NCBI GenBank assembly: GCA_021781555.1
Contig: JAJXWQ010000001.1
Location: forward strand, 7,392 to 71,391
Reading direction: 5' to 3'
From: a bacterium
GTDB lineage: Bacteria > Cyanobacteriota > Sericytochromatia > S15B-MN24 > VGJW01
Length of the DNA stretch: 64,000 bases
Part shown: positions 1-64,000 of the stretch, piece after piece
Layout of the letters: each line of letters starts with the position of its first letter
Position numbering within the stretch: position 1 is the stretch's first letter
Notes under the pieces: generated by a model
What the model saw: only the letters and a program-made list of their open reading frames with translations
What the model was told of the DNA's origin: nothing
The model's database searches: none
Made by a program: the position numbers and the translations under genes

Positions 1-1109
1 AGAATTCCGAATCGCTGGCGGGCAACGTGGGTGAAACGTCGAGCTCCATCGAGCAGATGGTCGCATCGATCCGGCAGGTCGCCGGCAATGCCGATTCCCT
101 GTCGTCGGCGGCCAGTCAGACCGCAGCGAGCATCGAGGAAATGGCAGCCAGCATCCAGGAGGTCGCCAACAACGTCGACATCGCCAACCGCGCCGGCGAA
201 CGGGCCGCCGAGCAGGCCAGGGCCGGGAGCGGTGCCGTCCTGCAGACCATCGACGGCATGGGGCGGATCAGCGAGGTGATGACCGAGGTCGTCTCGGTGA
301 TGCAGAGCCTCGGCAAGGGTTCGGCCGAGATCGGCAACATCATCGAGCTCATCGACGACATCGCCGAGCAGACCAATCTCCTGGCCCTCAACGCCGCGAT
401 CGAGGCGGCACGAGCCGGCGAGCACGGGCGCGGATTCGCGGTGGTGGCGGACGAGGTGCGCAAGCTCGCCGAGCGCTCGGCCGAGGCGACCAAGGATATC
501 GCCAATCTCATCAAGTCGATCCAGAAGGAGACCGGCCAGGCCATCCGCAGCACCCAGATGGGCAGCCAGGCGATCCAGGAAGGATCCAAGCTGGCCGAGA
601 GCGCGGGCGAGGCGCTCGGCGAGATCGTCAACGCCGTGTCCGAGGCCTCGACCCTCATGCTCCAGATCGCCAGCGCCAGCCACGAACAGGAGAGCGCGGC
701 CCGGCAGATCGCCCAGGCCGCCGGCCACATGAACCAGCTGACCCAGCAGGTTTCTGTCGCGACGCGCGAGCAGGCCAAGGGCAGCGAGCAGATCGTCCGC
801 GCCGTCGAGTCGATGAACAAGATGACGCAGTTTGTTTCTCAAGCTACACGGGAACAAAAGAACGGCGGGGAACAGGTCGTCAAGGCCATGGAAGCCATCG
901 GCCGGCTCACCCAGGAAGGCGCCGGCGCCACGGCACAGATCTCCGAGGCCGCTGCCGCCATGCGCTCGCAAGCAGACAGACTCCTGGCTCAGATATCCTT
1001 CTTCAAGCTTGCCGAGCCACCCGCTCAGTCATCCCCGTCGCACACGCCTTCCGAGCTCGCGGCCACGGTGGCCCCGAGTCCGGAGCGTTCCCCGGTCGCG
1101 AGGTCCTGA
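1..1109 (+). CDS. methyl-accepting chemotaxis protein, C-terminal signalling domain (5' end truncated by window edge)
   Basis: Reading frame is open to position 1; canonical MCP signalling-domain motif [34 protein letters not shown] and methylation-helix heptads. Confidence 0.85.
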
Positions 1110-1111
1110 TC

Positions 1112-1624
1112 ATGGAGTCTGAATCCAAAGACCGGCTGCAGCTGGTCAGCTTTTCCCTTAGCACGGAAGAGTACGGCCTCGACATCTCGGCCGTACAGGA
1201 GATCGTCCGCCTCACGGACATCACCAAGGTGCCGCGAGCTCCGCACTTCGTAGAGGGCGTCGTCAACCTGCGGGGCAAGATCGTGCCGGTCATCGATCTG
1301 TGCCGCCGCTTCGGGCTCACGCCCGAGCCTTACGACAAGCGTACGCGTATCATCATCGTGACGGTAGCCGGGCGCACGGTCGGCTTCATCGTCCATGCCG
1401 TCAACGAGGTTCTGCGCATCGCGGCTGACGCGGTGGATCCCACTCCCGAACTCGTATCATCGGATCTGGATTCGACCTTCATCAAGGGCGTGGGCAAGCT
1501 GCCGGATCGCCTCATCATCTTGCTCGATGTCGACCGGATCCTGGATCGGGGCGAGATCGCGGCGCTCGGACTGGGCACCGCTCCACTCGACCCCGAGGCC
1601 CAACGCGCCCGCGCAGCGGTCTAG
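1112..1624 (+). CDS. cheW: chemotaxis coupling protein CheW
   Basis: 170 aa; CheW-like domain (LVSFSLSTEEYGLDISAVQEIVRL...VVNLRGKIVPVIDL); 3 bp after MCP stop. Confidence 0.9.
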   Translation: MESESKDRLQLVSFSLSTEEYGLDISAVQEIVRLTDITKVPRAPHFVEGVVNLRGKIVPVIDLCRRFGLTPEPYDKRTRIIIVTVAGRTVGFIVHAVNEVLRIAADAVDPTPELVSSDLDSTFIKGVGKLPDRLIILLDVDRILDRGEIAALGLGTAPLDPEAQRARAAV

Positions 1625-1656
1625 CGCCTCTATTCGTAGCATCTTCGAGGAACCAC

Positions 1657-2139
1657 ATGGCCCAAGCTACCGGTTTTGATTACCTGCGGGCGTTCGACGA
1701 GGCTGCCGAACGAGTCTTCCAGGAGATCCTGGGCGAGACCCCCGCCAAGGGGCCTCCGGTCGTCAGCGCAGGTCCCACGCAGCTGCAGGCCGTGAACGTC
1801 AACATCGGCATTGCCGGCGCCCTGGCAGGGCACTTCCGCCTGGGAATGGATGATCCCACCGCCAGGGCGCTGGCCGGGGCCATGCTCGGAGAGGACGTCA
1901 CCGAACTTGACGAGATGTCGCTCTCGGCCCTGTGCGAGGTGGCCAACATGATCGCCGGCAGCGCCCGCTCCAGCTTGACACACGAGGGTGCGCTGTCCGA
2001 GATCACTCCGCCGTCGATCCTCCTCGGCCAGGGGCTGAGCGAGTCCTGGTACAACCTGCGGACCGTGTCCGTCCCCCTCACGCTCGGGGCCGGTGTCCTC
2101 TTCCTCACGGTCGGTATCCGTGCCAATTTCAAACCCTAG
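1657..2139 (+). CDS. cheX: CheY-P phosphatase CheX (CheC/CheX family)
   Basis: 160 aa; single CheC-like ExxN motif (LCEVANMIAGSA); size and position between cheW and cheY fit CheX. Confidence 0.7.
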   Translation: MAQATGFDYLRAFDEAAERVFQEILGETPAKGPPVVSAGPTQLQAVNVNIGIAGALAGHFRLGMDDPTARALAGAMLGEDVTELDEMSLSALCEVANMIAGSARSSLTHEGALSEITPPSILLGQGLSESWYNLRTVSVPLTLGAGVLFLTVGIRANFKP

Positions 2140-2184
2140 CGTTTTGAACGGCCCTGCAGCTGCAGCCCTGGTTGGGAGGTCACG

Positions 2185-2547
2185 ATGAGTATCCGTTTAT
2201 TGATTGTGGACGATGCGCCGTTCGTCCGCAGGAGCCTGTCCAAGATCGCCGAGGAGCGCGGCTGGCAGGTCGTGGGCGAGGCGGGCAACGGGAAGGAGGC
2301 CGTCGACCAGTACCTCGCTCTCAAACCCGACATCGTCACGATGGACATCACGATGCCCGAGATGGACGGGATCACCGCCGTCAAGGAGATCATGGGGCGC
2401 GACCCGGCTGCTCGCATCATCATGTGCACGGCCCTCGGCCAGCAGGACATGGTGGTCGAGGCCGTGCGTGCCGGGGCACGGGACTTCATCGTCAAGCCCT
2501 TCAAGAAGGAGCGTGTCTTCGCCGCCATCGAGGGAGTGTTGAAGTGA
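2185..2547 (+). CDS. cheY: chemotaxis response regulator CheY
   Basis: 120 aa stand-alone receiver domain; LLIVDDAPFVRR, phospho-acceptor Asp in TMDITMPEMDG, conserved K in FIVKPF. Confidence 0.9.
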   Translation: MSIRLLIVDDAPFVRRSLSKIAEERGWQVVGEAGNGKEAVDQYLALKPDIVTMDITMPEMDGITAVKEIMGRDPAARIIMCTALGQQDMVVEAVRAGARDFIVKPFKKERVFAAIEGVLK

Positions 2548-2680
2548 GCCGCACCTCAGGCGCTGGGCCCCTGGAAAGACCGTTGCTGCAGCGCCAGGAC
2601 GCGGCTCTGACCCGCAGCCGGAAGAGTTCAAGAGGGGCGACTGCCCGCTCTCGAGCCGCCGCGCGAGCGCAGCAAGGGAG

Positions 2681-4834
2681 TTGCCGGTGAGCGAAGCAGA
2701 GGGCCAGGGCTCGCTTGGCTTCGAACCAGAAGACATCAGGGCATTCCTCGAGGAATCCTGGTCGCACCTCGAAGCCCTGGAGAGCGGCCTCCTGGAGCTC
2801 GAGGAGGCGAGCGGAGCACCGCTCGATCCCGGCCGTATCAACGAGATGTTCCGCGCCGCGCATTCCATCAAGGGGGGTGCCGGACTGCTGGGCAACCGGC
2901 CGATCGGCAACCTCACGCACCACATGGAGAACCTGCTCGGGGCCGTGCGGGCAGGTCGGCAGGACCTGCTCGAGGCGGGCGCGGATGCCCTGTTCGAGGG
3001 CGTGGATGCCTTGCGCACGCTGCTGGTCGAGGTCCAGCACCGCCTGGAAGGCAAGGATCCCGCGCTGCTGCCGCCCTTCGATATCGCTCCCGTCGTGGCA
3101 ACCTTGAGCCAGCTCATGGAAGCCCCGATCGCAGAGGCGGGAGTTGCGATCGACCTGCCTTTCGACCTCGACGCCCAGCTCGGGGCCGCCCTGGGACCGG
3201 CGGCTCGGCATGCGCTCACCGACATCGAAGGCAAGTATCTCTACGAGCTGGATCTAGAGCTTGTCGGCTGTCGGCGCGGGGAGGAGGGGCTCGATCATCC
3301 TGTCCTCGAGAAGCTGACCAACCTTGGCACCGTGCTCGCGATGATTCCGCCCGATGCGGGAGCCGCCGACGGGCCTTTCACCTTCGAAGCCCGCGCCCTG
3401 TTCCTGACGAGTGCCGAGCCACCCCTGCTCCAGCTCTTGCTGCCTGGCAATGAAGTTCGTTTCGCCGTGGTTCCTGTCGATAAGCCCGAAGCCGAAGAAC
3501 TGGAGGCCGTCGTGCCCGCACCTCCGGTCGCCGCGGCAAGCCCGACGGCCGCAAGCGAAACACCCGCCGAAGGCACCCGCCCGGTTGCTGCCGGTGCGGC
3601 CCAGGGCAAGGGCCATTCCGGGCCCCACAGCGTGCGCGTCGACGTCGAGCGACTGGACCTGTTGATGGACGTGGTGGGCGAGCTCGTGATCAGCAACACC
3701 CGCCTCAATCGCATCGGTTCGGAGCTCGGGCGGCGCTTCGAGCGCGATCCCCTCGTGGGCACGCTGAATGACGCCATGGCGCACATTGCCCGGCTGGTCG
3801 GCGATCTCCAGGACAACGTCATGCGCGTGCGCATGATCCCGGTCGAGCGCGTCTTCTCCAAGTTCCCCCGCCTGATTCGCGATCTGGCCAAGCGCCTCGA
3901 GAAGGAGATCCGGCTCGACATCTTCGGCCAGGATACCGAGCTCGACAAGACCGTCGTCGAAGAGCTGGAGGATCCCCTCGTCCACCTGCTGCGCAATGCG
4001 GCCGACCACGGGGTCGAGGTCCCCGAGATCCGCACCGAGCAGGGCAAGCCTCGGATCGGCACCATCACGCTCGAGGCCCACCGCGAGGGCAGCTACATCG
4101 TCATCACCGTGGCGGACGACGGGGCGGGGATCGATCCCGCCCGGATCCTTGCCAAGGCTCGAACCCTGGGCCTGGTCGCCCATGACTCCAATCTCGACGA
4201 AGCCGAAATCCTTCAACTCATCTTCCTTCCGGGGTTCAGCACCGCCGCCAAGGTGACCGATGTCTCCGGCCGTGGGGTCGGGATGGACGTCGTGAGCCAG
4301 AACATCCGCAAGCTCAAGGGCAAGGTGGAGGTCGTGTCCAGCGTGGGGCAGGGCACCAAGTTCATCGTCAAGCTTCCGCTGACCCTGGCGATCACCCGCG
4401 CCCTTCTCGTCGCTTCCGGAGGCAGCGTCTTCGCCATCCCGCTCGACGCCGTCCGCGAGAGCATTCGGGTCTCGCCGTCGCAGATCCGGACGATCCAGCG
4501 CCGGGAGGTGATCCCGCTGCGGGACGAGGTCTTGCCCCTGTTGCACCTCGCGGAGGTCTTCAGACCGGCGGAGCCGCTCGAGCCGGCACAGGGCCTCCGG
4601 CCCGTCGTGGTGGTAGGCGGGGCCCGCAAACAGCTCGGGCTGGTCGTGGACTCGATCGAAGGGGAGCAGGACGTCGTGATCAAGCCGCTGGGATCGTACC
4701 TGGGCCAGATCGCGGGGATCGCAGGTGCCACGATCCTAGGTGACGGCCGCGTTTCGCTGATCCTGGACATCGCGACGCTCATCGACGAGGGCGATAAAAA
4801 AGGGCTCGAGCTGGCTCGCAAGACCGAGGCCTAG
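2681..4834 (+). CDS. cheA: chemotaxis histidine kinase CheA
   Basis: 717 aa; Hpt motif FRAAHSIKGGAGLLG, HATPase_c (ITVADDGAGID), C-terminal CheW-like domain. Confidence 0.92.
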   Translation: MPVSEAEGQGSLGFEPEDIRAFLEESWSHLEALESGLLELEEASGAPLDPGRINEMFRAAHSIKGGAGLLGNRPIGNLTHHMENLLGAVRAGRQDLLEAGADALFEGVDALRTLLVEVQHRLEGKDPALLPPFDIAPVVATLSQLMEAPIAEAGVAIDLPFDLDAQLGAALGPAARHALTDIEGKYLYELDLELVGCRRGEEGLDHPVLEKLTNLGTVLAMIPPDAGAADGPFTFEARALFLTSAEPPLLQLLLPGNEVRFAVVPVDKPEAEELEAVVPAPPVAAASPTAASETPAEGTRPVAAGAAQGKGHSGPHSVRVDVERLDLLMDVVGELVISNTRLNRIGSELGRRFERDPLVGTLNDAMAHIARLVGDLQDNVMRVRMIPVERVFSKFPRLIRDLAKRLEKEIRLDIFGQDTELDKTVVEELEDPLVHLLRNAADHGVEVPEIRTEQGKPRIGTITLEAHREGSYIVITVADDGAGIDPARILAKARTLGLVAHDSNLDEAEILQLIFLPGFSTAAKVTDVSGRGVGMDVVSQNIRKLKGKVEVVSSVGQGTKFIVKLPLTLAITRALLVASGGSVFAIPLDAVRESIRVSPSQIRTIQRREVIPLRDEVLPLLHLAEVFRPAEPLEPAQGLRPVVVVGGARKQLGLVVDSIEGEQDVVIKPLGSYLGQIAGIAGATILGDGRVSLILDIATLIDEGDKKGLELARKTEA

Positions 4835-4837
4835 GAC

Positions 4838-5797
4838 GTGGCGCCCCTATCCGTCACCCAGGGCGAGCTCCTGCAGCTCAAGGACCTCGTGCAGAGCTAC
4901 TGTGGCATCCGGGTCGAGGAGAGCAAGCTCGAGTTCCTCCAGGATCGGCTCGCCCCTGTCATCGCGGCGCAGGGTTTGAGCTCTCTTGGCGAGCTCTGCC
5001 AGCTGTTGCTGCGCGAGATCGCCTTCGGGAAAGACCTGGTCTGGAATACCGTCTTGCCGCTGGTCACGATCAACGAGACCTACTTCTTCCGCGAGCTGGG
5101 GCAGCTCCACGAGTTTCGAGATCGCGTGGTTCCGGCGCTCCTTGGTACCAAGTCCAGCCGCCAGCTCCGGATCCTCAGCGCCCCATGCTCGTCGGGCGAG
5201 GAGCCCTATACCCTGGCGATGTTGCTCGACGAGGCCCCGGTATCGCTGGCTGGCTGGTCCGTCGAGATCCTCGGCATCGATATCGATCCCGAAGCCATCG
5301 GCAAGGCTCGCACCGCCTTTTACCCGCATTCCGCCTTCCGAGCCACGGAGGAGCGCTACCGCGCCAAGTACTTCGCGCCGAAGGACGGCGGCCATCAGGT
5401 CGTACCGACCCTCGCGGGCAAGGCGCGCTTCATGCAGGCCAACCTCCTGGACCTTCCCAAGGATCGGGCGCTCGAGGGCTTCGACGTCATCTTTTCCCGC
5501 AACATGCTGATATACTTCGACAAGGCTACGCAAAGACGCGTCGTCGATCAGTTCCACCGGATGCTCAATCCCGGGGGGTACCTCTTTCTGGGGCACTCGG
5601 AGTCCCTGATGGGCTTTGACGTCGACTTCAAGCTCAAGGTGGCCAGCGAAGCCATCTACTACGAGAAGCCGATCCCGCAGGGCCCGACCTCGACTTCACC
5701 GCTGTCCTCCAGGGGAACCTCCCCCCTGCGGGCTCCGGGCACCTCTCCCCTGGCAGGTCCAGGATCAGCGCCACTACCTACTCGCGGTTCCATCTGA
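4838..5797 (+). CDS. cheR: chemotaxis protein methyltransferase CheR
   Basis: 319 aa; CheR N-terminal helical plus SAM-methyltransferase domain (ETYFFRE..., ILSAPCSSGEEPYTLAMLL, FSRNMLIYFD). Confidence 0.88.
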   Translation: MAPLSVTQGELLQLKDLVQSYCGIRVEESKLEFLQDRLAPVIAAQGLSSLGELCQLLLREIAFGKDLVWNTVLPLVTINETYFFRELGQLHEFRDRVVPALLGTKSSRQLRILSAPCSSGEEPYTLAMLLDEAPVSLAGWSVEILGIDIDPEAIGKARTAFYPHSAFRATEERYRAKYFAPKDGGHQVVPTLAGKARFMQANLLDLPKDRALEGFDVIFSRNMLIYFDKATQRRVVDQFHRMLNPGGYLFLGHSESLMGFDVDFKLKVASEAIYYEKPIPQGPTSTSPLSSRGTSPLRAPGTSPLAGPGSAPLPTRGSI

Positions 5798-6879
5798 TGC
5801 ACCATCCGATCCGAGTTCTCGTCGTCGACGATTCGCCATTCATGCGCCGGGCCATCACCCGGATGATCTCGTCGGACGCGGAATTCGAGGTGGTCGGATA
5901 CGGCGCTACCGGCCAGGATGCGCTGGACCGGGTGGCGGAGTTATCGCCGGATGTCGTGACGCTCGACATCGAGATGCCGGTGATGGATGGCTTGACGGCC
6001 CTGCGGCAGCTGCACCAACGGACCCACGTTCCGGTCATCATGATGAGCACGCTGACCCAGGCCGGAGCCCACGCGACGTTCGAGGCGCTCGAGGCAGGGG
6101 CCTTCGATTTCGTCCCCAAGCCACAGGATTCGATGCTGGATGTCTTCGGCGTCGCGCAGGAGCTAAGAGCCAAGCTCAAGGCCGCGGCAACCGGAACCGC
6201 TCTGCGCAGGCCGCCGCTGCCCGATCCGCCGGCCACCCGGCCGGACCTACGTAGGGCGGCATCGGGCGATCTGGGGCTCGCCGTCGATCTCGTGGCCGTC
6301 GGCATCTCGACCGGCGGACCGCGGGCGCTGCAGACCCTGATGTCCAGGATGCCCGCCGATTTCCCGGTCGGGATGATCATCGTGCAGCACATGCCGCCGG
6401 GGTTCACGCGTCCGCTCGCCCAGCGCCTCGACGATCTCTCGCCCATGACCGTCCGGGAGGCCGAGGCGGGTGATATCGTGTCTCCGGGAGTGGCGCTCAT
6501 CGCCCCGGCCGGCAGGCACCTGGTGCTCAAGCATGCGGCCGCCGGTCATCGGGTCGAGCTGCTGGACGACGTCGGCACGCGCACGTGGCACAAGCCCTCG
6601 GTGGACGTGACGATGGCCTCGGTCGCGCTGGCCTGTGGACCGCACGCTCTTGGCCTGATCATGACCGGGATGGGCAACGACGGCACGTCGGGCGCCAAGG
6701 CGATGAAGGATGCCGGGGCGACGATCTGGGCACAGGACGAGGCGACCAGCGTCGTGTATGGCATGCCGCGATCGGTTGCCGAGGCCGGCCTCGTCGATCG
6801 AGTCCTCGGGCTGGAGAGCATCCCCTTGGAGCTTGCCCGCGTCCGGCGTCACGGCGTCAGCCCGGCAACCTCACACTGA
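5797..6879 (+). CDS. cheB: protein-glutamate methylesterase/response regulator CheB
   Basis: 360 aa; N-terminal receiver (VLVVDDSPFMRR...DIEMPVMDG) plus methylesterase domain (VAVGISTGGPRAL, catalytic His region VQHMPPGFT); start overlaps cheR stop. Confidence 0.9.
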   Translation: MHHPIRVLVVDDSPFMRRAITRMISSDAEFEVVGYGATGQDALDRVAELSPDVVTLDIEMPVMDGLTALRQLHQRTHVPVIMMSTLTQAGAHATFEALEAGAFDFVPKPQDSMLDVFGVAQELRAKLKAAATGTALRRPPLPDPPATRPDLRRAASGDLGLAVDLVAVGISTGGPRALQTLMSRMPADFPVGMIIVQHMPPGFTRPLAQRLDDLSPMTVREAEAGDIVSPGVALIAPAGRHLVLKHAAAGHRVELLDDVGTRTWHKPSVDVTMASVALACGPHALGLIMTGMGNDGTSGAKAMKDAGATIWAQDEATSVVYGMPRSVAEAGLVDRVLGLESIPLELARVRRHGVSPATSH

Positions 6880-6907
6880 AGGGATTTCGCTTCGGGGCGC
6901 TCGGGCG

Positions 6908-7927
6908 TCAGTCCTGGACGTCGAGGTCGGCCTTGCCGACCCCTGCCGGCGCGAGCCGGCCGTCGGCCAGAGAAAGCATCATCAGCGCTGCGCGATGCTG
7001 CGAGGGTCGAGCCGTGTCGGAGCGCACCGCCGTGCCGATCACTGCCATCACGAGGTTGTGGTGCTCGCGCTCGTAGACCCCGCCCTCGCCGCCCGACAGC
7101 CTCACCTCGTCCAGCCGGTGCGAGATCCGGACACCCACCACGCCAGAGGCGCGAACGGCCTGGGCCCGCTTCTTCACCGCCATCATGGCCCGGATACGCG
7201 CCTGCCCGAGGGCCTGGCTCCAGTGGCCCAGCTCGGTATTGCTCCAGGACCTGACCGCGAACTCGTCGACTTGCGTCGTCAGCACGAACCAGGCCGAGTG
7301 CCCCCAGACCAGATCGACCGGATCGTAGCCGGCGCGATGCAGGGCCCACCATTCCTCGACCGAGAGGTCGCAGAGCCACGGACGGGCGGGAGCCGGTGCG
7401 GGGCCCTCGACGGCCGTGCCGATGACCGTGACCTCGATGGTCTGTTCGGTCCACTCGTGCCGGATCAAGCCCACGCGGACGCCGACGACACCGTGCGCCC
7501 CCAGGAGCCGGGCCTCCTGCTCCACGCGCCTGACCGCAAGGTCCATCGCGTTGTCGTAGGCCTGCGAAAGGACGGTGACCTCGCAGTCGCCGACGCTCGA
7601 GGCATAAGGCTGTCCCACGTGGTACATCGCACTACCGGCGACGAGCCCCCGGGCGCGATAGCCGTTTTGCCGCAACAGACCGAGTTCGGACGGGGAAAGA
7701 TCGCTGGTGAAGAGCGCCATGGGATCCTGCGCCTGCTCGGTGAGCCGTTTGCGGGCCATCACGGGGATGCCCCCGTGCGCAAGGGCCTGGAGGTCCTCGG
7801 CCTGGCGTGCGAGCTCGGCCTCGCGATTGGCGCTTGCCAGGCGCTGGAGCTCGGCCCGCTGGCGCGCTGCCTCCTGGCGGTCAGCCTTGTCGACTGCCGC
7901 GGCGCGGCCGAAGGACCACCATCGCAT
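6908..7927 (-). CDS. double YbjQ/DUF74 (UPF0145, putative heavy-metal-binding) domain protein with coiled-coil N-terminus
   Basis: Internal ATG immediately after the stop of the upstream paralogue; two repeats of the motif FTSDLS...G(Y)...A(HG)VVGVR...V(I)GTAV typical of YbjQ-family domains. Confidence 0.6.
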   Translation of the reverse strand: MRWWSFGRAAAVDKADRQEAARQRAELQRLASANREAELARQAEDLQALAHGGIPVMARKRLTEQAQDPMALFTSDLSPSELGLLRQNGYRARGLVAGSAMYHVGQPYASSVGDCEVTVLSQAYDNAMDLAVRRVEQEARLLGAHGVVGVRVGLIRHEWTEQTIEVTVIGTAVEGPAPAPARPWLCDLSVEEWWALHRAGYDPVDLVWGHSAWFVLTTQVDEFAVRSWSNTELGHWSQALGQARIRAMMAVKKRAQAVRASGVVGVRISHRLDEVRLSGGEGGVYEREHHNLVMAVIGTAVRSDTARPSQHRAALMMLSLADGRLAPAGVGKADLDVQD

Positions 7928-7929
7928 CG

Positions 7930-8691
7930 CTAGTCCGCCAGCGGCAGGACCAGCGTCGGCGGCTCGATGACGTGGTCGGAACGGATCTCTTCGACCGCAG
8001 TGCCGACGGCGAAGAACTCGATGACGTGCGGACCCCAGGTATGCGAGCCTTCTTGGATGTCCGCACCGACGATCCCCTTGGCCCCGAGCCGCTCGGCCTC
8101 CTTTTGCATACGTTCCATGGCAAGCTCCCGGCTGTCGTAGAGTGCCTGGGTGTACTGGGTCAGCTCGGTGTTCTGCCCGAAGGTCCGCATGAAGCCAGCC
8201 AGGCCCAGGCGCGCCACGTGATAGACGCAGTTGCCCATCACCATGCCGAGCGGGCGGTAGCCGCTCTTGAGCAGGATGTAGAAGTCCTGACCCGAAAGGT
8301 CCGAGGTGAAGGGGCGGCCCTCCTTGTTCTTGAACCGGTGCGGGTCGTCGCGATGCACCACCGCGGTTCCGATGGCGACGAACTCGGCGACGTGCTGGCC
8401 CCACTCCTTGTGATTGACCTCGAGGCGAACCCCCACGATGCCGTCGGCACCGAGCGCGTGGGCTTCTTCCTCCATGCGGGTCATCGCAAGCTCGCGGGCG
8501 TGATACATGGCCTGCGTCAGCACGGTCATCTCCTGGTTCTGGGACCAGGCGGCCTGCTGGAATCCGACGTGGTAGATCGAGCTTCCGACGACCAGTCCGA
8601 TCGGGTCGAATCCGGCTTCCTTGACCAGGAGGAATTCGCTGGTCGACAGGTCGCTCGTGAAAAGTCGATGGGCTTCGTCCCGGCCGCGCAT
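7930..8691 (-). CDS. double YbjQ/DUF74 (UPF0145) domain protein, paralogue of 6908-7927
   Basis: Two YbjQ-like repeats (FTSDLSTSEFLLVKEAGFDPIGLVVG...ADGIVGVRLEV...AIGTAV and FTSDLSGQDFYILLKSGYRPLGMVMG...AKGIVGADIQ...AVGTAV). Start set at the first ATG after a low-complexity N-terminus; the ORF is open to 8979. Confidence 0.6.
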   Translation of the reverse strand: MRGRDEAHRLFTSDLSTSEFLLVKEAGFDPIGLVVGSSIYHVGFQQAAWSQNQEMTVLTQAMYHARELAMTRMEEEAHALGADGIVGVRLEVNHKEWGQHVAEFVAIGTAVVHRDDPHRFKNKEGRPFTSDLSGQDFYILLKSGYRPLGMVMGNCVYHVARLGLAGFMRTFGQNTELTQYTQALYDSRELAMERMQKEAERLGAKGIVGADIQEGSHTWGPHVIEFFAVGTAVEEIRSDHVIEPPTLVLPLAD

Positions 8692-8929
8692 CTCGACCAG
8701 GCGTTCCTGGGCGTGGGATGGTAGCGCGGCAAAATCCTTGTCGCTAGAGTCCACTGGGTCTCCTCTTTGCGTGCCGTGGCCGGGCGCTCCAGGCTTGCAG
8801 ATGGACCAGGCGCTTGTCAAGGTGATTGCAAAGCCGCAAAGCCGCGACGGCCTTCCTGAATTCACCCCGGCGGCGCCGCCGTTGCCGTCGTATCCGACCA
8901 ACACGCCCGGCGGTGGGTATAACCCCGCA

Positions 8930-10273
8930 ATGGGCGAGAACACCGCCGCCGCCAAGGTCGGATTCTTGACGGTCACCACGCTCGTGCTGGCCGCGGTCGC
9001 GGGCGCGTGGCTCGTGCGCCTGTCCCCGAGGCCCCACGGCTACCAGCTGGATCTCCTGTATCACGACGTCAACGGACTGGTCCCGGATGCACCGGTGATG
9101 CTGATGGGCGTCCGCGTCGGGCGGGTGCTGACGGTGACTCCCACGGAACGGATGGTCGTGGTCAAGGCCCAGATTTCGCACGCCACCACGCGCATTTTCC
9201 GGGGTTCGGCGTTCAAGATCTATTCGCAGGGACTCATCGGCGATATGGCGGTCGAGATCTTTCCCCCCGCCTCACCTTCGGCGGATTTCTATCAGGGTGG
9301 CGACTTCGTGGCTGGCCAGGATCCAGCTCGTCTCGAGACGACCTTCGAGGCAGCCAGGCACGCTGTCAAGGTCCTGCAGAGCTACGTGGAGTCGCCCGAG
9401 ACCCAGAAGAGCTTCAAGGAGGGGCTCAAGAGCCTCAAGACCGCGTTTGCCAACATCGAGACGCTGGCCAACCACCTGAACGACCTCAGCATCACGGCGG
9501 ATCGCCTGGTGGGCCACAGCGCCGACCTGGCCGACCAGATCCACGACACCGACGTTCGCCGGATGGTCACGGATCTCGAGTTCCTGACCCATGGACTGCG
9601 GCAAAGCTACCAGGCTCTGCTCGGCACGCCCGGCAAACGTAATTCCGCCCAGGAGGCGATGGACAACCTGGCCGAGCTGTCGAGCCGGCTCGACCACGTC
9701 GCGAGTCAAGTCGACGCCTTCACCTCGGACCCCAAGCTCAAGGCCAACCTCGAAGATATCGTGGCCCAGAGCAAGGAGCTCCTGTCCAGCCTGCACGGAC
9801 CCGCCAATCGCACCTCGCCCGCCTTCTCGCCTCGTCTCGAGATCCTCGGGTTGAGCCAGACCGACGCCGAGCAGAACCCGGCCCAGCTCGACACGCTGAC
9901 CGCCAATCTGGGCCTTCGCCTGGGCGTCGGAGACACGGCCTTCGTTGCCGGGGCCGAGGAAGTCGGCCAGAACACCCTCTTCGACTTTACCTGGGGGATG
10001 CCGGACTTCTTCGCCCGTGGCACGGGATTCCACCTCGGCCTCATCCGCTCCAAGATGGGACTGGGGGTCGATTACAAGCCCTTCGCCGGAGCCCACCTGT
10101 CGGCCGAGCTCTTCGATCCCGTGCGAACAGAGTTCCGGTTGTCGGCTCTCCTCTTCCCGGCCTTCCTGGCCCACCATTACGGCCTCGACGTCGAGTGGAT
10201 CCAGTCGCTGCAGCGCAACGCACCGGCGTACTCGAGCGCCCGCGTCGGCATCCAGTGGCGGCCCTTCAACTGA
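8930..10273 (+). CDS. MlaD/Mce-domain protein with N-terminal TM helix and long C-terminal helical extension
   Basis: TM (FLTVTTLVLAAVAGAWLV) followed by MlaD domain (YHDVNGLVPDAPVMLMGVRVGRVLTV...FKIYSQGLIG), then about 300 aa helical region. Alternative ATG at 8801. Confidence 0.7.
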   Translation: MGENTAAAKVGFLTVTTLVLAAVAGAWLVRLSPRPHGYQLDLLYHDVNGLVPDAPVMLMGVRVGRVLTVTPTERMVVVKAQISHATTRIFRGSAFKIYSQGLIGDMAVEIFPPASPSADFYQGGDFVAGQDPARLETTFEAARHAVKVLQSYVESPETQKSFKEGLKSLKTAFANIETLANHLNDLSITADRLVGHSADLADQIHDTDVRRMVTDLEFLTHGLRQSYQALLGTPGKRNSAQEAMDNLAELSSRLDHVASQVDAFTSDPKLKANLEDIVAQSKELLSSLHGPANRTSPAFSPRLEILGLSQTDAEQNPAQLDTLTANLGLRLGVGDTAFVAGAEEVGQNTLFDFTWGMPDFFARGTGFHLGLIRSKMGLGVDYKPFAGAHLSAELFDPVRTEFRLSALLFPAFLAHHYGLDVEWIQSLQRNAPAYSSARVGIQWRPFN

Positions 10274-10372
10274 AGGCGCCCTCCGCTTCCCCCCGGACGC
10301 TGCGGACGATCGGTGCTTGACACGCCCCCCACGCGGGCTAACGTGAGGCTCGGAAGACAGGGGAGGGAAGCC

Positions 10373-10879
10373 ATGAACGGGGCGACGGGCGTTCGCTGGG
10401 CTGCCGGCCTGGGCGTGCTGGCTGGGCTTTGGATCCTGATCTCCCCGTGGGCGCTGGCCTTCTGGGGGGTCGGCACTGCGACGGGCAACAACCTCATCGT
10501 CGGGATCGCCATCCTCGTCCTGGCGGCGATCGCCTACAGCGGTCCCGAGGAGATGTGGGCTTCGTGGGTCAACTTCATCCTGGGGATCTGGCTGATCGTC
10601 AGCCCGTACGTGCTGGGTTTCTCGATGTTCGGTCGAATCCTCGGCAACAACATCATCAGCGGCGTCGTCGTGGCGGTGCTGGCGATCATCGCGCTCTCGG
10701 TCCCGACGGTCGTCTCGCCTACCTACCGCACCTGGATGCGGCGTGGGCCGACCTTCACCGGGACCCTGCCGACGCCAGAGGAGCTCCGTCGCCGCCAGGA
10801 AACGGAGCCGGCCGAGGAGGAAGAGCACCTTCGCCGAGAGCGCGAGGAACAGGATCGGCGCGGTGACGGACCGCGCTGA
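10373..10879 (+). CDS. SPW-repeat membrane protein
   Basis: Four predicted TM helices with repeated SPW/SPY motifs (LISPWALAFWG, IVSPYVLGF); charged C-terminal tail. ORF is open from 10313. Confidence 0.65.
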   Translation: MNGATGVRWAAGLGVLAGLWILISPWALAFWGVGTATGNNLIVGIAILVLAAIAYSGPEEMWASWVNFILGIWLIVSPYVLGFSMFGRILGNNIISGVVVAVLAIIALSVPTVVSPTYRTWMRRGPTFTGTLPTPEELRRRQETEPAEEEEHLRREREEQDRRGDGPR

Positions 10880-10929
10880 TCGCCGCGGGCTCACATCGCC
10901 AGTTCCAACCAAGCGGGCATAATGGGGGC

Positions 10930-11517
10930 ATGGAAAGCCCCCTTACCCTCGCAGATCGGCCGGGTTGCATCGCCCTTCGGGGTCAGGATCAGGCGGCCGT
11001 TCTCAAGGCTTGCCACGCCATCGGCTCGTTGATGGAGCTGTGGGGATTCAAGCACATCCACGGGGTGATGTGGACCTTTCTTTATGTCCACGATCGCCCG
11101 ATGGATGCCCAGGAGCTCAAGGAGGGCCTGGCCATCAGCAGCGGCCTGGTGAGCATGACCTTGCACGAGCTCATCCGGTGGGGCGTCGTGACCCGCGAGC
11201 CGACCCCGGGCACGCGCCGCGAGCGATACCGCGCCGAGCCCGATATCTGGGGCGCCGTCGCCAAGGTCCTGCAAGATCGCGAGATCGCCCGCCTCGACGG
11301 CGCAGCCCGTGAACTCGGGGAGGCGGCCGCCGCGCTTTCTCCCGAAGTCTCCGGACCGCGTCATCAGATCGAGGAACTGCAAGGATTGAGCCGTCTCGCG
11401 GTGGGGCTCCTGGGCACCCTGCTGCAAGCCGGCACCCTGGATATCCGGCGCCTCCGGCGCGTGCAGCTTGGAATGGGCATAGCCAAGCTGCTACGCCATT
11501 CCAGCAAGGATCCTTAG
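10930..11517 (+). CDS. MarR/GbsR-family HTH transcriptional regulator
   Basis: 195 aa; winged-helix region (ELKEGLAISSGLVSMTLHELIRWGVV). Confidence 0.6.
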   Translation: MESPLTLADRPGCIALRGQDQAAVLKACHAIGSLMELWGFKHIHGVMWTFLYVHDRPMDAQELKEGLAISSGLVSMTLHELIRWGVVTREPTPGTRRERYRAEPDIWGAVAKVLQDREIARLDGAARELGEAAAALSPEVSGPRHQIEELQGLSRLAVGLLGTLLQAGTLDIRRLRRVQLGMGIAKLLRHSSKDP

Positions 11518-11680
11518 AGTGCTCCCGGTTTGAATGGGTCGAGCCCGATGAGTCAAACGGGGCCCGGTTGCGCAGCGAAGCGACCGCGCAGAGGGCCCCG
11601 TTCAAACTGCAAAAGGCCTCTCTAGCGTGCTTCCGGTTCGCCGGAATCGGGCCCGAGGAGTCAGACTGGGCCCTCGGACG
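11518..11680 (+). repeat. palindromic intergenic repeat element (MITE/REP-like), one full unit plus one half unit
   Basis: About 100 bp is near-identical to 30619-30719. It carries the core CGAGCCCGATGAGTCAAACGGGGCCC and the inverted arms GTTTGAATGG / CCGTTCAAAC. It lies between convergent genes and overlaps the ubiE stop codon. Confidence 0.8.
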
Positions 11681-12401
11681 GCTTGGTCCCGGTCACGATG
11701 GCGACGGCGCCAAAAGCTTTCTCGTGGGCCCTGACATCGACGTAGCCGGCCTGCGTGAAGAGGCGCTCGAGGCCCTTGCGATCCGGGAACGCGAGGTTGC
11801 TGCTCGGGAGGTACCGGTACGGCTGGCCCGGTGCCCCGACCAGCTGAGCCAGCCGCGGCACGATCGCGAATTCGTAGGCCCGGATGAGGGGTTTGAGGAC
11901 CGGCAGGCTCGGCTTGGCCATGTCGAGCGAGGCCGCGGTTCCGCCGGGCCGTAGCACTCGCCACATTTCCGCCAGGGCTCCCTCGATCGCTGCGACGTTG
12001 CGCAGGCCGAATCCGACCGAAACGTGATCGAAGCTGGCAGCGTCGAACGGCAGCTCGAGGGCATCGCCCTCGAGCCATGTGATCGCATCCGCACCGGGTC
12101 GGTTGCGCGCACGCGCCAGCATCTCGGGAGAAAAGTCCAGGGCCACGACCGTCCCGGATGGCCCCGCCGCGGCCTTGACCAGCAAAGCGAGGTCTCCCGT
12201 CCCGGTGCACATATCGAGGCACCGATCGCCCGGGCCTATCCCCAGAAGGCGGACGAGGTCGCGTTTCCACAGGCGGTGCTGGCCCGCCGTCATCAGGTCG
12301 TTGACCTTGTCGTAGTGGCCAGCGATGGACTCGAAGAGCGCCTTGACGTGCGCTCCGCGACTCCTGCCCGACAGGAGTTCGGGGGGAACTTGAGCTTCCA
12401 T
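11661..12401 (-). CDS. ubiE: demethylmenaquinone/ubiquinone C-methyltransferase UbiE/MenG
   Basis: 246 aa class I SAM-MTase; LDMCTGTGDLA (motif I), VSVGFGLRNV; typical UbiE N-terminus (FESIAGHYDKVNDLMT). Confidence 0.88.
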   Translation of the reverse strand: MEAQVPPELLSGRSRGAHVKALFESIAGHYDKVNDLMTAGQHRLWKRDLVRLLGIGPGDRCLDMCTGTGDLALLVKAAAGPSGTVVALDFSPEMLARARNRPGADAITWLEGDALELPFDAASFDHVSVGFGLRNVAAIEGALAEMWRVLRPGGTAASLDMAKPSLPVLKPLIRAYEFAIVPRLAQLVGAPGQPYRYLPSSNLAFPDRKGLERLFTQAGYVDVRAHEKAFGAVAIVTGTKPSEGPV

Positions 12402-12506
12402 CGCCTGGATCCTTCTTGAACTGGAGCCTGGCCCTTGCAGCGATCGCTGCGCTGCGCCACCGGGCCCGTTTGGATTGCTCTGCCGTTGAACCTACGGCCC
12501 GTCGTT

Positions 12507-13484
12507 CTAACCCGCGGCCAGCGGCTCGAGGCCAGCTGACAGGGCCCGCTGACCGGTGGCGAGGAGCCCTTCGACCAGGATCGCGAGCTGCACGCTGGCC
12601 GGGTTGCGAGGGAACCCCCCAAGGCCTTCCAGCGTCATCTGCCCCATCAAGTCAAGGATCTGGCGGGTGCGTTCCTGGAGCCGAGGAGCGGTCAGCCATC
12701 TTGCCAGATCCGAGGAATCGCCGCTTGGCGACGCAGCAATCCGGGATCGCAAGGCGGACCCGTTGCCCGGATCCTCGAGGGCGAGCACGACCTCGAGGGT
12801 CAGACAGCCCGCCTCCAGATCGCGCCCCGCCGGCTTACCCAGCGCCGCGCTGTCACGCGTCGTGTCGAGCAGGTCGTCCACCATCTGGAAGAGGCAGCCC
12901 AGATCGCGCCCGAACCGCCCGGCTCGGTCCGCCGCCTGGTTGCCAGCACCTGCAATGACCGCCGCACCCTCGCAGGCCAGTTCGAACAGACCGCCAGTCT
13001 TGCGAGCGAGCCGGCCCAGGTACGCCGGCATCGTCAGATCGGGGTTCCAGCGCTGGTCGTCCTGCAGGAGCTCGCCCTCGCAGAGCTCGGCGAGGACCGC
13101 GGCGAACTTGCGGCAGAGTCGAATGCTCCCCAGATCCGCGATCATGCACCCCGAACGGCTGACCGCCACGTCGCCCGCAAGAACCGCCACCTTGGCGCCG
13201 TACTCGACGTGGACCGAAGATCGCCCCCTGCGCTGCTCCGCGGCGTCGAGGATGTCGTCGTGGATGAGCGTGCCGAGGTGCAGGAGCTCGACCGCGTGCG
13301 AGAAGCTGGCAATCCTGGCGTCGGTCGGCTCGACGCCGAAAGCCTCGCCGACGAGCTGCACACAGCGGGCCCGCGTGGCCTTGCCTCCGGTCTGCAGGTG
13401 GTCCACGGCGGCTGCCAGATCATCCAGGCGAGACATTCGCTCAAAAACGCCCGCCCGGTAACCGCTCTCGTCTGATGGACGCAT
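12507..13484 (-). CDS. long-chain polyprenyl diphosphate synthase (IspB/HepT-like, menaquinone side chain)
   Basis: Both Asp-rich motifs present (LIHDDILDAAEQRRG and FQMVDDLLD); GGK..R motif. Alternative start at 13436. Confidence 0.85.
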   Translation of the reverse strand: MRPSDESGYRAGVFERMSRLDDLAAAVDHLQTGGKATRARCVQLVGEAFGVEPTDARIASFSHAVELLHLGTLIHDDILDAAEQRRGRSSVHVEYGAKVAVLAGDVAVSRSGCMIADLGSIRLCRKFAAVLAELCEGELLQDDQRWNPDLTMPAYLGRLARKTGGLFELACEGAAVIAGAGNQAADRAGRFGRDLGCLFQMVDDLLDTTRDSAALGKPAGRDLEAGCLTLEVVLALEDPGNGSALRSRIAASPSGDSSDLARWLTAPRLQERTRQILDLMGQMTLEGLGGFPRNPASVQLAILVEGLLATGQRALSAGLEPLAAG

Positions 13485-13556
13485 CGACCTGCCCTTCTTG
13501 CCCGACCAGTATGCTCAAATGCTACGGAAGATTCAAGGTTTCTTGAAGTTCATGAT
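13485..13556. promoter_or_regulatory. divergent promoter region between polyprenyl synthase and menF, with palindrome TTCAAGGTTTCTTGAA
   Basis: Only AT-rich stretch in the locus; a perfect 6-bp inverted repeat separated by 4 bp; repeated ATGCT boxes. Confidence 0.4.
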
Positions 13557-15002
13557 ATGCTCCACGCAGGAGGCAATCGACCCATGACCGCGGCAATTCC
13601 CCGGCTCCAGGAGCTAGCGCGTTCCGAGGATGCCGGTGGGACGACGGGACTGGCGTCCTTTGCCGTCGACGCCAAGACCTGGGGCGATGTCATCCGGGCC
13701 GGCGTCCTGACGGCGGCGGCCAGGGGCGAAGCGGTTCTGGCCTTGCTGCCGTTCGAGGCCCAGGTGGGGGATCTTCGCCGCCGGGCGGGCGCGGATACGG
13801 CGATCGCGTGGCAGGGACCCGACGACGACTGCAGCTACCTGGGGCAGGGGTCGGCGTGGCGGGTCGACGCCTTCGCGCCTGAGGAAGTTGGTCCGGCCCT
13901 GGCGGCGGTCGAGCGGCAGATGCTCGCCACGGCGGAGCTGGCGGCCTCCTGCGGGGTAGCTACGGATTTTGCCCGCGCCTACGGAGGCCTCGCCTTCGAC
14001 GTCCACCGCCCTGCCGGCCACGCGCTGGCCGCATTCTCGGTTCCCGAACTCATGTTGCGCCAGCGAGCGAGCGACGCCGGCAGGGCCAGTGGCGCGGTCG
14101 CGGTGAGGGTCGAGGCGGGCGATACCGGGACAACGGTCGAGGATCGCGCTCGCCAGCTCCTGGCGGACTTCGCCAGGAGCCTCGAAACGCCGCCGCCCCG
14201 GCGGCCGGGCGGCAGCTGGCGGGTCGTGGACCCCGATCAGGGCCAGGAAGCCTACGCCGCGGCAGTTCTGAGCGCCGTCAGGGCCATTGCCGAGCGCCAG
14301 ATCGAGAAGATCGTCCTCTCGCGCGACGTCGAACTGGCTGGCGGCGATCCCTGGACCTCCTTCGAGAGCATGGCCCTCGCCGCTCCCGAGACGGCACGGT
14401 TCGCACTGGCCCTCGGCTCGGGGGACCTGCTGGTGGGGGCTTCGCCCGAGCGCCTGGTATCCATATCCGGCGGGGTCGCCCAGGCAGATTGCCTGGCCGG
14501 TACCGTCCTCGACGGTACCGCGGGGCCCGTGGTCAAGGAGCGGCGGGAGCACGAGGTCGTGGCGCGGGCGATCCGGACCTCGCTCGAGCCCCTGTGTGAC
14601 GAGGTCTTCGCGCCGCCCGAGCCCGTATGGCGTCCGGCGCCCGGACTCTTCCACCTCTGGAGCCCCATCGCGGCTCGCGTCTCGAAGCACGTGCCGCTCG
14701 GGGACGTCGTGCTGTCCGTCCATCCGACTCCGGCGGTCGGAGGCTGGCCGCGGGATCCCGCGCTGGGCATGATCCTGGAGCTCGAAGGCCGTCCCCGCGG
14801 GTGGTATGCCGGGGCCATCGGCTGGATCGGGGCGCGCGAGGCGGATTTCGCCGTGGGCATCCGGACCCTGCGCTGCCGGGGCGACCGCGCCACGCTCACG
14901 GTCGGGGCGGGGATCGTCGAGGGGTCGACCCCACAGGGCGAACTGGAAGAAACCGGCCGCAAGGCCCAGGCCGTCGTGAACCTCACCGCGGGGCGCCGAT
15001 GA
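13557..15002 (+). CDS. menF: isochorismate synthase MenF
   Basis: 481 aa chorismate-binding enzyme; C-terminal signature GGWPRDPA...GWYAGAIGWI...AVGIRTL...GAGIVEGSTPQGELEE. Confidence 0.88.
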   Translation: MLHAGGNRPMTAAIPRLQELARSEDAGGTTGLASFAVDAKTWGDVIRAGVLTAAARGEAVLALLPFEAQVGDLRRRAGADTAIAWQGPDDDCSYLGQGSAWRVDAFAPEEVGPALAAVERQMLATAELAASCGVATDFARAYGGLAFDVHRPAGHALAAFSVPELMLRQRASDAGRASGAVAVRVEAGDTGTTVEDRARQLLADFARSLETPPPRRPGGSWRVVDPDQGQEAYAAAVLSAVRAIAERQIEKIVLSRDVELAGGDPWTSFESMALAAPETARFALALGSGDLLVGASPERLVSISGGVAQADCLAGTVLDGTAGPVVKERREHEVVARAIRTSLEPLCDEVFAPPEPVWRPAPGLFHLWSPIAARVSKHVPLGDVVLSVHPTPAVGGWPRDPALGMILELEGRPRGWYAGAIGWIGAREADFAVGIRTLRCRGDRATLTVGAGIVEGSTPQGELEETGRKAQAVVNLTAGRR

Positions 15003-16891
15003 TCCCGGTGACCTTTTCGCCCGCCGCGTCAGAGCTCTCCGCCGGCGAGCCGGAAGGAGCAGGCGGGGCAGCCCCCAACCTGAACATACTCTGGGCGCGC
15101 GTGCTCTTCGAGGCACTGGTCTCGGCCGGTGTCCGGCACGTGAGCCTGGCCCCGGGATCCCGGTCGGCTCCGCTGGCGATCGCCGCCAGCAGCACGGCGG
15201 GCCTGCACACGACGGTCCATGTCGACGAGCGGTCCGCCGCCTTCTTCGCGCTGGGGGCGGCCAAGGCGACCGGCACTCCGGCAGCGGTGCTGTGCACGTC
15301 CGGATCCGCGGCAGGACACTTCCTGCCGGCCCTGATCGAGGCCGCCGAGGCGCGTGTTCCTCTGCTCGCGATCACCGCCGACCGTCCGCCCGAGGCCAGG
15401 GGGTTCAGCCCGCCGCAGACGATCGACCAGGTCAAGATGTACGCCCACGTCGTGAGGGCCGCGTGGGACCTGCCGCTCCCCGAGCCAGCCCTGCTCGCCC
15501 GGCTCGAGCTCCTCGCGGCCGACGCCGTGGCGCGTGCGACCGGGGCGCCCGTGGGTCCGGTCCAGATCAACGTGCCGCTGCGCGACCCCCTATCGCCGCT
15601 CGAGGTCGACGCCGACGCGATCGCAACCCTCGAGACCCAGCACCGGGCGCGCCGCGCTGCGATCCGGGGCTCGGTGGATGACCTCTCTCGGCGCGACGTC
15701 TGGCCCGCACGGGGCTTCGTCGACGAGATCGGCCTGGAGCAGGCCGTCAACTGGCTGTCGGAAGGCAGGCGCCCCCTCATCGTGGCAGGTCCGGAGGCGG
15801 CCTCGGGCCACCTGCGGAACGCGGTTCTCGAGTTTGCCCGCACGTGGGGCATTCCCATCCTGGCTGACGCGGCCTCGGGCTTGCGGTACGGGCCAGAGCG
15901 CGGGGCCACGGTCTGCTCGCACTACGTGGCCTTCTTGCGGGCCGCCGAGTTTGCCGAAACGCCGCCCGATCGCGTGGTCACCCTCGGCATGGCGCCGACC
16001 TCCGGGACGGTGGTGCGTTACCTCGCCCGCCACCGCCCTCCGCTGCTGCGCCTGCAGGCAGACCCACTCCGGCGCGATCCCGATGGACTGGCGGTCTTGA
16101 TGCTGGTGGGCGACGTGGCCGACGCCTGCCTCAGGCTTGCCGAACGCGCCGAGCGCACCTCGGCCGATCCGGCCTGGCGCGACGCATTTGCCAGCGCCGA
16201 TGAGGCGAGCGCCTTGGCACTGGCCGACTACGGCGATCCACCGGTCGAGATCGGCGCGTTGTCGGCTGCATTTGCCGCCTTGCCGGCTGATGGCATGCTC
16301 TTCCTGGCCAGCAGCATGGCCATCCGCTACGCCGATTCGTGCCTGCCTCCGGCCGAGCGGGAGGCGCGGGTGCTGGCCAATCGCGGGGCCAATGGCATCG
16401 ACGGCCTGACCTCGACGGCCCTCGGCGCCGCGGCGGCGACGGGCCGCCCGCTCCTGCTGGTCGTCGGCGACACCGCCTTTCTCCACGACCTTGGTGGATT
16501 GTTTGCGGCGCGGCACGTGACGGCGCCGGTCGTGATCCTGGTCCTCAACAACGACGGCGGGGGAATCTTCCACTACCTGCCGATCGCCCGGTTCCCCGAC
16601 AGTTGCACTCCACTTTGTATCAATCCGCACGGCATGCAGTTCGAGGCCGCAGCTCGCCTTTTCGGCCTGTCGTACCAGGCCTGCCGCAGCGGAGCCGAGG
16701 TGGCCCGGGCGGCGCAGGATGCCTTTGCCCGCGCGGGTGTCCACGTGATCGAGGTGCCCAGCGATCGGCACGACACCGAGGCGCGCTACCGGGCCCTGCT
16801 GGCAACCATGGCCGATGCGGCGGCGGGCCGGGGCCAGGCGTCGACCGATCGGACCGCAACGGCCATCGTTTCGAGGGAGGACACCTTATGA
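14999..16891 (+). CDS. menD: SEPHCHC synthase MenD (TPP-dependent)
   Basis: TPP-enzyme N-terminal domain ([17 protein letters not shown]...[17 protein letters not shown]) and TPP-binding C-terminal domain ([11 protein letters not shown]...[10 protein letters not shown]). ATGA overlap with the menF stop. Confidence 0.88.
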
Positions 16892-17733
16892 TCGCCAGCC
16901 CCGAGGCCCGCGCGGCCCTGCCGGTTTGGGAATCCGTCCGGGAGTTCCAGGACATCCGCTTCGAGATGGCCGAGCACATCGCCAAGATCACGATCAACCG
17001 CCCCGAGGTACGCAATGCCTTCCGGCCGGAGACCGTCGCCGAGCTCACCGAGGCGTTCCGCCTGGTCCGGGAGATGCCGGAAATCGGCGTGGCGATCTTG
17101 ACCGGGGCCGGCGACCAGGCCTTCTGCTCGGGCGGCGATCAGCGGGTGCGCGGCGACTCCGGGTACCGTGACGCCGAGGGCACCCATCGCCTCAACGTTC
17201 TCGATCTGCAGCGCCAGATCCGCTCCCTGCCCAAGCCGGTGATCGCCATGGTGGCAGGCTATGCCATCGGCGGGGGCCACGTCCTGCACCTCGTCTGTGA
17301 TCTGACCATCGCGGCCGACAACGCCCGCTTCGGGCAGACCGGCCCGCGCGTCGGCAGTTTCGACGGGGGGTTTGGCGCGAGTTACCTCGCCGAGATCGTC
17401 GGCGCGAAGAAGGCCAAGGAGATCTGGTTTCTTTGCCGCCAGTACGATGCCCAGGAGGCCCTATCCATGGGCCTCATCAACACGGTGGTCCCCCTGGCCG
17501 ATCTCGAAGGGGAAACGGTCGCCTGGGCCCGGAAGATCCTCGAGCACAGCCCGCTGGCCTTGCGCGTGCTCAAGTCGGCCTTCAACGCCGGGACCGACGG
17601 CCAGGCGGGGCTCCAGGAGCTCGCCGGCAACGCGACGCTGCTCTATTACATGTCGGACGAGGCCCAGGAGGGCCGAAACGCTTTCCTCGAGCGGCGGCCG
17701 CCGGATTTCGGGCGGTTCCCCCGGTTGCCATGA
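16888..17733 (+). CDS. menB: 1,4-dihydroxy-2-naphthoyl-CoA synthase MenB
   Basis: Crotonase fold with a MenB-specific N-terminus ([31 protein letters not shown]) and [12 protein letters not shown] overlap with menD. Confidence 0.92.
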
Positions 17734-18698
17734 GCGGCACGGAGGAGACCGGAAGCTCCCTCGGGGCGGCCAGGACAGCCTCGGCCGGACCTGACGCGCT
17801 CCCCCGGGCGCTGAGCCCCCTGCAAGTCTGGCTGGCAGGGAGCCGGCCGCGGACCCTGGTTGCCGGGGCCGCACCCGTGCTGGTCGGCGCCGCCGCGGCC
17901 TGGGGCGCTCCGGGTTACCGCCCGGTCGCCGTCTTGCTGGCGCTGATCGGAGCTTTGGCGTTGCAGGCGGCGTCCAACATGATCAACGACGTGGGCGACG
18001 GCCAGTCGGGCATCGACACGGCCCGGCGGGTCGGCCCCCTGCGCCTGGTCGCCTCGGGCCTGGCCGCACCTGGCCAGATGTGGCTGGCAGCCGGCACCTC
18101 GATTCTGATCGCGTTCATCGCGGGTATCGGACTCGCGCTGATGGCAGGCTGGCCGATCGTTGCCATCGGTCTGCTGGCCATCCTCACGGCCGCGGGCTAC
18201 ACCGTCGGGCCGGCCCCGCTCGGTCGCCTGGGCCTGGGAGAACTGGCCGCGTTCGTCTTCTTCGGCCCGGTCGCGGTGCTGGGCACGGCAGCCGCGGCGA
18301 CGGGCCGGTGGTCCGACCTGCCGCTGGTGTGGAGCCTCCCGACGGGCTTGCTGGCCGGCGCGCTGATGATGGCCAACAACCTGCGCGATCGTGAATCGGA
18401 CGCCGCCGTCGGCAAGCGAACGATCGCCGTTCGCAACGCCACTGCGGCCCGGCTTCTCTACCGGGCCATGATCGCCGGCGCGGTCGGCGTGCCGCTCGTT
18501 CTCTCGATCTGGAGCGAGCGACCGCTCGTGGCTCTGGCGGCGGGAGTCATGTCGCCCTTCGCGATGCGGGCGGCGCTCGCCATTCCAGGTGGCCGCTCCG
18601 GCCGCGAACTGGCGCCGGCGCTCGGGCGGATGGCCGATCTCTTCGCGGTCACGACTTTCGCTCTCGTGGCGGCGCTGATCGCCTCGCATGGAGCCTGA
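17730..18698 (+). CDS. menA: 1,4-dihydroxy-2-naphthoate polyprenyltransferase MenA
   Basis: UbiA-family polytopic membrane protein; [14 protein letters not shown] Asp-rich motif; [10 protein letters not shown] second motif. ATGA overlap with menB. Confidence 0.88.
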
Positions 18699-21423
18699 GC
18701 AGCTCGCCGGCCCGGTTGGCCAGGCCCTGGCGGGGGGCGCGGCGAACAGCTCGAGGCCGCCGCAGGCCGCATGCGAGCAGGGCCGGGATCTCGCGTCGGA
18801 CTCGCGGCGCCTGGTAGGGCTTGATATCAGACCCTACCAGAGGCCGATCGGTGGCGGGATGCCGGTCGGTGAGCGGGTGGGCTTCGAGCTCGTTCTGGTG
18901 GATGATGCCGGCCGGATCGGCCTCGGCGAGGTCGCCCCGCTGGCGGGCTTTGGCTCGGAAGCCCTCGCCGACGCCGAGGTCGCTTTGGCCGCGGCCCGGC
19001 GCAGCCTCGAGAGCGACCGGCCGCCGGCCCCACGAGAGCTCGACGAGGTCGGCCCGCTGCTGGCCGCCCTGGGTCTCGACCGCGATCGCACGCCCGTGGC
19101 CTATGCGGGTCTCGAGCTCTGCCTGCTGGATCACCTGGCGCGCCGGGCGGGTCGGCCACTTGCCGAGCTGCTGGCGGACTGGCCTGGTAACGGCGACGCA
19201 GCTCGACCGACCGGGGGCCGCGCTGGCTCCTGCAAGCGCGAAGTTCCCGTCAACAGCGTCGTCTCGGGCACCGACCCCCACCAGGCGGCGGCCGCCGCCG
19301 GCGCGGCCCGGGCTCTGGGATACCGGACGCTCAAGGTCAAGGTCGGCGACCTCGAGCCTCGCGAGGCGGTGCGCCGGATCGCCGAGATCCGGCGGATCGT
19401 CGGGCCCGAGGTCCTGCTACGGGTCGACGCCGCCCGGGCCTGGCCGCCGACCGAAGCGCGCAGGACTCTCGCGGATCTGGCTGCGCTCGACGTCGAGTAT
19501 GTCGAGGAACCCGCCGCGGATCTCGGCTTTCTGCTGGACGCTCTCGGCCACCGTCCCGACGAGGCGCTGGCCCCGATCGCGGCCGATGAGAGCGCCTGCC
19601 CCTCCGCCCTGGCGTGGCGCTGCCTGGCGTCCAGGGTGCGGCCCTCGGTCTTCGTCCTCAAACCCCTGCTCTTCGGGGGCCTGCTCGAGGCCCGCAGCTT
19701 CGCGCTGGCGGCGCTGGCGGCAGGGGCGCGGGTCGTGGTGACCTCGGCCTTCGAGGGACCTGTCGGTCTGGCCGCGGCCGTCCACCTCGCGGCCTCCTTG
19801 CCGGGCGCACCCGTCGCCTGCGGGCTGGCGACGGCGCACCTGTCGTGCGCTGGCGAGTTCTTGCCGGCCTGGCTCGCGCCGTCGGGGGGAACGCTGACGC
19901 TCGGCGACGAGCCGGGCCTCGGGCTCTCGTTACCCCCGTTCGAGCGTGCAGCTTCGCTGTGGCCCGATCGCCCGGCGCTCGCCATCGACGCTGCCGGGCG
20001 GACCGCGGTGCTGACGCACGGCGAGCTGGCCGATCGCGTGCGGACGGCGGCCGGCCGCCTGGCAAGCCTGGGGGTGGAGCCGGGGAAGATCGTGGGGCTA
20101 CTGGGCGAGAACAGCCTCGGCTGGATCGTCGCCCACCTGGCCCTGCCGCTGCTGAAAGGCGCCAGCTTGCCCCTCAACTTTCGCCTGGCCGATGCCGAAC
20201 TCCGCTGGCAGCTCGAAGCCGCGGGGGCCATCGGCATCCTGTCCGACCAGCTGGACCGGCCGCTGGGCCAGACCGCAGTCTGGCCCCTGTCGGACCTCCT
20301 CGACGCCCCGGACCAGCCGGCTGCCGTTGCCTCGGCGGGCGACGCGGTCGCCACGGGCCGGCCAGGCCTGGTGTCAGCCTTCGATCCCGCGAGCCCGCAC
20401 ACGGTGATCTTCACCTCGGGCACCACCGGCAAGCCCAAAGGGGTGGTCCTCACCGCCGCGCAGCACCAGGCCAGCGCCCGCTCCCTGATCGCGCACCTCG
20501 ACCTGGACGCGGACGATCGGTGGCTGCTGTGCATGCCCGTGTTCCATGTCGGCGGCCTGGGGATCGTGCACCGGATGATCGCCTGCGGCGGCATGGCGAT
20601 CCTGCTCGAGCGGTTCGACGTGGCGCGCGTCGCGACGGCGATCGAACGCTGGCAGCCGACCCGCGTCAGTCTCACGGCCACGATGGCCCGGCGGTTGCTG
20701 GCCGCCCACCCCACGATCCTTGCCGGGGTGCGAACCGTCCTGCTCGGCGGCGAGGCCATCGGGGCCGATTTGCTGGAGGCGATCCCGCAGGCGATCGCCT
20801 CCTACGGCCTTTCGGAGGCCGGCTCGACGGTCGCGGTCGCGGCGCCGGGCGAAAGCGCACTGCATCCGCTGCCGGGCTTCGAGCTCCGGATCGCCGAGGA
20901 CGGGACAGCCTGCCAGCCTGCCGAGGTAGGTCGCGTCGCCATCCGAGGGCCCGCGCTGATGCGGGGCTATCTCGGCGCGACTCCCCTGGATGGGGGCTGG
21001 TTCGAGACGGGCGATCTCGGCGTGTTTCGTCCCGAGGGGGGCTTCTCGATCCTGGCCCGGCGGGAGGACCTCATCCTGTCGGGCGGGGAGAATGTCTATC
21101 CCGCCGAGATCGAGGCCGCGCTGCTCGACCACCCGGAGGTCATCGCCGCCGCGGTGGCAGGGATTCCCGACCCGCGCTGGGGCCAGGTTCCGGTCGCCGC
21201 GGTCGTGCTGCGCGCCAGGTTAGCCGAGGGCGCAGCCCGGGTCCCTTTGGCGCCGGATTCGCCCGCGCCGAGCCCCGAGGAGCTCTCGGCCTTCGTCGGC
21301 GAGCGCCTGGCGCGTTACAAGGTTCCCAGGCAGGTCCGATTCCTCGCCAGCCTTCCGACCCGGCCCTCCGGCAAGCTCGACCGCCGGGCCGTCGCCGCTC
21401 TGTTTTCGCAGGACCCCCGGTAG
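18688..21423 (+). CDS. menCE: apparent fusion of o-succinylbenzoate synthase (MenC, N-terminal, about 420 aa) and o-succinylbenzoate-CoA ligase (MenE, C-terminal, about 490 aa)
   Basis: N-terminal enolase-superfamily motifs (LKVKVGD, DVEYVEEP, IAADES, VLKPLLFGG). C-terminal AMP-binding motifs (FTSGTTGKPKGVVLT, MPVFHVGGLG, LSGGENVYPAEIE, PSGKLDRRA). Uninterrupted ORF with no in-frame ATG or GTG at the junction. Confidence 0.75.
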   Translation: MEPEQLAGPVGQALAGGAANSSRPPQAACEQGRDLASDSRRLVGLDIRPYQRPIGGGMPVGERVGFELVLVDDAGRIGLGEVAPLAGFGSEALADAEVALAAARRSLESDRPPAPRELDEVGPLLAALGLDRDRTPVAYAGLELCLLDHLARRAGRPLAELLADWPGNGDAARPTGGRAGSCKREVPVNSVVSGTDPHQAAAAAGAARALGYRTLKVKVGDLEPREAVRRIAEIRRIVGPEVLLRVDAARAWPPTEARRTLADLAALDVEYVEEPAADLGFLLDALGHRPDEALAPIAADESACPSALAWRCLASRVRPSVFVLKPLLFGGLLEARSFALAALAAGARVVVTSAFEGPVGLAAAVHLAASLPGAPVACGLATAHLSCAGEFLPAWLAPSGGTLTLGDEPGLGLSLPPFERAASLWPDRPALAIDAAGRTAVLTHGELADRVRTAAGRLASLGVEPGKIVGLLGENSLGWIVAHLALPLLKGASLPLNFRLADAELRWQLEAAGAIGILSDQLDRPLGQTAVWPLSDLLDAPDQPAAVASAGDAVATGRPGLVSAFDPASPHTVIFTSGTTGKPKGVVLTAAQHQASARSLIAHLDLDADDRWLLCMPVFHVGGLGIVHRMIACGGMAILLERFDVARVATAIERWQPTRVSLTATMARRLLAAHPTILAGVRTVLLGGEAIGADLLEAIPQAIASYGLSEAGSTVAVAAPGESALHPLPGFELRIAEDGTACQPAEVGRVAIRGPALMRGYLGATPLDGGWFETGDLGVFRPEGGFSILARREDLILSGGENVYPAEIEAALLDHPEVIAAAVAGIPDPRWGQVPVAAVVLRARLAEGAARVPLAPDSPAPSPEELSAFVGERLARYKVPRQVRFLASLPTRPSGKLDRRAVAALFSQDPR

Positions 21424-21479
21424 CCCCTTGCCGGGCCGCAGGTAGCCGCGAACGGGTGTCCTTTACGTGGCGGCGTTGG

Positions 21480-21545
21480 TGTCTTTTGCCGCTTGAACGG
21501 GCCGCGATTGACTCCTCGGGCCCGAACCCGTCCGACCGGGAGCAT
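21480..21545 (-). repeat. partial copy of the palindromic repeat element
   Basis: TTGAACGGGCCGCGATTGACTCCTCGGGCCCGAACCCGTC matches the CGGGCCCGAGGAGTCA arm of the family in reverse orientation. Confidence 0.55.
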
Positions 21546-21616
21546 CAGCGCAACGGACTCGACGCCTCGACCTGATTCCAGGTACCCTGGTCGCCACCCA
21601 CGAAGGAGGCAATCTC

Positions 21617-22219
21617 GTGCTCGATCTCGATGCCAGGCGATCGGCGCTGCTGGTCATGGACTTTCAGGCGACCATCGTCCAAAACTACGCCCTGGACTGG
21701 GAGTCCTTGCTGGCTCGGACTTCGAGCTTGCTGGCTGCCGCCCGCGCTGCGGGCATGGCCGTGATCTACGTCGGGGTAGGGTTCAGGCCCGGCTTCCCGG
21801 AGGTCAGCCCGAACAACAAGAGTTTCAGCGCCATCAAGCAGTCGGATCGTTTCAAGCCGGCAGACTTTGCCGAGCCTGAAAAGTCCTTCCATGAAAGCGT
21901 GGCCCCGCTGCCGGGCGACATCATCGTCGTGAAGCACCGCGTCAGCGCGTTCTTCGGCACCGATCTCGACATGATCCTGCGCGCCAAGAGCATCGACACG
22001 CTCGTACTGTCGGGAATCGCGACCAGCGGCGTGGTGCTTTCGACCCTCCGCCATGCGGCCGACGGCGATTACCGGTGCGTCGTGGTCGAGGATGGCTGCG
22101 CGGATCTGGATCCCGAGGTGCACGCGGTGCTGTGCGGCAAGGTATTTGCCCGGCAGGCGACGGTGGTCAAGGCCGTGGACGTCACCGAAGCGCTTGCACA
22201 GCCCGCACTGTCTTCATAG
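21617..22219 (+). CDS. isochorismatase-family cysteine hydrolase
   Basis: 200 aa; catalytic triad context (LLVMDFQ... D; K in VVKHRVSAFFGTDL; C in TLVLSGIATSGVV). Confidence 0.75.
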   Translation: MLDLDARRSALLVMDFQATIVQNYALDWESLLARTSSLLAAARAAGMAVIYVGVGFRPGFPEVSPNNKSFSAIKQSDRFKPADFAEPEKSFHESVAPLPGDIIVVKHRVSAFFGTDLDMILRAKSIDTLVLSGIATSGVVLSTLRHAADGDYRCVVVEDGCADLDPEVHAVLCGKVFARQATVVKAVDVTEALAQPALSS

Positions 22220-22285
22220 CGGGCCCCCGGGCGATCGCCCGGGGGGACGAGAAGGTGCCGCCCCTGCCGCACCGCGTCCTCGCCC

Positions 22286-23335
22286 TCAGGGAGCGACCAC
22301 GCCGCCGACATCGCTGGACTGGGTAGCCAGGACCGTGAGCGATAGCGTGGCAGCACTCGAGCCGCCGACGCTGACCAGCACCTGTGCCGGGCCCGGACTG
22401 ACTTTGGGCACCGTGGTGACGACCAGCCCAGGGCAGGTGCTCGCGATGCTGGCCGTGGCGCCGGCCACGGATATCGACTCGGATGCGGCGATGCCGGCTA
22501 ACCCCCGCCCGTAGATCGTGATCTCGCTGCCGATCGCCGCCTGCTGGGGATAGAGCGTGAAGATTGTCGGCGGGGGTGGGAGGGGCGTCGGGACCGGGGC
22601 CCCGACCGTGGATTCGTAGCTGCCGTTGGAATAGACCACGGCGTCGACGGGATCGGTGTTGGCCGTCAGCGCGGCGTTGACGTAGGCCAGCACGGTCGTG
22701 AAGTCGCTCTGGCTGACGTTGGCCGCACCGGCGAAATAGGTTGGCGTGGGCATGGACCCGATCAGGCTCGCCGGCGCCACGACGCTCGGACCGCGCAGGC
22801 TTTCGATGATCGAGAGGGCGGTGGTGGACGGATCGATGGTGATGAAACCGACCTCGACAGACTCCCAGTTGCCGCTGACCTGCTCCAGGAGTGTGCGCAC
22901 CCGGGCCGCGTCGTGACCGGCGACGTTGTTATCCAGCCCCTTGATGGCCTCGAGGTAATAAACCTCCCCCGCAGTGGGCGACCAGCTCGACAGGTCCAGG
23001 TGGAAATAGCCAGAAGAATCGGTCAGGCCCGTGGCCACGGTGGTGTCGGTCGTGGTGTCGATCAGCGAGACGGTGGCCGAACCCTGGACATCGTTCATCG
23101 TGGCCTGCACGCGGCGCTCGCCGCCAAAGCTCACCTGGCCGACCAGGGCCAGGGGAGCGCCCGGGGACGCCCCGAGGGGATGACGCAGCCCGGCACACCC
23201 TGCGAGTGCCAGGGTCGGCAGACTGGAACTGGCCAGGGTACCCATCGCAAGGGCCAGCGCTCGGCCGCTGCGCCCTGGTCGGAAGGGGGGAAGCCGGTTG
23301 CTGCGGCCAGCCAGGAAGCTCACCTCGTTCTCCAT
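22286..23335 (-). CDS. secreted lipoprotein with transthyretin/CarboxypepD_reg-like N-domain and C-terminal IPT/TIG domain
   Basis: Lipobox LALAGCAG; N-domain paralogous to that of the 1006-aa neighbour (ATVSLIDTTTDTTVATGLTDSSGYFHLDL); IPT-like C-terminus (TIFTLYPQQAAIGSEITIYGRGL). Start may be the internal ATG at 23245. Confidence 0.6.
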   Translation of the reverse strand: MENEVSFLAGRSNRLPPFRPGRSGRALALAMGTLASSSLPTLALAGCAGLRHPLGASPGAPLALVGQVSFGGERRVQATMNDVQGSATVSLIDTTTDTTVATGLTDSSGYFHLDLSSWSPTAGEVYYLEAIKGLDNNVAGHDAARVRTLLEQVSGNWESVEVGFITIDPSTTALSIIESLRGPSVVAPASLIGSMPTPTYFAGAANVSQSDFTTVLAYVNAALTANTDPVDAVVYSNGSYESTVGAPVPTPLPPPPTIFTLYPQQAAIGSEITIYGRGLAGIAASESISVAGATASIASTCPGLVVTTVPKVSPGPAQVLVSVGGSSAATLSLTVLATQSSDVGGVVAP

Positions 23336-23350
23336 CGGATCGCCCTTTCG

Positions 23351-26300
23351 TCAGTAGTCGTAGGGGAGGAGGACGTTCGAGAGGTAGGCGTTGCTCGCCG
23401 CAAAGGTCGCCTGGTAGCGGAGGTACCGCCGGCTCAGGGCCGTGGGGCTGTTGGCCCACGAGCTCCAGGTCGAGCCATCGGCGCTGTCGGAATACTGGAG
23501 GGTGATGCTGGAGCTGTTGCTGGCGATCACGGCCGGCAGCCAGGTGGCGAAGTTGGTGCCGGAGTCGTAGGCCTTGGACAGCGCGTAGGCCCCGCGGGTC
23601 GTGACGGACCAGGATGCCAGCGTGGGCGTGAGTGCGTTGCTGGTCGTCTCGAGCGTCGCCCGGAGCTTGATGGAGGAAGCGGTGATGCCGTTGAGACTGG
23701 CGCCCGACGTCACGTTGCTCATCAGGACATTTCCGGTCGAGCCGTCGAGCACGTCCACGGTCAGGGTCGTGCCGCTCGGCACCGTATCGCTGAAGGAGAG
23801 GGTGTCCCAGAGGGAGTTGGCGGGGCGGGCGATCGCGCTCGTGACCGAGGTTTCGGGCGTGCCTGCTACGTATTCAGCCAGGTAGATCGCTCCGCCAGTG
23901 ACCGCGAACCTGAAAAGGGTGTTGGCTCCGCCATTGAAGTTGGCATTGGTTCCGGCCATATAGAGGTAGGAGCCATCTGATCCGACCTGTGGATAGGCTC
24001 CGTTGGTCAACGCTCCGACCGGGAAGGGCAGATTGACGCTGCCCCCAACGTTGCCGGTCGTCAAGGTGCTGAGGTAGGTGTTCGTACCGCTGCTGCTGGT
24101 GAAATAGAACGTGTTGCTGCCGGTCAGGCCAGCGGCGGAATCTATCGAGTAGCCTGCAGGAGAAGGGTCGTAGATTGTGCCGTAGACGGTACCGAGAGTC
24201 GTACTTACCCCGTTGCCAAGCAGCTCGCACGTGGAGCTGGTGTATTCACAGGCCATGACGTAGGTGCCGTTGGCGGCGGCCCGGTTGATGTACGTGGGGC
24301 CCATTGAACTGTACTGGGCACCATTCCAGGATACGTAGCCGATAAGCGGCGACGTGTGACCCGTGCAGAGCCAGTAAAGGCCGCTCGTGGGATCCCAGAT
24401 CTCGGACTCGGCCCAGCCGATCCTCGTTATCTGGCCGATTAAGCTGCCGGAGAAGTTGTAGAAGTAGTCCGGAGTGCTTGAGCTGTTGCCGAGAAAAAAG
24501 CCGGCCGTGCCCGTGCCGAGGGGTCCTGCCACGGCTTGGCTGACGCCCAGCTGGTGGGCCCAATACGTGCCATTGTAAGGTTGCACAAGCCCGCCGATGT
24601 TGAGGCTGGCGTTTGTTGTTGGAGTCAGGGTCAGGCCGCTGCTCGTGCCCTGAGTGCCGGAGTTGGTGTTGCTGCTGAAGCCCGACCCCGACTGGGAGAA
24701 GGTCGTGACAGCAGCAGCGGGCTGGATGTATCCGCTGCCCCAGGCGGCCGTCGTCCCCGGATCCTCGAAGTTGGTCGTCGAGAGGTTGTCGTCGATCGAT
24801 TGGCTGGCCGTGAAGTTGCCGCCGGCAGGGCTTACCAGGCCAAGGCCCGTGATGAGTGTCAGGGGGCCGCTGATACGGCTCGAGAGGGACGGAGCCGGTA
24901 CGTAGCCCACCGCCTGGGTGTTGTACCAGGTGACGACATTGGGCGAGGGAACGCCATCGAACTCGATCTTGGAGTACTGGCCCTGCGTGCCGAAGTTCTG
25001 CCCCGTGATGGTCACCTGGGTGGCCTGGCTGCCCACAGTGGGGGTGAACCAGCTGAGCTTCGGAAGAATGTAGGCGAAGTAGTAGCCGACCGTGACCCCG
25101 CTGACGGTGACCGTGAGCGGACCCGAGGAGCCGTTGGCAGGAACCGCCGCCAGGAGGGTTTCCGGATCGGCATAGGTGACGCTGGCTGTCGCGCCATTGA
25201 AATCGACGGTGACGCTGCCCGTGGACTGTGGGAACCCGGAGCCGCGAATCATGATCGTATCGCCCGGCGCGCCGCCCGTCGGCGAGACCGAGGAGATCGA
25301 GAGCCCCAAACTGCCCCCACCCCCCGACCCGCCGCTACCCGAGCCCGTTGCGACCGCCAGGGTGTAGGCCACGGCCGCGCTCGTGCCCAGACTCGTCGTC
25401 ACGGTGACGTTGCCCGAGCTCGGGGCATTGGCGGGCACGAAGACCCCCAAGGTGTCCGCCGCAGCGCAGAAGACCGATGCCGTCGCCGCCCCGAAGAGCA
25501 CCGTATCGCCTGCGGTGACGGGCGAGAAGCCCTTGCCCAGGATCATCATCGCCCCGCCCGTGCCGGGGCTGGCCGGGTCGATCTGACTGATGGACGGGGC
25601 CAGACCAGAACTGCTCTCTACGGGATCCTCGTCGTGGGTCAGGTAACTGGTGATGGCCGCTGCAAGGTTGTTGATGTAAGTCAGCGAGTAGTCCGCCGCG
25701 TCGGGGCTCGAGACCACGGAGCTGCCGGAAACCGTACCGAGGGTGCTGCTCGCGGTCACGTGCGAAGGATCGAGGCTACTGATTACGGCCATGGCCGTGG
25801 TCTGGGCATCGAGCACGATGGTGCTACCCGAGGTGCTCGTCCAGGTGCTGCCGGTCCACTGGAGGAAGGTCCGGAAGCGAGCGACCTGGCTGCCCGCGAC
25901 GTCGGCCAGGAGGCCATGGGTGGACTCGAGCAAGAAGGTGCTGCCGGACATCGGGGTGAAGCCGTTCAGCGGCAGGTAGAAGGTGCCTGCGTTGTCGGAG
26001 TACCCGGTGGCGACCGTGTAACCGGTCGAGAGATCGATCAGCGTGAGGGTCGCCCCGGCCGCCGCGTAGTTGCTGGCCGCCGCGACGTGGAAGACCGGGA
26101 AGTCCACCCGACCGCGCACGGCGGTGGCGCTGGAGACCTCAAGAAGCGGGTCCGAACTGCCTGCGCCTCCCGAGCCGGCGGCTACCCCCGGGGCGACTGC
26201 CGCGCCGGACACGGCGGCAAGCCGTGGCATGCGGGATGCCACCGAAAGACCCTGACACGCGACCAGGATCACGCAGCTCGCCGCCGCGAGCAGCCGTGCC

Positions 26301-26371
26301 GTCGCCGAACAGGCGATGCGGACCGCCGCCAGGCGCGCGTACGGGCGGACGAAGACAGGTGTGATGCGCAT
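23351..26371 (-). CDS. large secreted lipoprotein (1006 aa): CarboxypepD_reg-like domain, at least three IPT/TIG domains, and a 550-aa Gly/Ser/Thr/Tyr-rich beta-rich C-terminal domain
   Basis: Signal peptide plus lipobox LVACQG; IPT motifs ISQIDPASPGTGGAMMILGKGF, ISSVSPTGGAPGDTIMIRGSGF, LSWFTPTVGSQATQVTITGQNFG. Confidence 0.65.
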   Translation of the reverse strand: MRITPVFVRPYARLAAVRIACSATARLLAAASCVILVACQGLSVASRMPRLAAVSGAAVAPGVAAGSGGAGSSDPLLEVSSATAVRGRVDFPVFHVAAASNYAAAGATLTLIDLSTGYTVATGYSDNAGTFYLPLNGFTPMSGSTFLLESTHGLLADVAGSQVARFRTFLQWTGSTWTSTSGSTIVLDAQTTAMAVISSLDPSHVTASSTLGTVSGSSVVSSPDAADYSLTYINNLAAAITSYLTHDEDPVESSSGLAPSISQIDPASPGTGGAMMILGKGFSPVTAGDTVLFGAATASVFCAAADTLGVFVPANAPSSGNVTVTTSLGTSAAVAYTLAVATGSGSGGSGGGGSLGLSISSVSPTGGAPGDTIMIRGSGFPQSTGSVTVDFNGATASVTYADPETLLAAVPANGSSGPLTVTVSGVTVGYYFAYILPKLSWFTPTVGSQATQVTITGQNFGTQGQYSKIEFDGVPSPNVVTWYNTQAVGYVPAPSLSSRISGPLTLITGLGLVSPAGGNFTASQSIDDNLSTTNFEDPGTTAAWGSGYIQPAAAVTTFSQSGSGFSSNTNSGTQGTSSGLTLTPTTNASLNIGGLVQPYNGTYWAHQLGVSQAVAGPLGTGTAGFFLGNSSSTPDYFYNFSGSLIGQITRIGWAESEIWDPTSGLYWLCTGHTSPLIGYVSWNGAQYSSMGPTYINRAAANGTYVMACEYTSSTCELLGNGVSTTLGTVYGTIYDPSPAGYSIDSAAGLTGSNTFYFTSSSGTNTYLSTLTTGNVGGSVNLPFPVGALTNGAYPQVGSDGSYLYMAGTNANFNGGANTLFRFAVTGGAIYLAEYVAGTPETSVTSAIARPANSLWDTLSFSDTVPSGTTLTVDVLDGSTGNVLMSNVTSGASLNGITASSIKLRATLETTSNALTPTLASWSVTTRGAYALSKAYDSGTNFATWLPAVIASNSSSITLQYSDSADGSTWSSWANSPTALSRRYLRYQATFAASNAYLSNVLLPYDY

Positions 26372-26411
26372 CCCAAGACCCCCTTGCTCGAGTGGCGAGT
26401 GAACCCGGATA

Positions 26412-27482
26412 TCAGTCGACCGTGACGGACGCCGTCCCGATCGCCATCCCCGATGAGACCTGGACCTGGTAGGTGCCCGTGGCGCCCGGCGTGAACACCC
26501 CGGCGCTCAGGGTCGAGGCCGGCGGCGGTGAGGCCAGTGGATCGGTGGGACCGTTCACCAGCCAGCAGGTCCAGTTGACCGCAGTGTCGGCGACGGTTTG
26601 ACCCGAGGTGTCGATGCCGGCCGCGGCGAACGTGACGGCCGTGCTCACGCTGGCCGCGGCGGTGGCTGGAGTCACCTGGAACCGGCTCAACACCGAGAAG
26701 CTCCCGCTGCCGGGAGTGCCAGGCACGCCATCGGCCCAGACCGAGATCGGTCCCGTGATCGCAGTGCTCGGAACCGAGACCTCGACCGCCGTGGACGTGG
26801 CGGAGATCGGCGTCGATGCCGTTGCGCCGCCGCCGAAGATGACGTACACGGGCCCCCCGTTGCCGCTAAAATTCAGTCCATCGAGCGTCACAAAGGTGCC
26901 CGGTCCCGCGTTTGCGGGCGTCATCCCCTGGACCGTGGGAATGGCGGTGGGGACGAGGTTGACTGCGGCCGCGCAGATCGAGCTCGGCGCCACGTCCAGC
27001 GAGGCCGTCCCCTGGGCGATCGGGACGTCGCCGAGCCCCGGCGTCTGCGCCTGGAATGCATCGACGGTGATCGCCCGGGCCGTCCCGGCCGCGACCGACA
27101 TGGTGGCGCTGGTCACGAGGGCGCCCTGGCTGGGCCGGGTGATGAGATCGTACGCCAGAAGATTGCCGCGGGAATCGGAGATCTGGATCTCGAGCGAGTT
27201 GGCACTGTCGGGAATGGTCTGCGTCGTGAAGGCCATGCGCTCGGGCCAGCGGATCGTCAGCTGGACCTGCCCGAGCGGGCCGGCGACGCGCAGGCCCCGG
27301 TCCCGATTCTTGGTAGCCGAGATGACAGGCGATCCTGAAGTCCCGGGCGCCACCAGTGCATAGGGTAGGCCAGCTTGCCTCCCCGGGGATCCGGCCGGCT
27401 GAACCCACGTTCCGCCCGCGCACGCCGCCAGCGTCCCGACGGCCAGCACCAGAAAGATGAGAGTGTAATCGTTTCTTTGCAT
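26412..27482 (-). CDS. secreted lipoprotein with IPT/TIG and bacterial Ig-like domains
   Basis: Signal plus lipobox LAACAG; IPT motif (VQGMTPANAGPGTFVTLDGLNFS); Ig-like C-terminus. Confidence 0.6.
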   Translation of the reverse strand: MQRNDYTLIFLVLAVGTLAACAGGTWVQPAGSPGRQAGLPYALVAPGTSGSPVISATKNRDRGLRVAGPLGQVQLTIRWPERMAFTTQTIPDSANSLEIQISDSRGNLLAYDLITRPSQGALVTSATMSVAAGTARAITVDAFQAQTPGLGDVPIAQGTASLDVAPSSICAAAVNLVPTAIPTVQGMTPANAGPGTFVTLDGLNFSGNGGPVYVIFGGGATASTPISATSTAVEVSVPSTAITGPISVWADGVPGTPGSGSFSVLSRFQVTPATAAASVSTAVTFAAAGIDTSGQTVADTAVNWTCWLVNGPTDPLASPPPASTLSAGVFTPGATGTYQVQVSSGMAIGTASVTVD

Positions 27483-27483
27483 G

Positions 27484-28353
27484 TCACTGTACCATCAAGT
27501 CAACAGTTCCATCGGATCGGATGGAGATCGTTGCGGAACCTGATGCCGTGGACCCGGATGCCGTCGCCGTGACGATCACCTGGCCAGGCGGGGCTGAAGC
27601 GGCAGCGGCCACCAGGCCGCTTGCGTCCACCGTGGCCCGGGATGTGTCGGACGAGGCCCAGGTGACGGCGCTGTGGGTCGTTCCATCGGCCATGGTCACG
27701 GTCGCGGCCAGCTGGACTGCCGAAACGTAACCGGGAGCATCGGAGCCTTGCGGCGCCGGGACGTCCAGGACCGCCACCCCGGGCGACACCACGACTTGAA
27801 GCGCGGCCAGTGGCGTCGGCGAGGCGGATGGGGTGGGCGAGGACGTCACAGCCGGCGTAGGCGTCGGTGTCGACCCTGGTGCCGTCGGAGTAGGGGACGG
27901 GGTCAGGGTCGGCGTCGGCGTCGGACCGGGGGACGCCGGGCCTGGCGTCCCGAAGGAGTAGGACGGGGTCGGTGTCGCAGTCGGTGCCGAACTCGGTGTC
28001 GGGCTCGGGGTCGGAGCCGAGGAAGGGGAAGGCGTCGGAGTCGGCGACGGTGTGGCGCCTTGACCGGCGCTGCCGCCGGTTCCGCCGCCAGAGGGATCGC
28101 TGACGCCCCCACAAACCTGCGGTGGAGGGCAGGAGGTGGTCTTCGAAGACGCAACGGAGTGGCTCCCGTGGCCGCTGGTGACGCCCGTGATCCCGGCCAC
28201 GGGCGTGCCATCCGCGCAGCCGATGACCAGGGTCGCCAGGATGACGGCCAGGAGGCGCCCCTGCTGCCGCCGGTCAATGTGCAGACGATCGGCGCTCAGG
28301 ATCCGGACTTGATGGTATTGCACGATTTGCACTCCCCGGAGCCACTCGTTCAT
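27484..28353 (-). CDS. secreted lipoprotein with Pro/Thr-rich linker and C-terminal Big_2-like domain
   Basis: Lipobox LVIGCADG; [18 protein letters not shown] linker; Ig-like C-terminus. Start uncertain: the ORF is open to 28440, but codons 1-30 have atypically AT-rich third positions. Confidence 0.5.
27850..28110 (-). repeat. low-complexity PT-linker coding repeats
   Basis: Reiterated GGCGTCGG/GGGGTCGG motifs encoding (S/T)P(T/S)P repeats. Confidence 0.6.
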
Positions 28354-28799
28354 GTGCCCGAGTGCTGCCACAAATACTATACCCACATGTTCGTAGCAAT
28401 CAAACGACTTTCTGCTCTCGCCAGACAAGAAATCGTTCAACTGGGACCGAGACGAGCGGATGGCAATCAGGAGCTACCAGGCTTCCAGGCTCGCGCGCTG
28501 CGATCGCGGGCCGCGTCCGGGTCCATTCACTCCATCGCCGAGTCCGACGACGCCACGACCTGCGGCGCCACGAGAGCGTCAGAAAGGTCGACGGGGAAGG
28601 TAGAGGCGACATGGTGGTGTCGGAGCCGCCTCTGGCGTCGCCGGGCTCGGCGATGGACATCGCAGGCGCGAATGCGTTGGCCTGTTCCAGCAATGCTAGC
28701 AATTCTATACCATTGTGTTCGTGACATGCAACAAAAAAACTGTCGCCTGCAAACAAAGTCGGGTTTTATTCTGGTGCCGCCTGGAGGGAGGGCGGCACG
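28354..28799. promoter_or_regulatory. divergent regulatory region between the lipoprotein operon and the XRE regulator, containing two copies of an operator-like direct repeat
   Basis: CAAATACTATACCCACATGTTCGTAGCAATCAAAC (about 28366-28400) versus CAATTCTATACCATTGTGTTCGTGACATGCAACAAA (about 28697-28732). Both lie in AT-rich patches flanking a GC-rich core. Confidence 0.45.
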
Positions 28800-29180
28800 G
28801 TGCAGGACTTCGGCGCCTTCATCAAGTCCAAGCGCGAGGCCAGAAACTGGACCCTGCGCGAGGCGGCAGACCACATCGACATCTCGTCCAGCCGGCTGGC
28901 CGAGATCGAGCGCGGGGTCTCCTACCACACGGAAAGGCCGACACGGCCGACGCCGGACCTGGTCGAGCGTATCGCACGGGTTTACGACGTGCCGGTCGCT
29001 TATGCCCTGGCCGAGGCTGGCTACACGCCTCACAATGGACTACGGCTGGCACCGGATGCCGAGCTCCTGGTATCGCTGTTCGAGAGCCTGGATCGCGAAC
29101 GCAGGGAGCTGGCCCTCGACTTTCTCCGGCTGCTGCTGGAGCACGCGAGCCGATCGGCATCCGAGGCCGACCAGGGCTGA
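28800..29180 (+). CDS. XRE-family (Cro/C1-type HTH) transcriptional regulator
   Basis: 126 aa; GTG start after RBS GGAGGGAGGG; HTH (RNWTLREAADHIDISSSRLAEIERG). Confidence 0.75.
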   Translation: MQDFGAFIKSKREARNWTLREAADHIDISSSRLAEIERGVSYHTERPTRPTPDLVERIARVYDVPVAYALAEAGYTPHNGLRLAPDAELLVSLFESLDRERRELALDFLRLLLEHASRSASEADQG

Positions 29181-29252
29181 ACCCCGAACAGGCCGGCCCG
29201 CCGACACCTGGTAAAGGTCCGGCGGGCGAACGGGACGACCCGGGATCCCGGA

Positions 29253-30488
29253 TCAGTTGGTGGGCACGAGCTCCCGGATCCGGTTGTCGCCGAAATCGCT
29301 TACCACGACCCCGCTCCCGGACGCCACCAGGCCCAGGGGGTCCGCCAGCTGGGCTGCCAAAGCCGGCCCGCCATCGCCCGCGTTGCCTGACGATCCGGTC
29401 CCGGCGATGGTCCGGATCGTGCCTGCTGGCGAGATCGCCCGGATCTCCGAGTTCCCGGAATCGGCCACCAGCAGCGTTCCGTCTGGAAGCAGGGCCAGCG
29501 CGGCCGGGCCGTGCAGGTCAGCGTCGACCGCCGGACCGCCATCGCCGGCCGAGCCTGCGACGCCCGTTCCCGCCACCGTGTGGATGATCCCGCTCGGGTC
29601 GACCATCCGCACGCGCTGGGCGGCGAAGTCCGCGATGTAGACGTCGCCCTTGTTGTCTGGCAGGACCGCGATCGGTTGATCGAGCTCTGCCGACAGCGCG
29701 GGACCCTCATCGCCGATGCTCCCGGTGGCACCCGTCCCCGCGATGACCGTGAGCGTTCCCGAGGGGGCCAGGCGATCCACCCGCGCCCCGTTGAATTCGC
29801 ACAGGTACAGGTTCCCGGCCGCATCGTAGGCCAGGCCGGCCGGCCCCGCGAGAATCGATGCCGTCGCGACGCTCCCCGAGGCCACCGGCGTGAGCGTGCC
29901 TCCGCCCGCGATCGTCGTGACGATACCCTGCCCATCGACCTGGCGAACTCGGTCGTTGCCGTAGTCCGCGATGGCGACATCCCCGCCGGGAGCCGAGGCC
30001 ACATCGAAGGGATGATCGAACTGGGCGTCGATCGCCGGTCCACCATCGCCCGCAAAGCCGAAAGCACCGAAACCGGCGAAGGTCGACACGATTCCGGCGG
30101 GCGAGACCGCCCGGATCTTGTGGTTGCCATAGTCGGCGATCAGCACGCTCCCGTTGCCCGAAAGGGCCACGCCGGCGGGGGAATTGAACTCCGCCAGGAG
30201 CGCCGAACCGCCGTCGCCCGTGTTGCCGGCCGAACCGCTGGCGTCGCCAGCCAGCGCCAGGATCTGGTAGGCCGCCGGCGTCGGGACCGCGGTGGGCGCC
30301 GGGCTTGCGGTTCCGCCGGGCCTGGCGGTCGGCACCGGTGTGGGCGTCGGGGTGCCGCCCGAGATCTGCTGATCCGGCGGAAGGGAAGGGCCAGCGGTCG
30401 GATTCATGGGATCGAACGCTGCCGAGCATGCGACGAGCAGAAGGACCGGAACGATCCCGACGAGGGGCAGGAACAACGATCGCGTCAT
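29253..30488 (-). CDS. NHL-repeat beta-propeller lipoprotein
   Basis: Signal plus lipobox LLVACSA; PT-rich linker; six NHL-type repeats (e.g. SPAGVALSGNGSVLIADYGNHKIRAV). Confidence 0.75.
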   Translation of the reverse strand: MTRSLFLPLVGIVPVLLLVACSAAFDPMNPTAGPSLPPDQQISGGTPTPTPVPTARPGGTASPAPTAVPTPAAYQILALAGDASGSAGNTGDGGSALLAEFNSPAGVALSGNGSVLIADYGNHKIRAVSPAGIVSTFAGFGAFGFAGDGGPAIDAQFDHPFDVASAPGGDVAIADYGNDRVRQVDGQGIVTTIAGGGTLTPVASGSVATASILAGPAGLAYDAAGNLYLCEFNGARVDRLAPSGTLTVIAGTGATGSIGDEGPALSAELDQPIAVLPDNKGDVYIADFAAQRVRMVDPSGIIHTVAGTGVAGSAGDGGPAVDADLHGPAALALLPDGTLLVADSGNSEIRAISPAGTIRTIAGTGSSGNAGDGGPALAAQLADPLGLVASGSGVVVSDFGDNRIRELVPTN

Positions 30489-30616
30489 GGCAAGTGGGAG
30501 CCTCCGTTGCCAGATGCTGCGCTCCTGGCATCACGGGGGGATCACCCGCCGCTATCTTCCAGATTAATAGCCCTCAATGCCGCTTCATGACCTCACCGCC
30601 GCCAGCCCCCAGGCTA

Positions 30617-30720
30617 GGGTGCTCCCGGTTTGAATGGATCGAGCCCGATGAGTCAAACGGGGCCCGGTTGCGCAGCGAAGCGACCGCGCAGAGGGCCCCG
30701 TTCAAACTGCAAAAGGCCTA
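30617..30720 (+). repeat. palindromic intergenic repeat element, full copy (best reference copy)
   Basis: About 100 bp is near-identical to 11519-11618; it abuts the stop codon of the S8 peptidase gene. Confidence 0.8.
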
Positions 30721-31890
30721 GGGTAGCTTGGACAGGTCGAGTCGACCGATGCGCAAGGTCGGATCCGAGAGGCTCACGACCGGATCGGTGGCGCTTTCCA
30801 GGGCATCGATGATCCTGGGCGCGGTCCAGCTCGGATGCTCGGCACGCAGAATGGCGGCAGCGCCCGAAACGAACGGAGCGGCCATCGACGTGCCAGTGTC
30901 GGACCCATACTCGTCGTCGGGCAAGGTCGAAAGGATCGCATCTCCCGGAGCCGCGATGCCGACCTGCGGGCCCCGATTGGAGTACACGGCCAGGGTGTTG
31001 GCCTGGGTGGTCGCCGCCACGGCGAGCAGGCCAGGCGTGTTGGCCGGCTGCGTGACCGCACCTCCGTCGTTGCCCGCAGCGGCCACGACGACGACGTTCC
31101 TGGACACGGCGTAAGCGATGGCCCGCTGGTAGGCGCTGCTGAGGGACGTGGCCTCGGAGTTGAAGGACATGTTGATGACCTGCGCGCCGTTGTTCACCGC
31201 GTAGACGATGCCCTCGAGCGCCTCCTCGTCGTCTCCGCCTTGCTTGTCCAGGACCTTGACGGAGAGCAACTGGCACTGCCAGCAGACCCCGGCGACTCCG
31301 ATGCCGTTGTTACCCGCCGCGCCGATGATGCCCGCTACGTGGGTCCCATGACCATCCGTATCCTCGCTGTCGGTGCGGCCGGTCAGCGCGTTGAGGCCCA
31401 ACAGGAGGCGTCCGGCAAACTCCGGATGGTAAGGATCGACGCCGGTATCGAGGACGGCCACCCGCACGTGCGAGGCGTCGATGTTCCGCTGCCACAGCGG
31501 ATCCGGGTCGAGGTACGTCGCGCCGAGGGCCCACTGCAACCACAAATCCGGATCGTTCGGCCAGGCCGAGGGGCGCTGGACCGAGTCCGGCTGGACCCAG
31601 CTCACATCCGGTTGCAGCCGCAGGGCTGTCTCAACGGCACGGACGGACGCCGCGGTCGGCAGCTGGTAGAAGCCGACCGGATCTCCCATGAAGAGAGTCT
31701 TGGTCTGCGTCAGGGCGGTCCGCCCCGCCTGCAGGAGCTTGGGCGGCGACCCGGCCTTGAACCCGACCATGAGATTCCGGGCGACCGCCGGTGCTGCCGG
31801 GAAGGGTGCGGCGGCGGGCACCTTGGCCAGGCAGCCGGCCACGGTGCCCGCCAGCACCACGGCAAAGGTCCAGTGGAAGCGCTTGCCCAT
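30718..31890 (-). CDS. S8 family serine peptidase (subtilase), secreted lipoprotein
   Basis: Asp/His/Ser triad motifs VAVLDTGVD, HGTHVAGIIGA, GTSMAAPFVSGAAAIL; signal plus lipobox VAGCLA. Confidence 0.88.
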   Translation of the reverse strand: MGKRFHWTFAVVLAGTVAGCLAKVPAAAPFPAAPAVARNLMVGFKAGSPPKLLQAGRTALTQTKTLFMGDPVGFYQLPTAASVRAVETALRLQPDVSWVQPDSVQRPSAWPNDPDLWLQWALGATYLDPDPLWQRNIDASHVRVAVLDTGVDPYHPEFAGRLLLGLNALTGRTDSEDTDGHGTHVAGIIGAAGNNGIGVAGVCWQCQLLSVKVLDKQGGDDEEALEGIVYAVNNGAQVINMSFNSEATSLSSAYQRAIAYAVSRNVVVVAAAGNDGGAVTQPANTPGLLAVAATTQANTLAVYSNRGPQVGIAAPGDAILSTLPDDEYGSDTGTSMAAPFVSGAAAILRAEHPSWTAPRIIDALESATDPVVSLSDPTLRIGRLDLSKLP

Positions 31891-32194
31891 GCTTTCCGGC
31901 CTCCCCCACCATCTTCAACCGGATCTCAACCGCTAGACGACCGCGGGCCGGCCAAGATCCGTCGGCCGATCAGGTCTTGGGAAAGGGAGCGGGGGCCCGG
32001 CTTGGTGGGCAGATAATTAAATTAGGATTAAATTTGGCGGATACTTTGTTTAACCGGCGCAACGTGGCGCCCACATCCGGCGAACATTACCAAAGGATAA
32101 TCGCGCCTTAACCATCACACGAAGTTCCCATCCGGCGTCCACCGTCGCGCCAGCGACAGGTCAGCGGGACCGGGTGCCTGCGGAGGATCCCCCG
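31891..32194. promoter_or_regulatory. AT-rich divergent intergenic region with direct repeat ATTAAATT(n5)ATTAAATT
   Basis: GCAGATAATTAAATTAGGATTAAATTTGGCGGATACTTTGTTTAACC is the most AT-rich stretch of the window, between the divergent S8 peptidase and GH1 genes. Confidence 0.4.
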
Positions 32195-33571
32195 ATGCAC
32201 AAGACCCTCGCCATCACGCTCGCCACGGCGATCCTCGCCGGCTGCGGTGCGATGACGGGTTCGGATGGCAATGGCCTGTCCGGCGCGTCCACCCTGCTCG
32301 CCGCGGCCAGTGCCGGCAACGGCTTCATGTGGGGGGTATCGACCGCAGGGGAGCAGTACGAGGGCGGCGACACGACCAGCCAGTGGCCGGCGTTCGAACT
32401 CGCCGGCAAGACCTCCGAACCGTCGGGCATGGCTGCCGACGGCCTCGCCTATTACAACAGCGACGCAGGGCTGGCGCAGGGGATGGGGCTGAACGGGTTC
32501 CGGACCAGCATCGAGTGGAGCCGGATCGAACCCCGGCCGGGATACTTCGATCCCGCGGGCGTGGCCTACTACCACCGCTTCTTCGCTAGCCTGCGCGCCC
32601 ACGGACTCACGCCCGTCGTCACCCTGATGCACTTCACCTATCCCCAGTGGCTGGACACCCAGTACGGAGGGTGGGCCAACGCGCAGTCGGTCGACCAGTT
32701 CGCCCAGTACGTCGACTTCGTGTCGAAGGAGTACCGCAACGACGTGTCGTGGTGGCTCACCTTCAACGAGCCCAACGTGTTCGTGCCGGGCGCCTACCTG
32801 ACCGGCAACCTCGCACCCGGCCATCACAACCCCATCGAGGCCGCCGAGGTGGCCCTGCACTTCGTGGAGGCGCACGAGCGCGCCTACACGATCATCCACC
32901 AGAACGAACCCGGCGCCCACGTTTCGTTCAACGAATACACCGCGTCCTATGCCATCGGATCGCCTCACGCGACACTTCCGACCCCGTCCAGCGGAATCAA
33001 CCTCAACGACTCGGACTGGATGCTGCACGCCCTCGCCCCGGCGCCGCAGCCGGGCGGCACGATCAACCCCCAGAGCCTGAACCTCCACTACCTGGACTAC
33101 GTGGCGATCGACTACTACTGCAAGTGGCAATTGTCGATCCCCTTCAAGTTCCAGATGGCGTGGAAATGGAACATCTATCCCCAGGGCTTCTACAACGTCC
33201 TCGAGAACTATCACCGCTGGTTCGGATTGCCGATCCTGGTAGCCGAGAATGGCCTGGCAACGCGAGATCTGGCGCCGCGTTCCGACGGCTGGACGCGTTC
33301 GTCCTTCATCGTCGCCCACGTCCAGGAGATGCAAAAGGCCATGGCCAACGGCGTGCCCGTACTGGGCTACTTCGTCTGGTCGATCACGGATAACTGGGAG
33401 TGGGGATCCTTCTCGCCGCGCTTCGGCCTCTACTCGGTCGACTGCCGGGATCACGACTTCCGGAGGATTCCCACGCGTTCGGTCGGCGTGTACCGTCAGA
33501 TCGCGACCCAGGGCGGCGTGACCCCCGCTCTCGAACAGGAGTATCCGCCGCCGCCCGGCACCCAGCTCTGA
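32195..33571 (+). CDS. glycoside hydrolase family 1 (beta-glucosidase-like), secreted lipoprotein
   Basis: Lipobox ILAGCGA; GH1 acid/base motif LTFNEPN and nucleophile motif VAENGLA; FVWSITDNWEW. Confidence 0.85.
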   Translation: MHKTLAITLATAILAGCGAMTGSDGNGLSGASTLLAAASAGNGFMWGVSTAGEQYEGGDTTSQWPAFELAGKTSEPSGMAADGLAYYNSDAGLAQGMGLNGFRTSIEWSRIEPRPGYFDPAGVAYYHRFFASLRAHGLTPVVTLMHFTYPQWLDTQYGGWANAQSVDQFAQYVDFVSKEYRNDVSWWLTFNEPNVFVPGAYLTGNLAPGHHNPIEAAEVALHFVEAHERAYTIIHQNEPGAHVSFNEYTASYAIGSPHATLPTPSSGINLNDSDWMLHALAPAPQPGGTINPQSLNLHYLDYVAIDYYCKWQLSIPFKFQMAWKWNIYPQGFYNVLENYHRWFGLPILVAENGLATRDLAPRSDGWTRSSFIVAHVQEMQKAMANGVPVLGYFVWSITDNWEWGSFSPRFGLYSVDCRDHDFRRIPTRSVGVYRQIATQGGVTPALEQEYPPPPGTQL

Positions 33572-33611
33572 CGCCGCTACCTGCCAATCCACCGGTCCGC
33601 GCGGTCTTCGG

Positions 33612-33641
33612 TTCCGCCAGGCTGAGCGAGTCCGGTATAAT
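33612..33641 (+). promoter_or_regulatory. candidate sigma70 -10 box (TATAAT) upstream of gcvT
   Basis: TCCGGTATAATGAGG is 45 bp upstream of the gcvT ATG; the -35 is weak (TTCCGC). Confidence 0.35.
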
Positions 33642-33682
33642 GAGGCGTTATCCCCAATTTCATATTTCATCGGGGCGCAAAG

Positions 33683-34783
33683 ATGGCAGGTACAGCTTTG
33701 ATGCAGCTCAGGCGCACGCCTCTCTATGATCGGCACGTTTCGCTCGGGGCCCGGATGGTTCCCTTCGGGGGCTGGGACATGCCCGTGCAGTACAGCTCGA
33801 TCGTGGCCGAGCACAAGGCCGTCCGGGAGAACGTCGGGCTCTTCGACGTCTCGCACATGGGCGAGTTCCTCGTCAGCGGGCCCGGTGCCGCCGAGTTCCT
33901 GGCAAGCGTCGTTCCGGCCAATGTCCTGGAGCTTGCGGTCGGACGGGTCGTCTACACGCAGTTCACCAACGCGAGCGGCGGCGTCGTCGACGACCTGCTG
34001 ATCTACCGCCTCGCCGACCACTATCTCCTGGTCGTCAACGCGTCCAACATCGCCAAGGACTGGGCGCATCTCGAGCCCCTCCTTCCGGCCACGGGCGTCA
34101 TGATGACCGATGCCTCCGATCGCACGGCCTTGCTGGCGCTGCAGGGTCCCGAGGCGGCAGCTGTCCTGGCGCAGTGCGCCACCCCCGATCCCCGTTTGCT
34201 GCCTGCGTTTTCGGTCCAGCAAGGCCAGGTGCTCGGCGCCGACGCCGTGGTCTCGCGCACGGGCTACACGGGCGAAGACGGTTTCGAGATCTTCGTGCCC
34301 ACCGAGGACGCAGGCCGCGTCTGGGAGGGCCTGCTGGCCCTCGGCGCGACGCCATGTGGTTTGGGTGCCCGTGACACGCTCCGCCTCGAGGCCGGCTTGC
34401 CGCTGTATGGTCATGAGTGGGACGACACCACGACGCCGGTGGAGGCCAGCCTGGCGTGGACGGTCAAATCCAGCACCGAGTACCTCGGCAGAGCCGAGAT
34501 CGATCGCCAGCTCGCCCACGGCACCCGGCGCCGCTTGCTGGGGCTCAAGATGATCGGCCGGGCACCAGCCCGCGAGGGGTACGAGGTGTTTCGCGACGGC
34601 CAGCCGATCGGCAAGGTGTGCTCCGGCACGCTCGCCCCGAGCCTCGGCTATCCCATCGCCACCGCCTACCTTCCCGCGGACGTATCGGTCGGCCAGAGGG
34701 TCCAGGTCAAGATCCGCGAACAGATGGCCGAGGCCGAGACGGTTCGATTGCCCTTCTACCGCAGACCCAAGCGATCCTCCTGA
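33683..34783 (+). CDS. gcvT: glycine cleavage system aminomethyltransferase GcvT
   Basis: GcvT N-terminus ([26 protein letters not shown]...[10 protein letters not shown]). Alternative start at 33701. Confidence 0.9.
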
Positions 34784-34879
34784 AGCCCCGCGCCGCCGGG
34801 ATTCCGCTGTAAACTTCCCCGTCTTGTCCCGCGTCATCCCTGGCAGCTCCGCTGCCCTGGCCCACAAGGAAGCCTCCCC

Positions 34880-35260
34880 GTGAACGATATGAACCTGAAA
34901 TTCTCCAAGAGCCACGAGTACGTCCGCATCGAGAACCGGCTCGCCGTCATCGGTATCAGCCAGCACGCCGCCGATCAGATGGGAGACGTCGTGTACGTGG
35001 AGCTGCCGCAGATCGGCAAGGCCTACAGCAAGGACGAGGAATTCGGTGTGGTGGAGTCCGTGAAGGCGGTGTCGAGCCTCTATTCTCCGGTTTCCGGAAC
35101 CGTCTCTGCCGTCAACGCGGAGCTGCTCGAGCATCCCGAGTGGGTGAACTCGGATCCCTACGGCAAGGGCTGGATGCTCAAACTCGAGATGACGAGCCCC
35201 ACGGAACTCGACCAGATCCTGTCCCAGGAACAGTACGATGCCGAGGTCAGCAGCCACTGA
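34880..35260 (+). CDS. gcvH: glycine cleavage system H protein (lipoyl carrier)
   Basis: 126 aa; lipoyl-lysine motif VESVKAVSSLYSPVSG. Confidence 0.92.
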   Translation: MNDMNLKFSKSHEYVRIENRLAVIGISQHAADQMGDVVYVELPQIGKAYSKDEEFGVVESVKAVSSLYSPVSGTVSAVNAELLEHPEWVNSDPYGKGWMLKLEMTSPTELDQILSQEQYDAEVSSH

Positions 35261-36669
35261 TGTCCTTCAACTACCTGCCCCTCACCGACGCCCAGCGTCG
35301 CGACATGCTGTCGGCGATCGGGGTCTCGGGAATGGAAGACCTCTTCGCCCCCATTCCCCGGGAGCTCCGCGGATTCGAGCTGGCGCTGCCGTCGGGCCAT
35401 AGCGAGCTGGAGGTGCAGCAGCAGTTGAACCGGCTCGCGGCGCAGAATCGCCCGCTGTCGGCGCAGCGGAGCTTCGTCGGGGCTGGGGCCACCCTGCGCT
35501 TCCGGCCCAGCGCCGTCGACCACGTGGCGTCGCGGTCCGAGTTCTCCACCGCCTATACGCCGTACCAGCCGGAGATCAGCCAGGGGACCCTGCAGGTCAT
35601 CTACGAGTTCCAGTCCATGATCGCCGAACTCACGGGCATGGACGTGGCCAACGCCTCGATGTACGACGGCGCCAGCGCTGCGGCCGAGGCCGCGCTCATG
35701 GCCTGCCGGATCACCCATCGCCACCGGATTCTCGTCAGCGAGACCGTCCACCCCGAGTACGCCGAGGTGGTCCGGACCTATGCCAGCGGACCGGAAGTCG
35801 CCGTGGAAACCGTACCCCACCGCGACGGAGCGCTGGACCTCGAGGCCGTCGAGCGCCTGCTCGGGCAAGATTGCGCGGGCCTCCTGGTGCAGGTCCCCAA
35901 CGTGTTCGGCTGCCTGGAAGCCGTCCGGGCTGCCGGCCAGCTGGCCCGCAAGGCCGGCGCGCTGTTCGTGGTGATCGCCGACCCGATCAGCCTGGCACTG
36001 CTCGAGGCCCCGGGCGCCTATGGCGCCGACATCGTCGTCGGCGACGGGCAGGGTCTCGGCAACCCGGTCTCTTTCGGGGGACCTCACCTCGGCTTCATGG
36101 CCACCCGCCAGGAGCACGTTCGCCAGCTCCCGGGCCGCATCTGCGGCATGAGCGTGGACACCCGCGGCAAGCCCTGCTTCACGCTGACGCTGCAGGCCCG
36201 CGAGCAGCATATCCGGCGTGAGAAAGCCGCCAGCAACATCTGCAGCAACCAGGCGCTAAACGCCCTGGTCGCGACGCTGTACCTGGCCCTGGTGGGCAAG
36301 ACGGGCCTGGTAGAGCTTGCCAGCGTCAGCGTCCAGCGAGCCCATCACCTCGCCGATCGCCTGGTCGGCATGGCCGGTCTGGAGCTCGCGTTCCCATCCC
36401 AGCGCTTCTTCAACGAGTTCGTCCTGCGCGCCGATCGCCCCGCCGATCGCGTGCTCGCCGAGCTGGCCGATCGCGGTATCCTCGGCGGCGTGCCGTTGTC
36501 CCGCTGGTACGCCGGCTCGGAGCGGGATCTCCTGGTGACCGTCACCGAGACCAACTCACCCGAGGATCTCGACGCCTACCTCGCGGCGCTCTCGGCCAGC
36601 AGGCGCTCCTCGGCGCAGGAACGCTCCGTCGAAGTTCCCGCGACCGCCGTCGACCACGCCACCGTCTGA
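35260..36669 (+). CDS. gcvPA: glycine dehydrogenase (decarboxylating) subunit 1
   Basis: Internal ATG overlapping the gcvH stop (TGATG); N-terminal P-protein half ([11 protein letters not shown]). Confidence 0.88.
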
Positions 36670-36694
36670 ACCCTCCATCCAAGGGGTAGATTCC

Positions 36695-38155
36695 ATGCCG
36701 ACCTTGATCTTCGACCAATCCATACCCGGGCGCCGCGGCGTCACGATTCCAGCTTCCGGCGTGCCCGAGCGCGATCTCCTCGAGCTCCTGGGCCCCGAGC
36801 TCCTGCGCCAGAGTCCCCCCGAGCTTCCCGAGCAATCCGAGCTCGAGGTCGTACGTCACTACACCCGCCTCTCCCAGCTCAACCACAGCATCGACACGGG
36901 CTTCTATCCCCTTGGTTCGTGCACGATGAAGTACAACCCCAAGGTCAACGAGGCGGTCGCCCGGCTGCCCGGATTCGCGGACCTGCATCCCTATCAGCCC
37001 GCCGAGCAAGTGCAGGGTGCTCTCGCCCTGATGTACGATCTGCAGTCCTGGCTCGGGGCACTCACCGGCCTTCCCCACGTGTGCTTGCAACCGGCCGCCG
37101 GCGCGCACGGGGAGCTTACCGGCATCTTGATGATCAAGCACTACCACCGGCACCACGGCAACCGGCGCACCAAGGTTCTCGTCCCGGACTCGGCCCACGG
37201 CACCAATCCCGCCACGGCGGCGATGGCCGGCTTCGAGGTGGTGACGGTCCAGAGCAACGAGCGGGGGCTGGTCTCGGTAGCCGACCTCAAGGCCCATCTC
37301 GACGACCAGGTGGCGGCGTTCATGCTGACCAATCCCAATACCCTCGGGCTCTTCGAAGAAGACATCCTGGCCATCAGCCAGGCGGTACACGAGGCCGGGG
37401 CGCTGCTCTACTACGACGGCGCCAACTTCAATGCCATCCTCGGGGCCGTTCGGCCGGGCGACATGGGCTTCGACGTCGTGCACCAGAACCTTCACAAGAC
37501 CTTCTCCACCCCGCACGGCGGCGGCGGCCCCGGATCCGGTCCGGTGGCGGTCTCGGAGCGCCTGGCCCCCTTCCTCCCGGTGCCGGCGATCGTCCGCCGC
37601 CCGGACGGCAGCTATGCGCTGGATTTCGAGCGGCCCCTGGCCATCGGGCGGATGAAGGCGTTCTTCGGCAACTTCGGGGTGCTGGCGCGGGCCTATGCTT
37701 ACATCTACGCGCACGGACACGAGGGCCTCCGGCAGGTGAGCCGGGATGCGGTCCTCAGCGCCAACTACCTGAAGGCGCGCCTCGGCGACGCCTACGAGGT
37801 GCCCTTCGCGCAGTCGTGCATGCACGAGTTCGTGATGACGAGCGATCGCCAGAAGGCCCAAGGGGTCAACACCCTTTCGATCGCCAAACGGTTGATCGAC
37901 TTCGGGATCCACCCACCGACGATCTACTTCCCGCTGATCGTCCACGAGGCGATGATGGTCGAACCCACCGAGACCGAGAGCAAAGAGGAGCTCGACCGCT
38001 TCGTCGAGGTCATGCTGCAGATCGCCGACGAGGTCCGGGACACCCCTGACCTGGTCAACAGCGCGCCGCACACGGCGCCGATCGGCCGCGTCGACGAAGT
38101 CCTGGCGGCGCGCAAGCCCAACGTCCGCTGGCGCAAGCCCCAGACCGCCCGATAG
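36695..38155 (+). CDS. gcvPB: glycine dehydrogenase (decarboxylating) subunit 2
   Basis: 486 aa; PLP-lysine region ([16 protein letters not shown]); C-terminal P-protein half. Confidence 0.9.
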
Positions 38156-38170
38156 AAGGCTCGCGCCAGG

Positions 38171-38226
38171 GTCCTCCCGGTTTGAATGGAGCGAGCCCGA
38201 GGAGTCAAACGGGGCCCGTTGCCCCC
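38171..38226 (+). repeat. partial copy of the palindromic repeat element (left arm)
   Basis: CCCGGTTTGAATGGAGCGAGCCCGAGGAGTCAAACGGGGCCC lies between convergent gcvPB and the MerR gene. Confidence 0.7.
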
Positions 38227-38233
38227 CAGAGCT

Positions 38234-39151
38234 CTATCCGTGCTCCCAGAATCGCCACCACGGCCGGCGGCGGCGGGCATCGGCCTGGATGGCGTCCACC
38301 AGCGTTTCGAGCAACCCCTCCTCGTCCCGAGTCGGGGCCTCCTCGCGGGTGGCCACCGCGGCTTCGAGCTCGAGCATGCGCCATTGCAACCCGCGGATCT
38401 GCTCGTTCTCGTGCGATCGGGCCCGGGCTGCCAGTTCCTCGGCAAGGTCTTGTAGCTTTTCGCGCAAAGTTGCAATCACCGACTCCTCGCCGTCAGAATC
38501 GGACTTTGCCTTGATCTCGGCCTCCAGCACGGACAGCCGTCCTTGCACGGCCTCGATCTCGGCCTCGAGTTCGGCGCTGACCGCCTCCTGGTTCGCGGCA
38601 TCCAGGCCCGCGTCCTCGGCAGCGGGGCCGTCCTTGCGGTCCTGGACCTCGGCAGCCAGGGCCTCCACGTACGCCTGGAGCTCGCGCAGCTCTTGACCCT
38701 GCTGGCTCTCGATGGCGGCCAGCTGCAGGGCCAGCTGGGCGACCCTCGGATCGGGCTCCTTGGGGGCCTCGAGCAAGAGCCGGACCTGCTCGTGGGCCAG
38801 CGCCATCCGCTGGCTATCGCCCAGGAGCTGGTTGAGCAGCGTTTGCTGCGCCTTGACCACCCGCTCGAGCTCATCCTGGCGGGCCACCAGGGCCGCGATA
38901 ACGTCCTCGACGGCCGGCCTGGCCTCATCGAGCGCGTTCTGGGTGAGGGTAAGCTGCTGACGAATATCCTCTATGGGGACATTCTGCTCCCGAAAGGAGC
39001 GAATGATCCGCAGATTCTCGAGGTCGCGTTCGGTGAGGAGTCGCTGGCCGCCCTTCGTCCGTGCGAAGCGCAGATCGAACTGCTTTTCGTAGTGCCGGAC
39101 GGAAGACGCCGAGATTCCCAACCGCGCGGCAGCTTCAGCCACCGTGAGCAT
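38234..39151 (-). CDS. MerR-family transcriptional regulator with about 230-aa coiled-coil C-terminal extension
   Basis: N-terminal MerR HTH (MLTVAEAAARLGISASSVRHYEKQFDL), then a long heptad/EA-rich helix. Start set at an internal ATG; the ORF is open to 39385. Confidence 0.7.
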   Translation of the reverse strand: MLTVAEAAARLGISASSVRHYEKQFDLRFARTKGGQRLLTERDLENLRIIRSFREQNVPIEDIRQQLTLTQNALDEARPAVEDVIAALVARQDELERVVKAQQTLLNQLLGDSQRMALAHEQVRLLLEAPKEPDPRVAQLALQLAAIESQQGQELRELQAYVEALAAEVQDRKDGPAAEDAGLDAANQEAVSAELEAEIEAVQGRLSVLEAEIKAKSDSDGEESVIATLREKLQDLAEELAARARSHENEQIRGLQWRMLELEAAVATREEAPTRDEEGLLETLVDAIQADARRRRPWWRFWEHG

Positions 39152-39261
39152 ATCCAAAATGCTAGCACAGAGGCGAAGCGCCCGCGCAGAGAGACCCGTG
39201 CAAACCGAGAACCGTACAAAGCTTTCGCCCGCTCCCTCACGGGTGCTACGATCCCGTCCAG

Positions 39262-40158
39262 ATGCGCCTGATCCTCGATCCCCCGGCCTCTGGCCGGGTG
39301 AACATGGCCCTCGACGAAGCGTTGCTCGAGTCCGTCGCCCGGGGGCTCGTGCCACCGACCCTGCGCCTGTATAGCTTCGATCCACCGGCGCTCACCCTGG
39401 GGCGCGCCCAGCCCCTGGCGGACGTTGCGCTCGCGGCCTGCGCGGATGCCGGCGTCGACGTCGTGCGCCGACCGACCGGCGGCCGGGCCGTCCTTCACGA
39501 TCGCGACCTGACTTACTGCGTGGTCCTGCCGATCGCGCCTGACGAGACGATCGGGGACTCGTATGGCCGCCTGTCGCAAGCCATCGCCCGGGCCCTGTCG
39601 AGTCTCGGGATGCCCGCAGCGATCGTTCCGGGTTCCCTCGATCGGACCCGGAGCCAGGCGACCCACCGGCAGCCCACGGCCGCGCGGCGCCCGGGCGAAA
39701 CGCGGGAGCGACCGGCAAACTGTTTCGCGGTCTCGACCGTCGCCGATCTCGTGGTGGACGGGCGCAAGATCGTGGGCTCGGCCCAGGTCCGCCGGCACGG
39801 GTTCTTGCTGCAGCATGGCTCGATCCGCCTGGCGCCGGGTGTCGTCCCGATCGAAGGCCTGCTGTCCGGCCGGCCGCCAGGCCGGGCCACGAGCGGAGCA
39901 CCGCGGTCGGTCCCGGATCCGAGCGCTGGTCCGGGGTTCTGCGCAAGACCCGAAGGCCTCGCGCTCGGATCCCGGCAGCCCCTTTCGATCGCCGAGGCCC
40001 TCGGCCTGCGCGACCCGGATGAGGAATGGCTCGCGGCGACCCGCGCCAGCCTGTCTCGAGCCATCGTTGCCGCACTGGAGGTCGCCTGGATTCCGGCCCG
40101 ATGGACGGACCCCGAGCGCAACCTCGCCCGGGTGCTGGCCTCCCGCGCCACCCCTTGA
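39262..40158 (+). CDS. lipoate-protein ligase / octanoyltransferase family protein (LipM/LplJ-like BPL_LPL catalytic domain)
   Basis: N-terminal NMALDEALLE motif as in LipM/LplJ; catalytic lysine context DGRKIVGSAQVRR; low-complexity insertion. Confidence 0.7.
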   Translation: MRLILDPPASGRVNMALDEALLESVARGLVPPTLRLYSFDPPALTLGRAQPLADVALAACADAGVDVVRRPTGGRAVLHDRDLTYCVVLPIAPDETIGDSYGRLSQAIARALSSLGMPAAIVPGSLDRTRSQATHRQPTAARRPGETRERPANCFAVSTVADLVVDGRKIVGSAQVRRHGFLLQHGSIRLAPGVVPIEGLLSGRPPGRATSGAPRSVPDPSAGPGFCARPEGLALGSRQPLSIAEALGLRDPDEEWLAATRASLSRAIVAALEVAWIPARWTDPERNLARVLASRATP

Positions 40159-40190
40159 TCGCTCGCACGAGGCGCCGCCAGGGGCGGTGG

Positions 40191-40247
40191 GATCCGTTTG
40201 AAGCTGGAACGGTTCCCTCTGCGCGGTCGCTGCGCTGCGCAACCGTT
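40191..40247 (-). repeat. partial copy of the palindromic repeat element (loop and right arm), reverse orientation
   Basis: CTGCGCGGTCGCTGCGCTGCGCAACCG matches the family loop; it lies between convergent genes and abuts the tonB-like stop. Confidence 0.65.
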
Positions 40248-41039
40248 CTAGCGCAGGACGAAGCGCATCTTGACCTCGCCCATCTGGACGACCGGCGGCT
40301 GGCCGGGCGGCAGCGGGCTGAAGCGCCAGCGCGAGAAGGCCCGGGCGGCGGCCGCATCCACGTCGGGGTCGCCCGACGACTGCAAGATCTGGACTCCTGC
40401 CACCCGTCCATCGGGACCGACGCGCAGGGCAGCCGTGACAGTCCCGCGCCAGCCAACCGCATGCCGCCCCTCGGCCGAACGCGGAAAATCTGCCCGCATC
40501 AGGCTCAAGATCGCCCGTCCGGCGAGATCGCCCGAAGCCCCGCTGCCGACCGACACGGCGCCGCCAGAGACCGGCGCCGTGGCCTTGCCGGTGCCGGCCG
40601 CGGCCCCCTGCGGCGACCCGGCGGCGCTGGCCGCCTCGGCCAGCTGGCGGTCCATGCGCTCTTGGCGAGCCTCCTCGGCCGCCAGGCGCTGGGCGTTCGG
40701 CTGCGGCGGGGTCTCGACATGGGGCGCCACCGGCCGGCGCTCCCGGGGCACGCGAGCAACGTGGCGCTCCAACGGACGCGGCTCGGCCACGGCCTTGGGC
40801 CGGTAGATCCGGCGGGCATGTGCATGCACCAGGGACTTGGGAGCCGGGCGATCGTGGCCGATTGCGCGATCGCCGGCAGGTCCCCCGAGGTCGATCGTCG
40901 TCAACTCGATCGGGATCACGCGCGGCGCCTCTGGCCTGTGCAGCGGCAGGAGCCAGAGGATCATCGCCAGGATCCAGACGTGAATCGCGATCGACGTGGC
41001 CCAGGCCTCGCGTTCCATGCGCGTGGCCGACGCTGGCAT
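40248..41039 (-). CDS. TonB C-terminal domain (energy transducer TonB family) protein
   Basis: N-terminal TM (IAIHVWILAMILWLL), Pro/Ala-rich spacer, TonB_C motif (GTVTAALRVGPDGRVAGVQILQSSGDPDVDAAAARAFSRWRFSP). Confidence 0.75.
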   Translation of the reverse strand: MPASATRMEREAWATSIAIHVWILAMILWLLPLHRPEAPRVIPIELTTIDLGGPAGDRAIGHDRPAPKSLVHAHARRIYRPKAVAEPRPLERHVARVPRERRPVAPHVETPPQPNAQRLAAEEARQERMDRQLAEAASAAGSPQGAAAGTGKATAPVSGGAVSVGSGASGDLAGRAILSLMRADFPRSAEGRHAVGWRGTVTAALRVGPDGRVAGVQILQSSGDPDVDAAAARAFSRWRFSPLPPGQPPVVQMGEVKMRFVLR

Positions 41040-42835
41040 CAGAACGTCACCTCGAGACCACCCGAGACCAGGGCCGGGGTGGCGAAGTAGCCCGGGGCGG
41101 GCTCCTGCAAGGCGAGCACGTGCCAGTCGTTGCCCGAACAGTAGAGCTTCCAGCCCGGGGCGATCTCGTAGCCTACATCCCAGCTGGCCAGCCAGGCCAT
41201 GCCCGCGGCCGAACCGCCGGGCGCCTGAGTCGGGCCCAGCTGGGCGTACTCCAGCGAGGTACCCACCGAGGCCGTGAGCTTACCGCCCAGCCAGGAGCTC
41301 TCGTGCCGGGTGCCGATGGATTCGAGGATCTGACCCAATGCGGTGGCATCCTGGACCTTGATGTCGAAATGCTGGACGAAGCCATCGCCGAAGAGGTACT
41401 GGGCTCCGGCCCGCACCTGGTAGACCCCCTGCCAGCTCGCGAAGTTCCTGGGCTGCCACAAACCCTGGCCCGCCTGGCCGTAGTAGATGAAATCGAGGAC
41501 ATCGCCGTAGCGGAACGAAGCATCGCCATAAAGCTTGTCGCTGAACCTGTGACCCGCGCCGATCTCGGCCTCCGGCTGGGTACGCTCGGGCCGCAAGCTG
41601 CCGTTGCCCTCGACCTGGAGGCGATCGAGGTAAAGCCTGGAGAAGCCTGGCAGATCCGTGGTGGTGCGGGCAGCCAGCCAGAGTTTCGTCGGTGATTCCC
41701 GCAGCAGGCCCCCGGCGTGGAGTCCAGCTCCCCCGCCCGGCAAGAAGCTGACCTTGACTGCGGGGTCCAGATAGCCGACCTGCCCGAGGGTGGTCGCAGC
41801 CAGACCGTAATCGAGTCGCCACCGTGGATCCAGGCTCCACGTATCCTGCGCCCCGATTTCGGCATGCGGCGCAGACCAGCCTGGGGTGCCGGTTTCGGAC
41901 GTCCCCTGCTGGCCGACCAGGAGATCGAGCTTCAGCGCGTGGGCTCGCCATGCGAGCTTGGGGGCATAAGAGGCGTCCACCGCCAGGTCGTAGAGCCAGG
42001 TCTCGTCCGAAGAGCTCAAGGCGGGGCCGCCCTGCACATCGGCCCGGATGTCGCCAACCTGGACGTGGCCCAGATCGACGCCAAGGCCCAGAGACAGCCG
42101 ATGGCGATCCCACCGGGCCCGTGCGCTGCCGCCCTCCTGGAGCGTGGCCTGCGTGCCGGGTGTTTCCTGATCCCTCCGGTAGGACAGGTCTGCCCAGTTG
42201 GTCGGCCCCCACGACAAGCGCTCGTTCGCCTTCACCACGGACCATCGGTCGAGGCCGTTGGCAAAGGCTCGGAGGTCGGTCAAGGAGAGCGCCGACCCGA
42301 TCACGCGTCCGTGGGCAAAACCGAAGTCATAGCGCAGCATCCCCGGCTCCGGCACGCCCCCGAGATCGCCCCAGATCGCCGTGTATGGCTCGCGATCGGC
42401 AGCCGCCGGGATATGCGCTGGCGGGCCGGGCGGCGCCGGCACGGCCAGCTGCATGTGAGCGAGGAAATCATTGGTGGCCCGGGCCAGAGCCGGGGGAGGC
42501 AAGGCCATCAGCTCGGCATCCGTCCCCGGGGTCAGCTTGCTCCCCCGGCGCGCCTCGGGATGCTGCTGGTGCCCGATCACCGTGATCGCGGGAAGCTCGA
42601 CCGGGAGTTTCTCGGCCGGCAGCAGGCCGAGGCTCGTCGGGTCGGTGGCCGGCAGCACCAGCGTCCCCGGACGAGTCGAGCCAGAAGCCGAGGATGTGGC
42701 CGCGGGGCTCGTCGTAAGGGCGCCTGGCAACGCGGTGCTTGCCAGCGGCCGAGCCAGTGCGGGGGAAGCCATGACGCCCAGGAGCACCGGCAGTATCACC
42801 GCCAGGGTGCTGTCGAGACGACCCGGTCCGGTCAT
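41039..42835 (-). CDS. predicted outer-membrane beta-barrel protein (hypothetical)
   Basis: Signal peptide (MTGPGRLDSTLAVILPVLLGVMASPALA); alternating amphipathic beta-strand pattern; C-terminal aromatic residue (…GGLEVTF). Stop overlaps the tonB-like start. ORF is open (GTG) to 42970. Confidence 0.55.
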   Translation of the reverse strand: MTGPGRLDSTLAVILPVLLGVMASPALARPLASTALPGALTTSPAATSSASGSTRPGTLVLPATDPTSLGLLPAEKLPVELPAITVIGHQQHPEARRGSKLTPGTDAELMALPPPALARATNDFLAHMQLAVPAPPGPPAHIPAAADREPYTAIWGDLGGVPEPGMLRYDFGFAHGRVIGSALSLTDLRAFANGLDRWSVVKANERLSWGPTNWADLSYRRDQETPGTQATLQEGGSARARWDRHRLSLGLGVDLGHVQVGDIRADVQGGPALSSSDETWLYDLAVDASYAPKLAWRAHALKLDLLVGQQGTSETGTPGWSAPHAEIGAQDTWSLDPRWRLDYGLAATTLGQVGYLDPAVKVSFLPGGGAGLHAGGLLRESPTKLWLAARTTTDLPGFSRLYLDRLQVEGNGSLRPERTQPEAEIGAGHRFSDKLYGDASFRYGDVLDFIYYGQAGQGLWQPRNFASWQGVYQVRAGAQYLFGDGFVQHFDIKVQDATALGQILESIGTRHESSWLGGKLTASVGTSLEYAQLGPTQAPGGSAAGMAWLASWDVGYEIAPGWKLYCSGNDWHVLALQEPAPGYFATPALVSGGLEVTF

Positions 42836-45800
42836 TGGCGCTCTCTCAACAGGCTGGCGGGGACGTTTTGCTGGATGAACGCCAGGCGTGCCTCGGCCTC
42901 GCCCCGATCGCGATCGGCGACCAGAGGATCGTGCGTCATCCGTTGATAGACGGCGCGAGCCTCGGCCCACTGATGCAGGTGCTCGTGCGCCTCGCCCGCC
43001 TCGAGGAGCGCAAGCGAGCGCCAGCTCTTCCAGGCCGAAGCCACCTCCGGATCAACCGGTGGCCGGGCGTAGATGAGCTTGGCAAGCACCGCGAGAGCCT
43101 TGCGTGGCTGCCCGGCCTCGACCAGTGCGGAGCCCAGCCAGTACCGCGATTTGAACTCGAGGGGATCCGCCGGCGACGCCTCGGCCTGGGCCTTACCGAA
43201 AGCGTAGATGGCCTCCGGGATGGAGCCCTTCTTGAAGGCCACGTCGCCATAGGCATACCAGGCCTGGGCCTTGCGCCTCCGCTCTGCGCCCGGAGCTGCC
43301 TCCAGGCGCCCGAGCGTACGGCGGGCTCGCTTGAGTGCGCCCATCTGATCGTAAAGGGCGGCGAGGTCCGTGAGGATCTCGGGCTGACGCGCGCTGGCAG
43401 AAGCGCTGAGGGTCTCGAAGAGGGCGGCGGCGTCGGGAAGCTCGCCCGCCTGCGTCAGCGCCTGTGCGCGCAGGATGAGGGCACCGGTCCCGCCACCTGG
43501 GATCTCGGCATAGGCCGCGGCGGCGCGGCGCCATTCGCGCAGCTTGGCATAGGCGTCGGCCACCTGGCGCAGCATTTCAGGTGCCCAGGCGCTGGCCGAC
43601 GCCTGGTCGGTCAGGACGCTCTCGGCCTGGGCCAGTCCGCCTGAAGCGATGTACGCAGTTACCAGCGGCTTGAGGGCGCCAATCCGAACCTTGGCCGAGG
43701 CCGAAGCATCCGTCGCCACCAGATCGTAGAGGTTGGCGGCACGGCCGTCGTGGCCCCCTGCCGCATAGGCCGTCGCAGCCTCCAGACGCAGGTCGTCCAC
43801 GTCCGAGGCGGTTGCCGGTTCGCTCTGGGCCAGCGTCTGGTACAGGTTTCCGGCCCCGAGGAAATCCCCGAGCTGCATGTCGCAATCAGCCAGGTCTCGC
43901 TGGGCCTGACGGCCCCGGGGCGAGTTTGGATCCTTGGCCACGATCGCGGCGAACTCGTCGGCAGCATCCTTGGCGTCGCCCGTCCGCATCTCGCTGACGG
44001 CCAAAAGGAATCGGGCCTCATCGTCCGGAGCCAGCCCCTTGATGGCGAGGGCCTTCTGGAGCGCCGCTTGAGCTCCGGCGTAGTCCCCGTCGTCCATGTC
44101 CAGCAAGGAAAGGCGGTAGTACGCATCGTGCTCAAGCTTGGGTTCGAGCAGCGCGCCGGCCGCCTGCGCAAATTCCTTGCGCGCCCCCTTGCGATCGCCA
44201 CGCTCCAGCAAGGACCAGGCCAGCCCGTATGCGGCCTCGGGGGCGTACGGGGCCTGATCGCCCCGCTTCAGATAGGTGGCGTAGAGGTTGGCGGCCTCGG
44301 CGTACCGGCCAAGGTCGTAGAGCGCCTCGGCCCGCCAGAAGACCGCCTCGTCGGCAAGCTTGCCGTGCACCTGGCTCAGGGCAGACTCGGCAGAGCGGGC
44401 ATCGCCGGCCCGCAGGTAGGCGATCCCGAGCTTGAAGATGACCGGATTGTCGTTGCCCCCCAGGAAATCCAGCGCCTCGGGATGATGCGCGAGCCGGCCG
44501 TAGTTGGCGATGGCATCTCGGGTATCGCCCGCGCTCAGCTCGGCCTCTGCCAGGACCCAAAGACCGGCGGCTGCGTAGTGCCCGGTAGGGTAATCGCGTT
44601 CGAGTTCGCGGGCCCACTTTTCGGCGGCGTCCATCCGGCGATCGGCCAGCGCCAGCGAGGCCAGCTCGTAAAGGGACTCCTCGGCCCAACGATCCTTGCC
44701 GAGCTCGGTGGCGCTCCGGAAGGAATCCTTTGCATCGGGCTTCTCGTTGCGATCCACCTGGACCCGGCCCAGCGCGAAATAGGTCGCTGCGCGCAAGGTC
44801 CCGTGGGGAAAGGCCCGCAAGGTATCCTGGAGCTGGTCCTCGGCATCCGGGAGGCGGCCCGCCTGCCAGAGCACCCAGCCCAGGCCGTAGGCGGCCTGCT
44901 CGGCCCAGCGGGAATTCCTGGGCACCGCCCGGTAGTGCGCGATGGCCCTCACCCAGTCGCCGTCGTTGGCGGCGCCCTCCGCGGCGACGAAGTCAGCCAA
45001 GGCCGGAAGGTCCATCTGAACAAGTTCCTGGCGATCGGCCAGCGCGGCCGGCCCGAAGTGGAAGGATGCCGTGGCCTGGTTCATACCTGGCATGGCGGCG
45101 ACGGCGCGAATCTGGTCGGCCGCCTCGTCGAAGTGGCCGATGCCGAGGAAATGGTTGGCCAGGTTCAGACGAGCCTCCAGGATGCGGGGGCTGTTCGGGA
45201 AGAGATCGAGGATCTGGGACCAGGCAAAGTAAGCCCGCGCCTGAAGCCCGGCCTTGAGCGCGGACCAGCCTTCCCCGTACCAGGCCGCCTGCTGGATGGC
45301 AGGGTCAGGCTCGTTCTCGAGGAGATGGTACTGGGCCAGCGCATCCTGGTAGCGCCCGCCGGCATAGAGCGCATCCGCCAGCGCCAAATGAGCCCTCTGG
45401 GCGGCCACCCCCGCGAGCGTCGGCACGAGCGCGCGGTAGGCTGCCGCAGCCCGATCGTATCTGCCTTCGGCGATCCAAAGCTGGGCGAGATGCTGTGCGG
45501 CCCTGGGGAACCAGGCCGATTCCTGGGGCACCCGGGAGAAGGCTTCCGCTGCCCCCGCGTAGTCGCCGAGGCGCTCCCTGGCCAGCCCCATCCGGTAGAG
45601 CGCCTGCTCTCGATCGACGCCGTGGAGGTCATCGAGCTCGCTGCGGAGCTCGAGATCGGCCAGCGAGTTGGCGCCAGCCCCGAGCAGCTGGCGCAAGCTC
45701 GCCCCACGCTCGCCCCCGTTTGTGCGCCGGCCAGCCGGCGCACCTAGACTCCAGGAGGAACCGCCACCTGATTCGGCACCCGGGAGCGAATCGGCCAGCG

Positions 45801-45861
45801 CGCCGCTGGCCGTCGTCGCTACCAGCAGGACGACCGCCAAGCTAGCCACCTTGCGGATCAT
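42832..45861 (-). CDS. secreted tetratricopeptide-repeat protein (about 1009 aa, more than 20 TPR units)
   Basis: Signal peptide MIRKVASLAVVLLVATTASGALA; pervasive W/Y-x-G-x-A-Y TPR signatures. ATGA overlap with the downstream OMP gene. Confidence 0.7.
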   Translation of the reverse strand: MIRKVASLAVVLLVATTASGALADSLPGAESGGGSSWSLGAPAGRRTNGGERGASLRQLLGAGANSLADLELRSELDDLHGVDREQALYRMGLARERLGDYAGAAEAFSRVPQESAWFPRAAQHLAQLWIAEGRYDRAAAAYRALVPTLAGVAAQRAHLALADALYAGGRYQDALAQYHLLENEPDPAIQQAAWYGEGWSALKAGLQARAYFAWSQILDLFPNSPRILEARLNLANHFLGIGHFDEAADQIRAVAAMPGMNQATASFHFGPAALADRQELVQMDLPALADFVAAEGAANDGDWVRAIAHYRAVPRNSRWAEQAAYGLGWVLWQAGRLPDAEDQLQDTLRAFPHGTLRAATYFALGRVQVDRNEKPDAKDSFRSATELGKDRWAEESLYELASLALADRRMDAAEKWARELERDYPTGHYAAAGLWVLAEAELSAGDTRDAIANYGRLAHHPEALDFLGGNDNPVIFKLGIAYLRAGDARSAESALSQVHGKLADEAVFWRAEALYDLGRYAEAANLYATYLKRGDQAPYAPEAAYGLAWSLLERGDRKGARKEFAQAAGALLEPKLEHDAYYRLSLLDMDDGDYAGAQAALQKALAIKGLAPDDEARFLLAVSEMRTGDAKDAADEFAAIVAKDPNSPRGRQAQRDLADCDMQLGDFLGAGNLYQTLAQSEPATASDVDDLRLEAATAYAAGGHDGRAANLYDLVATDASASAKVRIGALKPLVTAYIASGGLAQAESVLTDQASASAWAPEMLRQVADAYAKLREWRRAAAAYAEIPGGGTGALILRAQALTQAGELPDAAALFETLSASASARQPEILTDLAALYDQMGALKRARRTLGRLEAAPGAERRRKAQAWYAYGDVAFKKGSIPEAIYAFGKAQAEASPADPLEFKSRYWLGSALVEAGQPRKALAVLAKLIYARPPVDPEVASAWKSWRSLALLEAGEAHEHLHQWAEARAVYQRMTHDPLVADRDRGEAEARLAFIQQNVPASLLRERQ

Positions 45862-46000
45862 GGGGCCATTGTAGGCCGCGCACCCGACCCTAGCAAGCCG
45901 CTCCGTACCCTTGCCTCGGCTTTCCGTTCCAGCCTCCGGGCCTTGCCCGCGGGAGCGTGCCACCGCCTCTTCGGTCCTCCCTCCCGCCCTTCCACGGCCG

Positions 46001-46026
46001 CAGCCCCCGGGTGAACCCGGGGGCTG
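46001..46026 (-). terminator. GC-rich hairpin downstream of rplL (candidate terminator, no U-tract)
   Basis: CAGCCCCCGGG-TGAA-CCCGGGGGCTG forms a perfect 11-bp stem 45 bp after the rplL stop. Confidence 0.4.
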
Positions 46027-46069
46027 GCAGGCCGAAAGAAAGTGCGGTAGCGGAATCGCAGAGAACCGA

Positions 46070-46459
46070 CTACTTGACCTCGACGGTCGCGCCCTCGGCC
46101 TTGAGCTTCTCGGCGATCTGCTGGGCCTCTTCCTTCTTGATCTTCTCCTTGACGGGCTTGGGCGGGTTGTCGACCAGGTCCTTGGCTTCCTTCAAGCCAA
46201 GGCCGGTTAGCTCGCGGACGACCTTGAGCACCTGGATCTTCTTCTCGCCAGCATTCGTGAGGATGACGTCGAACTCGGTCTTCTCTTCCTCGGCGGCAGC
46301 AGCCGGAGCGCCGGCCATACCGACGGCTCCCATGGCCATGACCGGCGCAGCTGCGCTGACGCCGAACTTGTCTTCCATCATCTTGACCAGGTCGGCAACC
46401 TCGAGGAGGCTCATCGAACCGATCGCGTCGACGATCTCGTCCTTGGTAAGGGTAGGCAT
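46070..46459 (-). CDS. rplL: 50S ribosomal protein L7/L12
   Basis: 129 aa; Ala-rich hinge; C-terminal domain ([36 protein letters not shown]). Confidence 0.95.
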
Positions 46460-46527
46460 TTGGAAATACTCCTATTTCAAGCGGATGTTCTTGGTCTGGG
46501 GTAGGCTGCGGCGTCAGGCCGCAGCAC

Positions 46528-47067
46528 CTAGGCGCCCTGCTGCTCGAGCTGCTTGCGGCGAGCCTCGAGTGCGTAGACGAGCTTGCGCGCCACGCCGGCG
46601 GTCGCCATGACCATCCCCTGTGCGGGGGCGTTCATGGAACCCATCAGCTTGGCAAGCAGCTGCTCTCGGCTCGGCAAGTTGGCCAGGCTCTTGACCCCGG
46701 CCTCATCGAGTGCCTTGCCCTGCAAGACGCCGCCACGGATCCCGATGACAACCTTGCGCTTCTCCTTGGCGAAGTCCGAAAGAATCTTGGCCGGGGAGAC
46801 GGGGTCGTCATAACCGATGGCCAGCGCAGTCGGCCCCGCGAGGTACGGGGCGATCGCCTGCCACTGCGGATCGTCCTTGGTGGCCAGGTTGATGAGCGTG
46901 TTCTTGGCGACCGTGAAATCGCCGCCAGCCTTCTGCAAGCGCCGGCGAAGATCCGTGATCTCCTTGACGGTAAGGCCCCGGTAGTCGGCGACGACCGCGA
47001 CCTTGGCGCGTTCGAACCGCTGCTTGAGCGAGTCGAGCGTTTCGTGCTTTTGTTGTTTTGTTGGCAT
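46528..47067 (-). CDS. rplJ: 50S ribosomal protein L10
   Basis: 179 aa; typical L10 sequence and position upstream of rplL. Confidence 0.93.
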   Translation of the reverse strand: MPTKQQKHETLDSLKQRFERAKVAVVADYRGLTVKEITDLRRRLQKAGGDFTVAKNTLINLATKDDPQWQAIAPYLAGPTALAIGYDDPVSPAKILSDFAKEKRKVVIGIRGGVLQGKALDEAGVKSLANLPSREQLLAKLMGSMNAPAQGMVMATAGVARKLVYALEARRKQLEQQGA

Positions 47068-47318
47068 GTCAGTTCACCTCCTTTCGCCCTGGGAATCGGG
47101 CGAAAAAGAAAATCGCCCGGGACACGCCACGGGCTGCGGGCCCTGGCGCGATCCCGAGCGAGACAAGCCGCTTGAGAATCCGCTTCGATGGCCGCAACCT
47201 CGGCAGGCCGGGCGAAAAACCCATTTGGCGCCTTGCGGCGACCTGCTGTCTTCGGTAGCGTGATAGCCCTCGAGAGGGCCGTGTTGATTATAAACCGGGA
47301 ACGACCTGGCGGCCAGGG
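47068..47318 (-). promoter_or_regulatory. rplJ leader region (expected L10(L12)4 autoregulatory leader)
   Basis: 250-nt untranslated spacer between rplA and rplJ, as in other bacteria; the structure itself is not recognised by eye. Confidence 0.35.
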
Positions 47319-48032
47319 CTACTCCGACGCGGAGGCAACCCCGGCCAGCTTGGACGGGTCGATGCGGAAACTATCGCCCATCGTGGAGGTCAGGTAGACG
47401 CTCTTGACGTAGGTCCCCTTGGCAGCGACCGGCTTGGCCTTGTTGATAGCGTCGACCAGGGCCCCGAAATTCTCACCGAGCTGCTCGGGGGTGAAGGACG
47501 CCTTGCCGATGGGCACGTGCACGATACCCTGCTTGTCGGCCCGGAACTCGACCTTGCCGGCCTTGAATTCCTTGACCGCCCGGGCGACCTCGAAGGTGAC
47601 GGTGCCGGCCTTGGGGCTCGGCATCAGGCCCCGGGGGCCCAGAACCTTACCGACCTTACCCAGGGCGCCCATGACATCGGGAGTGGCGACCAGGATGTCG
47701 AAGTCCATCCAGCCTTCCTGGATCCGGGGAATGAGCTCTTCGGACCCCACGACGTCGGCCCCTGATTGCTCGGCCTCCTTGAGCTTGTCGCCCTTGGTGA
47801 TCACGGCCACCCGGACGGTCTTGCCCGTACCGGCCGGCAGAGCGACGGTGGAACGCACCTGCTGGTCGGCGTGCTTGACGTTGATGCCGAGACGGAAGTG
47901 AACTTCGATCGTCTCGTCGAACTTGGCCGTAGCGTACTTCTTGGTCAGGGCGAGGGCTTCGATCGGACCGAAAGTCTTGGTCAGGTCGACGTCCTCGCGG
48001 ACCTTCTTCTGCCGCTTGCTAAACTTTGCCAT
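47319..48032 (-). CDS. rplA: 50S ribosomal protein L1
   Basis: Internal ATG ([10 protein letters not shown]…); conserved L1 sequence. Confidence 0.93.
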
Positions 48033-48156
48033 CGTAAATCTCCTGTGGTAGATAGCGGCCCCGGCAACCGATCCCGGACCTCGTCCGGGACCAGAGCTTA
48101 CGAGCCTTCCACTGAACGCGGACGCCGGCATGGCGGTCCGCAGCGTTGACCTCGGG

Positions 48157-48582
48157 TCAGTCGACGACCACGAGCCCGGCCGAGCGCGCCGAGCCCTCGA
48201 CCTGAAGCATCGCAGCCTCGAGGGTCGTGCAATTGAGATCGGGCATCTTGATCTCGGCGATCTTGCGAACCTGCGCCCGCGTGACCTGCCCGACCTTGGT
48301 CTTGTTGGGGACCCCGGAGCCCTTTTCGAGGCCGGCTTCCTTGAGCAGAAGAACGGCGGTGGGCGGGGTCTTGAGGATGAAGGTGAAGCTCCGGTCCTCG
48401 AAGACCGTGATCTCCACCGGGATGATCATGCCGGCTTTATCCGCCGTCTGGGCGTTGTAAGCCTTGCAGAACTCCATGATGTTGACGCCGTGCTGGCCCA
48501 GCGCAGGGCCGACCGGCGGCGCCGGATTGGCCTTGCCGGCAGGCAACGCCAGCTTGATTTTGGCGGTGACCTTCTTCGCCAT
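48157..48582 (-). CDS. rplK: 50S ribosomal protein L11
   Basis: 141 aa; [22 protein letters not shown] signature. Confidence 0.95.
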
Positions 48583-48669
48583 GATGTGCTCCTAGATAGG
48601 TTCCCCCCACAGGCGCGGGGACGGACGGCTAAAATCAGAGGAAAAAACGATCTTATCAGAAACGGCCGA

Positions 48670-49206
48670 TCAGATCTTCTGAACCTGGCCGAACTCGAGC
48701 TCGACGGGCGTCGCCCGACCGAAGATCGAGACCGAAACCTTGACCTTGCCCTTCTCGGGGTTGACCTCGACGATGTCGCCCGAGAAATCGGCGAACGGGC
48801 CGCCGATGACCTTGACGTGCTCGCCCACGTGCAGGTCGATCTGCACACGGGTCTTGGTAGCGGACCGCTTGAAGATCTTGCGGACCTCGCGGTCGGACAG
48901 CGGCGTGGGCTTGGTGGCCGAGCCGACGAAGCTCGTCACTCCGGGCGTGTTACGGATGACGTGCCACGCGTCCTCGCTCATCTCCATCTCGACCAAGACG
49001 TACCCGGGGAAGACCTTGCGCGGCTTCTCGACGCGCTTGCCCTCCTTGATCTCGACGACCGTCTCCTCTGGAACCTCGACGTGGAAGATGCGGTCGGACA
49101 TGTTCATCGACTCGACCCGGCGAAGGATATTCTCCTTGACCTTGTCCTCGTAGCCCGAGTACGTATGCACGACATACCACTTTCGTGCGCTGGTCAAAGT
49201 CTCCAT
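48670..49206 (-). CDS. nusG: transcription termination/antitermination factor NusG
   Basis: 178 aa; NGN domain ([14 protein letters not shown]) and KOW domain ([16 protein letters not shown]). Confidence 0.93.
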
Positions 49207-49222
49207 TTGATGCTTTCCACCT

Positions 49223-49549
49223 TTACTGGCCGTAGAAAATTCGGTTGGCTATACCGGAAAAAACCCAATCGTAGCCGAGAATGACCAGGGTCATGAGCGT
49301 GCATACCGCCAGCACCACGCCGGTTTCGACGGCGATCTGCCTGCGCGTCGGCCAGCTGACCTTCCGGTACTCGGCCCGGACCTCCTGGAGGAAGGTGCCG
49401 ATACCCTTGAACCGCCCCCCCAAACGGAAGCTGACTCCCTTGAGCTGGAGAGCTTCGTTGTGTTCTTCCTCGACGGAAGCCGTAAGCGGAACGTCCGCCA
49501 CCGGCTTGGATGCCCCTTCCTGTGGGGGGGGGGAAATGCTATCAGCCAA
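49223..49549 (-). CDS. secE: preprotein translocase subunit SecE
   Basis: Conserved C-terminal region ([16 protein letters not shown]) followed by a single TM helix; position between tRNA-Trp and nusG. The N-terminal extent is uncertain. Confidence 0.8.
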
Positions 49550-49579
49550 GGGCGCTCTCGCTTATCAAAGGGGAACAGG

Positions 49580-49652
49580 CGCGGCGTGTAGGACTCGAAC
49601 CCACGACATGCGGTTTTGGAGACCGCCGTTCTACCGACTGAACTAACGCCGC
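49580..49652 (-). tRNA. tRNA-Trp (anticodon CCA)
   Basis: Cloverleaf recognisable by eye: acceptor GCGGCGT/ACGCCGC, anticodon stem-loop GCGGT-CTCCAAAA-ACCGC, T-loop GGTTCGAGTCC. The 3' CCA is not encoded. Confidence 0.85.
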
Positions 49653-49840
49653 TCGTCCAGGGCTGCCATCCAGGACCAGGCGCTCGGTTGCGGCGTGGAT
49701 GACTCCGGGAGTCGCGTACAGCAGTACACTACGCCCTTCGCCCCCTTGCGCGCCTCGCATCTAGACCTGTCTTCCAGCCTTTTCCAGAGGTCTCGATCCG
49801 CCAGTTTCCGACGTGTGCAACGTGCAGAAACGGCAGTGAA

Positions 49841-49990
49841 CTACTTGGACTCCCGATGAGGCTTGTGCGCCCGGCAGAAACGGCAGAACTTGTTCTGCTC
49901 GAGGCGATCGGGATCGTTCTTCTTGTTCTTCATGGTGACGTAGTTGCGCCGCTTGCACTCGGTGCAGGCAAGTGTGATGATGACGCGCAT
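49841..49990 (-). CDS. rpmG: 50S ribosomal protein L33
   Basis: 49 aa [49 protein letters not shown] with a zinc-ribbon CxxC…CxxC motif. It was missed by the ORF track because it lies antisense to a longer spurious ORF. Confidence 0.9.
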
Positions 49991-50076
49991 GGCCCTTTGT
50001 GCCTCTTTAAACTAAAGGACCCGCCCCCCAGGGGAACGGGACCCACGGGATCCAAAGCTCTCGTAACAAAATTATC

Positions 50077-51006
50077 ATGCACTCGACTGCGGGTCAAACG
50101 GTCAGCATCGTCGTCACCACGTACAACCGGGCCGCCTTGCTGGCTCGCTGTCTGGACGCCCTGTGCGATCAGGAGGGCGCGCCACCGTACGAGATCCTGG
50201 TGGTGGACGACGGTTCGACGGACGAGACCGCGCAACTGGCTCGCCTCGCCGATCCTCGGGTCCGGTACCTGGCGATTGAGCATGGGGGGCGAGCCGCCGC
50301 ACGCAACGCCGGGCTGGCCGCCGCCACGGGCGAGATCCTGATCTACGTCGACAGCGACGTCTTCGTGGTCCCGGGATTCGTGGCCGCGCACGTCGCGGCG
50401 TTGCGGAGCGTGGACGGGCCGGCATTCAGCCAGGGGCTTTCGGTGGACGTCGTGGCGCCGGTATCGCCCCGCGACCCGCAGGTCCGGATCCGCGACCTCT
50501 CGCGAGCCTTCTTCGATACCAAGAACGTGGCCATCGACACCCGGCTCGTTTCGGAGGCAGGCGGGTTCTCTCCGGAGTTCACCGAATACGGCTGGGAGGA
50601 TCTCGAACTCGGCCTCCGGCTGAAGGATCGCAAGGTCCGGCGGGTGCGGGCCAGAGCAGCCGTAGGCTTCCATTACCACCCGCCTTTCGACATCGCCAGG
50701 ATGGCCCAGCACGCTCGCCTCGAAGAGGAACGCGGTCGCATGGGCGCACGGTTCTTCAAGATGCGCTCGACGTGGGAGGTGCGGCTCATGGTCGGGCTGA
50801 CGCCATTGCACCGTGCGGCCTGCTGGCTGCTGACGGCAGGTGGACGGAGAGAGGACGGCGCATGGCCATGGCTGGTCAGATTCCTGGAGAAACGCCCCGG
50901 ACTCGCCGGCGCAGTGGTTCCCGGCCTGCTCTTCCCCCGCGGCCGCAAGGCTCTTCTTGCAGAGCTGGCGACAGCTGCTCAAGAACCTCCGCGCTTCGCG
51001 CGCTAG
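50077..51006 (+). CDS. family 2 glycosyltransferase
   Basis: VSIVVTTYNRAALLARCLDAL, DDGSTDET, and YVDSDV (DxD) motifs. Confidence 0.8.
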   Translation: MHSTAGQTVSIVVTTYNRAALLARCLDALCDQEGAPPYEILVVDDGSTDETAQLARLADPRVRYLAIEHGGRAAARNAGLAAATGEILIYVDSDVFVVPGFVAAHVAALRSVDGPAFSQGLSVDVVAPVSPRDPQVRIRDLSRAFFDTKNVAIDTRLVSEAGGFSPEFTEYGWEDLELGLRLKDRKVRRVRARAAVGFHYHPPFDIARMAQHARLEEERGRMGARFFKMRSTWEVRLMVGLTPLHRAACWLLTAGGRREDGAWPWLVRFLEKRPGLAGAVVPGLLFPRGRKALLAELATAAQEPPRFAR

Positions 51007-51141
51007 CCCCGAAATCTCGAGCAAAACCGAGAAATTCGCAGCAAAACCGAGATCCGGGATTAATCCCAGCCTCCGGTCTCACGCCAGAAATTTGGCGCCA
51101 GCTCTGGGTTCTGCCGCTTGGTTAATTTTCTTGCTAAGATC

Positions 51142-51169
51142 TTGAAGATGAGCTTTGCCTCGGTATAAT
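51142..51169 (+). promoter_or_regulatory. sigma70-like promoter of speH (TTGAAG-16-TATAAT)
   Basis: Good -35/-10 pair 43 bp upstream of the ATG; strong RBS AAGGAGGTG. Confidence 0.5.
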
Positions 51170-51211
51170 CGAGATTCCTGACGGAAAATCGCCAAGAAAG
51201 GAGGTGACGTC

Positions 51212-51640
51212 ATGTTCGGTCCGCACCTGATGGTCGACGCCTATGGCTGCAAGCGGAGCAAGCTCGAGGATGTCGGCCTGGTCGCATCCATCCTCGACGA
51301 GTTTCCTTCTGCCATCGACATGACCAAGATCATGCCGCCTTACGTGTTCAGGTACTCGGGAGAGGTTCCCGAGGACTGGGGCGTGTCTGGCGTGGTCCTC
51401 ATCGCAGAGAGCCACATCAGCATCCACACCTTCCCCGAGAAGGGCTATTTCTCCCTCGACATCTTCTCTTGCCGCCAGTTCGACGTGGATTACGCCACGG
51501 ACTACCTGGTCAAGGAATTCGAAGCCACCCACTTCGAGCGGCAAGTCGTGAGTCGCGGTCGCGAGTTCCCTCGCAGCCCCGGTCGCGCCATCCGCATCGT
51601 GGGCGAGGAGCGCCAGCGCCTGGCCGTTCCCTTCGCCTGA
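51212..51640 (+). CDS. speH: S-adenosylmethionine decarboxylase proenzyme, class 1b (SpeH-type, pyruvoyl-dependent)
   Basis: 142 aa; self-cleavage/pyruvoyl signature IAESHISIHTFPE. Confidence 0.85.
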   Translation: MFGPHLMVDAYGCKRSKLEDVGLVASILDEFPSAIDMTKIMPPYVFRYSGEVPEDWGVSGVVLIAESHISIHTFPEKGYFSLDIFSCRQFDVDYATDYLVKEFEATHFERQVVSRGREFPRSPGRAIRIVGEERQRLAVPFA

Positions 51641-51654
51641 CTGGCCACGGCTTG

Positions 51655-51682
51655 AGGCCGGCGGGTTGCCGGCCTTTTTTTA
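51655..51682 (+). terminator. intrinsic terminator of speH
   Basis: GGCCGGC-GGGTTG-CCGGCC stem followed by TTTTTTT, 15 bp after the stop. Confidence 0.8.
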
Positions 51683-51690
51683 TTGGTTGC

Positions 51691-51877
51691 TGCTGCGCTG
51701 CGCAACCGGGCCGGAAAGTTGCTGGCCCTTTCTCAGCTGGAACGGGTCCCTCTGCGCGGTCGCTGCGCTGCGCAACCGGGCCGGAACGTTGCTGGCCCTT
51801 TCTCAGCTGGAACGGGTCCCTCTGCGCGGTCGCTGCGCTGCGCAACCGGGCCCCGTTTGACTCCCCGGGCCCGAGCC
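51691..51877 (-). repeat. tandem array (2.3 units of 70 bp) of the palindromic repeat element, reverse orientation
   Basis: Units begin at about 51691, 51761 and 51831, and each carries CGCTGCGCTGCGCAACCGGGCC…CTGCGCGGT. The array ends with the CCCCGTTTGACTCC arm; the units differ at one position. Confidence 0.8.
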
Positions 51878-51906
51878 TTGCTTGCCGGGAGTAACCCCAC
51901 AGCCGG

Positions 51907-52572
51907 TCAAGGCAAGCCAATGAGCTTGTGCACCTGCAAGGACAGACGCCAGCGGGGATGAGCCAGGCAGTAGGCGGTCGCAAGCTCGGTGTTGCGGAGG
52001 CGATCGGGCCCATCGAGCGGCTGGAGGAAAAAGTGCTTGAATGCCCACGGCTCGAAGTTGGCGGGCTCGGCTCCGAGCTGCGGAAAGACGAACTTGAGCT
52101 CGTCACCCTGGCGCACGATCGTCTCGGCGCCGGCCTTGGGACTGACGCACACCCAGTCGATGCCAGGCGGAACGGCGATGGACCCGTTGGTCTCGATCGC
52201 CACCTCGAAACCCCGCTCCTTGAGGGCCGCGATCAGCGGGGCATCGACCTGCAAGAGCGGCTCGCCCCCCGTGCAGACGACGAAGGGCCGGCCCGGATCC
52301 GGGCGTTCGACGCCGTTGCCGGTTCCTTCTCGTGGACCTGGCCAGGCCCTCGCCACGCGATCTGCCAGATCGGCCGCTGCGTAGTCGCCCCCACCCGCGC
52401 CGTCGCAGCCAACGAAGTCCGTGTCGCAGAAGCGACACCGGGCGCCCGCCCTATCGGCCTCTCGCCCGCTCCACAGGTTGCAGCCGGAAAATCGCACGAA
52501 CACCGCGGGACGGCCGGTATTGGCCCCCTCGCCTTGAAGCGTGTAGAAGATCTCCTTGACCGCGTATGCCAT
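51907..52572 (-). CDS. queE: 7-carboxy-7-deazaguanine synthase QueE (radical SAM)
   Basis: 221 aa; LQGEGANTGRPAVFVRFSGCNLWSG…CRFCDT cluster-binding region typical of QueE. Confidence 0.85.
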   Translation of the reverse strand: MAYAVKEIFYTLQGEGANTGRPAVFVRFSGCNLWSGREADRAGARCRFCDTDFVGCDGAGGGDYAAADLADRVARAWPGPREGTGNGVERPDPGRPFVVCTGGEPLLQVDAPLIAALKERGFEVAIETNGSIAVPPGIDWVCVSPKAGAETIVRQGDELKFVFPQLGAEPANFEPWAFKHFFLQPLDGPDRLRNTELATAYCLAHPRWRLSLQVHKLIGLP

Positions 52573-52648
52573 CAGATCCGCATGCTACGCGGCGCAGAGG
52601 TCCTGTCGCAAGCCCCGGGCGAGCGCCACGCGCGTGGCGCTGCAGGAT

Positions 52649-53905
52649 TCAGTGGATGGTGTTGATGATGCTGAAGATCGGCAGGTACATGCCGATCACG
52701 ATGGATCCGACCAGCGCACCGATGAACACCATCATCAGCGGCTCGAGGAGGCTGGTGAGGGACTTGATGGTGTTCTCGACCTCGATGTCGTAGAAGTCGG
52801 CGACCTTCTCGAGCATCGAGTCGATCGCCCCGGTCTCCTCGCCGACCGAGATCATCTGCGTGACCATCGGCGGGAAGATGTCGGCTTTCTCGAGGGGCTT
52901 GGCGATACCCTCCCCCTCGCGGACGGCCTGGCGGATGTCCTCGACGGCCCCGGAAATGACCATGTTGCCCGCCGAATCCCGCACGATCTCGAGGGCGCTG
53001 AGGAGCGGGACGCCGCTTCTAAGGAGCGTACCGAGCGTCCGGGTGAAACGCGCCACGCCGACCTTCTGCGTGACCGGACCGATGATCGGGATCTGCAGCA
53101 GGTAGCGATCGATGAAATGCCGACCTTGATCCGTGGCAGCAAAACGGTTGTACGCGAAAGCCAGGAGGGCGACGCCCGCGACGATCGCCAGGCCGATCGG
53201 CCCCTTGACCGCGTTGGACAGGTTGATGAGGAACTGGGTGTAGGCCGGGAGCTTGGCGTTCATCTGCGCGAACATCCGCGCGAAGATCGGCAGGATGAAC
53301 ACGAGCATCGCGATGAAGATGCCGATGGCCAAGGTCATGACGACGAGGGGATAGGTCATCGCGGACTTGACCTGCCCCCGAAGCTTGGCGCTGGACTCCT
53401 GGAACCCGGCGGTGCGGCTCATGACCTCGTCCAGCACGCCGCCCGCCTCGCCGGCCCGGATCATGCCGACGTAGAGGTTGTCGAAGACCTCCGGATAGCG
53501 AGACAGGCAATCCGACAGCTGGGCGCCGGCCTCGACCCGGGCCTTGATGTCCTCGATGATCTTGCAAAGCTTGGGATTGGGGGTCTGCTCGGCCAGGATG
53601 GTGAGCGCCCGGACGATCCCGACGCCGGCGTTGATCATGGTGGCAAACTGCCGGCTGAAGACGCTCAGATCCTCGAGCCTGACGCGCTGCATCATCGCCA
53701 GACGGCGCTGCAGCTCCTCGAAGAAGGGCACGTCGGATCGCGACAGGTCGGCGAAGCGGTTCTCCCGCTTGACCGTCACCGGCGTGACGACCATGTAGCC
53801 CATCTCGCGCAGGCGAACGCGCACCTCGTCCGCGCTTTCGCCTTGCATGACCTTCATGAAGGCTTCGCCGCGGTGATCGCGGACCTTGCACTGGTAGGTA
53901 GGCAC
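52649..53905 (-). CDS. pilC: type IV pilus inner-membrane platform protein PilC (GspF family)
   Basis: 418 aa; duplicated GspF domains; three TM segments. Confidence 0.88.
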   Translation of the reverse strand: MPTYQCKVRDHRGEAFMKVMQGESADEVRVRLREMGYMVVTPVTVKRENRFADLSRSDVPFFEELQRRLAMMQRVRLEDLSVFSRQFATMINAGVGIVRALTILAEQTPNPKLCKIIEDIKARVEAGAQLSDCLSRYPEVFDNLYVGMIRAGEAGGVLDEVMSRTAGFQESSAKLRGQVKSAMTYPLVVMTLAIGIFIAMLVFILPIFARMFAQMNAKLPAYTQFLINLSNAVKGPIGLAIVAGVALLAFAYNRFAATDQGRHFIDRYLLQIPIIGPVTQKVGVARFTRTLGTLLRSGVPLLSALEIVRDSAGNMVISGAVEDIRQAVREGEGIAKPLEKADIFPPMVTQMISVGEETGAIDSMLEKVADFYDIEVENTIKSLTSLLEPLMMVFIGALVGSIVIGMYLPIFSIINTIH

Positions 53906-53925
53906 CGAGCAGTTCTCCAGCTGCG

Positions 53926-55041
53926 CTAGCGGAGGGGCTGCGCCATGGATTGCGTCATCGAGGATGTGGGAGCGGCCCCGATCATGCGGATCAGGTCATC
54001 GGGTCGCGAGGTCTTGCTGATGGCATCCTCGTACGAGATCAGGCGGTTGAAGTAGAGGTCCTTGAGGGCGTTCTCCAGCGTCTGCATGCCGAACTTCTGG
54101 CCAGTCTGGATGGCGGAGTAGATCTGAGCGGTCTTGCCCTCACGGACGAGGTTCGCGACGGCCGGCGTGTTGATCATGATCTCGAGGGCCATGACGCGGC
54201 CGCGCCCCCCCTTGCCGGACTCGCCGACCTTGGGGACCAGGGTCTGGGACAAGACGGCGACCAGACCGTTGGAGATCTGCACCCGGATCTGCTGCTGCTG
54301 GTGGGGCGGGAAGACGTCCACGATGCGGTCCACGGTCTGCATGGCGGAGCTGGTGTGGAGCGTACCGAAGACCAGGTGGCCGGTCTCGGCAGCCGTCATC
54401 GCCAGGCGAATCGTCTCGAGGTCGCGCAACTCGCCGACCAGAATGACGTCGGGATCTTCGCGCAAGGCAGCCCTCAAGGCGTTATCGAAGCTCTTCGTGT
54501 CGGCTCCCAGCTCGCGCTGATTGACAAGGCTCATCTTCGGCGAGTGCAAGAACTCGATCGGATCCTCGATCGTCAGGATGTGCTCGGCGCGAGATGAGTT
54601 GATATTGTCGATCATGGCGGCGAGCGTGGTCGACTTGCCCGATCCGGTCGGACCGGTCACGAGGATCAGCCCGCGCGGCTTGTGCGTGAGTTCGCGGATG
54701 AGCGGCGGCAGGCCGAGATCCTCGAACCGTGGGATCTTGGACGTGATAGTTCTGAGCACCGCCGCATAGGCGCCCTTGCTCCGGAAGGCGTTGACACGAA
54801 ACCGCCCCAGGCCCACGACACCGTAGGAACAGTCGAGTTCCATGGTCTGCTCGAGCGTCTTGCGTTGCTCGTTGCTCAGGATCGAGAAGACCAGGCGCTG
54901 GGTATCCTCCGGGGTGAGCGGATCATAGTCCGTCCGGACGAGCTTGCCGTTGATCCGGATGATCGGGGGCACCCCACCCGAAATATGGAGGTCCGATCCG
55001 TCGCGATCGAAGACGAGCTGGAGCAGCTCTTCCATGTACAT
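53926..55041 (-). CDS. pilT: type IV pilus retraction ATPase PilT
   Basis: 371 aa; Walker A LVTGPTGSGKSTT, Asp box, Walker B ILVGELRD, His box GHLVFGTLHT. Confidence 0.92.
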   Translation of the reverse strand: MYMEELLQLVFDRDGSDLHISGGVPPIIRINGKLVRTDYDPLTPEDTQRLVFSILSNEQRKTLEQTMELDCSYGVVGLGRFRVNAFRSKGAYAAVLRTITSKIPRFEDLGLPPLIRELTHKPRGLILVTGPTGSGKSTTLAAMIDNINSSRAEHILTIEDPIEFLHSPKMSLVNQRELGADTKSFDNALRAALREDPDVILVGELRDLETIRLAMTAAETGHLVFGTLHTSSAMQTVDRIVDVFPPHQQQQIRVQISNGLVAVLSQTLVPKVGESGKGGRGRVMALEIMINTPAVANLVREGKTAQIYSAIQTGQKFGMQTLENALKDLYFNRLISYEDAISKTSRPDDLIRMIGAAPTSSMTQSMAQPLR

Positions 55042-55108
55042 CGGCTAGCGGTCTCCTCTCAGATGAGTCGGTTGGCAGGCGGAAAGTTCTGGCACGGACC
55101 GAGGCAAG

Positions 55109-57013
55109 CTATACCCCGACGAGCGTGCCGCACGACGGGCAGCTCTTCCAGCTGTCTTCGAGGCGCTTGTTGCACGTGGGGCAGAGCTTCTTGAGATCGG
55201 CCTGGCAAAAGGGGCACTTCACGAACTCGTCGCCGATCGGATTGCGGCAGGATGGACAGAGTTTCTCCTCGCCCTCGCCCGAGAACGTGACGCGAATCAC
55301 TTCTTCGAGCGAGGTGTGCCCGTCCTTGACCAGCTTGAGCGAATAGTCCTTCAAGGTGATCATCCCCGCCTGCTTGGCGGCGTAACGAATGAGGGCCGTC
55401 GAGGCGCCGCGCGCCACCAGGTCGCGCAGCTCGTCGTTCATCTTCATGATCTCGTAGACGCCCATCCGACCCGAGTACCCTTTGCTGCACTGCGGGCACC
55501 CCACTGGCTTGTAGAAGGTGGGCAAGGCATCCACCTCGTACCGGAAGCCCACGTAGTCGAGCTCGCGGACCTCGGGGGTGTATGGCGCCTTGCAGGCGGG
55601 GCACAGGCGCCGTACCAGGCGCTGTGCGACGACCCCGAGGGTTGCCGAGGATACCAAGAAGCCTTCGACCCCCATCTCGTGCAACCGCATGATGGCCCCG
55701 GGGGCGTCGTTCGTGTGCAACGAAGTGAAGACCAGGTGGCCGGTCAGGGCGGACTCGATGGCGATCTTGGCCACCTCGAGGTCCCGGGTCTCTCCGATGA
55801 GCATGATGTCGGGATCCTGGCGCAGGAAGGCCTTGAGGACCCGCGCGAAGGTATAGCCGATGTCCGGGCGGACCTGGACCTGGGTGATGCCCGGGGCGTC
55901 GTACTCGATGGGGTCCTCGGCCGTCGAGATGTTGACATCGACGGTGTTGCGCTCGTTGAGAATGGAGTAGAGCGTGGTCGTCTTGCCCGAGCCCGTCGGA
56001 CCCGTGACGAAGATGATGCCAAACGGCCGACCAGCCATCTCCCGGACCAGCTCGAGGTCCTCGGGGTACGTAAAGAGCTTGTCGAGACCGATGGTCGTGC
56101 TGGATTTATCGAGGATGCGCAGGACCACCTTCTCGCCATGCTTGCTGGGCATCGTGGAGACGCGGAAATCGACGTCCCGATTCTTGAAGCGGACGCGAAT
56201 CCGGCCGTCTTGCGGCAGGCGCTTCTCGGAGATGTCCAGGCTCGCCATGATCTTGAACCGACTGATCAGCGCCGGCAGGTACTTCTTGGGTATCAGCGAC
56301 TGGCGGTGGAGGAGCCCGTCGATGCGGTAGCGAACCTGGACCTCGTTCTCGAACGGCTCGACGTGGATGTCCGATACCTTCTTGCCGCCCAAGGCCCCGG
56401 TCAAGATGGAATTGGCGAGCTTGATGATCGGGCTCTCCTCGGCCATCTTCTCGAGATCGGTGACTTTGAGGTTCTCTTCTTTTTGCTCGACGACGTCGAG
56501 TTCGTCGTCCGCGACGATCTCTCCGAGCACGGACGTGATGTCCGGCAGCGGGCCGCCCCCGGAGTCGCCCCCTTCCTCGGCCGGCTTCATCTGATCGAGG
56601 AACCAGAAGAACTCGTCCTCGGTGATGACGACCTGCTGGACGGTAACGCCCTTGAGCATGAACCGGACGTCATCGACCGCGATGAGATTCTGGGGATCGA
56701 CCATGGCCAGAGTCAGCCGGTTGTTGTTCAGCGAAATCGGAATGATCTGGTGCTGGCGCACCAGGTTATCCGGAATGAGGCTCAAAACCTCGGGCGGCAC
56801 CTTGGTCTTGCGAAGGTTGATGTAGCGGAGGCCATATTGCAGCTCCAGGGCATCCTTGATGCTGGCCTCGGTGACGTATCCCTGCTTGATGAGGATCATC
56901 CCGAGGGATTCCTTGGATTGCTTCTGGATCTCCACCGCCTGCTTGAGCTGATCGCCCGATATCAGGTTGGCATTGAGCAGGATCTCCCCCAGCTTCATCT
57001 TGACGATGGCCAC
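55109..57013 (-). CDS. pilB: type IV pilus extension ATPase PilB (GspE family) with extra C-terminal double zinc-ribbon
   Basis: 634 aa; N-terminal GSPII_E_N domain, Walker A FVTGPTGSGKTTT, intrinsic tetracysteine (CPACK…CPQCSKGY), plus an extra C-terminal tail CPSCRNP…CPFCQ…CPTCNK…CPSCG. Confidence 0.92.
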   Translation of the reverse strand: MAIVKMKLGEILLNANLISGDQLKQAVEIQKQSKESLGMILIKQGYVTEASIKDALELQYGLRYINLRKTKVPPEVLSLIPDNLVRQHQIIPISLNNNRLTLAMVDPQNLIAVDDVRFMLKGVTVQQVVITEDEFFWFLDQMKPAEEGGDSGGGPLPDITSVLGEIVADDELDVVEQKEENLKVTDLEKMAEESPIIKLANSILTGALGGKKVSDIHVEPFENEVQVRYRIDGLLHRQSLIPKKYLPALISRFKIMASLDISEKRLPQDGRIRVRFKNRDVDFRVSTMPSKHGEKVVLRILDKSSTTIGLDKLFTYPEDLELVREMAGRPFGIIFVTGPTGSGKTTTLYSILNERNTVDVNISTAEDPIEYDAPGITQVQVRPDIGYTFARVLKAFLRQDPDIMLIGETRDLEVAKIAIESALTGHLVFTSLHTNDAPGAIMRLHEMGVEGFLVSSATLGVVAQRLVRRLCPACKAPYTPEVRELDYVGFRYEVDALPTFYKPVGCPQCSKGYSGRMGVYEIMKMNDELRDLVARGASTALIRYAAKQAGMITLKDYSLKLVKDGHTSLEEVIRVTFSGEGEEKLCPSCRNPIGDEFVKCPFCQADLKKLCPTCNKRLEDSWKSCPSCGTLVGV

Positions 57014-57241
57014 TTGAGAGTCGAGCCTCCTTATCCAGCCTGCAAAACGCGGCCCCTCTTCCGGGAGGGGAAGCCGCCATGATCCTATACCCGGCCAGGA
57101 ATGCGTTGCGCCAGGATCCCCCCGTACCTGGTATGGGCCCCGCCTGAAAGCCCTGCCCTACTGGCCGCTGGAACCAGCCCCGTTGGACTTCTCGGCCCTG
57201 GTCCTGCCGGGTAAACCCGCTCGGGTCCTCGGCCACCGCAG

Positions 57242-58834
57242 CTAGACGCGCTCGGAGGACTCCGAAATGGCCATCCACACGCCCGTGAGATCCAGGGCAT
57301 CGAGGCCCTGGCCCACGACGCCGAGGACTCCGACGTCCAGACCGACGAGCATCAACAACCCTTCGGAGGTCTCGAGCACGCCCCAGCCCAGGCCGCCGAT
57401 CTGCATCTTCTTGCACTGCACATCGAGGTTGGAATACATCGACGAGGCGATCGCCCCGACCATCTCCTTGTCGAGAGCAGAAGGCAAAGTGCTGGAGATG
57501 ACGAGGCCATCCCGGCCGACGATGAGGGCACCGGACACGCCCGCCACCTGGGTGATCTGAGCCAGGAGCTGATCGATGTCCTGCCCACGGGTCGCCGAGA
57601 TGATCCGCGTGGTTGCAGCCCCGCCTGCACCGCGTTGTTCAGCCTTGTCCAGGATGCGCTTCAGAGCGTTCTGATCCACCAGCATCTTGCCGATGGAGAC
57701 CAGGCCCTCTGGCCGGGCTTCCTGGCCAGGCTTACCACCTGGTGGAGCCGGGATCGGCGGCGGTGGAACCGGCCGGGCCGGAGCGGCAGGAGGAACCGAC
57801 GCGGGCGCGGCGGGCAGGTCGAACGGAGCCGGATCGAAGGCCGGAGCCGGGTCGAAAGCAGGCTGGTCGAAGACGCCCTGGTCGAACGCCGGAGCCTGGT
57901 CGAACGATGCCCCGAAATCGCCAAGCTCGCCCCCCGCAGGGAAGGCCGGCAGATCGGGAAAGGCCTCGTCGGAAGGCGCGCCACCAGACAACCCGGGCGG
58001 CTGGATACCAATATCGGCAAAAGCCTGATCGAGGGCTCTCGAGAGGTCTGGAGCCACAGGAGGCGGTGAGGCGCTCGCGGCCTCGGCCACGATGGCATCC
58101 ATGGTGGCCAGGATATCGTCGCCCATCGCGGCGGTGTCCGGGTGGGCCGCAGGGCGGGGAGCGGGTGGCGGAGGTGCCGCGGCCTGAGGCGCCGCGCCCC
58201 GTTCCGGGGCCTGACCCGTCGTCTCGAAGCTGTCGAAGAGGGAGTCGAGCGAATCATCGACTCCACCGGGAAACAGGCGGCTGGCGTCGCTGGCCGACAA
58301 AGGAGCTGCCGCCGCCGGAGCCGCGGCGGCCGCCGCGAGCTGCGGTCGTGCAGGTGGGGCGGTCGTCGCCTCGGTCCCGAGGGCACCCTGCTGGCCGTAG
58401 TTGGCCACAGCGTCCTGGTAGCCGGCGGCGTATCCGCCTCCGGCCGTGTAATCGAAGTCAGCGAATTGCTGGGACACGCTCTGGCCGCCCTCGGCCTGGG
58501 CACCGGCATCTTGCCATTGCTGGTTTGAATCCCACTGCTGCTGCTGCTGGTTTGGATCCCACTGCTGCTGCTGGTTTGGATCCCACTGCTGCTGCTGGTT
58601 TGGATCCCACTGCTGCTGCTGGTTTGGATCCCACTGCTGCTGCTCGGGCTCGGGCGCGGGAGCCGGCCTGGGCGACGGCTTGCGCGCCTTGCCCTTGGCA
58701 CCCTTCTTGGTGCCCTTGGCCGGAGTTTTCTTCTTGCCGCCAGATAGCGCCGAAAAAAGTCCTGCGAGAAAGCCTTTCTTCGCGGGCTTCTTTTTGCCCT
58801 TTGTTGCGGGCTTCGCCTTAGCCTTGGAAGCCAT
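57242..58834 (-). CDS. Roadblock/LC7 (MglB-like) domain protein with long disordered N-terminal region (Lys-rich, five QQQWDPN repeats, Ala/Pro-rich, PAFD repeats)
   Basis: C-terminal 120 aa matches the Roadblock/LC7 fold signature (ITQVAGVSGALIVGRDGLVISS…EMVGAIASSMYSNL…LLMLVGLDVG). It is the first gene of the pilBTC operon. Confidence 0.65.
   Translation of the reverse strand: MASKAKAKPATKGKKKPAKKGFLAGLFSALSGGKKKTPAKGTKKGAKGKARKPSPRPAPAPEPEQQQWDPNQQQQWDPNQQQQWDPNQQQQWDPNQQQQQWDSNQQWQDAGAQAEGGQSVSQQFADFDYTAGGGYAAGYQDAVANYGQQGALGTEATTAPPARPQLAAAAAAPAAAAPLSASDASRLFPGGVDDSLDSLFDSFETTGQAPERGAAPQAAAPPPPAPRPAAHPDTAAMGDDILATMDAIVAEAASASPPPVAPDLSRALDQAFADIGIQPPGLSGGAPSDEAFPDLPAFPAGGELGDFGASFDQAPAFDQGVFDQPAFDPAPAFDPAPFDLPAAPASVPPAAPARPVPPPPIPAPPGGKPGQEARPEGLVSIGKMLVDQNALKRILDKAEQRGAGGAATTRIISATRGQDIDQLLAQITQVAGVSGALIVGRDGLVISSTLPSALDKEMVGAIASSMYSNLDVQCKKMQIGGLGWGVLETSEGLLMLVGLDVGVLGVVGQGLDALDLTGVWMAISESSERV
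58518..58646 (-). repeat. in-frame 21-bp tandem DNA repeat (about six units) encoding QQQWDPN
   Basis: CTGGTTTGGATCCCACTGCTG reiterated with one variant unit. Confidence 0.85.
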
Positions 58835-59043
58835 CAGTGTTGGGGGACTCCTTAAGCTCCGCTCCCCGCGGGCGTTTTGGTTGTGAACCGGAGCGCGTGG
58901 CGATGCCCGGCGAAAGTTAAACCTATGATACCCCGCCGCATGAATATATCACGACAGCCTGGCATTGGCTCGGGGAGCCGAACCGAAGGGCACGACCTTC
59001 GCTGGGGCCCACCAATGCCTGCATCCGTGCGCCTTGCGCCCGG

Positions 59044-61671
59044 TCAGACACGCAGGGTCGCGGCATACTCCCGGCAGAGGTGCGCGACGATCCCTTCGTG
59101 CACGGCATCGACCTCCGCGTCGGTCAGGGTCCGATCCGGCGCCCGGTACCGCAGGTTGAGCGCGAGACTGACCTTGCCTGCGGGAACCTGCGGGCCCGCA
59201 TAGCGGTCGAAGATCCGCACCCCCTCCAGCAAGGCCCCGCCTTCTTGCCGGGCGGAAGCTGCCACCTCGCCGGCCACGCGGCCCTGGTCGAGGACGATCG
59301 CCAGATCGCGCTCGACAGCGGGAAATCTGGAAAAGGCAACGAAGCCGTGAGATTCGCGCCGATCCAGGCACTCGGCGATGGCATCGGGGTGGAACGTGAC
59401 CACCGCCGCTCGCTTGCCGGTCGGCAAATCGTACGGCTCGGCCAGCGCCGGATGGAGCTCCCCGAAGGTCGCCAGCACGAGGCCCTCCTTGACCAGGCTA
59501 GCCGCCCGCCCGGGATGGAGGCCCGGGAGTGCGCCTTCGGGCCTCACCTCGAGGTCCGAGAGCCCGAGGGTGCCGAGCGCTCCGGTCGCGACGCCCTTGG
59601 CCCAGAAGAAATCAGCTTCGAAGGCCTCCGGCGGATGCTTCCACATCCCGTCGGCAACGGCCCCGATAGCCAGGGCCGTGACCTGCGGGGTCTCGGTTCG
59701 GGAGCTCGCACCTTGCCGGTACACCCGACCCACATCGAAGATGAGCGCGTGGCTCGCCCCCCGATTGAGATTGGTGCGCGCCACCTCGAGGAGGGCAGGC
59801 AGCAGGGAAGCTCGCATGACCTGCATGTCGCCCAGCGGGCGCGCAAGCCTGACGAGCTCGTCCTGGCCTGAGACGAAGGATGACTGGCTGGCCGCGGGAA
59901 CGACCGAATTGGTCAGGACTTCCCAGAAGCCCAGCCCCCGCAGCAACTCGCGGAGGCGATCCGAGACCGGGGTGCGGGAATCGGGGAGGGCTGCCAGGGC
60001 CGGCAGCGTATCCGGGATGGCCCCGTAGCCGATCCGCTGGGCAACCTCCTCGATGAGGTCGATCTCGCGGGTAACATCGTGGCGGCGCCATCCCGGCACC
60101 TTGAACCAGCGCGCGCTCCGATAGAGCTCCGATCGGTCGGGCGCTCCGGTGTCCAGGCCCTCGCCCACCTCGGAAAAGCCGTGGCTCGCCAGCATCCTGG
60201 CCTGCTCATCCGGCGAGACCGACACGCCGAGGATCCGGTCGGTGCGTTCCGGCCGAAGCGGCACGACCAGCGGCTCGGGGAATCCCGGACGTCGAAGGTC
60301 CAGTGCGGGGCCAAGCCGCTGACCGCCCGCGACGAGGATCAGCAGGTCGCAGGCCCGCTCGAGAGCCTGCGGCGTGGCCTCGGGGTCTACCCCGCGTTCG
60401 AAGCGATAGCTCGATTCGCTGGCCAAACCGAGGATCCGGGCGGTCCGGCGGATGGCCCCGGGCAGGAAGTAGGCCGACTCGACGAGGACCGAGGTCGTGG
60501 CGGGCGTGACCGAGCTCTCGAGACCTCCCATCACACCGGCGACGGCCAGCCCCCCCCGGGCATCGGCGATCACCAGGGTCTCCGGTGGCAGCTCGCGCAC
60601 GCCGCCGTCGAGCGTCGTCAGTCCTTCGGGTTGCCGGGCGCGGCGAGCCGAGATCGTGGTCGCGTCGATCTTGGCGAGATCGAAGGCATGCAGCGGCTGG
60701 CCGACGTCGAGCATCACGTAGTTCATGGCGTCGATGACGTTGTTGAGCGACCGGATACCCGCAAGCTCGAGCCGCCGGGCCATCCACTCCGGCGCCGGGC
60801 CGACGGCGATGCCTGAGACGATCCGCGCCGTGTAACGCGGGCAAAGGTCCGGGGCCTCGAGCGTCACGTTCAGGGCAACCGCAGAGGATCCCTCCACCGG
60901 CGCGAAGGTCGGACTGATGGGCCCATCCTGGCTAGCCCGCCCCCCCGCGAGCTGACCGAGGCCGGCCGCCGCCAGCGCCCGGGCCAGCCCGGTGACCGAA
61001 AGCCCATCCCCGCGATTGGCCGTGACGGCGACCTCGAGCACACAATCACCAAGCTCCAGAACGCTGGCGATGTTGCGGCCAAGCTGCGTATCGGTGGGGA
61101 GAACCAGCACGAACTCGAAGGCGTCCTCGCGGGCCTTGACCCGAGCATCGGCATCGAGCACCACGCCCCGGGCCGCGGCCTTCTTGACCTCCATGGCCTC
61201 CAGTCGGCTGGCATCGGCCGGATTTTCGAGGGTCATCCCGAGCTCCGTCGCCGAGCAGAACATCCCGTGGGACTCGACGCCTCGAAGCTTGCCCAGCCCG
61301 ATCTCCTTGCCGGTGGGCAGCCGGCTGCCCACCAGGGCCACGGGAACGATGTCGCCAGCCTGGACGTTGGGCGCGGCCGTCACGATGGTGAGGAGGTGGG
61401 TCTCGGCCGCCGCTGCCGGTACGCCCCTGGGCGCGGAACTCTGGCCTTGCGCCCGCGCCTCGGAGAGGTCGACCGAGCAGATCCGCAGCCGATCGGCGTT
61501 GGGGTGGCGCTCACAGGTCAGGATGCGACCCGTGACCACCGTCTCGAGACCTGGCCGGATCCAGTCGAGCGACTCGAGTTCGAAGCCGGACTCGAACAGG
61601 GCGGTTGCGATCGCGGAGCGATCGAGGGGCGTGGCGAACTTCTCGGCGAGCCATTCCAGGGGGATGCGCAT
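59044..61671 (-). CDS. pheT: phenylalanine--tRNA ligase beta subunit
   Basis: 875 aa; tRNA-binding N-domain, B3/4 and B5 domains, FDX-ACB C-terminus; located downstream of pheS. Confidence 0.88.
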   Translation of the reverse strand: MRIPLEWLAEKFATPLDRSAIATALFESGFELESLDWIRPGLETVVTGRILTCERHPNADRLRICSVDLSEARAQGQSSAPRGVPAAAAETHLLTIVTAAPNVQAGDIVPVALVGSRLPTGKEIGLGKLRGVESHGMFCSATELGMTLENPADASRLEAMEVKKAAARGVVLDADARVKAREDAFEFVLVLPTDTQLGRNIASVLELGDCVLEVAVTANRGDGLSVTGLARALAAAGLGQLAGGRASQDGPISPTFAPVEGSSAVALNVTLEAPDLCPRYTARIVSGIAVGPAPEWMARRLELAGIRSLNNVIDAMNYVMLDVGQPLHAFDLAKIDATTISARRARQPEGLTTLDGGVRELPPETLVIADARGGLAVAGVMGGLESSVTPATTSVLVESAYFLPGAIRRTARILGLASESSYRFERGVDPEATPQALERACDLLILVAGGQRLGPALDLRRPGFPEPLVVPLRPERTDRILGVSVSPDEQARMLASHGFSEVGEGLDTGAPDRSELYRSARWFKVPGWRRHDVTREIDLIEEVAQRIGYGAIPDTLPALAALPDSRTPVSDRLRELLRGLGFWEVLTNSVVPAASQSSFVSGQDELVRLARPLGDMQVMRASLLPALLEVARTNLNRGASHALIFDVGRVYRQGASSRTETPQVTALAIGAVADGMWKHPPEAFEADFFWAKGVATGALGTLGLSDLEVRPEGALPGLHPGRAASLVKEGLVLATFGELHPALAEPYDLPTGKRAAVVTFHPDAIAECLDRRESHGFVAFSRFPAVERDLAIVLDQGRVAGEVAASARQEGGALLEGVRIFDRYAGPQVPAGKVSLALNLRYRAPDRTLTDAEVDAVHEGIVAHLCREYAATLRV

Positions 61672-61674
61672 GAT

Positions 61675-62700
61675 TCAGAATTGCCTCAAGAAGCGGAGGT
61701 CGTTCTCCCACAGCAGGCGGATGTCGGGGATCTGATACTGGATCATGGCGGTGCGATCGATCCCCATTCCGAAGGCAAAGCCCGAGTACAGCTCAGGATC
61801 GATGCCGACGTTGGCCAGCACGACCGGGTCGACCATCCCGCAGCCGCCCATCTCGATCCAGCCCGAGTGCGAACAAACACGGCACCCCGAGCCACCGCAG
61901 AAGATGCACTCCACATCCATCTCGGCCGAGGGCTCGGTGAAGGGGAAGAAGCTCGGCCGAAACCGAACCTTGCGCGCCCGACCGAAGGTCCGCCGGGCGA
62001 ACGCCGACAAGGTCCCCTTGAGATCGCCGAAGGTGACGTTCTCGTCGACCAGCAGGCCCTCGATCTGGTGAAACAGGGGGTAGTGCCGCGGCGTGATGGC
62101 ATCCGGACGGTAAACCCGCCCCGGAGCCACGATGCGGATCGGAGGCTTGTGATGCTCCATGTACCGGATCTGCACCGACGAGGTCTGCGTGCGCAGCAAG
62201 CCGCCGCCCTGAAGATAGAAGGTGTCCTGCGCGTCCCGCGAGGGATGGTCATCCGGGGTGTTGAGGGCCGTGAAGTTGTGCCATTCGTCCTCGAGTTCGG
62301 GCCCCTCGGCCACGTCGAACCCGAGCAACCGGAAGGTCTCGACCATCTCGTCCCTGGCCCGGTAGACCAGGTGCTCGTGGCCGGGTTCGGTCCCCCGCGA
62401 CGGCAGCGTCACGTCCACCTTGTCCTCGAGCAGACGCTGGCCGAGCTCCTGTTTCCGTACCTCGGCGGCACGGGCCCCCTGTGCGGCCTCGAGCGTCTTC
62501 TTGATCGCGTTGATGGACTCGCCGAAGGTCTTGCGCTCGGCCGGGGGCAGGGAGGGGATCGTCTTGAGCAGACGGCTCAACTCCCCACGCTCGCGGCCGA
62601 GGTAGCGAATCGCCCACTCGTCGAGTGCCACGCTCGAACCGGCACGCTCGAGTTCGGCCAGGGCGCGCTCGCGGATCTCGGCAGCAATCGTCAAAGTCAA
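61675..62700 (-). CDS. pheS: phenylalanine--tRNA ligase alpha subunit
   Basis: 341 aa; class II aaRS motifs (FRLLGF…, YFPFTEPSAE, GMGIDR). Confidence 0.92.
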   Translation of the reverse strand: MTLTIAAEIRERALAELERAGSSVALDEWAIRYLGRERGELSRLLKTIPSLPPAERKTFGESINAIKKTLEAAQGARAAEVRKQELGQRLLEDKVDVTLPSRGTEPGHEHLVYRARDEMVETFRLLGFDVAEGPELEDEWHNFTALNTPDDHPSRDAQDTFYLQGGGLLRTQTSSVQIRYMEHHKPPIRIVAPGRVYRPDAITPRHYPLFHQIEGLLVDENVTFGDLKGTLSAFARRTFGRARKVRFRPSFFPFTEPSAEMDVECIFCGGSGCRVCSHSGWIEMGGCGMVDPVVLANVGIDPELYSGFAFGMGIDRTAMIQYQIPDIRLLWENDLRFLRQF

Positions 62701-62881
62701 CGGTCCATCCCCACGGGTGCAAGAATACGCTCAGCCTCTGCCCGGTTCAGCCAGCCAAGCGCATGATCCAAACACGAGGGCCGGTCCACGAAGGTCACCA
62801 TGCTGACAGCGTCCTGCCAGCGCACAGGCCCCCGGAGGGCGGTCCTCCCGAGGGCCCGGTGACGATACGAAGTGACCGCCC

Positions 62882-63121
62882 TCAATCGATGGCGTACGGC
62901 ATCAGCGCGATCTCACGCGAGCGCTTGATGGCCACGGTGAGGGTGCGCTGGTGGCCGGCGCAGTTCCCGGTCACGCGCCTGGGGAGAATCTTGCCGCGCT
63001 CGGTGATGTACTTGCGCAGGCGCATCACGTCCTTGTAGTCGATGAAGGTGGCCTTGTCGACACAGAACGCGCAGGCCTTGCGGCGCTTGGTGCGATGCCG
63101 CTTGGAAGAAATGGGTGCCAT
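62882..63121 (-). CDS. rpsR: 30S ribosomal protein S18
   Basis: 79 aa; [27 protein letters not shown]. Confidence 0.93.
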
Positions 63122-63145
63122 GGTTTGGTGCCTCTCTTTAAGAAT

Positions 63146-63592
63146 CTAGAACGGAACGTCGGTGTCGAAGTCCGGGGCCTCGTCTCCGTACGGGGCGGAG
63201 GCGGGCGGAACGGATGCACCTACGGACTGGAGGTCGGCTGCGGCCGGCTTGGCGCTGTCCGGGCCCGCCTCTGCGACGGACGTGCCGATCGCATGCAGCG
63301 ACGAAGCTTCGACCTCGACCAGCTTGAGACGCTGGCCGTTCTGCTCGTGGGTACGGGTGACCATACGACCCTCGACCGCGGCGATCTGCCCGGCAGCCAG
63401 ACCGGCGGCCACGTCAGCCAAGCGGCGGCTCGCGACGACCGGGATGAAGTCGACACCGGGCGGTGTCCCCTCCTGGCGGGTGGGCCTGGCCACCTTGAGC
63501 TTGAAGGTCGTGATGGCTTGCCCATCGGGCGTCGTGCGCCGCTCGGGGGCGCGGTCGATCGTGCCAACGAGCACGATTTGGTTCAGTGCCAT
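63146..63592 (-). CDS. ssb: single-stranded DNA-binding protein
   Basis: OB-fold N-terminus (LNQIVLVGTIDRAPERRTTPDGQAITTFKLKV) and acidic C-terminal tip DFDTDVPF. Confidence 0.9.
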   Translation of the reverse strand: MALNQIVLVGTIDRAPERRTTPDGQAITTFKLKVARPTRQEGTPPGVDFIPVVASRRLADVAAGLAAGQIAAVEGRMVTRTHEQNGQRLKLVEVEASSLHAIGTSVAEAGPDSAKPAAADLQSVGASVPPASAPYGDEAPDFDTDVPF

Positions 63593-63607
63593 GCGGACGA
63601 CTCCTTG

Positions 63608-63958
63608 CTACGCCTCGGCGGCAACGGGAGCTGGCGGAAGAGCTGCCGGCTTCGGAAGGATCGGACCTACTTCCTCCTGGCGCAGAACGATGTGGCGGAC
63701 GACCTCCTCGGCCAGCCGGAACATCCGCTCCAGCTCGGTCAAATGAGCTGCATCGAGGTTGAAGTTGAACAGCACGTAATGGCCGTCCCGCTGGTCCTTG
63801 ACCTCGTAGGCCAGGCGCTTCTTACCCTTCTTCTCGGCCCGCACGATCTCGCCGCCGGCACCCGTAATGTGGCCCTCGATCTTCTTGACCACTGCGTCGA
63901 CCTGTTCGTCCTCCAGCTGGGGGCGGATGACGACCATGGCCTCATAAGGCCGCAACAT
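63608..63958 (-). CDS. rpsF: 30S ribosomal protein S6
   Basis: 116 aa; MLRPYEAMVVIRPQL… typical S6 start; first gene of the rpsF-ssb-rpsR operon. Confidence 0.9.
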   Translation of the reverse strand: MLRPYEAMVVIRPQLEDEQVDAVVKKIEGHITGAGGEIVRAEKKGKKRLAYEVKDQRDGHYVLFNFNLDAAHLTELERMFRLAEEVVRHIVLRQEEVGPILPKPAALPPAPVAAEA

Positions 63959-64000
63959 AAAAAATTCTCCCTTCGGACAACCGAATCGTTGGCTCCCGCT

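What the first reader, a model, noticed from the sequence alone, without database searches (positions are those of the whole stretch)
22286..28353. Four-gene operon of IPT/TIG and Big-domain lipoproteins with paralogous CarboxypepD_reg-like N-domains
Four consecutive minus-strand genes are separated by 1-40 bp and all encode lipoproteins (lipobox Cys after a signal peptide). One is a PT-linker/Big_2 protein and one is an IPT+Ig protein. The 1006-aa protein has three or more IPT/TIG domains followed by a 550-aa Gly/Ser/Thr/Tyr/Asn-rich beta domain. The 349-aa protein has an N-domain that is clearly paralogous to the N-domain of the 1006-aa protein (ATVSLIDTTTDTTVATGLTDSSGYFHLDL versus ATLTLIDLSTGYTVATGYSDNAGTFYLPL). 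None has an enzymatic motif. The block is flanked by a dedicated XRE regulator and sits next to secreted hydrolases, so it looks like an accessory cell-surface module. It could be an adhesin, an S-layer-associated layer or a carbohydrate-binding layer, and its function is unknown.
Basis: partly seen in the sequence, partly recalled or inferred. Interest (0 to 1): 0.55.

Follow-up and report, generated by a model that had tools for sequence, protein, structure and literature searches.

The report
Sericytochromatia stalk-and-head lipoprotein gene cassette
Four adjacent genes encode lipid-anchored, antibody-fold proteins that are one cassette of a large, undescribed gene family apparently confined to the Sericytochromatia (non-photosynthetic relatives of cyanobacteria); they most likely hold variable binding heads out from the cell envelope, but what they bind is unknown.

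Summary
Four minus-strand genes, A 27484-28353, B 26412-27482, C 23351-26371 and D 22286-23335, lie 1, 40 and 15 bp apart. Each has a signal peptide with a lipobox Cys. A is a Pro/Thr linker plus Big_2. B is an unknown beta domain, a TIG domain and an Ig-like domain. C has three TIG domains and a 480-aa all-beta C-terminal region. D is a headless paralogue of C residues 85-340 (E = 8e-23).

The shared N-domain has no significant Pfam match. The CarboxypepD_reg label has only sub-threshold support. It marks a family found only in Sericytochromatia-type MAGs. It is always N-terminal and sits 11-47 residues after the lipid-anchor Cys. Family genes mostly occur in tandem arrays, with at least 18 in one MAG. 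Their heads are interchangeable: Kelch, NHL, beta-helix-like, TIG arrays or jelly roll.

A, B, C-type and D-type genes recur as a cassette in many relatives, so the block is not strain-specific. The XRE neighbour is not conserved, so it is not "dedicated".

Best reading: envelope-anchored stalk-and-head binding proteins, similar in architecture to Bacteroides surface glycan-binding lipoproteins but with no SusC/D. Localisation and ligand are inferred. This is a new variant of a known kind, of moderate interest.

The parts
27484..28353 (-). Gene A (289 aa from ATG 28353; the alternative GTG 28323 gives 279 aa). Lipoprotein with a Pro/Thr/Ser linker and a C-terminal Big_2-like domain.
   Evidence: ORF. 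Big_2 PF02368 E = 5.4e-07. Orthologues in L003, L005, L007, L009 at 38-47% identity.
28216..28218 (-). Lipobox Cys46 of A (LVIG|C-ADGT).
   Evidence: Pattern plus a hydrophobic h-region, mean Kyte-Doolittle 2.16. Coordinates.
27805..28062 (-). Pro/Thr/Ser-rich linker of A (about residues 98-183).
   Evidence: Sliding-window P+T+S fraction of 0.6-0.93. Linkers are also present in orthologues.
27487..27804 (-). Big_2-like Ig domain of A.
   Evidence: Pfam Big_2. The family HMM 'Ac' hits orthologues at E of 1e-39 to 1e-44.
26412..27482 (-). Gene B (356 aa). Lipoprotein (LAA|C21) with an unknown beta domain carrying a conserved 'WPxR...Y..Q.IP' motif, then TIG, then a C-terminal Ig-like domain.
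   Evidence: ORF. TIG at 182-263, E = 3.4e-04. Orthologues at 29-37% identity. Alignment.
26943..27275 (-). B-specific N-terminal beta domain (residues 70-180), with no Pfam match.
   Evidence: The HMM 'Bn' finds it only in B orthologues.
23351..26371 (-). Gene C (1006 aa). Lipoprotein (LVA|C39): tether, N-module, three TIG domains, propeller-like region, C-terminal jelly roll.
   Evidence: AlphaFold model.
25607..26119 (-). N-module of C (residues 85-255). Family-defining domain with motifs YLLE(A/S)..GL, ARFRT and TTA..IISSLD.
   Evidence: Most conserved part of C, 64% mean pairwise identity among orthologues. Nmod HMM E = 2.4e-67. No Pfam hit.
24788..25606 (-). Three tandem IPT/TIG domains of C (residues 256-528), with a Gly/Ser linker after the first.
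23855..24787 (-). Variable 'head' of C (residues 529-839). All-beta and propeller-like at low confidence.
23354..23854 (-). C-terminal jelly-roll-like domain of C (residues 840-1006). It always sits at the extreme C-terminus and ends in an aromatic residue (...LPYDY).
   Evidence: pLDDT about 85. The HMM 'JR' finds it only at the C-termini of a 950-1050-aa subfamily. No Pfam hit.
22286..23335 (-). Gene D (349 aa). Lipoprotein (LAG|C47): N-module plus one TIG domain, a 'headless' paralogue of C.
   Evidence: BLASTP against C, E = 8e-23. Orthologues at 33-37% identity. AlphaFold model with pLDDT 80-95 over residues 85-340.
22601..23152 (-). N-module of D (residues 62-245). A roughly 7-strand beta sandwich, three helices and a beta hairpin.
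   Evidence: Secondary structure of the model. Nmod HMM E = 1.3e-69.
22328..22570 (-). TIG domain of D (residues 256-336).
28376..28403 (-). Sigma-70-like promoter match (TTGATT-16-TATAGT) just upstream of gene A.
   Evidence: It is the only match in 8 kb, and 0.7 are expected by chance, so it is weak evidence.
29253..30488 (-). Neighbouring NHL beta-propeller lipoprotein (LVA|C plus a Pro/Thr linker). It is homologous to the heads of N-module proteins elsewhere and is possibly an associated 'head-only' member.
   Evidence: Pfam NHL/TEN_NHL. phmmer E = 8e-109 to L010 and 1.4e-89 to L021 N-module proteins.

Best explanation
The block is one 'A-B-C-D' cassette of a multigene family of cell-envelope lipoproteins found so far only in Sericytochromatia-type genomes.

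**Proposed mechanism.**
1. Each product is exported by Sec and lipidated at the lipobox Cys. This is inferred from the sequence pattern.
2. C and D carry the same N-module about 170 aa long. A short Pro-rich tether of 11-47 residues holds it next to the membrane. This anatomy is shown.
3. In C the N-module is followed by a rigid stalk of three IPT/TIG domains and a distal 'head', here a propeller-like region plus a terminal jelly roll. In paralogues the head is swapped for Kelch or NHL propellers, a Gly-rich beta-helix-like region or long TIG arrays. This is shown.
4. The conserved base probably docks all family members onto a common partner. That partner could be another family member, the A/B Ig-fold lipoproteins, or an envelope or export component. 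The fast-evolving head probably binds an external ligand, most likely a glycan or another cell or surface. Both points are inferred.
5. D would be a headless base subunit. A, with its long Pro/Thr spacer and Big_2 domain, and B would be accessory subunits.

The arrangement works like the stalk-and-head surface glycan-binding lipoproteins of Bacteroidota and like fibrillar adhesins. The adjacent lipoprotein hydrolases (S8 protease, GH1 beta-glucosidase) fit a capture-and-degrade role, but this link is weak.
For: **Anatomy.**
- Lipoboxes in A-D and in 81 of 93 family ORFs.
- The N-module is always single and N-terminal.
- TIG and Big_2 domains are detected by Pfam.
- The AlphaFold models give well-formed TIG domains and a C-terminal beta sandwich.

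**Conservation gradient in C orthologues.**
- N-module: 64%
- TIG domains: 50-62%
- Head: 34-43%
- Terminal jelly roll: 53%

**Interchangeable heads on the same base.** Kelch (P0114, P0159, L009), NHL (P0136, P0153), Vgb_lyase-like propeller (P0151), TIG arrays (P0064, P0071, P0074) and a Gly-rich region (P0009, P0010).

**Recurrent co-occurrence of the A, B, C and D families.** They occur together in the window and in L003, L004, L005, L007, L009, L014, L021, L030 and L043, with A directly upstream of B in most.

**Family expansion.** There are 28 loci in species-representative genomes, all from Sericytochromatia, Tanganyikabacteria or unclassified MAGs. Eight loci with at least 18 genes come from one MAG.

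**Structural neighbours.** These are plexin/MET IPT stalks, Bacteroides SGBP-B (5e7g, 6e57, 7k44, 6d2y) and TIG-plus-propeller 'auxiliary nutrient binding' lipoproteins (3tc9, 4hw6, 3hrp).

**Neighbourhood.** Seven lipoproteins lie within 11 kb, including S8 and GH1.
Against: - Nothing shows on which face of which membrane the proteins sit. No lipoprotein surface-export signal is known for this lineage.
- No ligand-binding site or known carbohydrate-binding module was detected. Pfam finds nothing in C residues 515-1006.
- The head model is of low confidence between residues 560 and 740.
- Matches to SGBPs run only through the generic TIG fold.
- No SusC/SusD-type transporter is present.
- Many N-module arrays lack detectable A/B partners, so a fixed A-B-C-D complex is unproven.
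- S8 lies near the module in only 3 of about 40 loci. In L005 this may simply reflect shared synteny.
Confidence: 0.5

Rival explanations
1. The proteins are structural envelope components. They would form a periplasm-spanning scaffold or an S-layer-like coat built from Ig-fold lipoproteins, with no specific external ligand. The N-module would bind peptidoglycan or the outer membrane. The Pro/Thr spacers would act as periplasmic spanners.
For: - The proteins are all-beta Ig-fold lipoproteins with long Pro-rich spacers.
- They are present in high copy number and conserved across the lineage.
Against: - There is no SLH domain or known S-layer or peptidoglycan-binding domain.
- Interchangeable, fast-evolving distal heads are unusual for a structural lattice.
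- The S-layer hit is limited to a generic Ig domain.
Confidence: 0.17
2. The heads are enzymes, and the stalk merely positions a catalytic beta-propeller or jelly roll. Candidates are a lyase, lactonase or oxidase of the NHL, SGL or Kelch/galactose-oxidase type. The family would then be a set of anchored exo-enzymes working alongside the S8 and GH1 lipoproteins.
For: - Paralogue heads hit NHL, SGL, Vgb_lyase, PhoX-like and Kelch families. Some members of these families are enzymes.
- Hydrolase lipoproteins lie next door.
Against: - The window's own C head has no Pfam or NCBIfam hit at all, even at E <= 10.
- D, A and B have no candidate catalytic domain.
Confidence: 0.12
3. The proteins are polymorphic cell-cell recognition or attachment proteins, serving kin recognition, aggregation, or prey or host attachment. 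The tandem paralogue arrays would supply a repertoire of specificities, as with TIG-containing TgrB1/C1 in Dictyostelium or TraA in myxobacteria. This is a special case of the best explanation with a cellular ligand.
For: - Tandem arrays of 2-5 paralogues have divergent heads.
- The head evolves fastest.
- B and D orthologues share only 29-38% identity between relatives.
Against: - There is no population-level polymorphism data.
- Orthologous heads are still recognisably conserved across genera (34-53% identity).
- Nothing is known about Sericytochromatia social or predatory behaviour (literature searches).
Confidence: 0.12
4. The proteins form a lipoprotein-derived pilus, analogous to the type V (FimA/Mfa) pili of Bacteroidota. 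An operon of lipoprotein precursors would be trimmed by a nearby lipoprotein protease, here S8, and polymerised by strand exchange. D would be the anchor or stalk and C the tip.
For: - It is an operon of 4-5 lipoproteins with beta-sandwich domains.
- An S8 lipoprotein protease lies two genes away.
- D is a truncated paralogue of C.
Against: - S8 is near the module in only 3 of about 40 loci.
- No conserved cleavage motif was noted in the tether.
Confidence: 0.04

Closest known systems
Bacteroidota surface glycan-binding lipoproteins (SGBP-B / SusE-SusF-like), e.g. BACOVA_02650 (PDB 5e7g), MLGUL SGBP-B (6e57), PbSGBP-B (6d2y)
   Same: - N-terminal lipidated Cys.
- Tandem Ig/IPT domains form a stalk, with a distal binding domain.
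- The genes sit beside glycoside-hydrolase lipoproteins.
   Different: - No SusC/SusD pair is present anywhere in the window.
- The N-module is absent from SGBPs.
- Similarity is confined to the generic TIG fold.
- The phylum is different.
- Glycan binding is untested here.
Bacteroides 'auxiliary nutrient binding' lipoproteins with IPT/TIG plus a six-bladed beta-propeller (BT_3476 3tc9, BACOVA_00264 4hw6, 3hrp, 3kya)
   Different: - They have a single TIG domain, no N-module and no A/B/D partners.
- Their own function is not established either.
Fibrillar adhesins (stalk domains such as TIG or Big_2 plus an adhesive tip; Monzon & Bateman, PMC8286594 and PMC9210967)
   Same: The logic is stalk plus tip, the same stalk domain families are used, and the tip evolves rapidly.
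   Different: - The stalk here is short (three TIG domains).
- Anchoring is by lipid, not by LPXTG, T1SS or T5SS.
- A conserved membrane-proximal N-module is present.
- The system is a multi-gene cassette with accessory lipoproteins.
Leptospira LIC10067-family putative lipoproteins (NCBIfam NF047769)
   Same: Both are TIG-containing lipoproteins, and this is the best NCBIfam hit for C.
   Different: The score is 42 bits against a cut-off of 200 and covers the TIG part only. C is not a member.
Deinococcus radiodurans T2SS belt protein, an IPT/TIG protein (PDB 8co1; PMC10828601)
   Different: The match is one generic domain. There is no secretin in or next to the cassette and no other shared architecture.

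Membership tests
IPT/TIG domain (PF01833) | Pfam HMM score above the gathering threshold (20.9 bits) | tested here: met
Big_2 bacterial Ig-like domain (PF02368) | Pfam HMM score above the gathering threshold (22.8 bits) | tested here: met
   A scores 29.9 bits, E = 5.4e-07.
Bacterial lipoprotein (Lgt/LspA substrate) | Signal peptide with a lipobox [LVI][ASTVI][GAS]C | tested here: met
   The pattern and a hydrophobic h-region are present in A-D. The Cys is conserved in orthologues and in 81 of 93 family ORFs. No SignalP or LipoP run was possible, and lipidation itself cannot be tested here.
Sus-like polysaccharide utilisation locus (SGBP membership) | An adjacent SusC (TonB-dependent transporter) and SusD pair | tested here: not met
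   Pfam scans of most window ORFs found no TonB-dependent receptor or SusD. The same holds for the gene lists of the related loci. Only a TonB_C protein is present, 12 kb away.
Sus-like polysaccharide utilisation locus (SGBP membership) | Demonstrated glycan binding by the distal domain | not testable with these tools
   This needs recombinant protein and glycan arrays or ITC.
LIC10067 family lipoprotein (NF047769) | NCBIfam score >= 200 bits | tested here: not met
   The score is 42.3 bits.
Type V (FimA/Mfa) pilins | Two-domain pilin fold, plus protease-dependent maturation and polymerisation | tested here: not met
S-layer proteins | An SLH or other known anchoring domain, or homology to a characterised S-layer protein | tested here: not met
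N-module lipoprotein family (defined here) | A roughly 170-aa domain with the YYLEA-KGL / ARxRT / TTALS motifs, single, 11-47 residues after the lipobox Cys, followed by at least one TIG domain | tested here: met
   The Nmod HMM scores E = 2.4e-67 for C and 1.3e-69 for D. Position and tether are documented.

The most novel reading that the evidence does not exclude
The N-module would be a previously undescribed display or docking domain specific to Sericytochromatia. A conserved membrane-proximal base, working with the A/B lipoprotein pair as a dedicated platform or export partner, would present dozens of interchangeable propeller, beta-helix or jelly-roll heads per genome on the cell surface. 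This would be an independently evolved counterpart, without SusC/D, of the Bacteroidota surface-lipoprotein capture systems. Alternatively it would be a prey or partner attachment repertoire, in the sister class of the oxygenic cyanobacteria.
Probability: 0.25. Interest if true: 0.6.

Novelty: new variant of a known kind. Interest (0 to 1): 0.4.

Why it matters
Sericytochromatia are represented almost only by metagenome-assembled genomes, and their cell surface is essentially uncharacterised. This family is large, with at least 18 genes in one MAG. In every search here it turned up only in Sericytochromatia-type MAGs. It is built on a domain with no significant Pfam match.

- It gives a concrete handle on how these organisms contact their environment, whether by nutrient capture, adhesion or cell-cell contact.
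- It provides a candidate sequence marker for the class.
- It offers a set of natural 'same base, different head' proteins for studying lipoprotein display outside the Bacteroidota and spirochaetes.

In practical terms, the N-module, the B N-domain and the C-terminal jelly roll are three candidate new domain families for databases.

Tried and rejected
1. **Genome-contig scan with the C alignment.** The patterns matched 13 stretches, but none was confirmed. A five-sequence alignment worked.
2. **Exhaustive HMMER search with the D profile.** The list was swamped by multi-TIG proteins, with 26,890 hits. Only about 13 of the 144 newly found proteins in the top 150 carry the N-module, so the total family size could not be read off.
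4. **PDB sequence-profile search.** It gave only TIG hits, plus artefactual scFv hits caused by the Gly/Ser linker.
5. **CarboxypepD_reg identity of the N-domain.** Sub-threshold only.
6. **XRE as a dedicated regulator.** Rejected, because there is no homologue in any related locus. Small palindromes in the 447-bp divergent intergenic region were not followed up.
7. **S8 protease as a conserved partner.** It is near the module in only 3 loci.
8. **Type V pilus and S-layer ideas.** No structural support.
9. **Horizontal-transfer island.** GC content is 65-70%, like the surroundings, and the wider synteny is shared with L005, so this was rejected.
10. **Rfam scan.** It found only a tRNA, far from the block.
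11. **Literature searches.** No description of this family was found.
12. **Structure of B.** It was not predicted.

Full report
**1. What is in the sequence**

The region 22286-28353 holds four minus-strand ORFs. I call them A to D.

| Gene | Coordinates | Length |
|---|---|---|
| A | 27484-28353 | 289 aa from ATG 28353 |
| B | 26412-27482 | 356 aa |
| C | 23351-26371 | 1006 aa |
| D | 22286-23335 | 349 aa |

- For A, the ORF extends to a TTG at 28440, and public gene calls use GTG 28323 (279 aa).
- Read off the sequence, the gaps are 1, 40 and 15 bp.
- Third-position GC of 0.83-0.84 supports the B, C and D frames.
- For A the codon statistics are blurred by the Pro/Thr run. The frame is fixed by the Big_2 hit and by the orthologues.
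- A weak sigma-70-like match (TTGATT-16-TATAGT, 28403-28376) lies just upstream of A. There is no terminator-like site inside the block. This is compatible with one transcript but does not prove it.
- GC content is 65-70%, like the flanks.

**2. Lipoproteins**

Each protein has a positively charged n-region, a hydrophobic h-region and a lipobox: A LVIG|C46, B LAA|C21, C LVA|C39, D LAG|C47. The Cys column is conserved in the C alignment and in the orthologues of all four families.

Three further neighbours also carry lipoboxes:
- the NHL protein at 29253-30488 (LVA|C)
- the S8 protease at 30718-31890 (VAG|C)
- the GH1 glucosidase at 32195-33571 (LAG|C)

That makes seven lipoproteins in about 11 kb, far more than chance would give. 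No dedicated predictor was available, and lipidation is inferred.

**3. Domains**

- **A** has Big_2 (5.4e-07) after a Pro/Thr/Ser linker of about 86 residues.
- **B** has one TIG domain (3.4e-04, at the threshold). It lies between an N-terminal beta domain with a conserved WPxR...Y..Q.IP motif and a C-terminal Ig-like domain ending ATASVTV. Neither of these flanking domains is in Pfam.
- **C** has three TIG stretches.
- **D** has one TIG domain.

NCBIfam gives only a far sub-threshold LIC10067_lipo hit for C, 42 bits against a cut-off of 200. No enzyme family is hit.

D aligns with C residues 108-340 at 31% identity, E = 8e-23. D is therefore a headless paralogue of C's N-terminal third, not merely a protein sharing one N-domain.

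**4. Structure models**

*Model of C* (10-sequence alignment, mean pLDDT 60.5):
- three confident TIG domains (256-528)
- a poorly resolved all-beta region (560-740)
- a better-defined region at 745-839
- a confident beta sandwich of about 165 residues at the very C-terminus (840-1006)

*Model of D* (17 sequences, mean pLDDT 72, and 80-95 over residues 85-340):
- the N-module is a roughly 7-strand sandwich (62-160), three helices (169-224) and a hairpin
- one TIG domain follows

*Fold searches:*
- The notable hits are Bacteroides lipoproteins with the same layout. These are SGBP-B proteins (5e7g, 6e57, 7k44, 6d2y) and the TIG-plus-propeller 'auxiliary nutrient binding proteins' (3tc9, 4hw6, 3hrp, 3kya).
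- No informative hit was obtained for the N-module.

**5. Relatives and context**

The organism is Sericytochromatia-like. C's full-length homologues come from MAGs labelled Candidatus Sericytochromatia, 'Cyanobacteria bacterium REEB65', 'bacterium' and Pantanalinema sp., the last a name automatically assigned to a MAG.

BLAST and HMM classification of neighbouring genes shows that the four families travel together.

| Locus | Gene order |
|---|---|
| L003 | A-B-C-D |
| L004 | A-B-C-D |
| L005 | A-C, with D-B divergent |
| L007 (second locus of the same genome as L003) | C-D-C-A-B |
| L009, L030 | D-A-B-D-C |
| L014 | A-B-C |
| L021 | C(NHL head)-A-B |
| L043 | A-B-D-C (1737 aa, 12 TIG) |

A lies directly upstream of B in most of these loci.

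A scan of one genome per species for the motif YYLEA[VIL]KGL found 28 loci. All are in Sericytochromatia, Tanganyikabacteria or unclassified MAGs, or in MAGs carrying cyanobacterial genus names (Stenomitos sp.) that may be mis-assigned. Their GC content is 0.56-0.69. Eight of the loci are in one MAG (LC003) and together hold at least 18 N-module ORFs.

Features of the family:
- N-module genes mostly occur in tandem arrays of 2-5. Many arrays lack detectable A/B genes.
- The N-module is always single and N-terminal.
- It is tethered to the lipobox Cys by 11-47 residues in all but one of the ORFs listed, and the tether is Pro-rich, 24% Pro.

**6. Interchangeable heads**

On the same base (N-module plus, usually, three TIG domains), paralogues carry different heads:
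- Kelch propellers (P0114, P0159, L009)
- NHL propellers (P0136, P0153)
- a Vgb_lyase-like propeller (P0151)
- long TIG arrays (P0064, P0071, P0074)
- a Gly-rich beta-helix-like region (P0009, P0010)
- in one low-GC organism, DUF4331 (P0032)

The window's neighbouring NHL lipoprotein is homologous to such heads, with E = 8e-109 to L010. It is in effect a head-only member.

The 167-residue C-terminal domain of C occurs only at the extreme C-terminus of a 950-1050-aa subfamily. In all but two of the proteins found it ends in a Tyr (PYTY, PYQY, NYHY).

Among C orthologues, mean pairwise identity falls from the base to the head:

| Region | Identity |
|---|---|
| N-module | 64% |
| TIG domains | 50-62% |
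| Head | 34-43% |
| Terminal domain | 53% |

**7. Neighbours**

- The XRE gene (28800-29180, +) has no homologue in any related locus. It is a local neighbour, not a dedicated regulator.
- S8 homologues lie near the module in only three loci: L007, L035 and L005.
- The window and L005 share a wider gene neighbourhood: ribosomal L10/L1/NusG, GT2, AdoMet decarboxylase, TPR-unknown-TonB_C, LplA, MerR and S8. The module sits at different points within it. This argues for vertical inheritance with local rearrangement and against a mobile island.

**8. Interpretation**

*Shown:*
- A conserved, expanded family of lipobox proteins found only in Sericytochromatia-type MAGs.
- The architecture is anchor, short tether, conserved N-module, TIG stalk and variable head.
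- Headless (D) and accessory Ig-fold (A, B) partners recur in cassettes.

*Inferred:*
- The conserved base docks to a common partner or envelope component.
- The stalk projects the head, and the head binds a ligand.

The closest working analogy is the Bacteroidota SGBP/SusE-F class and fibrillar adhesins. Membership of a Sus-like locus fails because there is no SusC/D.

Rivals that remain open:
- a structural envelope scaffold
- anchored enzymes
- a recognition repertoire
- a lipoprotein-derived pilus, which is unlikely

Localisation and ligand are unknown.

**9. Verdict**

The block is an instance of an undescribed lineage-specific family. It is a new variant of a known kind of system, of moderate interest.

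Noticed in passing
window 29253-30488 (-): An NHL beta-propeller lipoprotein with a Pro/Thr linker. It is homologous to the C-terminal heads of N-module proteins in other loci (E = 8e-109 to L010, 1.4e-89 to L021). It looks like a 'head-only' relative of the family.
   Followed up: partly
window 32195-33571 (+): A GH1 beta-glucosidase with a lipoprotein signal (MHKTLAITLATAILAG|C). GH1 enzymes are usually cytoplasmic, so an anchored extracytoplasmic GH1 next to the cassette is unusual.
   Followed up: partly
window 30718-31890 (-): An S8 subtilase lipoprotein (VAG|C). Its best NCBIfam similarity is to mycosin and dentilisin PrtP, below their cut-offs. Homologues lie near the module in only 3 related loci.
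   Followed up: partly
window 38234-46191, and L005 14847-21818: The cluster TPR protein (1119 aa), unknown protein (670 aa), TonB_C protein, LplA and MerR is conserved with L005, where it directly abuts the module. The unknown 670-aa protein has no Pfam hit.
   Followed up: partly
window 18688-21423 (+): A single 911-aa ORF fuses an MR_MLE (MenC-like o-succinylbenzoate synthase) domain to an AMP-binding (MenE-like ligase) domain. It lies at the end of a menaquinone operon (MenF, MenD, MenB, MenA upstream).
   Followed up: no
L004 7055-8764 (+): The A-family gene of this locus is an open frame of about 570 codons (stop to stop) with five tandem Big_2-like repeats. The public gene calls show only a 65-aa fragment, plus a probably spurious 309-aa ORF on the opposite strand.
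   Followed up: partly
P0032 / L041 1891-3057: An N-module fused to DUF4331 (PF14224) instead of TIG plus a head. It comes from a low-GC organism, and a second DUF4331 gene lies upstream. It is the only family member seen that looks as if it comes from outside the high-GC Sericytochromatia group.
   Followed up: partly
window 23354-23854 (C residues 840-1006) and paralogues: A conserved C-terminal jelly-roll-like domain that is always at the extreme C-terminus. In all but two of the proteins found it ends in Tyr (PYTY/PYQY/NYHY). A sorting or docking role, like C-terminal signals in other surface-protein systems, is conceivable but untested.
   Followed up: partly
A-family proteins: window 28203-28215, L003, L007, L014: A-family proteins tend to have acidic residues just after the lipobox Cys (ADGT, ASSED, SDDPE, EDNT). 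This resembles the Bacteroidota lipoprotein surface-export signal. N-module proteins instead have Pro-rich tethers. The sample is small (n = 4-5).
   Followed up: no
window 1-6879 (+): A chemotaxis cluster: an MCP fragment, CheA (Hpt/H-kinase_dim/HATPase/CheW), CheR and CheB.
   Followed up: no
window 52649-58948 (-): Type IV pilus/T2SS-type genes: a PilC-like T2SSF, a PilT-like ATPase, and a PilB-like ATPase with MshEN and zinc-ribbon domains. A 568-aa protein with a Roadblock/LC7 domain lies next to them.
   Followed up: no
window 8576-10273 (+) and 49580-49652 (-): An MlaD-domain protein (565 aa), and a single tRNA gene, which is the only Rfam hit in the window.
   Followed up: no

Follow-up and report, generated by a model that had tools for sequence, protein, structure and literature searches.

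A dense family of GC-rich palindromic repeats at gene ends in a Sericytochromatia-like bacterium

Results

Repeat copies and their gene neighborhoods

The window, by which we mean the whole 64,000-nt stretch of DNA analyzed (67% GC), contains a real and dense family of approximately 100-bp GC-rich palindromic non-coding repeats, located at or near stop codons. Their neighbors are housekeeping genes, encoding a MarR-family regulator, UbiE/MenG, a polyprenyl synthase, a MenC-MenE fusion, an isochorismatase and an S8 peptidase, as well as an NHL protein, GcvPB, a MerR-family regulator, LplA, TonB and AdoMetDC. The core CGAGCCCGAKGAGTCAAACGGGGCCC was matched six times in the window at ≤3 mismatches, compared with no match in 100 dinucleotide shuffles, and searches with profile HMMs built from an alignment of all copies yielded an inventory of nine sites. 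A first-pass annotation of this DNA had listed six sites, all of which are present near the positions it gave, but the window in fact holds nine; the first-pass list lacked a module-2 variant at 12409-12474 on the minus strand and a module-2 relic at 39173-39211 on the plus strand.

The copies are composed of two modules and a tail (described later). Unit A, a complete copy of 101 nt (module 1, module 2, and tail), occupies 11518-11618 on the plus strand; the TAG to its left (11515-11517) is the stop codon of the MarR-family gene, and the next TAG to its right is at 11623-11625. With the latter begins copy A2 (11623-11674, plus strand), in which TAG is followed by a diverged module 1 that has a UUCCGG-UUCG-CCGGAA hairpin as its left part. 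The TGA stop codon of UbiE/MenG (11661-11663, minus strand) sits within the conserved GAGTCA of copy A2. Copy B (12409-12474, minus strand), a diverged module 2 with tail that includes GCGATCGC, lies in the gap between the polyprenyl synthase stop and the UbiE start. In the gap between the MenC-MenE stop and the isochorismatase start is copy C (21483-21547), a module 1 variant fused straight to the tail, with the inner module-2 hairpin missing; it is on the minus strand, which corrects the orientation first assigned to it.

The copy on which attention originally centered, unit D, is likewise complete at 101 nt (30618-30718, plus strand). It is flanked by CTAG at 30614-30617 and 30718-30721, and the right CTAG includes the stop codon of the S8 peptidase gene (CTA, 30718-30720, minus strand). 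Copy E (38167-38218, plus strand), which is module 1 only, is found in the convergent gap between the GcvPB and MerR-family genes, while copy H (39173-39211, plus strand; a weak match, nhmmer E = 0.003) is a truncated 3' half of module 2 with tail in the divergent MerR/LplA intergenic region. Copy F (40192-40249, minus strand) consists of module 2 and tail only and lies in the convergent LplA/TonB gap, where it is abutted by the TonB stop codon (CTA, 40248-40250). Finally, array G (51692-51896, minus strand) comprises a module 1 variant and then 2.3 tandem module-2 units that are 99% identical and have a 70-nt period; it separates a radical-SAM-like gene (stop at 51907-51909) from the canonical terminator of the AdoMetDC gene, and reaches 51896 rather than ending at 51877 as first annotated.

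All sites are extragenic or overlap a stop codon only. According to an approximate gene map of the window, repeats occupy four of six convergent junctions versus four of 44 other junctions (Fisher p = 0.004). Copies B, C, and D lie between co-directional genes, and copy H, together with copy L9c in locus L009, is a truncated relic in a divergent promoter region. Relative to the upstream gene the element is mostly in the sense orientation; D and C are antisense. The original description of the sites as lying at gene 3' ends, on or next to stop codons, therefore holds, but not all of them are convergent: the 30.6-kb site is bounded by the stop of the S8 peptidase gene and the start of the NHL gene, two minus-strand genes, and the 21.5-kb site by the plus-strand MenC-MenE and isochorismatase genes. 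The original description had also attributed spurious peptides to these repeats, and gene callers do read ORFs through the elements. For instance, in L009 (6132-6196), the called BioY ORF crosses a partial element to a CTAG that is common with the convergent Dtd stop. This read-through and the UbiE stop within copy A2 indicate that elements can supply C-terminal codons or stop codons.

Other sequence features were observed alongside the repeats. The octamer GCGATCGC, which is the HIP1 palindrome known from cyanobacteria, occurs 16 times in the window (e.g., at 10526, 12440, 13800, 22231, 37842, and 61607), as against 6.4 +/- 2.0 (maximum 11) in dinucleotide shuffles, and eight times in the 20.6 kb of locus L006, for which base composition predicts approximately 0.8; the HIP1 octamer is modestly over-represented in this Sericytochromatia-like genome. 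MenC-like (enolase superfamily) and MenE-like (AMP-binding) sequences are fused in one 911-aa ORF (18688-21423, plus strand), in a neighborhood of menaquinone genes with UbiE/MenG and the polyprenyl synthase. A perfect 24-nt tandem repeat, CTGCTGCTGCTGGTTTGGATCCCA, present in approximately five copies (58511-58657, minus strand), lies within an ORF (57242-58834) encoding a 530-aa Roadblock/LC7-domain protein, where it specifies a repeated Q/W/D/P/N-rich octapeptide. GC skew of the window was uninformative on replication direction.

Distribution in the species and its relatives

The same-species DNA examined amounts to ~103 kb, i.e., the window plus 39 kb that was reached via window proteins and a repeat-derived ORF (a six-frame peptide query that matched a single protein, P0121, and led to locus L006). 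HMM searches of these 39 kb revealed seven additional sites: three in L006 (20.6 kb), three in the 9.6 kb to the right of the window, and one array in the 8.9 kb to its left. The family thus continues beyond the copies first noted, with 16 sites in ~103 kb, or about one per 6.4 kb; extrapolation from this sample gives several hundred copies per genome.

Three independent same-species assemblies, which are 99.9% identical overall, contain the elements in identical form, and so the repeats are not assembly artefacts. Among these three, themselves 99.9% identical, no presence/absence polymorphism was found. The window GcvPB is identical to P0122, encoded on an NCBI contig of 117,495 nt, and differs from P0001 (GCA_027325145.1, ENA assemblies) at one residue. 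Three contig ends lie within elements (the start of L002, the end of L007, and the start of L011). Moreover, the NCBI MAG contig L012 and the ENA contigs L013 and L014 do not differ until the tail of an element array (L012 3796-3958), after which they diverge, as expected for a high-copy repeat. Beyond this array, Hexapep and polysaccharide genes are found in L012, and glyoxalase and OPT genes in L013 and L014; the split stems from a real rearrangement or from contigs joined chimerically at the repeat.

The nearest relatives, whose GcvPB proteins are 73-81% identical, are Candidatus Sericytochromatia or Cyanobacteria MAGs where they are named, and it is on this similarity that the taxonomic placement of the organism rests. 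No copy of the family was detected in ~63 kb of their DNA (L003, L004, L005, and L008; nhmmer E < 1), and L003-L005 likewise lack any dispersed intergenic repeat family. Synteny with the window was seen in L005 and L004 (73-75% amino-acid identity), where the syntenic junctions contain no element. In these two relatives the GcvPB/MerR junction is 31 nt versus 78 nt in the window, LplA and TonB overlap versus a gap of 89 nt, and the S8/NHL junction is 150 nt versus 229 nt. Absence of the element from orthologous junctions in relatives indicates that the flanking genes do not need it.

Scans of JGI metagenomes with the module 1 core and the module 2 core returned no matches, a scan of viral contigs gave none to the family, and blastn searches of plasmid and phage collections found no match. 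Neither a transposase nor a RAYT (Y1_Tnp) gene was present among the Pfam-scanned window ORFs and the gene tables of the flanking loci (~103 kb).

Modular structure of the repeat

The first-pass annotation had described a left arm, a loop, and a right arm. This layout understates the complexity of the family, in which two separable modules and a tail form mosaics and occur alone, together, or in tandem. Module 1 is ~50 nt and module 2 ~60 nt in length. Module 1 starts with (T/C)TAG-(G/A/C)GTGCTCCCGG, has a variable left part, and contains the conserved core GGGCCC-GAGGAGTCAAAC-GGGGCCC; its 3' end, TCGGGCCC-GAGGAGTCAAAC-GGGGCCC, is the best-conserved piece of the family, even in diverged copies. 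The left part of a diverged module 1 is instead some other small hairpin, such as UUCCGG-UUCG-CCGGAA (A2), CGCUUU-GGCUCG-AAAGCG (L6c), or CCCG-N6-CGGG (C). Module 2 is a strong hairpin, GGGGCCC-GG-TTGCGCAGCG(A/C)AGCGACCGCGCAG-AG-GGGCCCC, followed by the tail GTTCAAACTGCAAAAGGCC. Both modules are found together in A, D, L6a, L6c, and L9a, a partial or single module in E, C, A2, F, B, and H, and module 1 with a repeated module 2 in array G and at L012 3796-3958; partial and mosaic sites make up more than half of the total.

Five copies (A, D, L6a, L6c, and L9a) have a complete unit of exactly 101 nt, although their mutual identity ranges from 81 to 98%, which argues for a discrete element with defined ends. 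Four copies (A, D, L9a, and L6a) constitute a young subfamily that is 88-98% identical, and older diverged copies coexist with it. Identity between the 11.5-kb and 30.6-kb copies is 98% over 105 nt by repeat search and 99% over 101 nt by blastn, in agreement with the value of about 98% noted at the outset. Such near-identical copies point to recent spread of the repeat family, and the initial reading of a dispersed, recently spread MITE/REP-like family is upheld on this evidence.

The unit begins with GGTGCTCC and ends with AAAAGGCC, which have only the terminal GG in common. Direct inspection of the sequences gave no convincing terminal inverted repeats at the ends of complete units; a subterminal 10-nt inverted repeat, GTTTGAAYGG (9/10), is present 10-11 nt inside each end. 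GAGTC, a GANTC site, is invariant in all module 1 copies, including the most diverged (e.g., at 11552-11556, 30652-30656, and 38204-38208), and sits in the 13-nt loop between the GGGCCC half-sites, beside a Shine-Dalgarno-like GAGGAG.

Folding, terminator, and RNA analyses

The predicted folding energy of the full element is -48.6 kcal/mol (z -1.9) for the plus strand and -50.5 kcal/mol (z -3.2) for the minus strand. Copies that comprise only module 1 do not fold better than shuffled sequences (z -0.8 to +0.5). Consequently, of the original statement that every copy folds into a long GC hairpin, what remains is that module-2 copies fold strongly, whereas those with only module 1 match their shuffles. 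The original description had also suggested that the repeats behave as bidirectional terminators. No copy has a T tract after the hairpin on either strand, and scans with an intrinsic-terminator consensus (29000-41500 and 45500-53000) called no element; in the absence of T tracts and of a terminator signature in the elements, the suggestion is unsupported. The same scans do make a call at 51654-51676, within a canonical terminator downstream of the AdoMetDC gene (51654-51685, plus strand), abutting array G, with a 10-bp GC stem followed by TTTTTTTATT, which indicates that the organism uses classical terminators.

With Rfam at the gathering threshold, only a tRNA was identified in the window, and at E values up to 10 the best match to the element was a chance miRNA hit (16 bits versus a threshold of 84). 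For module 2, RNAalifold gave a better consensus on the reverse strand, on which the inner stem contains invariant G-U pairs, and a weaker one on the forward strand; compensatory change was limited to two or three pairs. In module 1, the core stem of L9b and L9c retains wobble pairing despite C-to-T changes, which favor the strand opposite to that of module 2. As the strand hints of the two modules disagree, they provide no consistent evidence for a functional RNA strand.

Other identities considered for the element were rejected. A hammerhead-like reading of CCGATGAGTC...AAAC failed because, by eye, the would-be CUGAUGA box varies between copies (GAT/GAG/GGG). Integron attC sites were dismissed, as there are no RYYYAAC/GTTRRRY core sites and the neighbors are housekeeping genes, not cassettes. 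A UAG recoding or read-through signal was discarded, given that copies occur in both orientations and as fragments, and that the read-through frame has no defined end.

TAG flanks and stop codons

In D, L9a, and L6c, the 101-nt unit is immediately bordered by TAG at its left and right ends. Unit A has TAG on the left and its right TAG 4 nt past the unit end, and L6a has TAA at both ends. In three copies the match between flanks extends to CTAG/CTAG or CTAA/CTAA. NTAG is found directly 5' of the left hairpin in eight of 13 module-1 copies, mostly as CTAG and as GTAG in L6c; GTAG is also present upstream of copy B. In the genome sample, TAG accounts for 0.32% of positions, and CTAG is depleted ~7-fold (29 observed versus ~194 predicted by base composition). 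A TAG stop codon is contained in many of the CTAGs that remain, and four are located at element boundaries.

The gene upstream ends with the left TAG in the case of MarR (A), CheD (L6c), Der (L9a), Dtd (L9b), and a GAF histidine kinase (L012). Other ends are abutted by stops as well, namely the TonB TAG at F and the S8 stop in the right CTAG of D. The C-termini of TonB and S8 end at the same residue as those of their orthologues, so that insertion left these proteins unaltered. Enrichment of TAG stops beside elements was not significant (7/11 versus 12/36, p = 0.076). To the right of D, L9a, and A, the flanks run on for 3-5 nt as a unit does at its left end and are similar to its first 6-8 nt, and thus the right TAG could be the stump of a head-to-tail neighbor and not a target-site duplication.

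Discussion

Comparison with known repeat families

The family is a previously undescribed one of an ordinary kind, that is, MITE/REP-like selfish DNA. IS630 and IS5-type elements target CTAG or YTAR, and bacterial MITEs with TA- or CTAG-type targets include the Correia elements of Neisseria and IS630-type MITEs. The BOX elements of Streptococcus pneumoniae are modular, with the arrangement boxA-(boxB)n-boxC. Like BOX, the present repeats have a left module, variable tandem internal modules (module 2, once to 2.3 times; G and L012), and a right tail, but they are unrelated to it in sequence, host, and base composition, and TAG flanks are not reported for BOX. Rho-independent terminators also place a stable GC hairpin just past the stop codon; the family differs from them in having no U/T tract.

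Comparison with MITEs is closer. The element is short, non-coding, and dispersed (101 nt, 16 sites in ~103 kb, crossed by spurious ORFs only), and resembles MITEs in being a multi-copy intergenic sequence of ~100 bp with a long hairpin, assembly breaks, short direct repeats at both ends, and an apparent TA-containing palindromic target. It differs from them in having hardly any terminal inverted repeat and no known parent insertion sequence, and in its many partial or mosaic copies. The consensus target reported for IS481 is NCTAGN (PMC3053399), and PMC10969869 cites MITEs of cyanobacteria, among them Nezha.

REPs are G+C-rich stem-loops present in hundreds of copies, which form BIME clusters, show a bias towards convergent genes, and affect mRNA stability; the GTAG motif of SMAG elements and the RAYT hypothesis have been described in the same context (PMC3184786). 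With REP/BIME families such as SMAG of Stenotrophomonas and the REPINs of Pseudomonas, the repeats have in common dense, GC-rich, imperfect extragenic palindromes in 3' untranslated regions, often at convergent gene ends and in mosaic or tandem clusters, with what may be a corresponding short conserved motif (here NTAG) 5' of the hairpin. They differ in their unrelated sequence, in a fixed-end 101-nt unit as opposed to one of 20-40 nt, in the direct TAG repeats, in a tetranucleotide that is mostly CTAG and not GTAG, and in that ~103 kb contain no RAYT. We file the repeats as a new family of small non-autonomous palindromic repeats, in the first place MITE-like, which we judge probable, and in the second REP/BIME-like, which we judge unlikely.

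Alternative explanations

The main alternative is that these are extragenic palindromes of the REP/BIME type, spread by a RAYT (an HUH Y1 transposase), in which NTAG corresponds to the GTAG motif of REPs and clusters of different motifs would produce mosaics, as in BIMEs. Much of the structural evidence is compatible with such a family: the elements are GC-rich imperfect palindromes, all extragenic; their preference for convergent genes (p = 0.004) is a bias reported for REPs (PMC3184786); NTAG precedes the left hairpin in eight of 13 module-1 copies, with GTAG in L6c; the architecture is mosaic and tandem, with copies in both orientations; the left hairpin in A2, C, and L6c differs in sequence yet keeps its hairpin potential; and a majority of partial or mosaic sites (over half) is more typical of REP/BIME families than of MITEs. 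We nonetheless consider this origin doubtful, as the unit has a fixed length of 101 nt with discrete ends, unlike a REP of 20-40 nt (a single hairpin is of REP size but does not constitute the fixed-end repeating unit), the flanking TAGs are direct and not inverted as they would be in a REPIN doublet, the commonest tetranucleotide is CTAG rather than GTAG, and no Y1_Tnp gene was found in ~103 kb, a small part of the genome.

Functions for the host were also considered. That the repeat is a functional RNA or 3'-end element, acting in termination, mRNA stabilisation, or as a small RNA, with the loop GAGGAGUCAAAC as a candidate functional site, would accord with (i) the position of copies at gene 3' ends, (ii) the very stable module-2 hairpin, (iii) the core GGGCCC-N13-GGGGCCC, which is best conserved even in diverged copies, and (iv) the core-stem wobble pairs kept by the C-to-T changes in L9b and L9c and the invariant G-U pairs of the inner module-2 stem, confined to one strand. 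We regard this role as improbable, because a T tract or terminator signature is absent, Rfam gives no match, copies are either sense or antisense to the upstream gene (antisense in D and C), two relics are in divergent promoter regions, module-1-only copies fold no better than shuffles, compensatory changes affect only two or three pairs with strand hints that conflict between the modules, and the family is absent from orthologous junctions in relatives. Any effect on transcripts, e.g., a stable 3' hairpin that could act as an exonuclease barrier or weak pause site, would be secondary and would differ from classical intrinsic termination. The stronger conservation of the core than of its flanks, and the GGGCCC-N13-GGGCCC symmetry around a GAGTC that is invariant in all module-1 copies, might alternatively mean that the repeats carry binding sites for a host DNA-binding protein (a nucleoid, gyrase/IHF-like, or methylase-linked factor), and for BIMEs, binding of IHF, gyrase, and Pol I is documented (PMC3184786). 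To this we attach little credence: the core is missing from module-2-only copies, the family is absent in relatives, and such binding would be compatible with a selfish mobile origin rather than an alternative to it.

A probable non-autonomous mobile element

On balance, we think the family probably represents lineage-specific, non-autonomous mobile DNA made of GC-rich nested palindromes, inserting at (C)TAG and duplicating TAG. A transposase whose gene lies elsewhere in the genome would act on the 101-nt unit in trans, and the unit would insert at (C)TAR with duplication of TAG. Since TAG is barred in frame inside genes and CTAG is depleted, the targets that are tolerated would largely be TAG stop codons. 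Duplication of TAG would regenerate the stop codon of the target gene, which would explain why copies start exactly at stops and why protein C-termini are unchanged. After insertion, decay and recombination may have produced the module-1-only and module-2-only pieces, the swapped left hairpins, and the tandem module-2 arrays. A more specific proposal, that the element is a stop-codon-homing MITE that prefers amber stops and rebuilds them, is tentative; we see it as possible, though short of probable. As the element has hairpins and not terminal inverted repeats, the mobilising enzyme of such a MITE need not be a classical DDE transposase that binds such repeats. If the proposal is true, homing to stop codons would let the element saturate gene 3' ends (~1 per 6 kb) without damage to proteins, and would do so in a basal non-photosynthetic cyanobacterial lineage, the Sericytochromatia.

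The repeat family leaves existing categories unchallenged. It does have practical consequences: short-read metagenome assemblies from this lineage are broken up, and may be wrongly joined, at the elements, which also give rise to spurious ORFs and extended gene calls, with stop codons being supplied or overlapped by the repeats (UbiE, BioY). For the organism, an uncultured Sericytochromatia-like bacterium, the family signifies a recent lineage-specific burst of selfish DNA and, provided that TAG is indeed the target, an example of mobile DNA that uses stop codons as places where it can insert safely.

Follow-up and report, generated by a model that had tools for sequence, protein, structure and literature searches.

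The gene at 57242–58834 on the minus strand of the 64-kb stretch of DNA analysed here (the window) encodes a 530-aa member of an undescribed family of putatively membrane-anchored, mostly disordered Roadblock proteins. Its plan is a putative N-terminal anchor, an acidic disordered linker, a family-specific extension and a C-terminal Roadblock domain. As an earlier note on this DNA had described, the open reading frame lies upstream of pilB-pilT-pilC on the same strand. It opens with the ATG at 58834, which is the first start codon past the upstream stop, and is preceded by a ribosome-binding site (RBS), AAGGAG, at 58848–58853 and by a promoter-like site, GTGATA-16-TATCAT, at 58925–58952 on the minus strand, identified by consensus match only. 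The genes pheT and pheS lie 5′ of the Roadblock gene, with a gap of 209 nt to pheT. On the other side, a 228-nt gap leads to pilB, encoding the extension ATPase (55109–57013, minus strand; T2SSE, 420 bits; MshEN N-terminus; DZR), which also carries a c-di-GMP motif and, at its C-terminus, an additional double zinc ribbon. The retraction ATPase gene pilT (53926–55041, minus strand; TIGR01420, 502.8 bits against a cutoff of 319) follows after 67 nt and the platform protein gene pilC (52649–53905, minus strand) after a further 20 nt.

Assignment of the C-terminal domain and its terminal helix (aa 415–530, 57242–57592 with the stop codon, minus strand) to Roadblock/LC7, made in the earlier note, is upheld by both the Pfam HMM search and the structure prediction proposed there as checks. 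Pfam Robl_LC7 (PF03259) matches aa 420–498 with 30.3 bits against a gathering cutoff of 23. The AF2 model has an α-β-β-α-β-β-β-α topology at pLDDT 85–95, and thus contains the alpha-beta-beta-alpha-beta-beta-beta sandwich of the Roadblock superfamily. Foldseek matched the domain model equally to Asgard Roadblock, MglB and LAMTOR2 structures (TM 0.75–0.83), with a probability of 1.00 to 7yh1, 9jue, 6izw, 6hjm and LAMTOR2. Sequence searches of the PDB likewise retrieved Roadblock proteins, the best at E=1.2e-6 for the single sequence and at 2.3e-10 for the family profile; at E≤1 the profile matched Asgard Roadblocks, CvnB5, Rv3364c, dynein Robl and LAMTOR2, and no MglB chain. The protein ends three residues past the helix at 516–527, which is not acidic.

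Directly before the domain lies a family-specific extension of ~40 aa, GLVSIGKMLVDQNALKRILDKAEQRG... (aa 373–414, 57593–57718, minus strand), predicted with low to moderate model confidence to form a beta-hairpin plus a helix. Residues G10, K11, L13, D15, L19 and I22 of the extension are invariant in alignment A1. Family members align to the profile from position ~4, whereas generic Roadblock proteins align only from ~42–48; the window protein scores 244 bits over positions 1–156, with the GLVSIGK(L/M)LVDQNxLKRII extension contiguous with the domain. A kinship of the extension with the PilB MshEN/c-di-GMP helix motif was considered and rejected (hhalign of A1 against aligned PilB N-termini, probability 0.7%, E=0.076, 16 columns). 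Across the family, the conserved parts are the N-terminal anchor features, an acidic helix motif, the extension and the Roadblock domain, with PF03259 present in all relatives. Close homologues of the gene number 25, and a search of 1.84 billion representatives gave 43 clusters at E<1e-30. The named members of the family, none of them characterised, belong to Sericytochromatia or Melainabacteria, non-photosynthetic relatives of cyanobacteria. The homology search and cluster look-ups returned no characterised cyanobacterial orthologue, only proteins of metagenome-assembled genomes (MAGs) labelled Obscuribacter, Obscuribacterales or Melainabacteria, and also Oculatellaceae or Chroococcales. Our literature search found no paper describing the family or its Roadblock-pilB adjacency, in keeping with the earlier note, which did not recognise such a pilus regulator or scaffold as described, yet Roadblock genes in archaeal type IV pilus (T4P) loci are a precedent (PMC4858521).

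The N-terminal 60 residues (58655–58834, minus strand) form a polybasic segment with 20 K/R, no D/E and a net charge of +20, inside which lies a hydrophobic patch of 12–13 residues, KKGFLAGLFSALSGGKKK, at 58736–58774. The segment is kept in relatives as KKGFLAGLLAGFGGGKK, and what is conserved at its core is the hydrophobic GFLAGL patch rather than the lysines. In place of the polybasic N-terminus, P0024, L034 and P0074 have one transmembrane (TM) helix, and the ‘MYKL’ proteins have three to four. The segment is similar to the membrane-targeting sequence of E. coli MinD, KGFLKRLFGG (PMC5471200). AF2 predicts no helix in this segment. From these sequence features, we infer that aa 1–60 are a putative membrane-targeting sequence.

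Between the putative anchor and the extension, ~310 aa with a net charge of −33 are modelled as disordered. The predicted N-terminal disorder was confirmed by the full-length AF2 model, in which block-mean pLDDT stays below ~65 over nearly all of aa 1–375, with a few short helices and with blocks 91–110 reaching 72–74. All four parts that had been distinguished here were found, namely the Lys-rich aa 1–60, a Gln/Trp repeat, Ala/Pro tracts and FD motifs. The Gln/Trp repeat is not, as had been stated, a QQQWDPN heptad; its unit is the eight residues QQQQWDPN, present in ~5 copies at aa 64–104 (58523–58645, minus strand). In the corresponding DNA a 24-nt unit recurs 5.2 times at 96% matches, and the string QQQWDPN occurs four times and QQQWDSN once. 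The repeat is lineage-specific and recently expanded. As a conserved functional element it was rejected, being kept in no relative; in relatives the Trp-containing repeats are different ones, GWQAPAEG in P0019/P0022 for instance, and the sole outside match, the Bax1-I protein P0026, reflects low-complexity similarity. The (P)AFD(P/Q) repeats at aa 308–340 (57815–57913, minus strand; 18-nt period, 4.9 copies, 74% matches) include six FD motifs at aa 310–340, and AFD-type repeats are common only to the nearest relatives, P0001 and L044, which have DAPAFGD repeats. The emphasis initially placed on the QQQQWDPN and PAFDP repeats was misplaced, as these are lineage-specific and the conserved parts are the membrane-targeting-like N-terminus, the acidic motif and the extension, which the earlier note had passed over.

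The acidic motif is an amphipathic segment within the disordered linker, LFPGGVDDSLDSLFDSFE, at aa 187–204 (58223–58276, minus strand), with an AF2 helix at 192–200. Across the full-length family alignment, residues L196, D197 and F200 do not vary. We extracted 157 copies across the family, one to nine per protein, with nine in the L034-type protein, and with the consensus LFxxGVDxSLDSLF; the window protein fits the pattern [LM]F-x4-[LV]D-x-[SDE]-[LI]D-x-[LI]F. When the motif profile was searched against the PDB, the sole match was the C-terminal (Ct) helix of MglB, a weak hit at E=6.9 over 10 residues. The motif may serve as a partner-binding helix. It also occurs in the clade unlinked to pilB, so that whatever it binds is not specific to pilB. 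At aa 237–276 (58007–58126, minus strand), two further segments, DDILATMDAIVAEA and LSRALDQAFADI, look like degenerate versions of the motif; AF2 places helices at 241–250 and 264–274, and the likeness to the motif was judged by eye only.

The survey of roadblock-pilB synteny that the earlier note had called for established that the arrangement is not a one-off. In one clade, clade B, which covers genomes of 27–70% GC, pilB is the next gene in 24 of 27 distinct members (three are unlinked on the tree), with varying flanks. Among GTDB species loci, pilB lies 38–134 nt downstream in 13 of 13. L032, which shares the pheT-robl adjacency, has a gap to pilB of only 3 nt, and gaps of 2 and 28 nt occur in L029. 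In the clade of L029 and L033–L037 the order is robl, a small Roadblock gene and pilBTC; phosphonate-transporter genes precede this set, a sigma factor gene follows it, and pheT is absent. The small neighbouring Roadblock in this clade is a paralogue of the Roadblock gene; a second small Roadblock was sought in the window with the family HMM and six-frame translations, which returned one Roadblock only. In L017, pilT and pilC lie apart with the robl-pilB junction intact. Linkage to pilB is missing in L044, L039, L030 and L050. L044, one of the three unlinked members of clade B, is the closest relative, at 74% identity, and there a convergent HlyD/M50 gene comes next. The sister clade Obscuribacterales has pheST-robl followed by a peroxiredoxin gene, without pilB, which makes pheT the most ancient of the conserved neighbours and leaves the family, taken overall, with no fixed tie to pilB. 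Because in one large branch the gene stands directly before the pilus motor genes, its product is a plausible candidate for a pilus regulator.

The 228-nt spacer between the Roadblock gene and pilB (57014–57241, minus strand) is the largest such gap among all loci compared. It holds a −10-like element, GGGTATAGG, at 57084–57092, a hairpin CCCCTC...GAGGGG at 57053–57070 and a pilB RBS, AAGGAG, at 57027–57032. In several relatives, the stretch separating the genes contains a conserved GGGTACAAT or else a hairpin with a T-tract. Rfam gave no match at E≤1 in the spacer or the upstream region, and an intrinsic terminator between the genes was discarded as there was no minus-strand call, the window having a short hairpin with four T's 3′ of the −10-like element. 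We also dismissed GGGTAYNNT as a promoter signature of the lineage: its 9 matches against 3.5 expected were too weak, 9 being reached in 1 of 100 shuffles, and the copy at pilB departs from the strict pattern. Since the gap in the window holds a promoter-like element, an operon is unproven. The terms ‘operon’ and ‘hard-wired’ used earlier were overstated, given the size of the gap, the −10-like element and RBS before pilB, and the lack of pilB linkage in L044 and Obscuribacterales.

Roadblock proteins classically act together with small GTPases, and MglB has a central part in how bacteria select the pole at which they build pili. In agreement with the original remark that no GTPase gene is adjacent, a P-loop scan of the window and of 537 kb of family loci found no small-GTPase open reading frame, and hence no linked MglA-type GTPase; within the window, P-loops occur only in PilB, in PilT and in an ORF that lies out of frame inside pheT. 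MglB of Myxococcus xanthus and Thermus thermophilus is a Roadblock GTPase-activating protein (GAP), with GEF-like activity as well, of the Ras-like GTPase MglA, which sets T4P and gliding polarity, and MglB and MglC both belong to the Roadblock proteins that set T4P polarity (PMC9481161, PMC6785124). The protein described here and MglB share the Roadblock fold (Foldseek TM 0.70–0.77) and an association with T4P. MglB has a D/E-rich helix on a flexible tail C-terminal to its Roadblock domain (Baranwal et al. 2019), and the MglA-binding Ct-helix of the M. xanthus protein, DDDIDNLFSE, tethered by a disordered linker, resembles the family acidic motif in the weak match noted above. The acidic helix of MglB is, however, C-terminal, whereas here it lies far N-terminal of the domain and in up to nine copies, and the putative anchor, the ~310-aa linker and the pre-domain extension are found only here. 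One criterion for the MglB family is coupling to an mglA-type small-GTPase gene within four genes (Wuichet and Sogaard-Andersen 2014), and no such gene lies near the Roadblock gene. With no mglA coupling, the gene is an ‘orphan’ in the terms of that study, in which 328 of 749 MglB homologues were orphans, none characterised then. The protein also has no C-terminal acidic helix, and its sequence is no closer to MglB than to other Roadblock subfamilies.

In plan, though not by homology, the protein is like the T4P polar hubs FimV, HubP and TspA. These are anchored in the membrane, extend a very long disordered region, acidic and rich in repeats, into the cytoplasm, and have at the C-terminus a small domain that binds proteins and recruits pilus regulators. 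In the present protein, a Roadblock forms the head domain; Pfam detected only Robl_LC7 in the protein, with no LysM and no FimV C-terminal/TPR module, and NCBIfam returned nothing. The locus type encountered here corresponds to that of the archaeal Roadblock genes of arCOG02603, which are often found in or next to T4P clusters with no stated GTPase partner or known function (Makarova et al. 2016, PMC4858521). Among solved structures, the nearest to the domain are archaeal as well (Asgard 7yh1, 9jue and 7f8m). The matching Asgard Roadblocks, however, are single-domain chains of 94–131 aa, whereas the present protein is bacterial, 530 aa long and equipped with a putative anchor, linker and motifs. 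CvnB of the actinobacterial conservons is an MglB-type Roadblock in a membrane-associated signalling complex, and CvnB5 (3leq) is among the best PDB matches; in conservons, genes for a kinase, for CvnC and for the GTPase CvnD accompany that of CvnB (PMC4316618), and all three are absent beside the Roadblock gene here. In the Myxococcus polarity module, MglC is a paralogous Roadblock protein that lacks GAP activity and serves as an adaptor, and RomR has a disordered Pro-rich linker and a Glu-rich C-terminal helix like the MglB Ct-helix (PMC9481161; PMC6785124). Both are functional analogies only, since the present protein has no REC domain and no mglA/mglB linkage and comes from another taxon.

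We put the chances at slightly better than even that the function is pilus-related, and at about even that the protein is a membrane-tethered Roadblock scaffold acting on the type IV pilus motor. In such a scaffold, the N-terminus would lie against the inner membrane from the cytoplasmic side, like the membrane-targeting sequence of MinD, with TM helices taking this place in relatives. The Roadblock module would dimerise, as all known Roadblock domains do, and in one clade would probably pair with the small paralogous Roadblock encoded beside it. Together, the dimer and the tethered acidic helix motif or motifs would bind an NTPase partner, as the MglB dimer and Ct-helix bind MglA; this partner could be either PilB/PilT themselves or an MglA-like GTPase whose gene lies elsewhere. 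In this way the scaffold would control the place or the time at which the pilus ATPases engage the base of the pilus. We regard as improbable a GTPase-independent hub, in which the Roadblock dimer and extension would dock the hexameric ATPases PilB and PilT directly, perhaps via the extra C-terminal zinc ribbon of PilB, and the one to nine acidic motifs, similar to the MglB Ct-helix and binding in trans, would let this multivalent, membrane-tethered protein give rise to a condensate-like network at the pilus base. If it were true, a Roadblock protein would regulate a secretion-type motor ATPase directly and not through a small GTPase, as a prokaryotic parallel to Roadblock on dynein.

A less probable reading than the pilus scaffold, though one to be taken seriously, is that the link is one of synteny only: the protein would be a general membrane-associated Roadblock scaffold serving an unlinked GTPase or another envelope process, with pilB its neighbour by gene-order inertia. 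The pheT-robl adjacency common to Sericytochromatia, L032 and Obscuribacterales, the last with peroxiredoxin downstream, fits this reading, as do the four unlinked loci, the promoter-like and terminator-like elements of the spacer and the collinearity of the whole rpsF-ssb-pheST-robl-pilBTC-radical-SAM block among Sericytochromatia. Inertia is harder to reconcile with a robl-pilB junction that persists while other junctions change (the Phn transporter and sigma factor of L034, the pilT/pilC split of L017), at PilB identities down to 56% and across the full GC range of clade B, and with the tight gaps in L032 and L029. It seems quite unlikely that the protein is instead a docking scaffold for CheY-like response regulators, its acidic motif acting like the CheY-binding peptides of FliM and CheZ to gather phosphorylated regulators of a chemotaxis-like pathway at the membrane near the pilus motor. 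By eye, GVDDSLDSLFDSF resembles QDQVDDLLDSLGF of CheZ and VDSEIDEIFSNL resembles SQAEIDALL of FliM (the CheZ and FliM peptides were confirmed), the window encodes an MCP-CheW-CheX-CheY-CheA-CheR operon, and in one relative a GAF-GGDEF-EAL-REC protein gene comes next. Yet the motif profile retrieved MglB and not CheZ from the PDB at E≤10, the che operon is ~52 kb away and unlinked in relatives, and acidic amphipathic helices are common. The 20 K/R of aa 1–60 could also suggest a Lys/Ala/Pro-rich, histone-H1-like DNA-binding tail that tethers the Roadblock to the nucleoid rather than to the membrane, and we take the segment to be comparable to AKP-rich basic tails; the TM helices at this position in relatives and the conservation of the GFLAGL patch rather than the lysines make this very improbable.

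The organisms are uncultured, so that tests will have to be heterologous or computational and the immediate impact is limited. The family nonetheless gives orphan Roadblocks a testable context, with a defined architecture, a defined taxon and a recurrent neighbour in pilB-pilT-pilC. Should the link to the pilus motor prove functional, it would reveal how the activity or placement of that motor is organised in the Sericytochromatia/Melainabacteria lineage, and whether Roadblock proteins in general use the tethered acidic-helix mechanism of MglB.

The 530-aa Roadblock gene lies at 57242-58834 on the minus strand. Its reading frame was confirmed: translation starts at the first ATG past an in-frame stop, behind the ribosome-binding site AAGGAG, a promoter-like site lies ~90 nt upstream of the gene, and the codon-position GC of 0.72/0.53/0.76 is consistent with a coding frame. 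Domain matches likewise bear out the earlier note in placing the gene upstream of three pilus motor genes on the same strand, pilB (55109-57013), pilT (53926-55041) and pilC (52649-53905). Its upstream neighbours are pheT and pheS, and the gaps are 209 nt from pheT to the Roadblock gene, 228 nt from there to pilB, then 67 nt and 20 nt. PilB comprises an MshEN N-terminus, with an MshE-type c-di-GMP-binding motif at aa 7-59 (NF053729, 57 bits vs a cutoff of 38), a T2SSE ATPase domain and, past the canonical ATPase end, an extra double zinc ribbon with four CxxC pairs (aa 586-629). This ribbon, a possible docking site for a regulator, recurs in related loci as DZR (L001, L004, L032) or DUF7575 (L029). 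A complete chemotaxis-type operon at 27-5797 on the plus strand (MCP, partial at the window edge, CheW, CheX, CheY, CheA and CheR) could feed into pilus control; it is ~52 kb from pilB and unlinked in relatives. The window's most GC-rich stretch (0.70-0.74), at 14627-21423 on the plus strand, encodes a MenD-like TPP enzyme and a 911-aa MenC-like (enolase superfamily)/MenE-like (AMP-binding) fusion, genes of menaquinone-type biosynthesis.

HMM search and structure prediction agree on the C-terminal Roadblock/LC7 domain that had been proposed from sequence alone. Pfam Robl_LC7 scored 30.3 bits against a cutoff of 23, solved Roadblock proteins were matched by the window sequence at E=1.2e-6 and by the family profile at 2.3e-10, and the AlphaFold2 (AF2) model of the domain has canonical Roadblock topology with pLDDT of 85-95. 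The window protein is no closer in sequence to MglB than to other Roadblock subfamilies. Since Foldseek matched the domain model about equally to Asgard Roadblocks, MglB and LAMTOR2/p14, and the family sequence profile searched against the PDB retrieved no MglB chains at E<=1, the fold is generic, without specific MglB likeness.

Residues 1 to ~375 are modelled by AF2 as disordered, with a few short helices and block-mean pLDDT below ~65 almost throughout, in line with the disorder predicted earlier. The four parts described there (Lys-rich patch, Gln/Trp repeats, Ala/Pro tract and PAFDP repeats) are all present, but the Gln/Trp unit has 8 residues, not 7 (24-nt DNA unit, 5.2 copies, 96% matches). 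Conservation does not extend to the QQQQWDPN and PAFDP repeats; relatives have repeats of other kinds. Both QWDPN and QQQQW also abound at the N-terminus of P0026, a 355-aa membrane protein of the Bax1-I type (PF01027) and of different origin, which we judged to be low-complexity similarity and not homology. Within aa 1-60 there are 20 K/R and zero acidic residues, and a basic-hydrophobic-basic segment, conserved among close homologues in the form KKGFLAGLLAGFGGGKK, has a core resembling the membrane-targeting sequence KGFLKRLFGG of E. coli MinD. Mainly because basic amphipathic segments and true TM helices share the same position across the family, we infer from sequence that the window N-terminus is a membrane anchor.

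All 25 close homologues (335-648 aa; where named, they are assigned to Candidatus Sericytochromatia or Tanganyikabacteria, which form a class within the Cyanobacteriota/Melainabacteria group) end in the same module, and four elements are conserved: the N-terminal segment, an acidic amphipathic motif, a ~40-residue extension and the Roadblock domain. The motif, [LM]F-x4-[LV]D-x-[SDE]-[LI]D-x-[LI]F, occurs at aa 187-204 of the window protein, where AF2 predicts a helix and where L196, D197 and F200 are invariant in the full-length alignment. The extension, GLVSIGKLLVDQNTLKRII, directly precedes the domain, has several invariant positions and is missing from generic Roadblock proteins. An exhaustive profile search over 1.84 billion cluster representatives retrieved 260 clusters at E<1e-10, of which 43 reached E<1e-30. 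In these clusters the extension-plus-Roadblock module is always C-terminal, at times tandemly duplicated, in proteins of up to ~1,600 aa, and none of eight large members scanned had another Pfam domain above gathering score. Every linker has a high content of Pro, Ala, Gly, Ser, Gln and Glu and holds one to nine copies of the acidic motif (nine in L034). N-termini are polybasic and MTS-like, a signal peptide plus one TM helix, a 3-4-TM 'MYKL' type, or a zinc-finger-like HxxxCxxC segment. The last opens Melainabacteria/Obscuribacter members of 1,000-1,600 aa (P0166, P0178, P0183, P0185, P0187, P0190, P0194, P0196, P0197); it has no Pfam call and looks like an anti-sigma-factor zinc finger in place of a membrane anchor. 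Some proteins (L051:5775-8456, L049, P0063-P0067) are ~900-1,190 aa long, open with 3-4 TM helices and have the module twice in tandem. Outside Sericytochromatia, the members that have names belong to Obscuribacterales or Melainabacteria, besides a few MAGs with an automatic cyanobacterial label, and the matches found include no model-organism or characterised member.

In a GTDB scan, pilB lies 38-134 nt downstream of the family gene (robl) in 13/13 species-level loci. These say little alone, because the genomes are collinear across the whole rpsF-ssb-pheST-robl-pilBTC block. More informative are L032, a TM-anchored member whose stop codon is 3 nt ahead of pilB, and the L029/L033-L037 clade, in which robl is followed by a 108-109-aa paralogous Roadblock gene and then pilB-pilT-pilC. 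There pheT is missing, and the genes are preceded by a phosphonate ABC transporter and followed by a sigma factor. This small gene (L029:940-1269; L034:8477-8803; also L033, L035-L037) has no counterpart in the window; its paralogy to the large protein's own domain (common VQIKRMQRG..RRLVLETE) suggests a heterodimer. In a neighbour-joining tree of the module, one major clade, spanning 27-70% GC and PilB identities down to 56%, holds 24 pilB-linked vs 3 unlinked distinct members. Among the unlinked three is L044, the nearest relative of the window protein (74% identical, same AFGD-type repeats), where a convergent HlyD/M50 gene follows. The other major clade (Obscuribacterales type; L049/L051/L097/L098, with closely related clusters named Obscuribacter/Obscuribacterales) has the order pheS-pheT-robl-peroxiredoxin (AhpC/TSA). 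Together these gene orders indicate that pheT is the oldest conserved neighbour and pilB linkage a clade-level trait, which counts against the 'hard-wired' association of the earlier note. The functional link of the family to the pilus motor is circumstantial.

Other loci add separate observations. In L050 (835-2952) the family gene precedes one for a GAF-GGDEF-EAL-REC protein (c-di-GMP turnover plus receiver domain). The L006 contig, labelled Stenomitos sp. (a filamentous cyanobacterium), is probably mis-binned, since its module differs little in sequence from that of L008, a Sericytochromatia MAG, and both have pheT-robl-pilBTC in the same order. Distant Roadblock matches (L018-L022, L055, L056, L063, L071, L073) come from Vulcanimicrobiota, Synergistia and Bacillota MAGs and form a conserved pair of another kind: the gene of a ~870-885-aa protein with two weak Roadblock-like matches, and immediately after it a Roadblock gene of 118 aa. 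Within 10 kb of these pairs there is no pilB.

For the window, we treat the term 'operon' for robl-pilB as unproven. Its 228-nt spacer is the longest among all loci and contains a -10-like GGGTATAGG 79 nt ahead of pilB, a short hairpin and a strong RBS; it matched no Rfam family. One Sericytochromatia subclade (L005/L007/L011/L040/L052) conserves GGGTACAAT 73-98 nt ahead of pilB, a candidate promoter element, and a strong GC-rich hairpin plus TTTTT right after the Roadblock gene in L014, with a similar hairpin in L006, is a candidate terminator. In Sericytochromatia pilB may well have its own promoter, and co-transcription is likely only at loci with gaps of 2-28 nt (L032, L029).

As the earlier note had observed, no GTPase gene is adjacent; neither the 64-kb window nor 537 kb of family loci contains a small GTPase. 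If coupling within four genes is required, as by Wuichet and Sogaard-Andersen, the window protein is an orphan Roadblock. Orphans made up 328 of the 749 MglB homologues that they counted, and not one had then been characterised. When a profile built from 36 copies of the motif was run over all PDB sequences, its sole match was the M. xanthus MglB C-terminal tail DDDIDNLFSE, at E=6.9, which is not significant on its own. That tail is a Ct-helix on a disordered linker that binds an allosteric pocket of MglA (PMC6785124). We record the lead because the single match is a peptide with a function in MglB, the best-known Roadblock protein, where CheZ had been predicted instead. The acidic motif is also found in the clade without pilB linkage, so its partner should be one shared by all members of the family, for example a GTPase or their own module.

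With middling confidence, we propose that a Roadblock dimer, tethered to the membrane and held on a long acidic leash, would bind an NTPase partner through its dimer face together with the tethered acidic helix motif(s), and that the bound dimer would organise the pilus motor. The architecture, the fact that it is conserved and the synteny at clade level have been established; membrane binding, dimerisation and an NTPase as partner are presumptive. The main rival reading, which we consider rather unlikely, is that the pilB adjacency reflects inherited gene order and that the protein works in some other process associated with the membrane. MglB/MglC are closest in way of working, although MglB is coupled to mglA, which the window gene is not, and carries an acidic helix C-terminal to its domain, where the window protein has none. 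A parallel to the window gene is offered by arCOG02603, the uncharacterised Roadblock genes in type IV pilus loci of archaea, and the protein's layout recalls FimV/HubP hubs without homology. A connection of Roadblock proteins with type IV pili is established as a theme, but neither the anchored architecture with its multivalent motif nor the family itself appears to have been described before. The organisms are uncultured, but the finding is coherent and testable.
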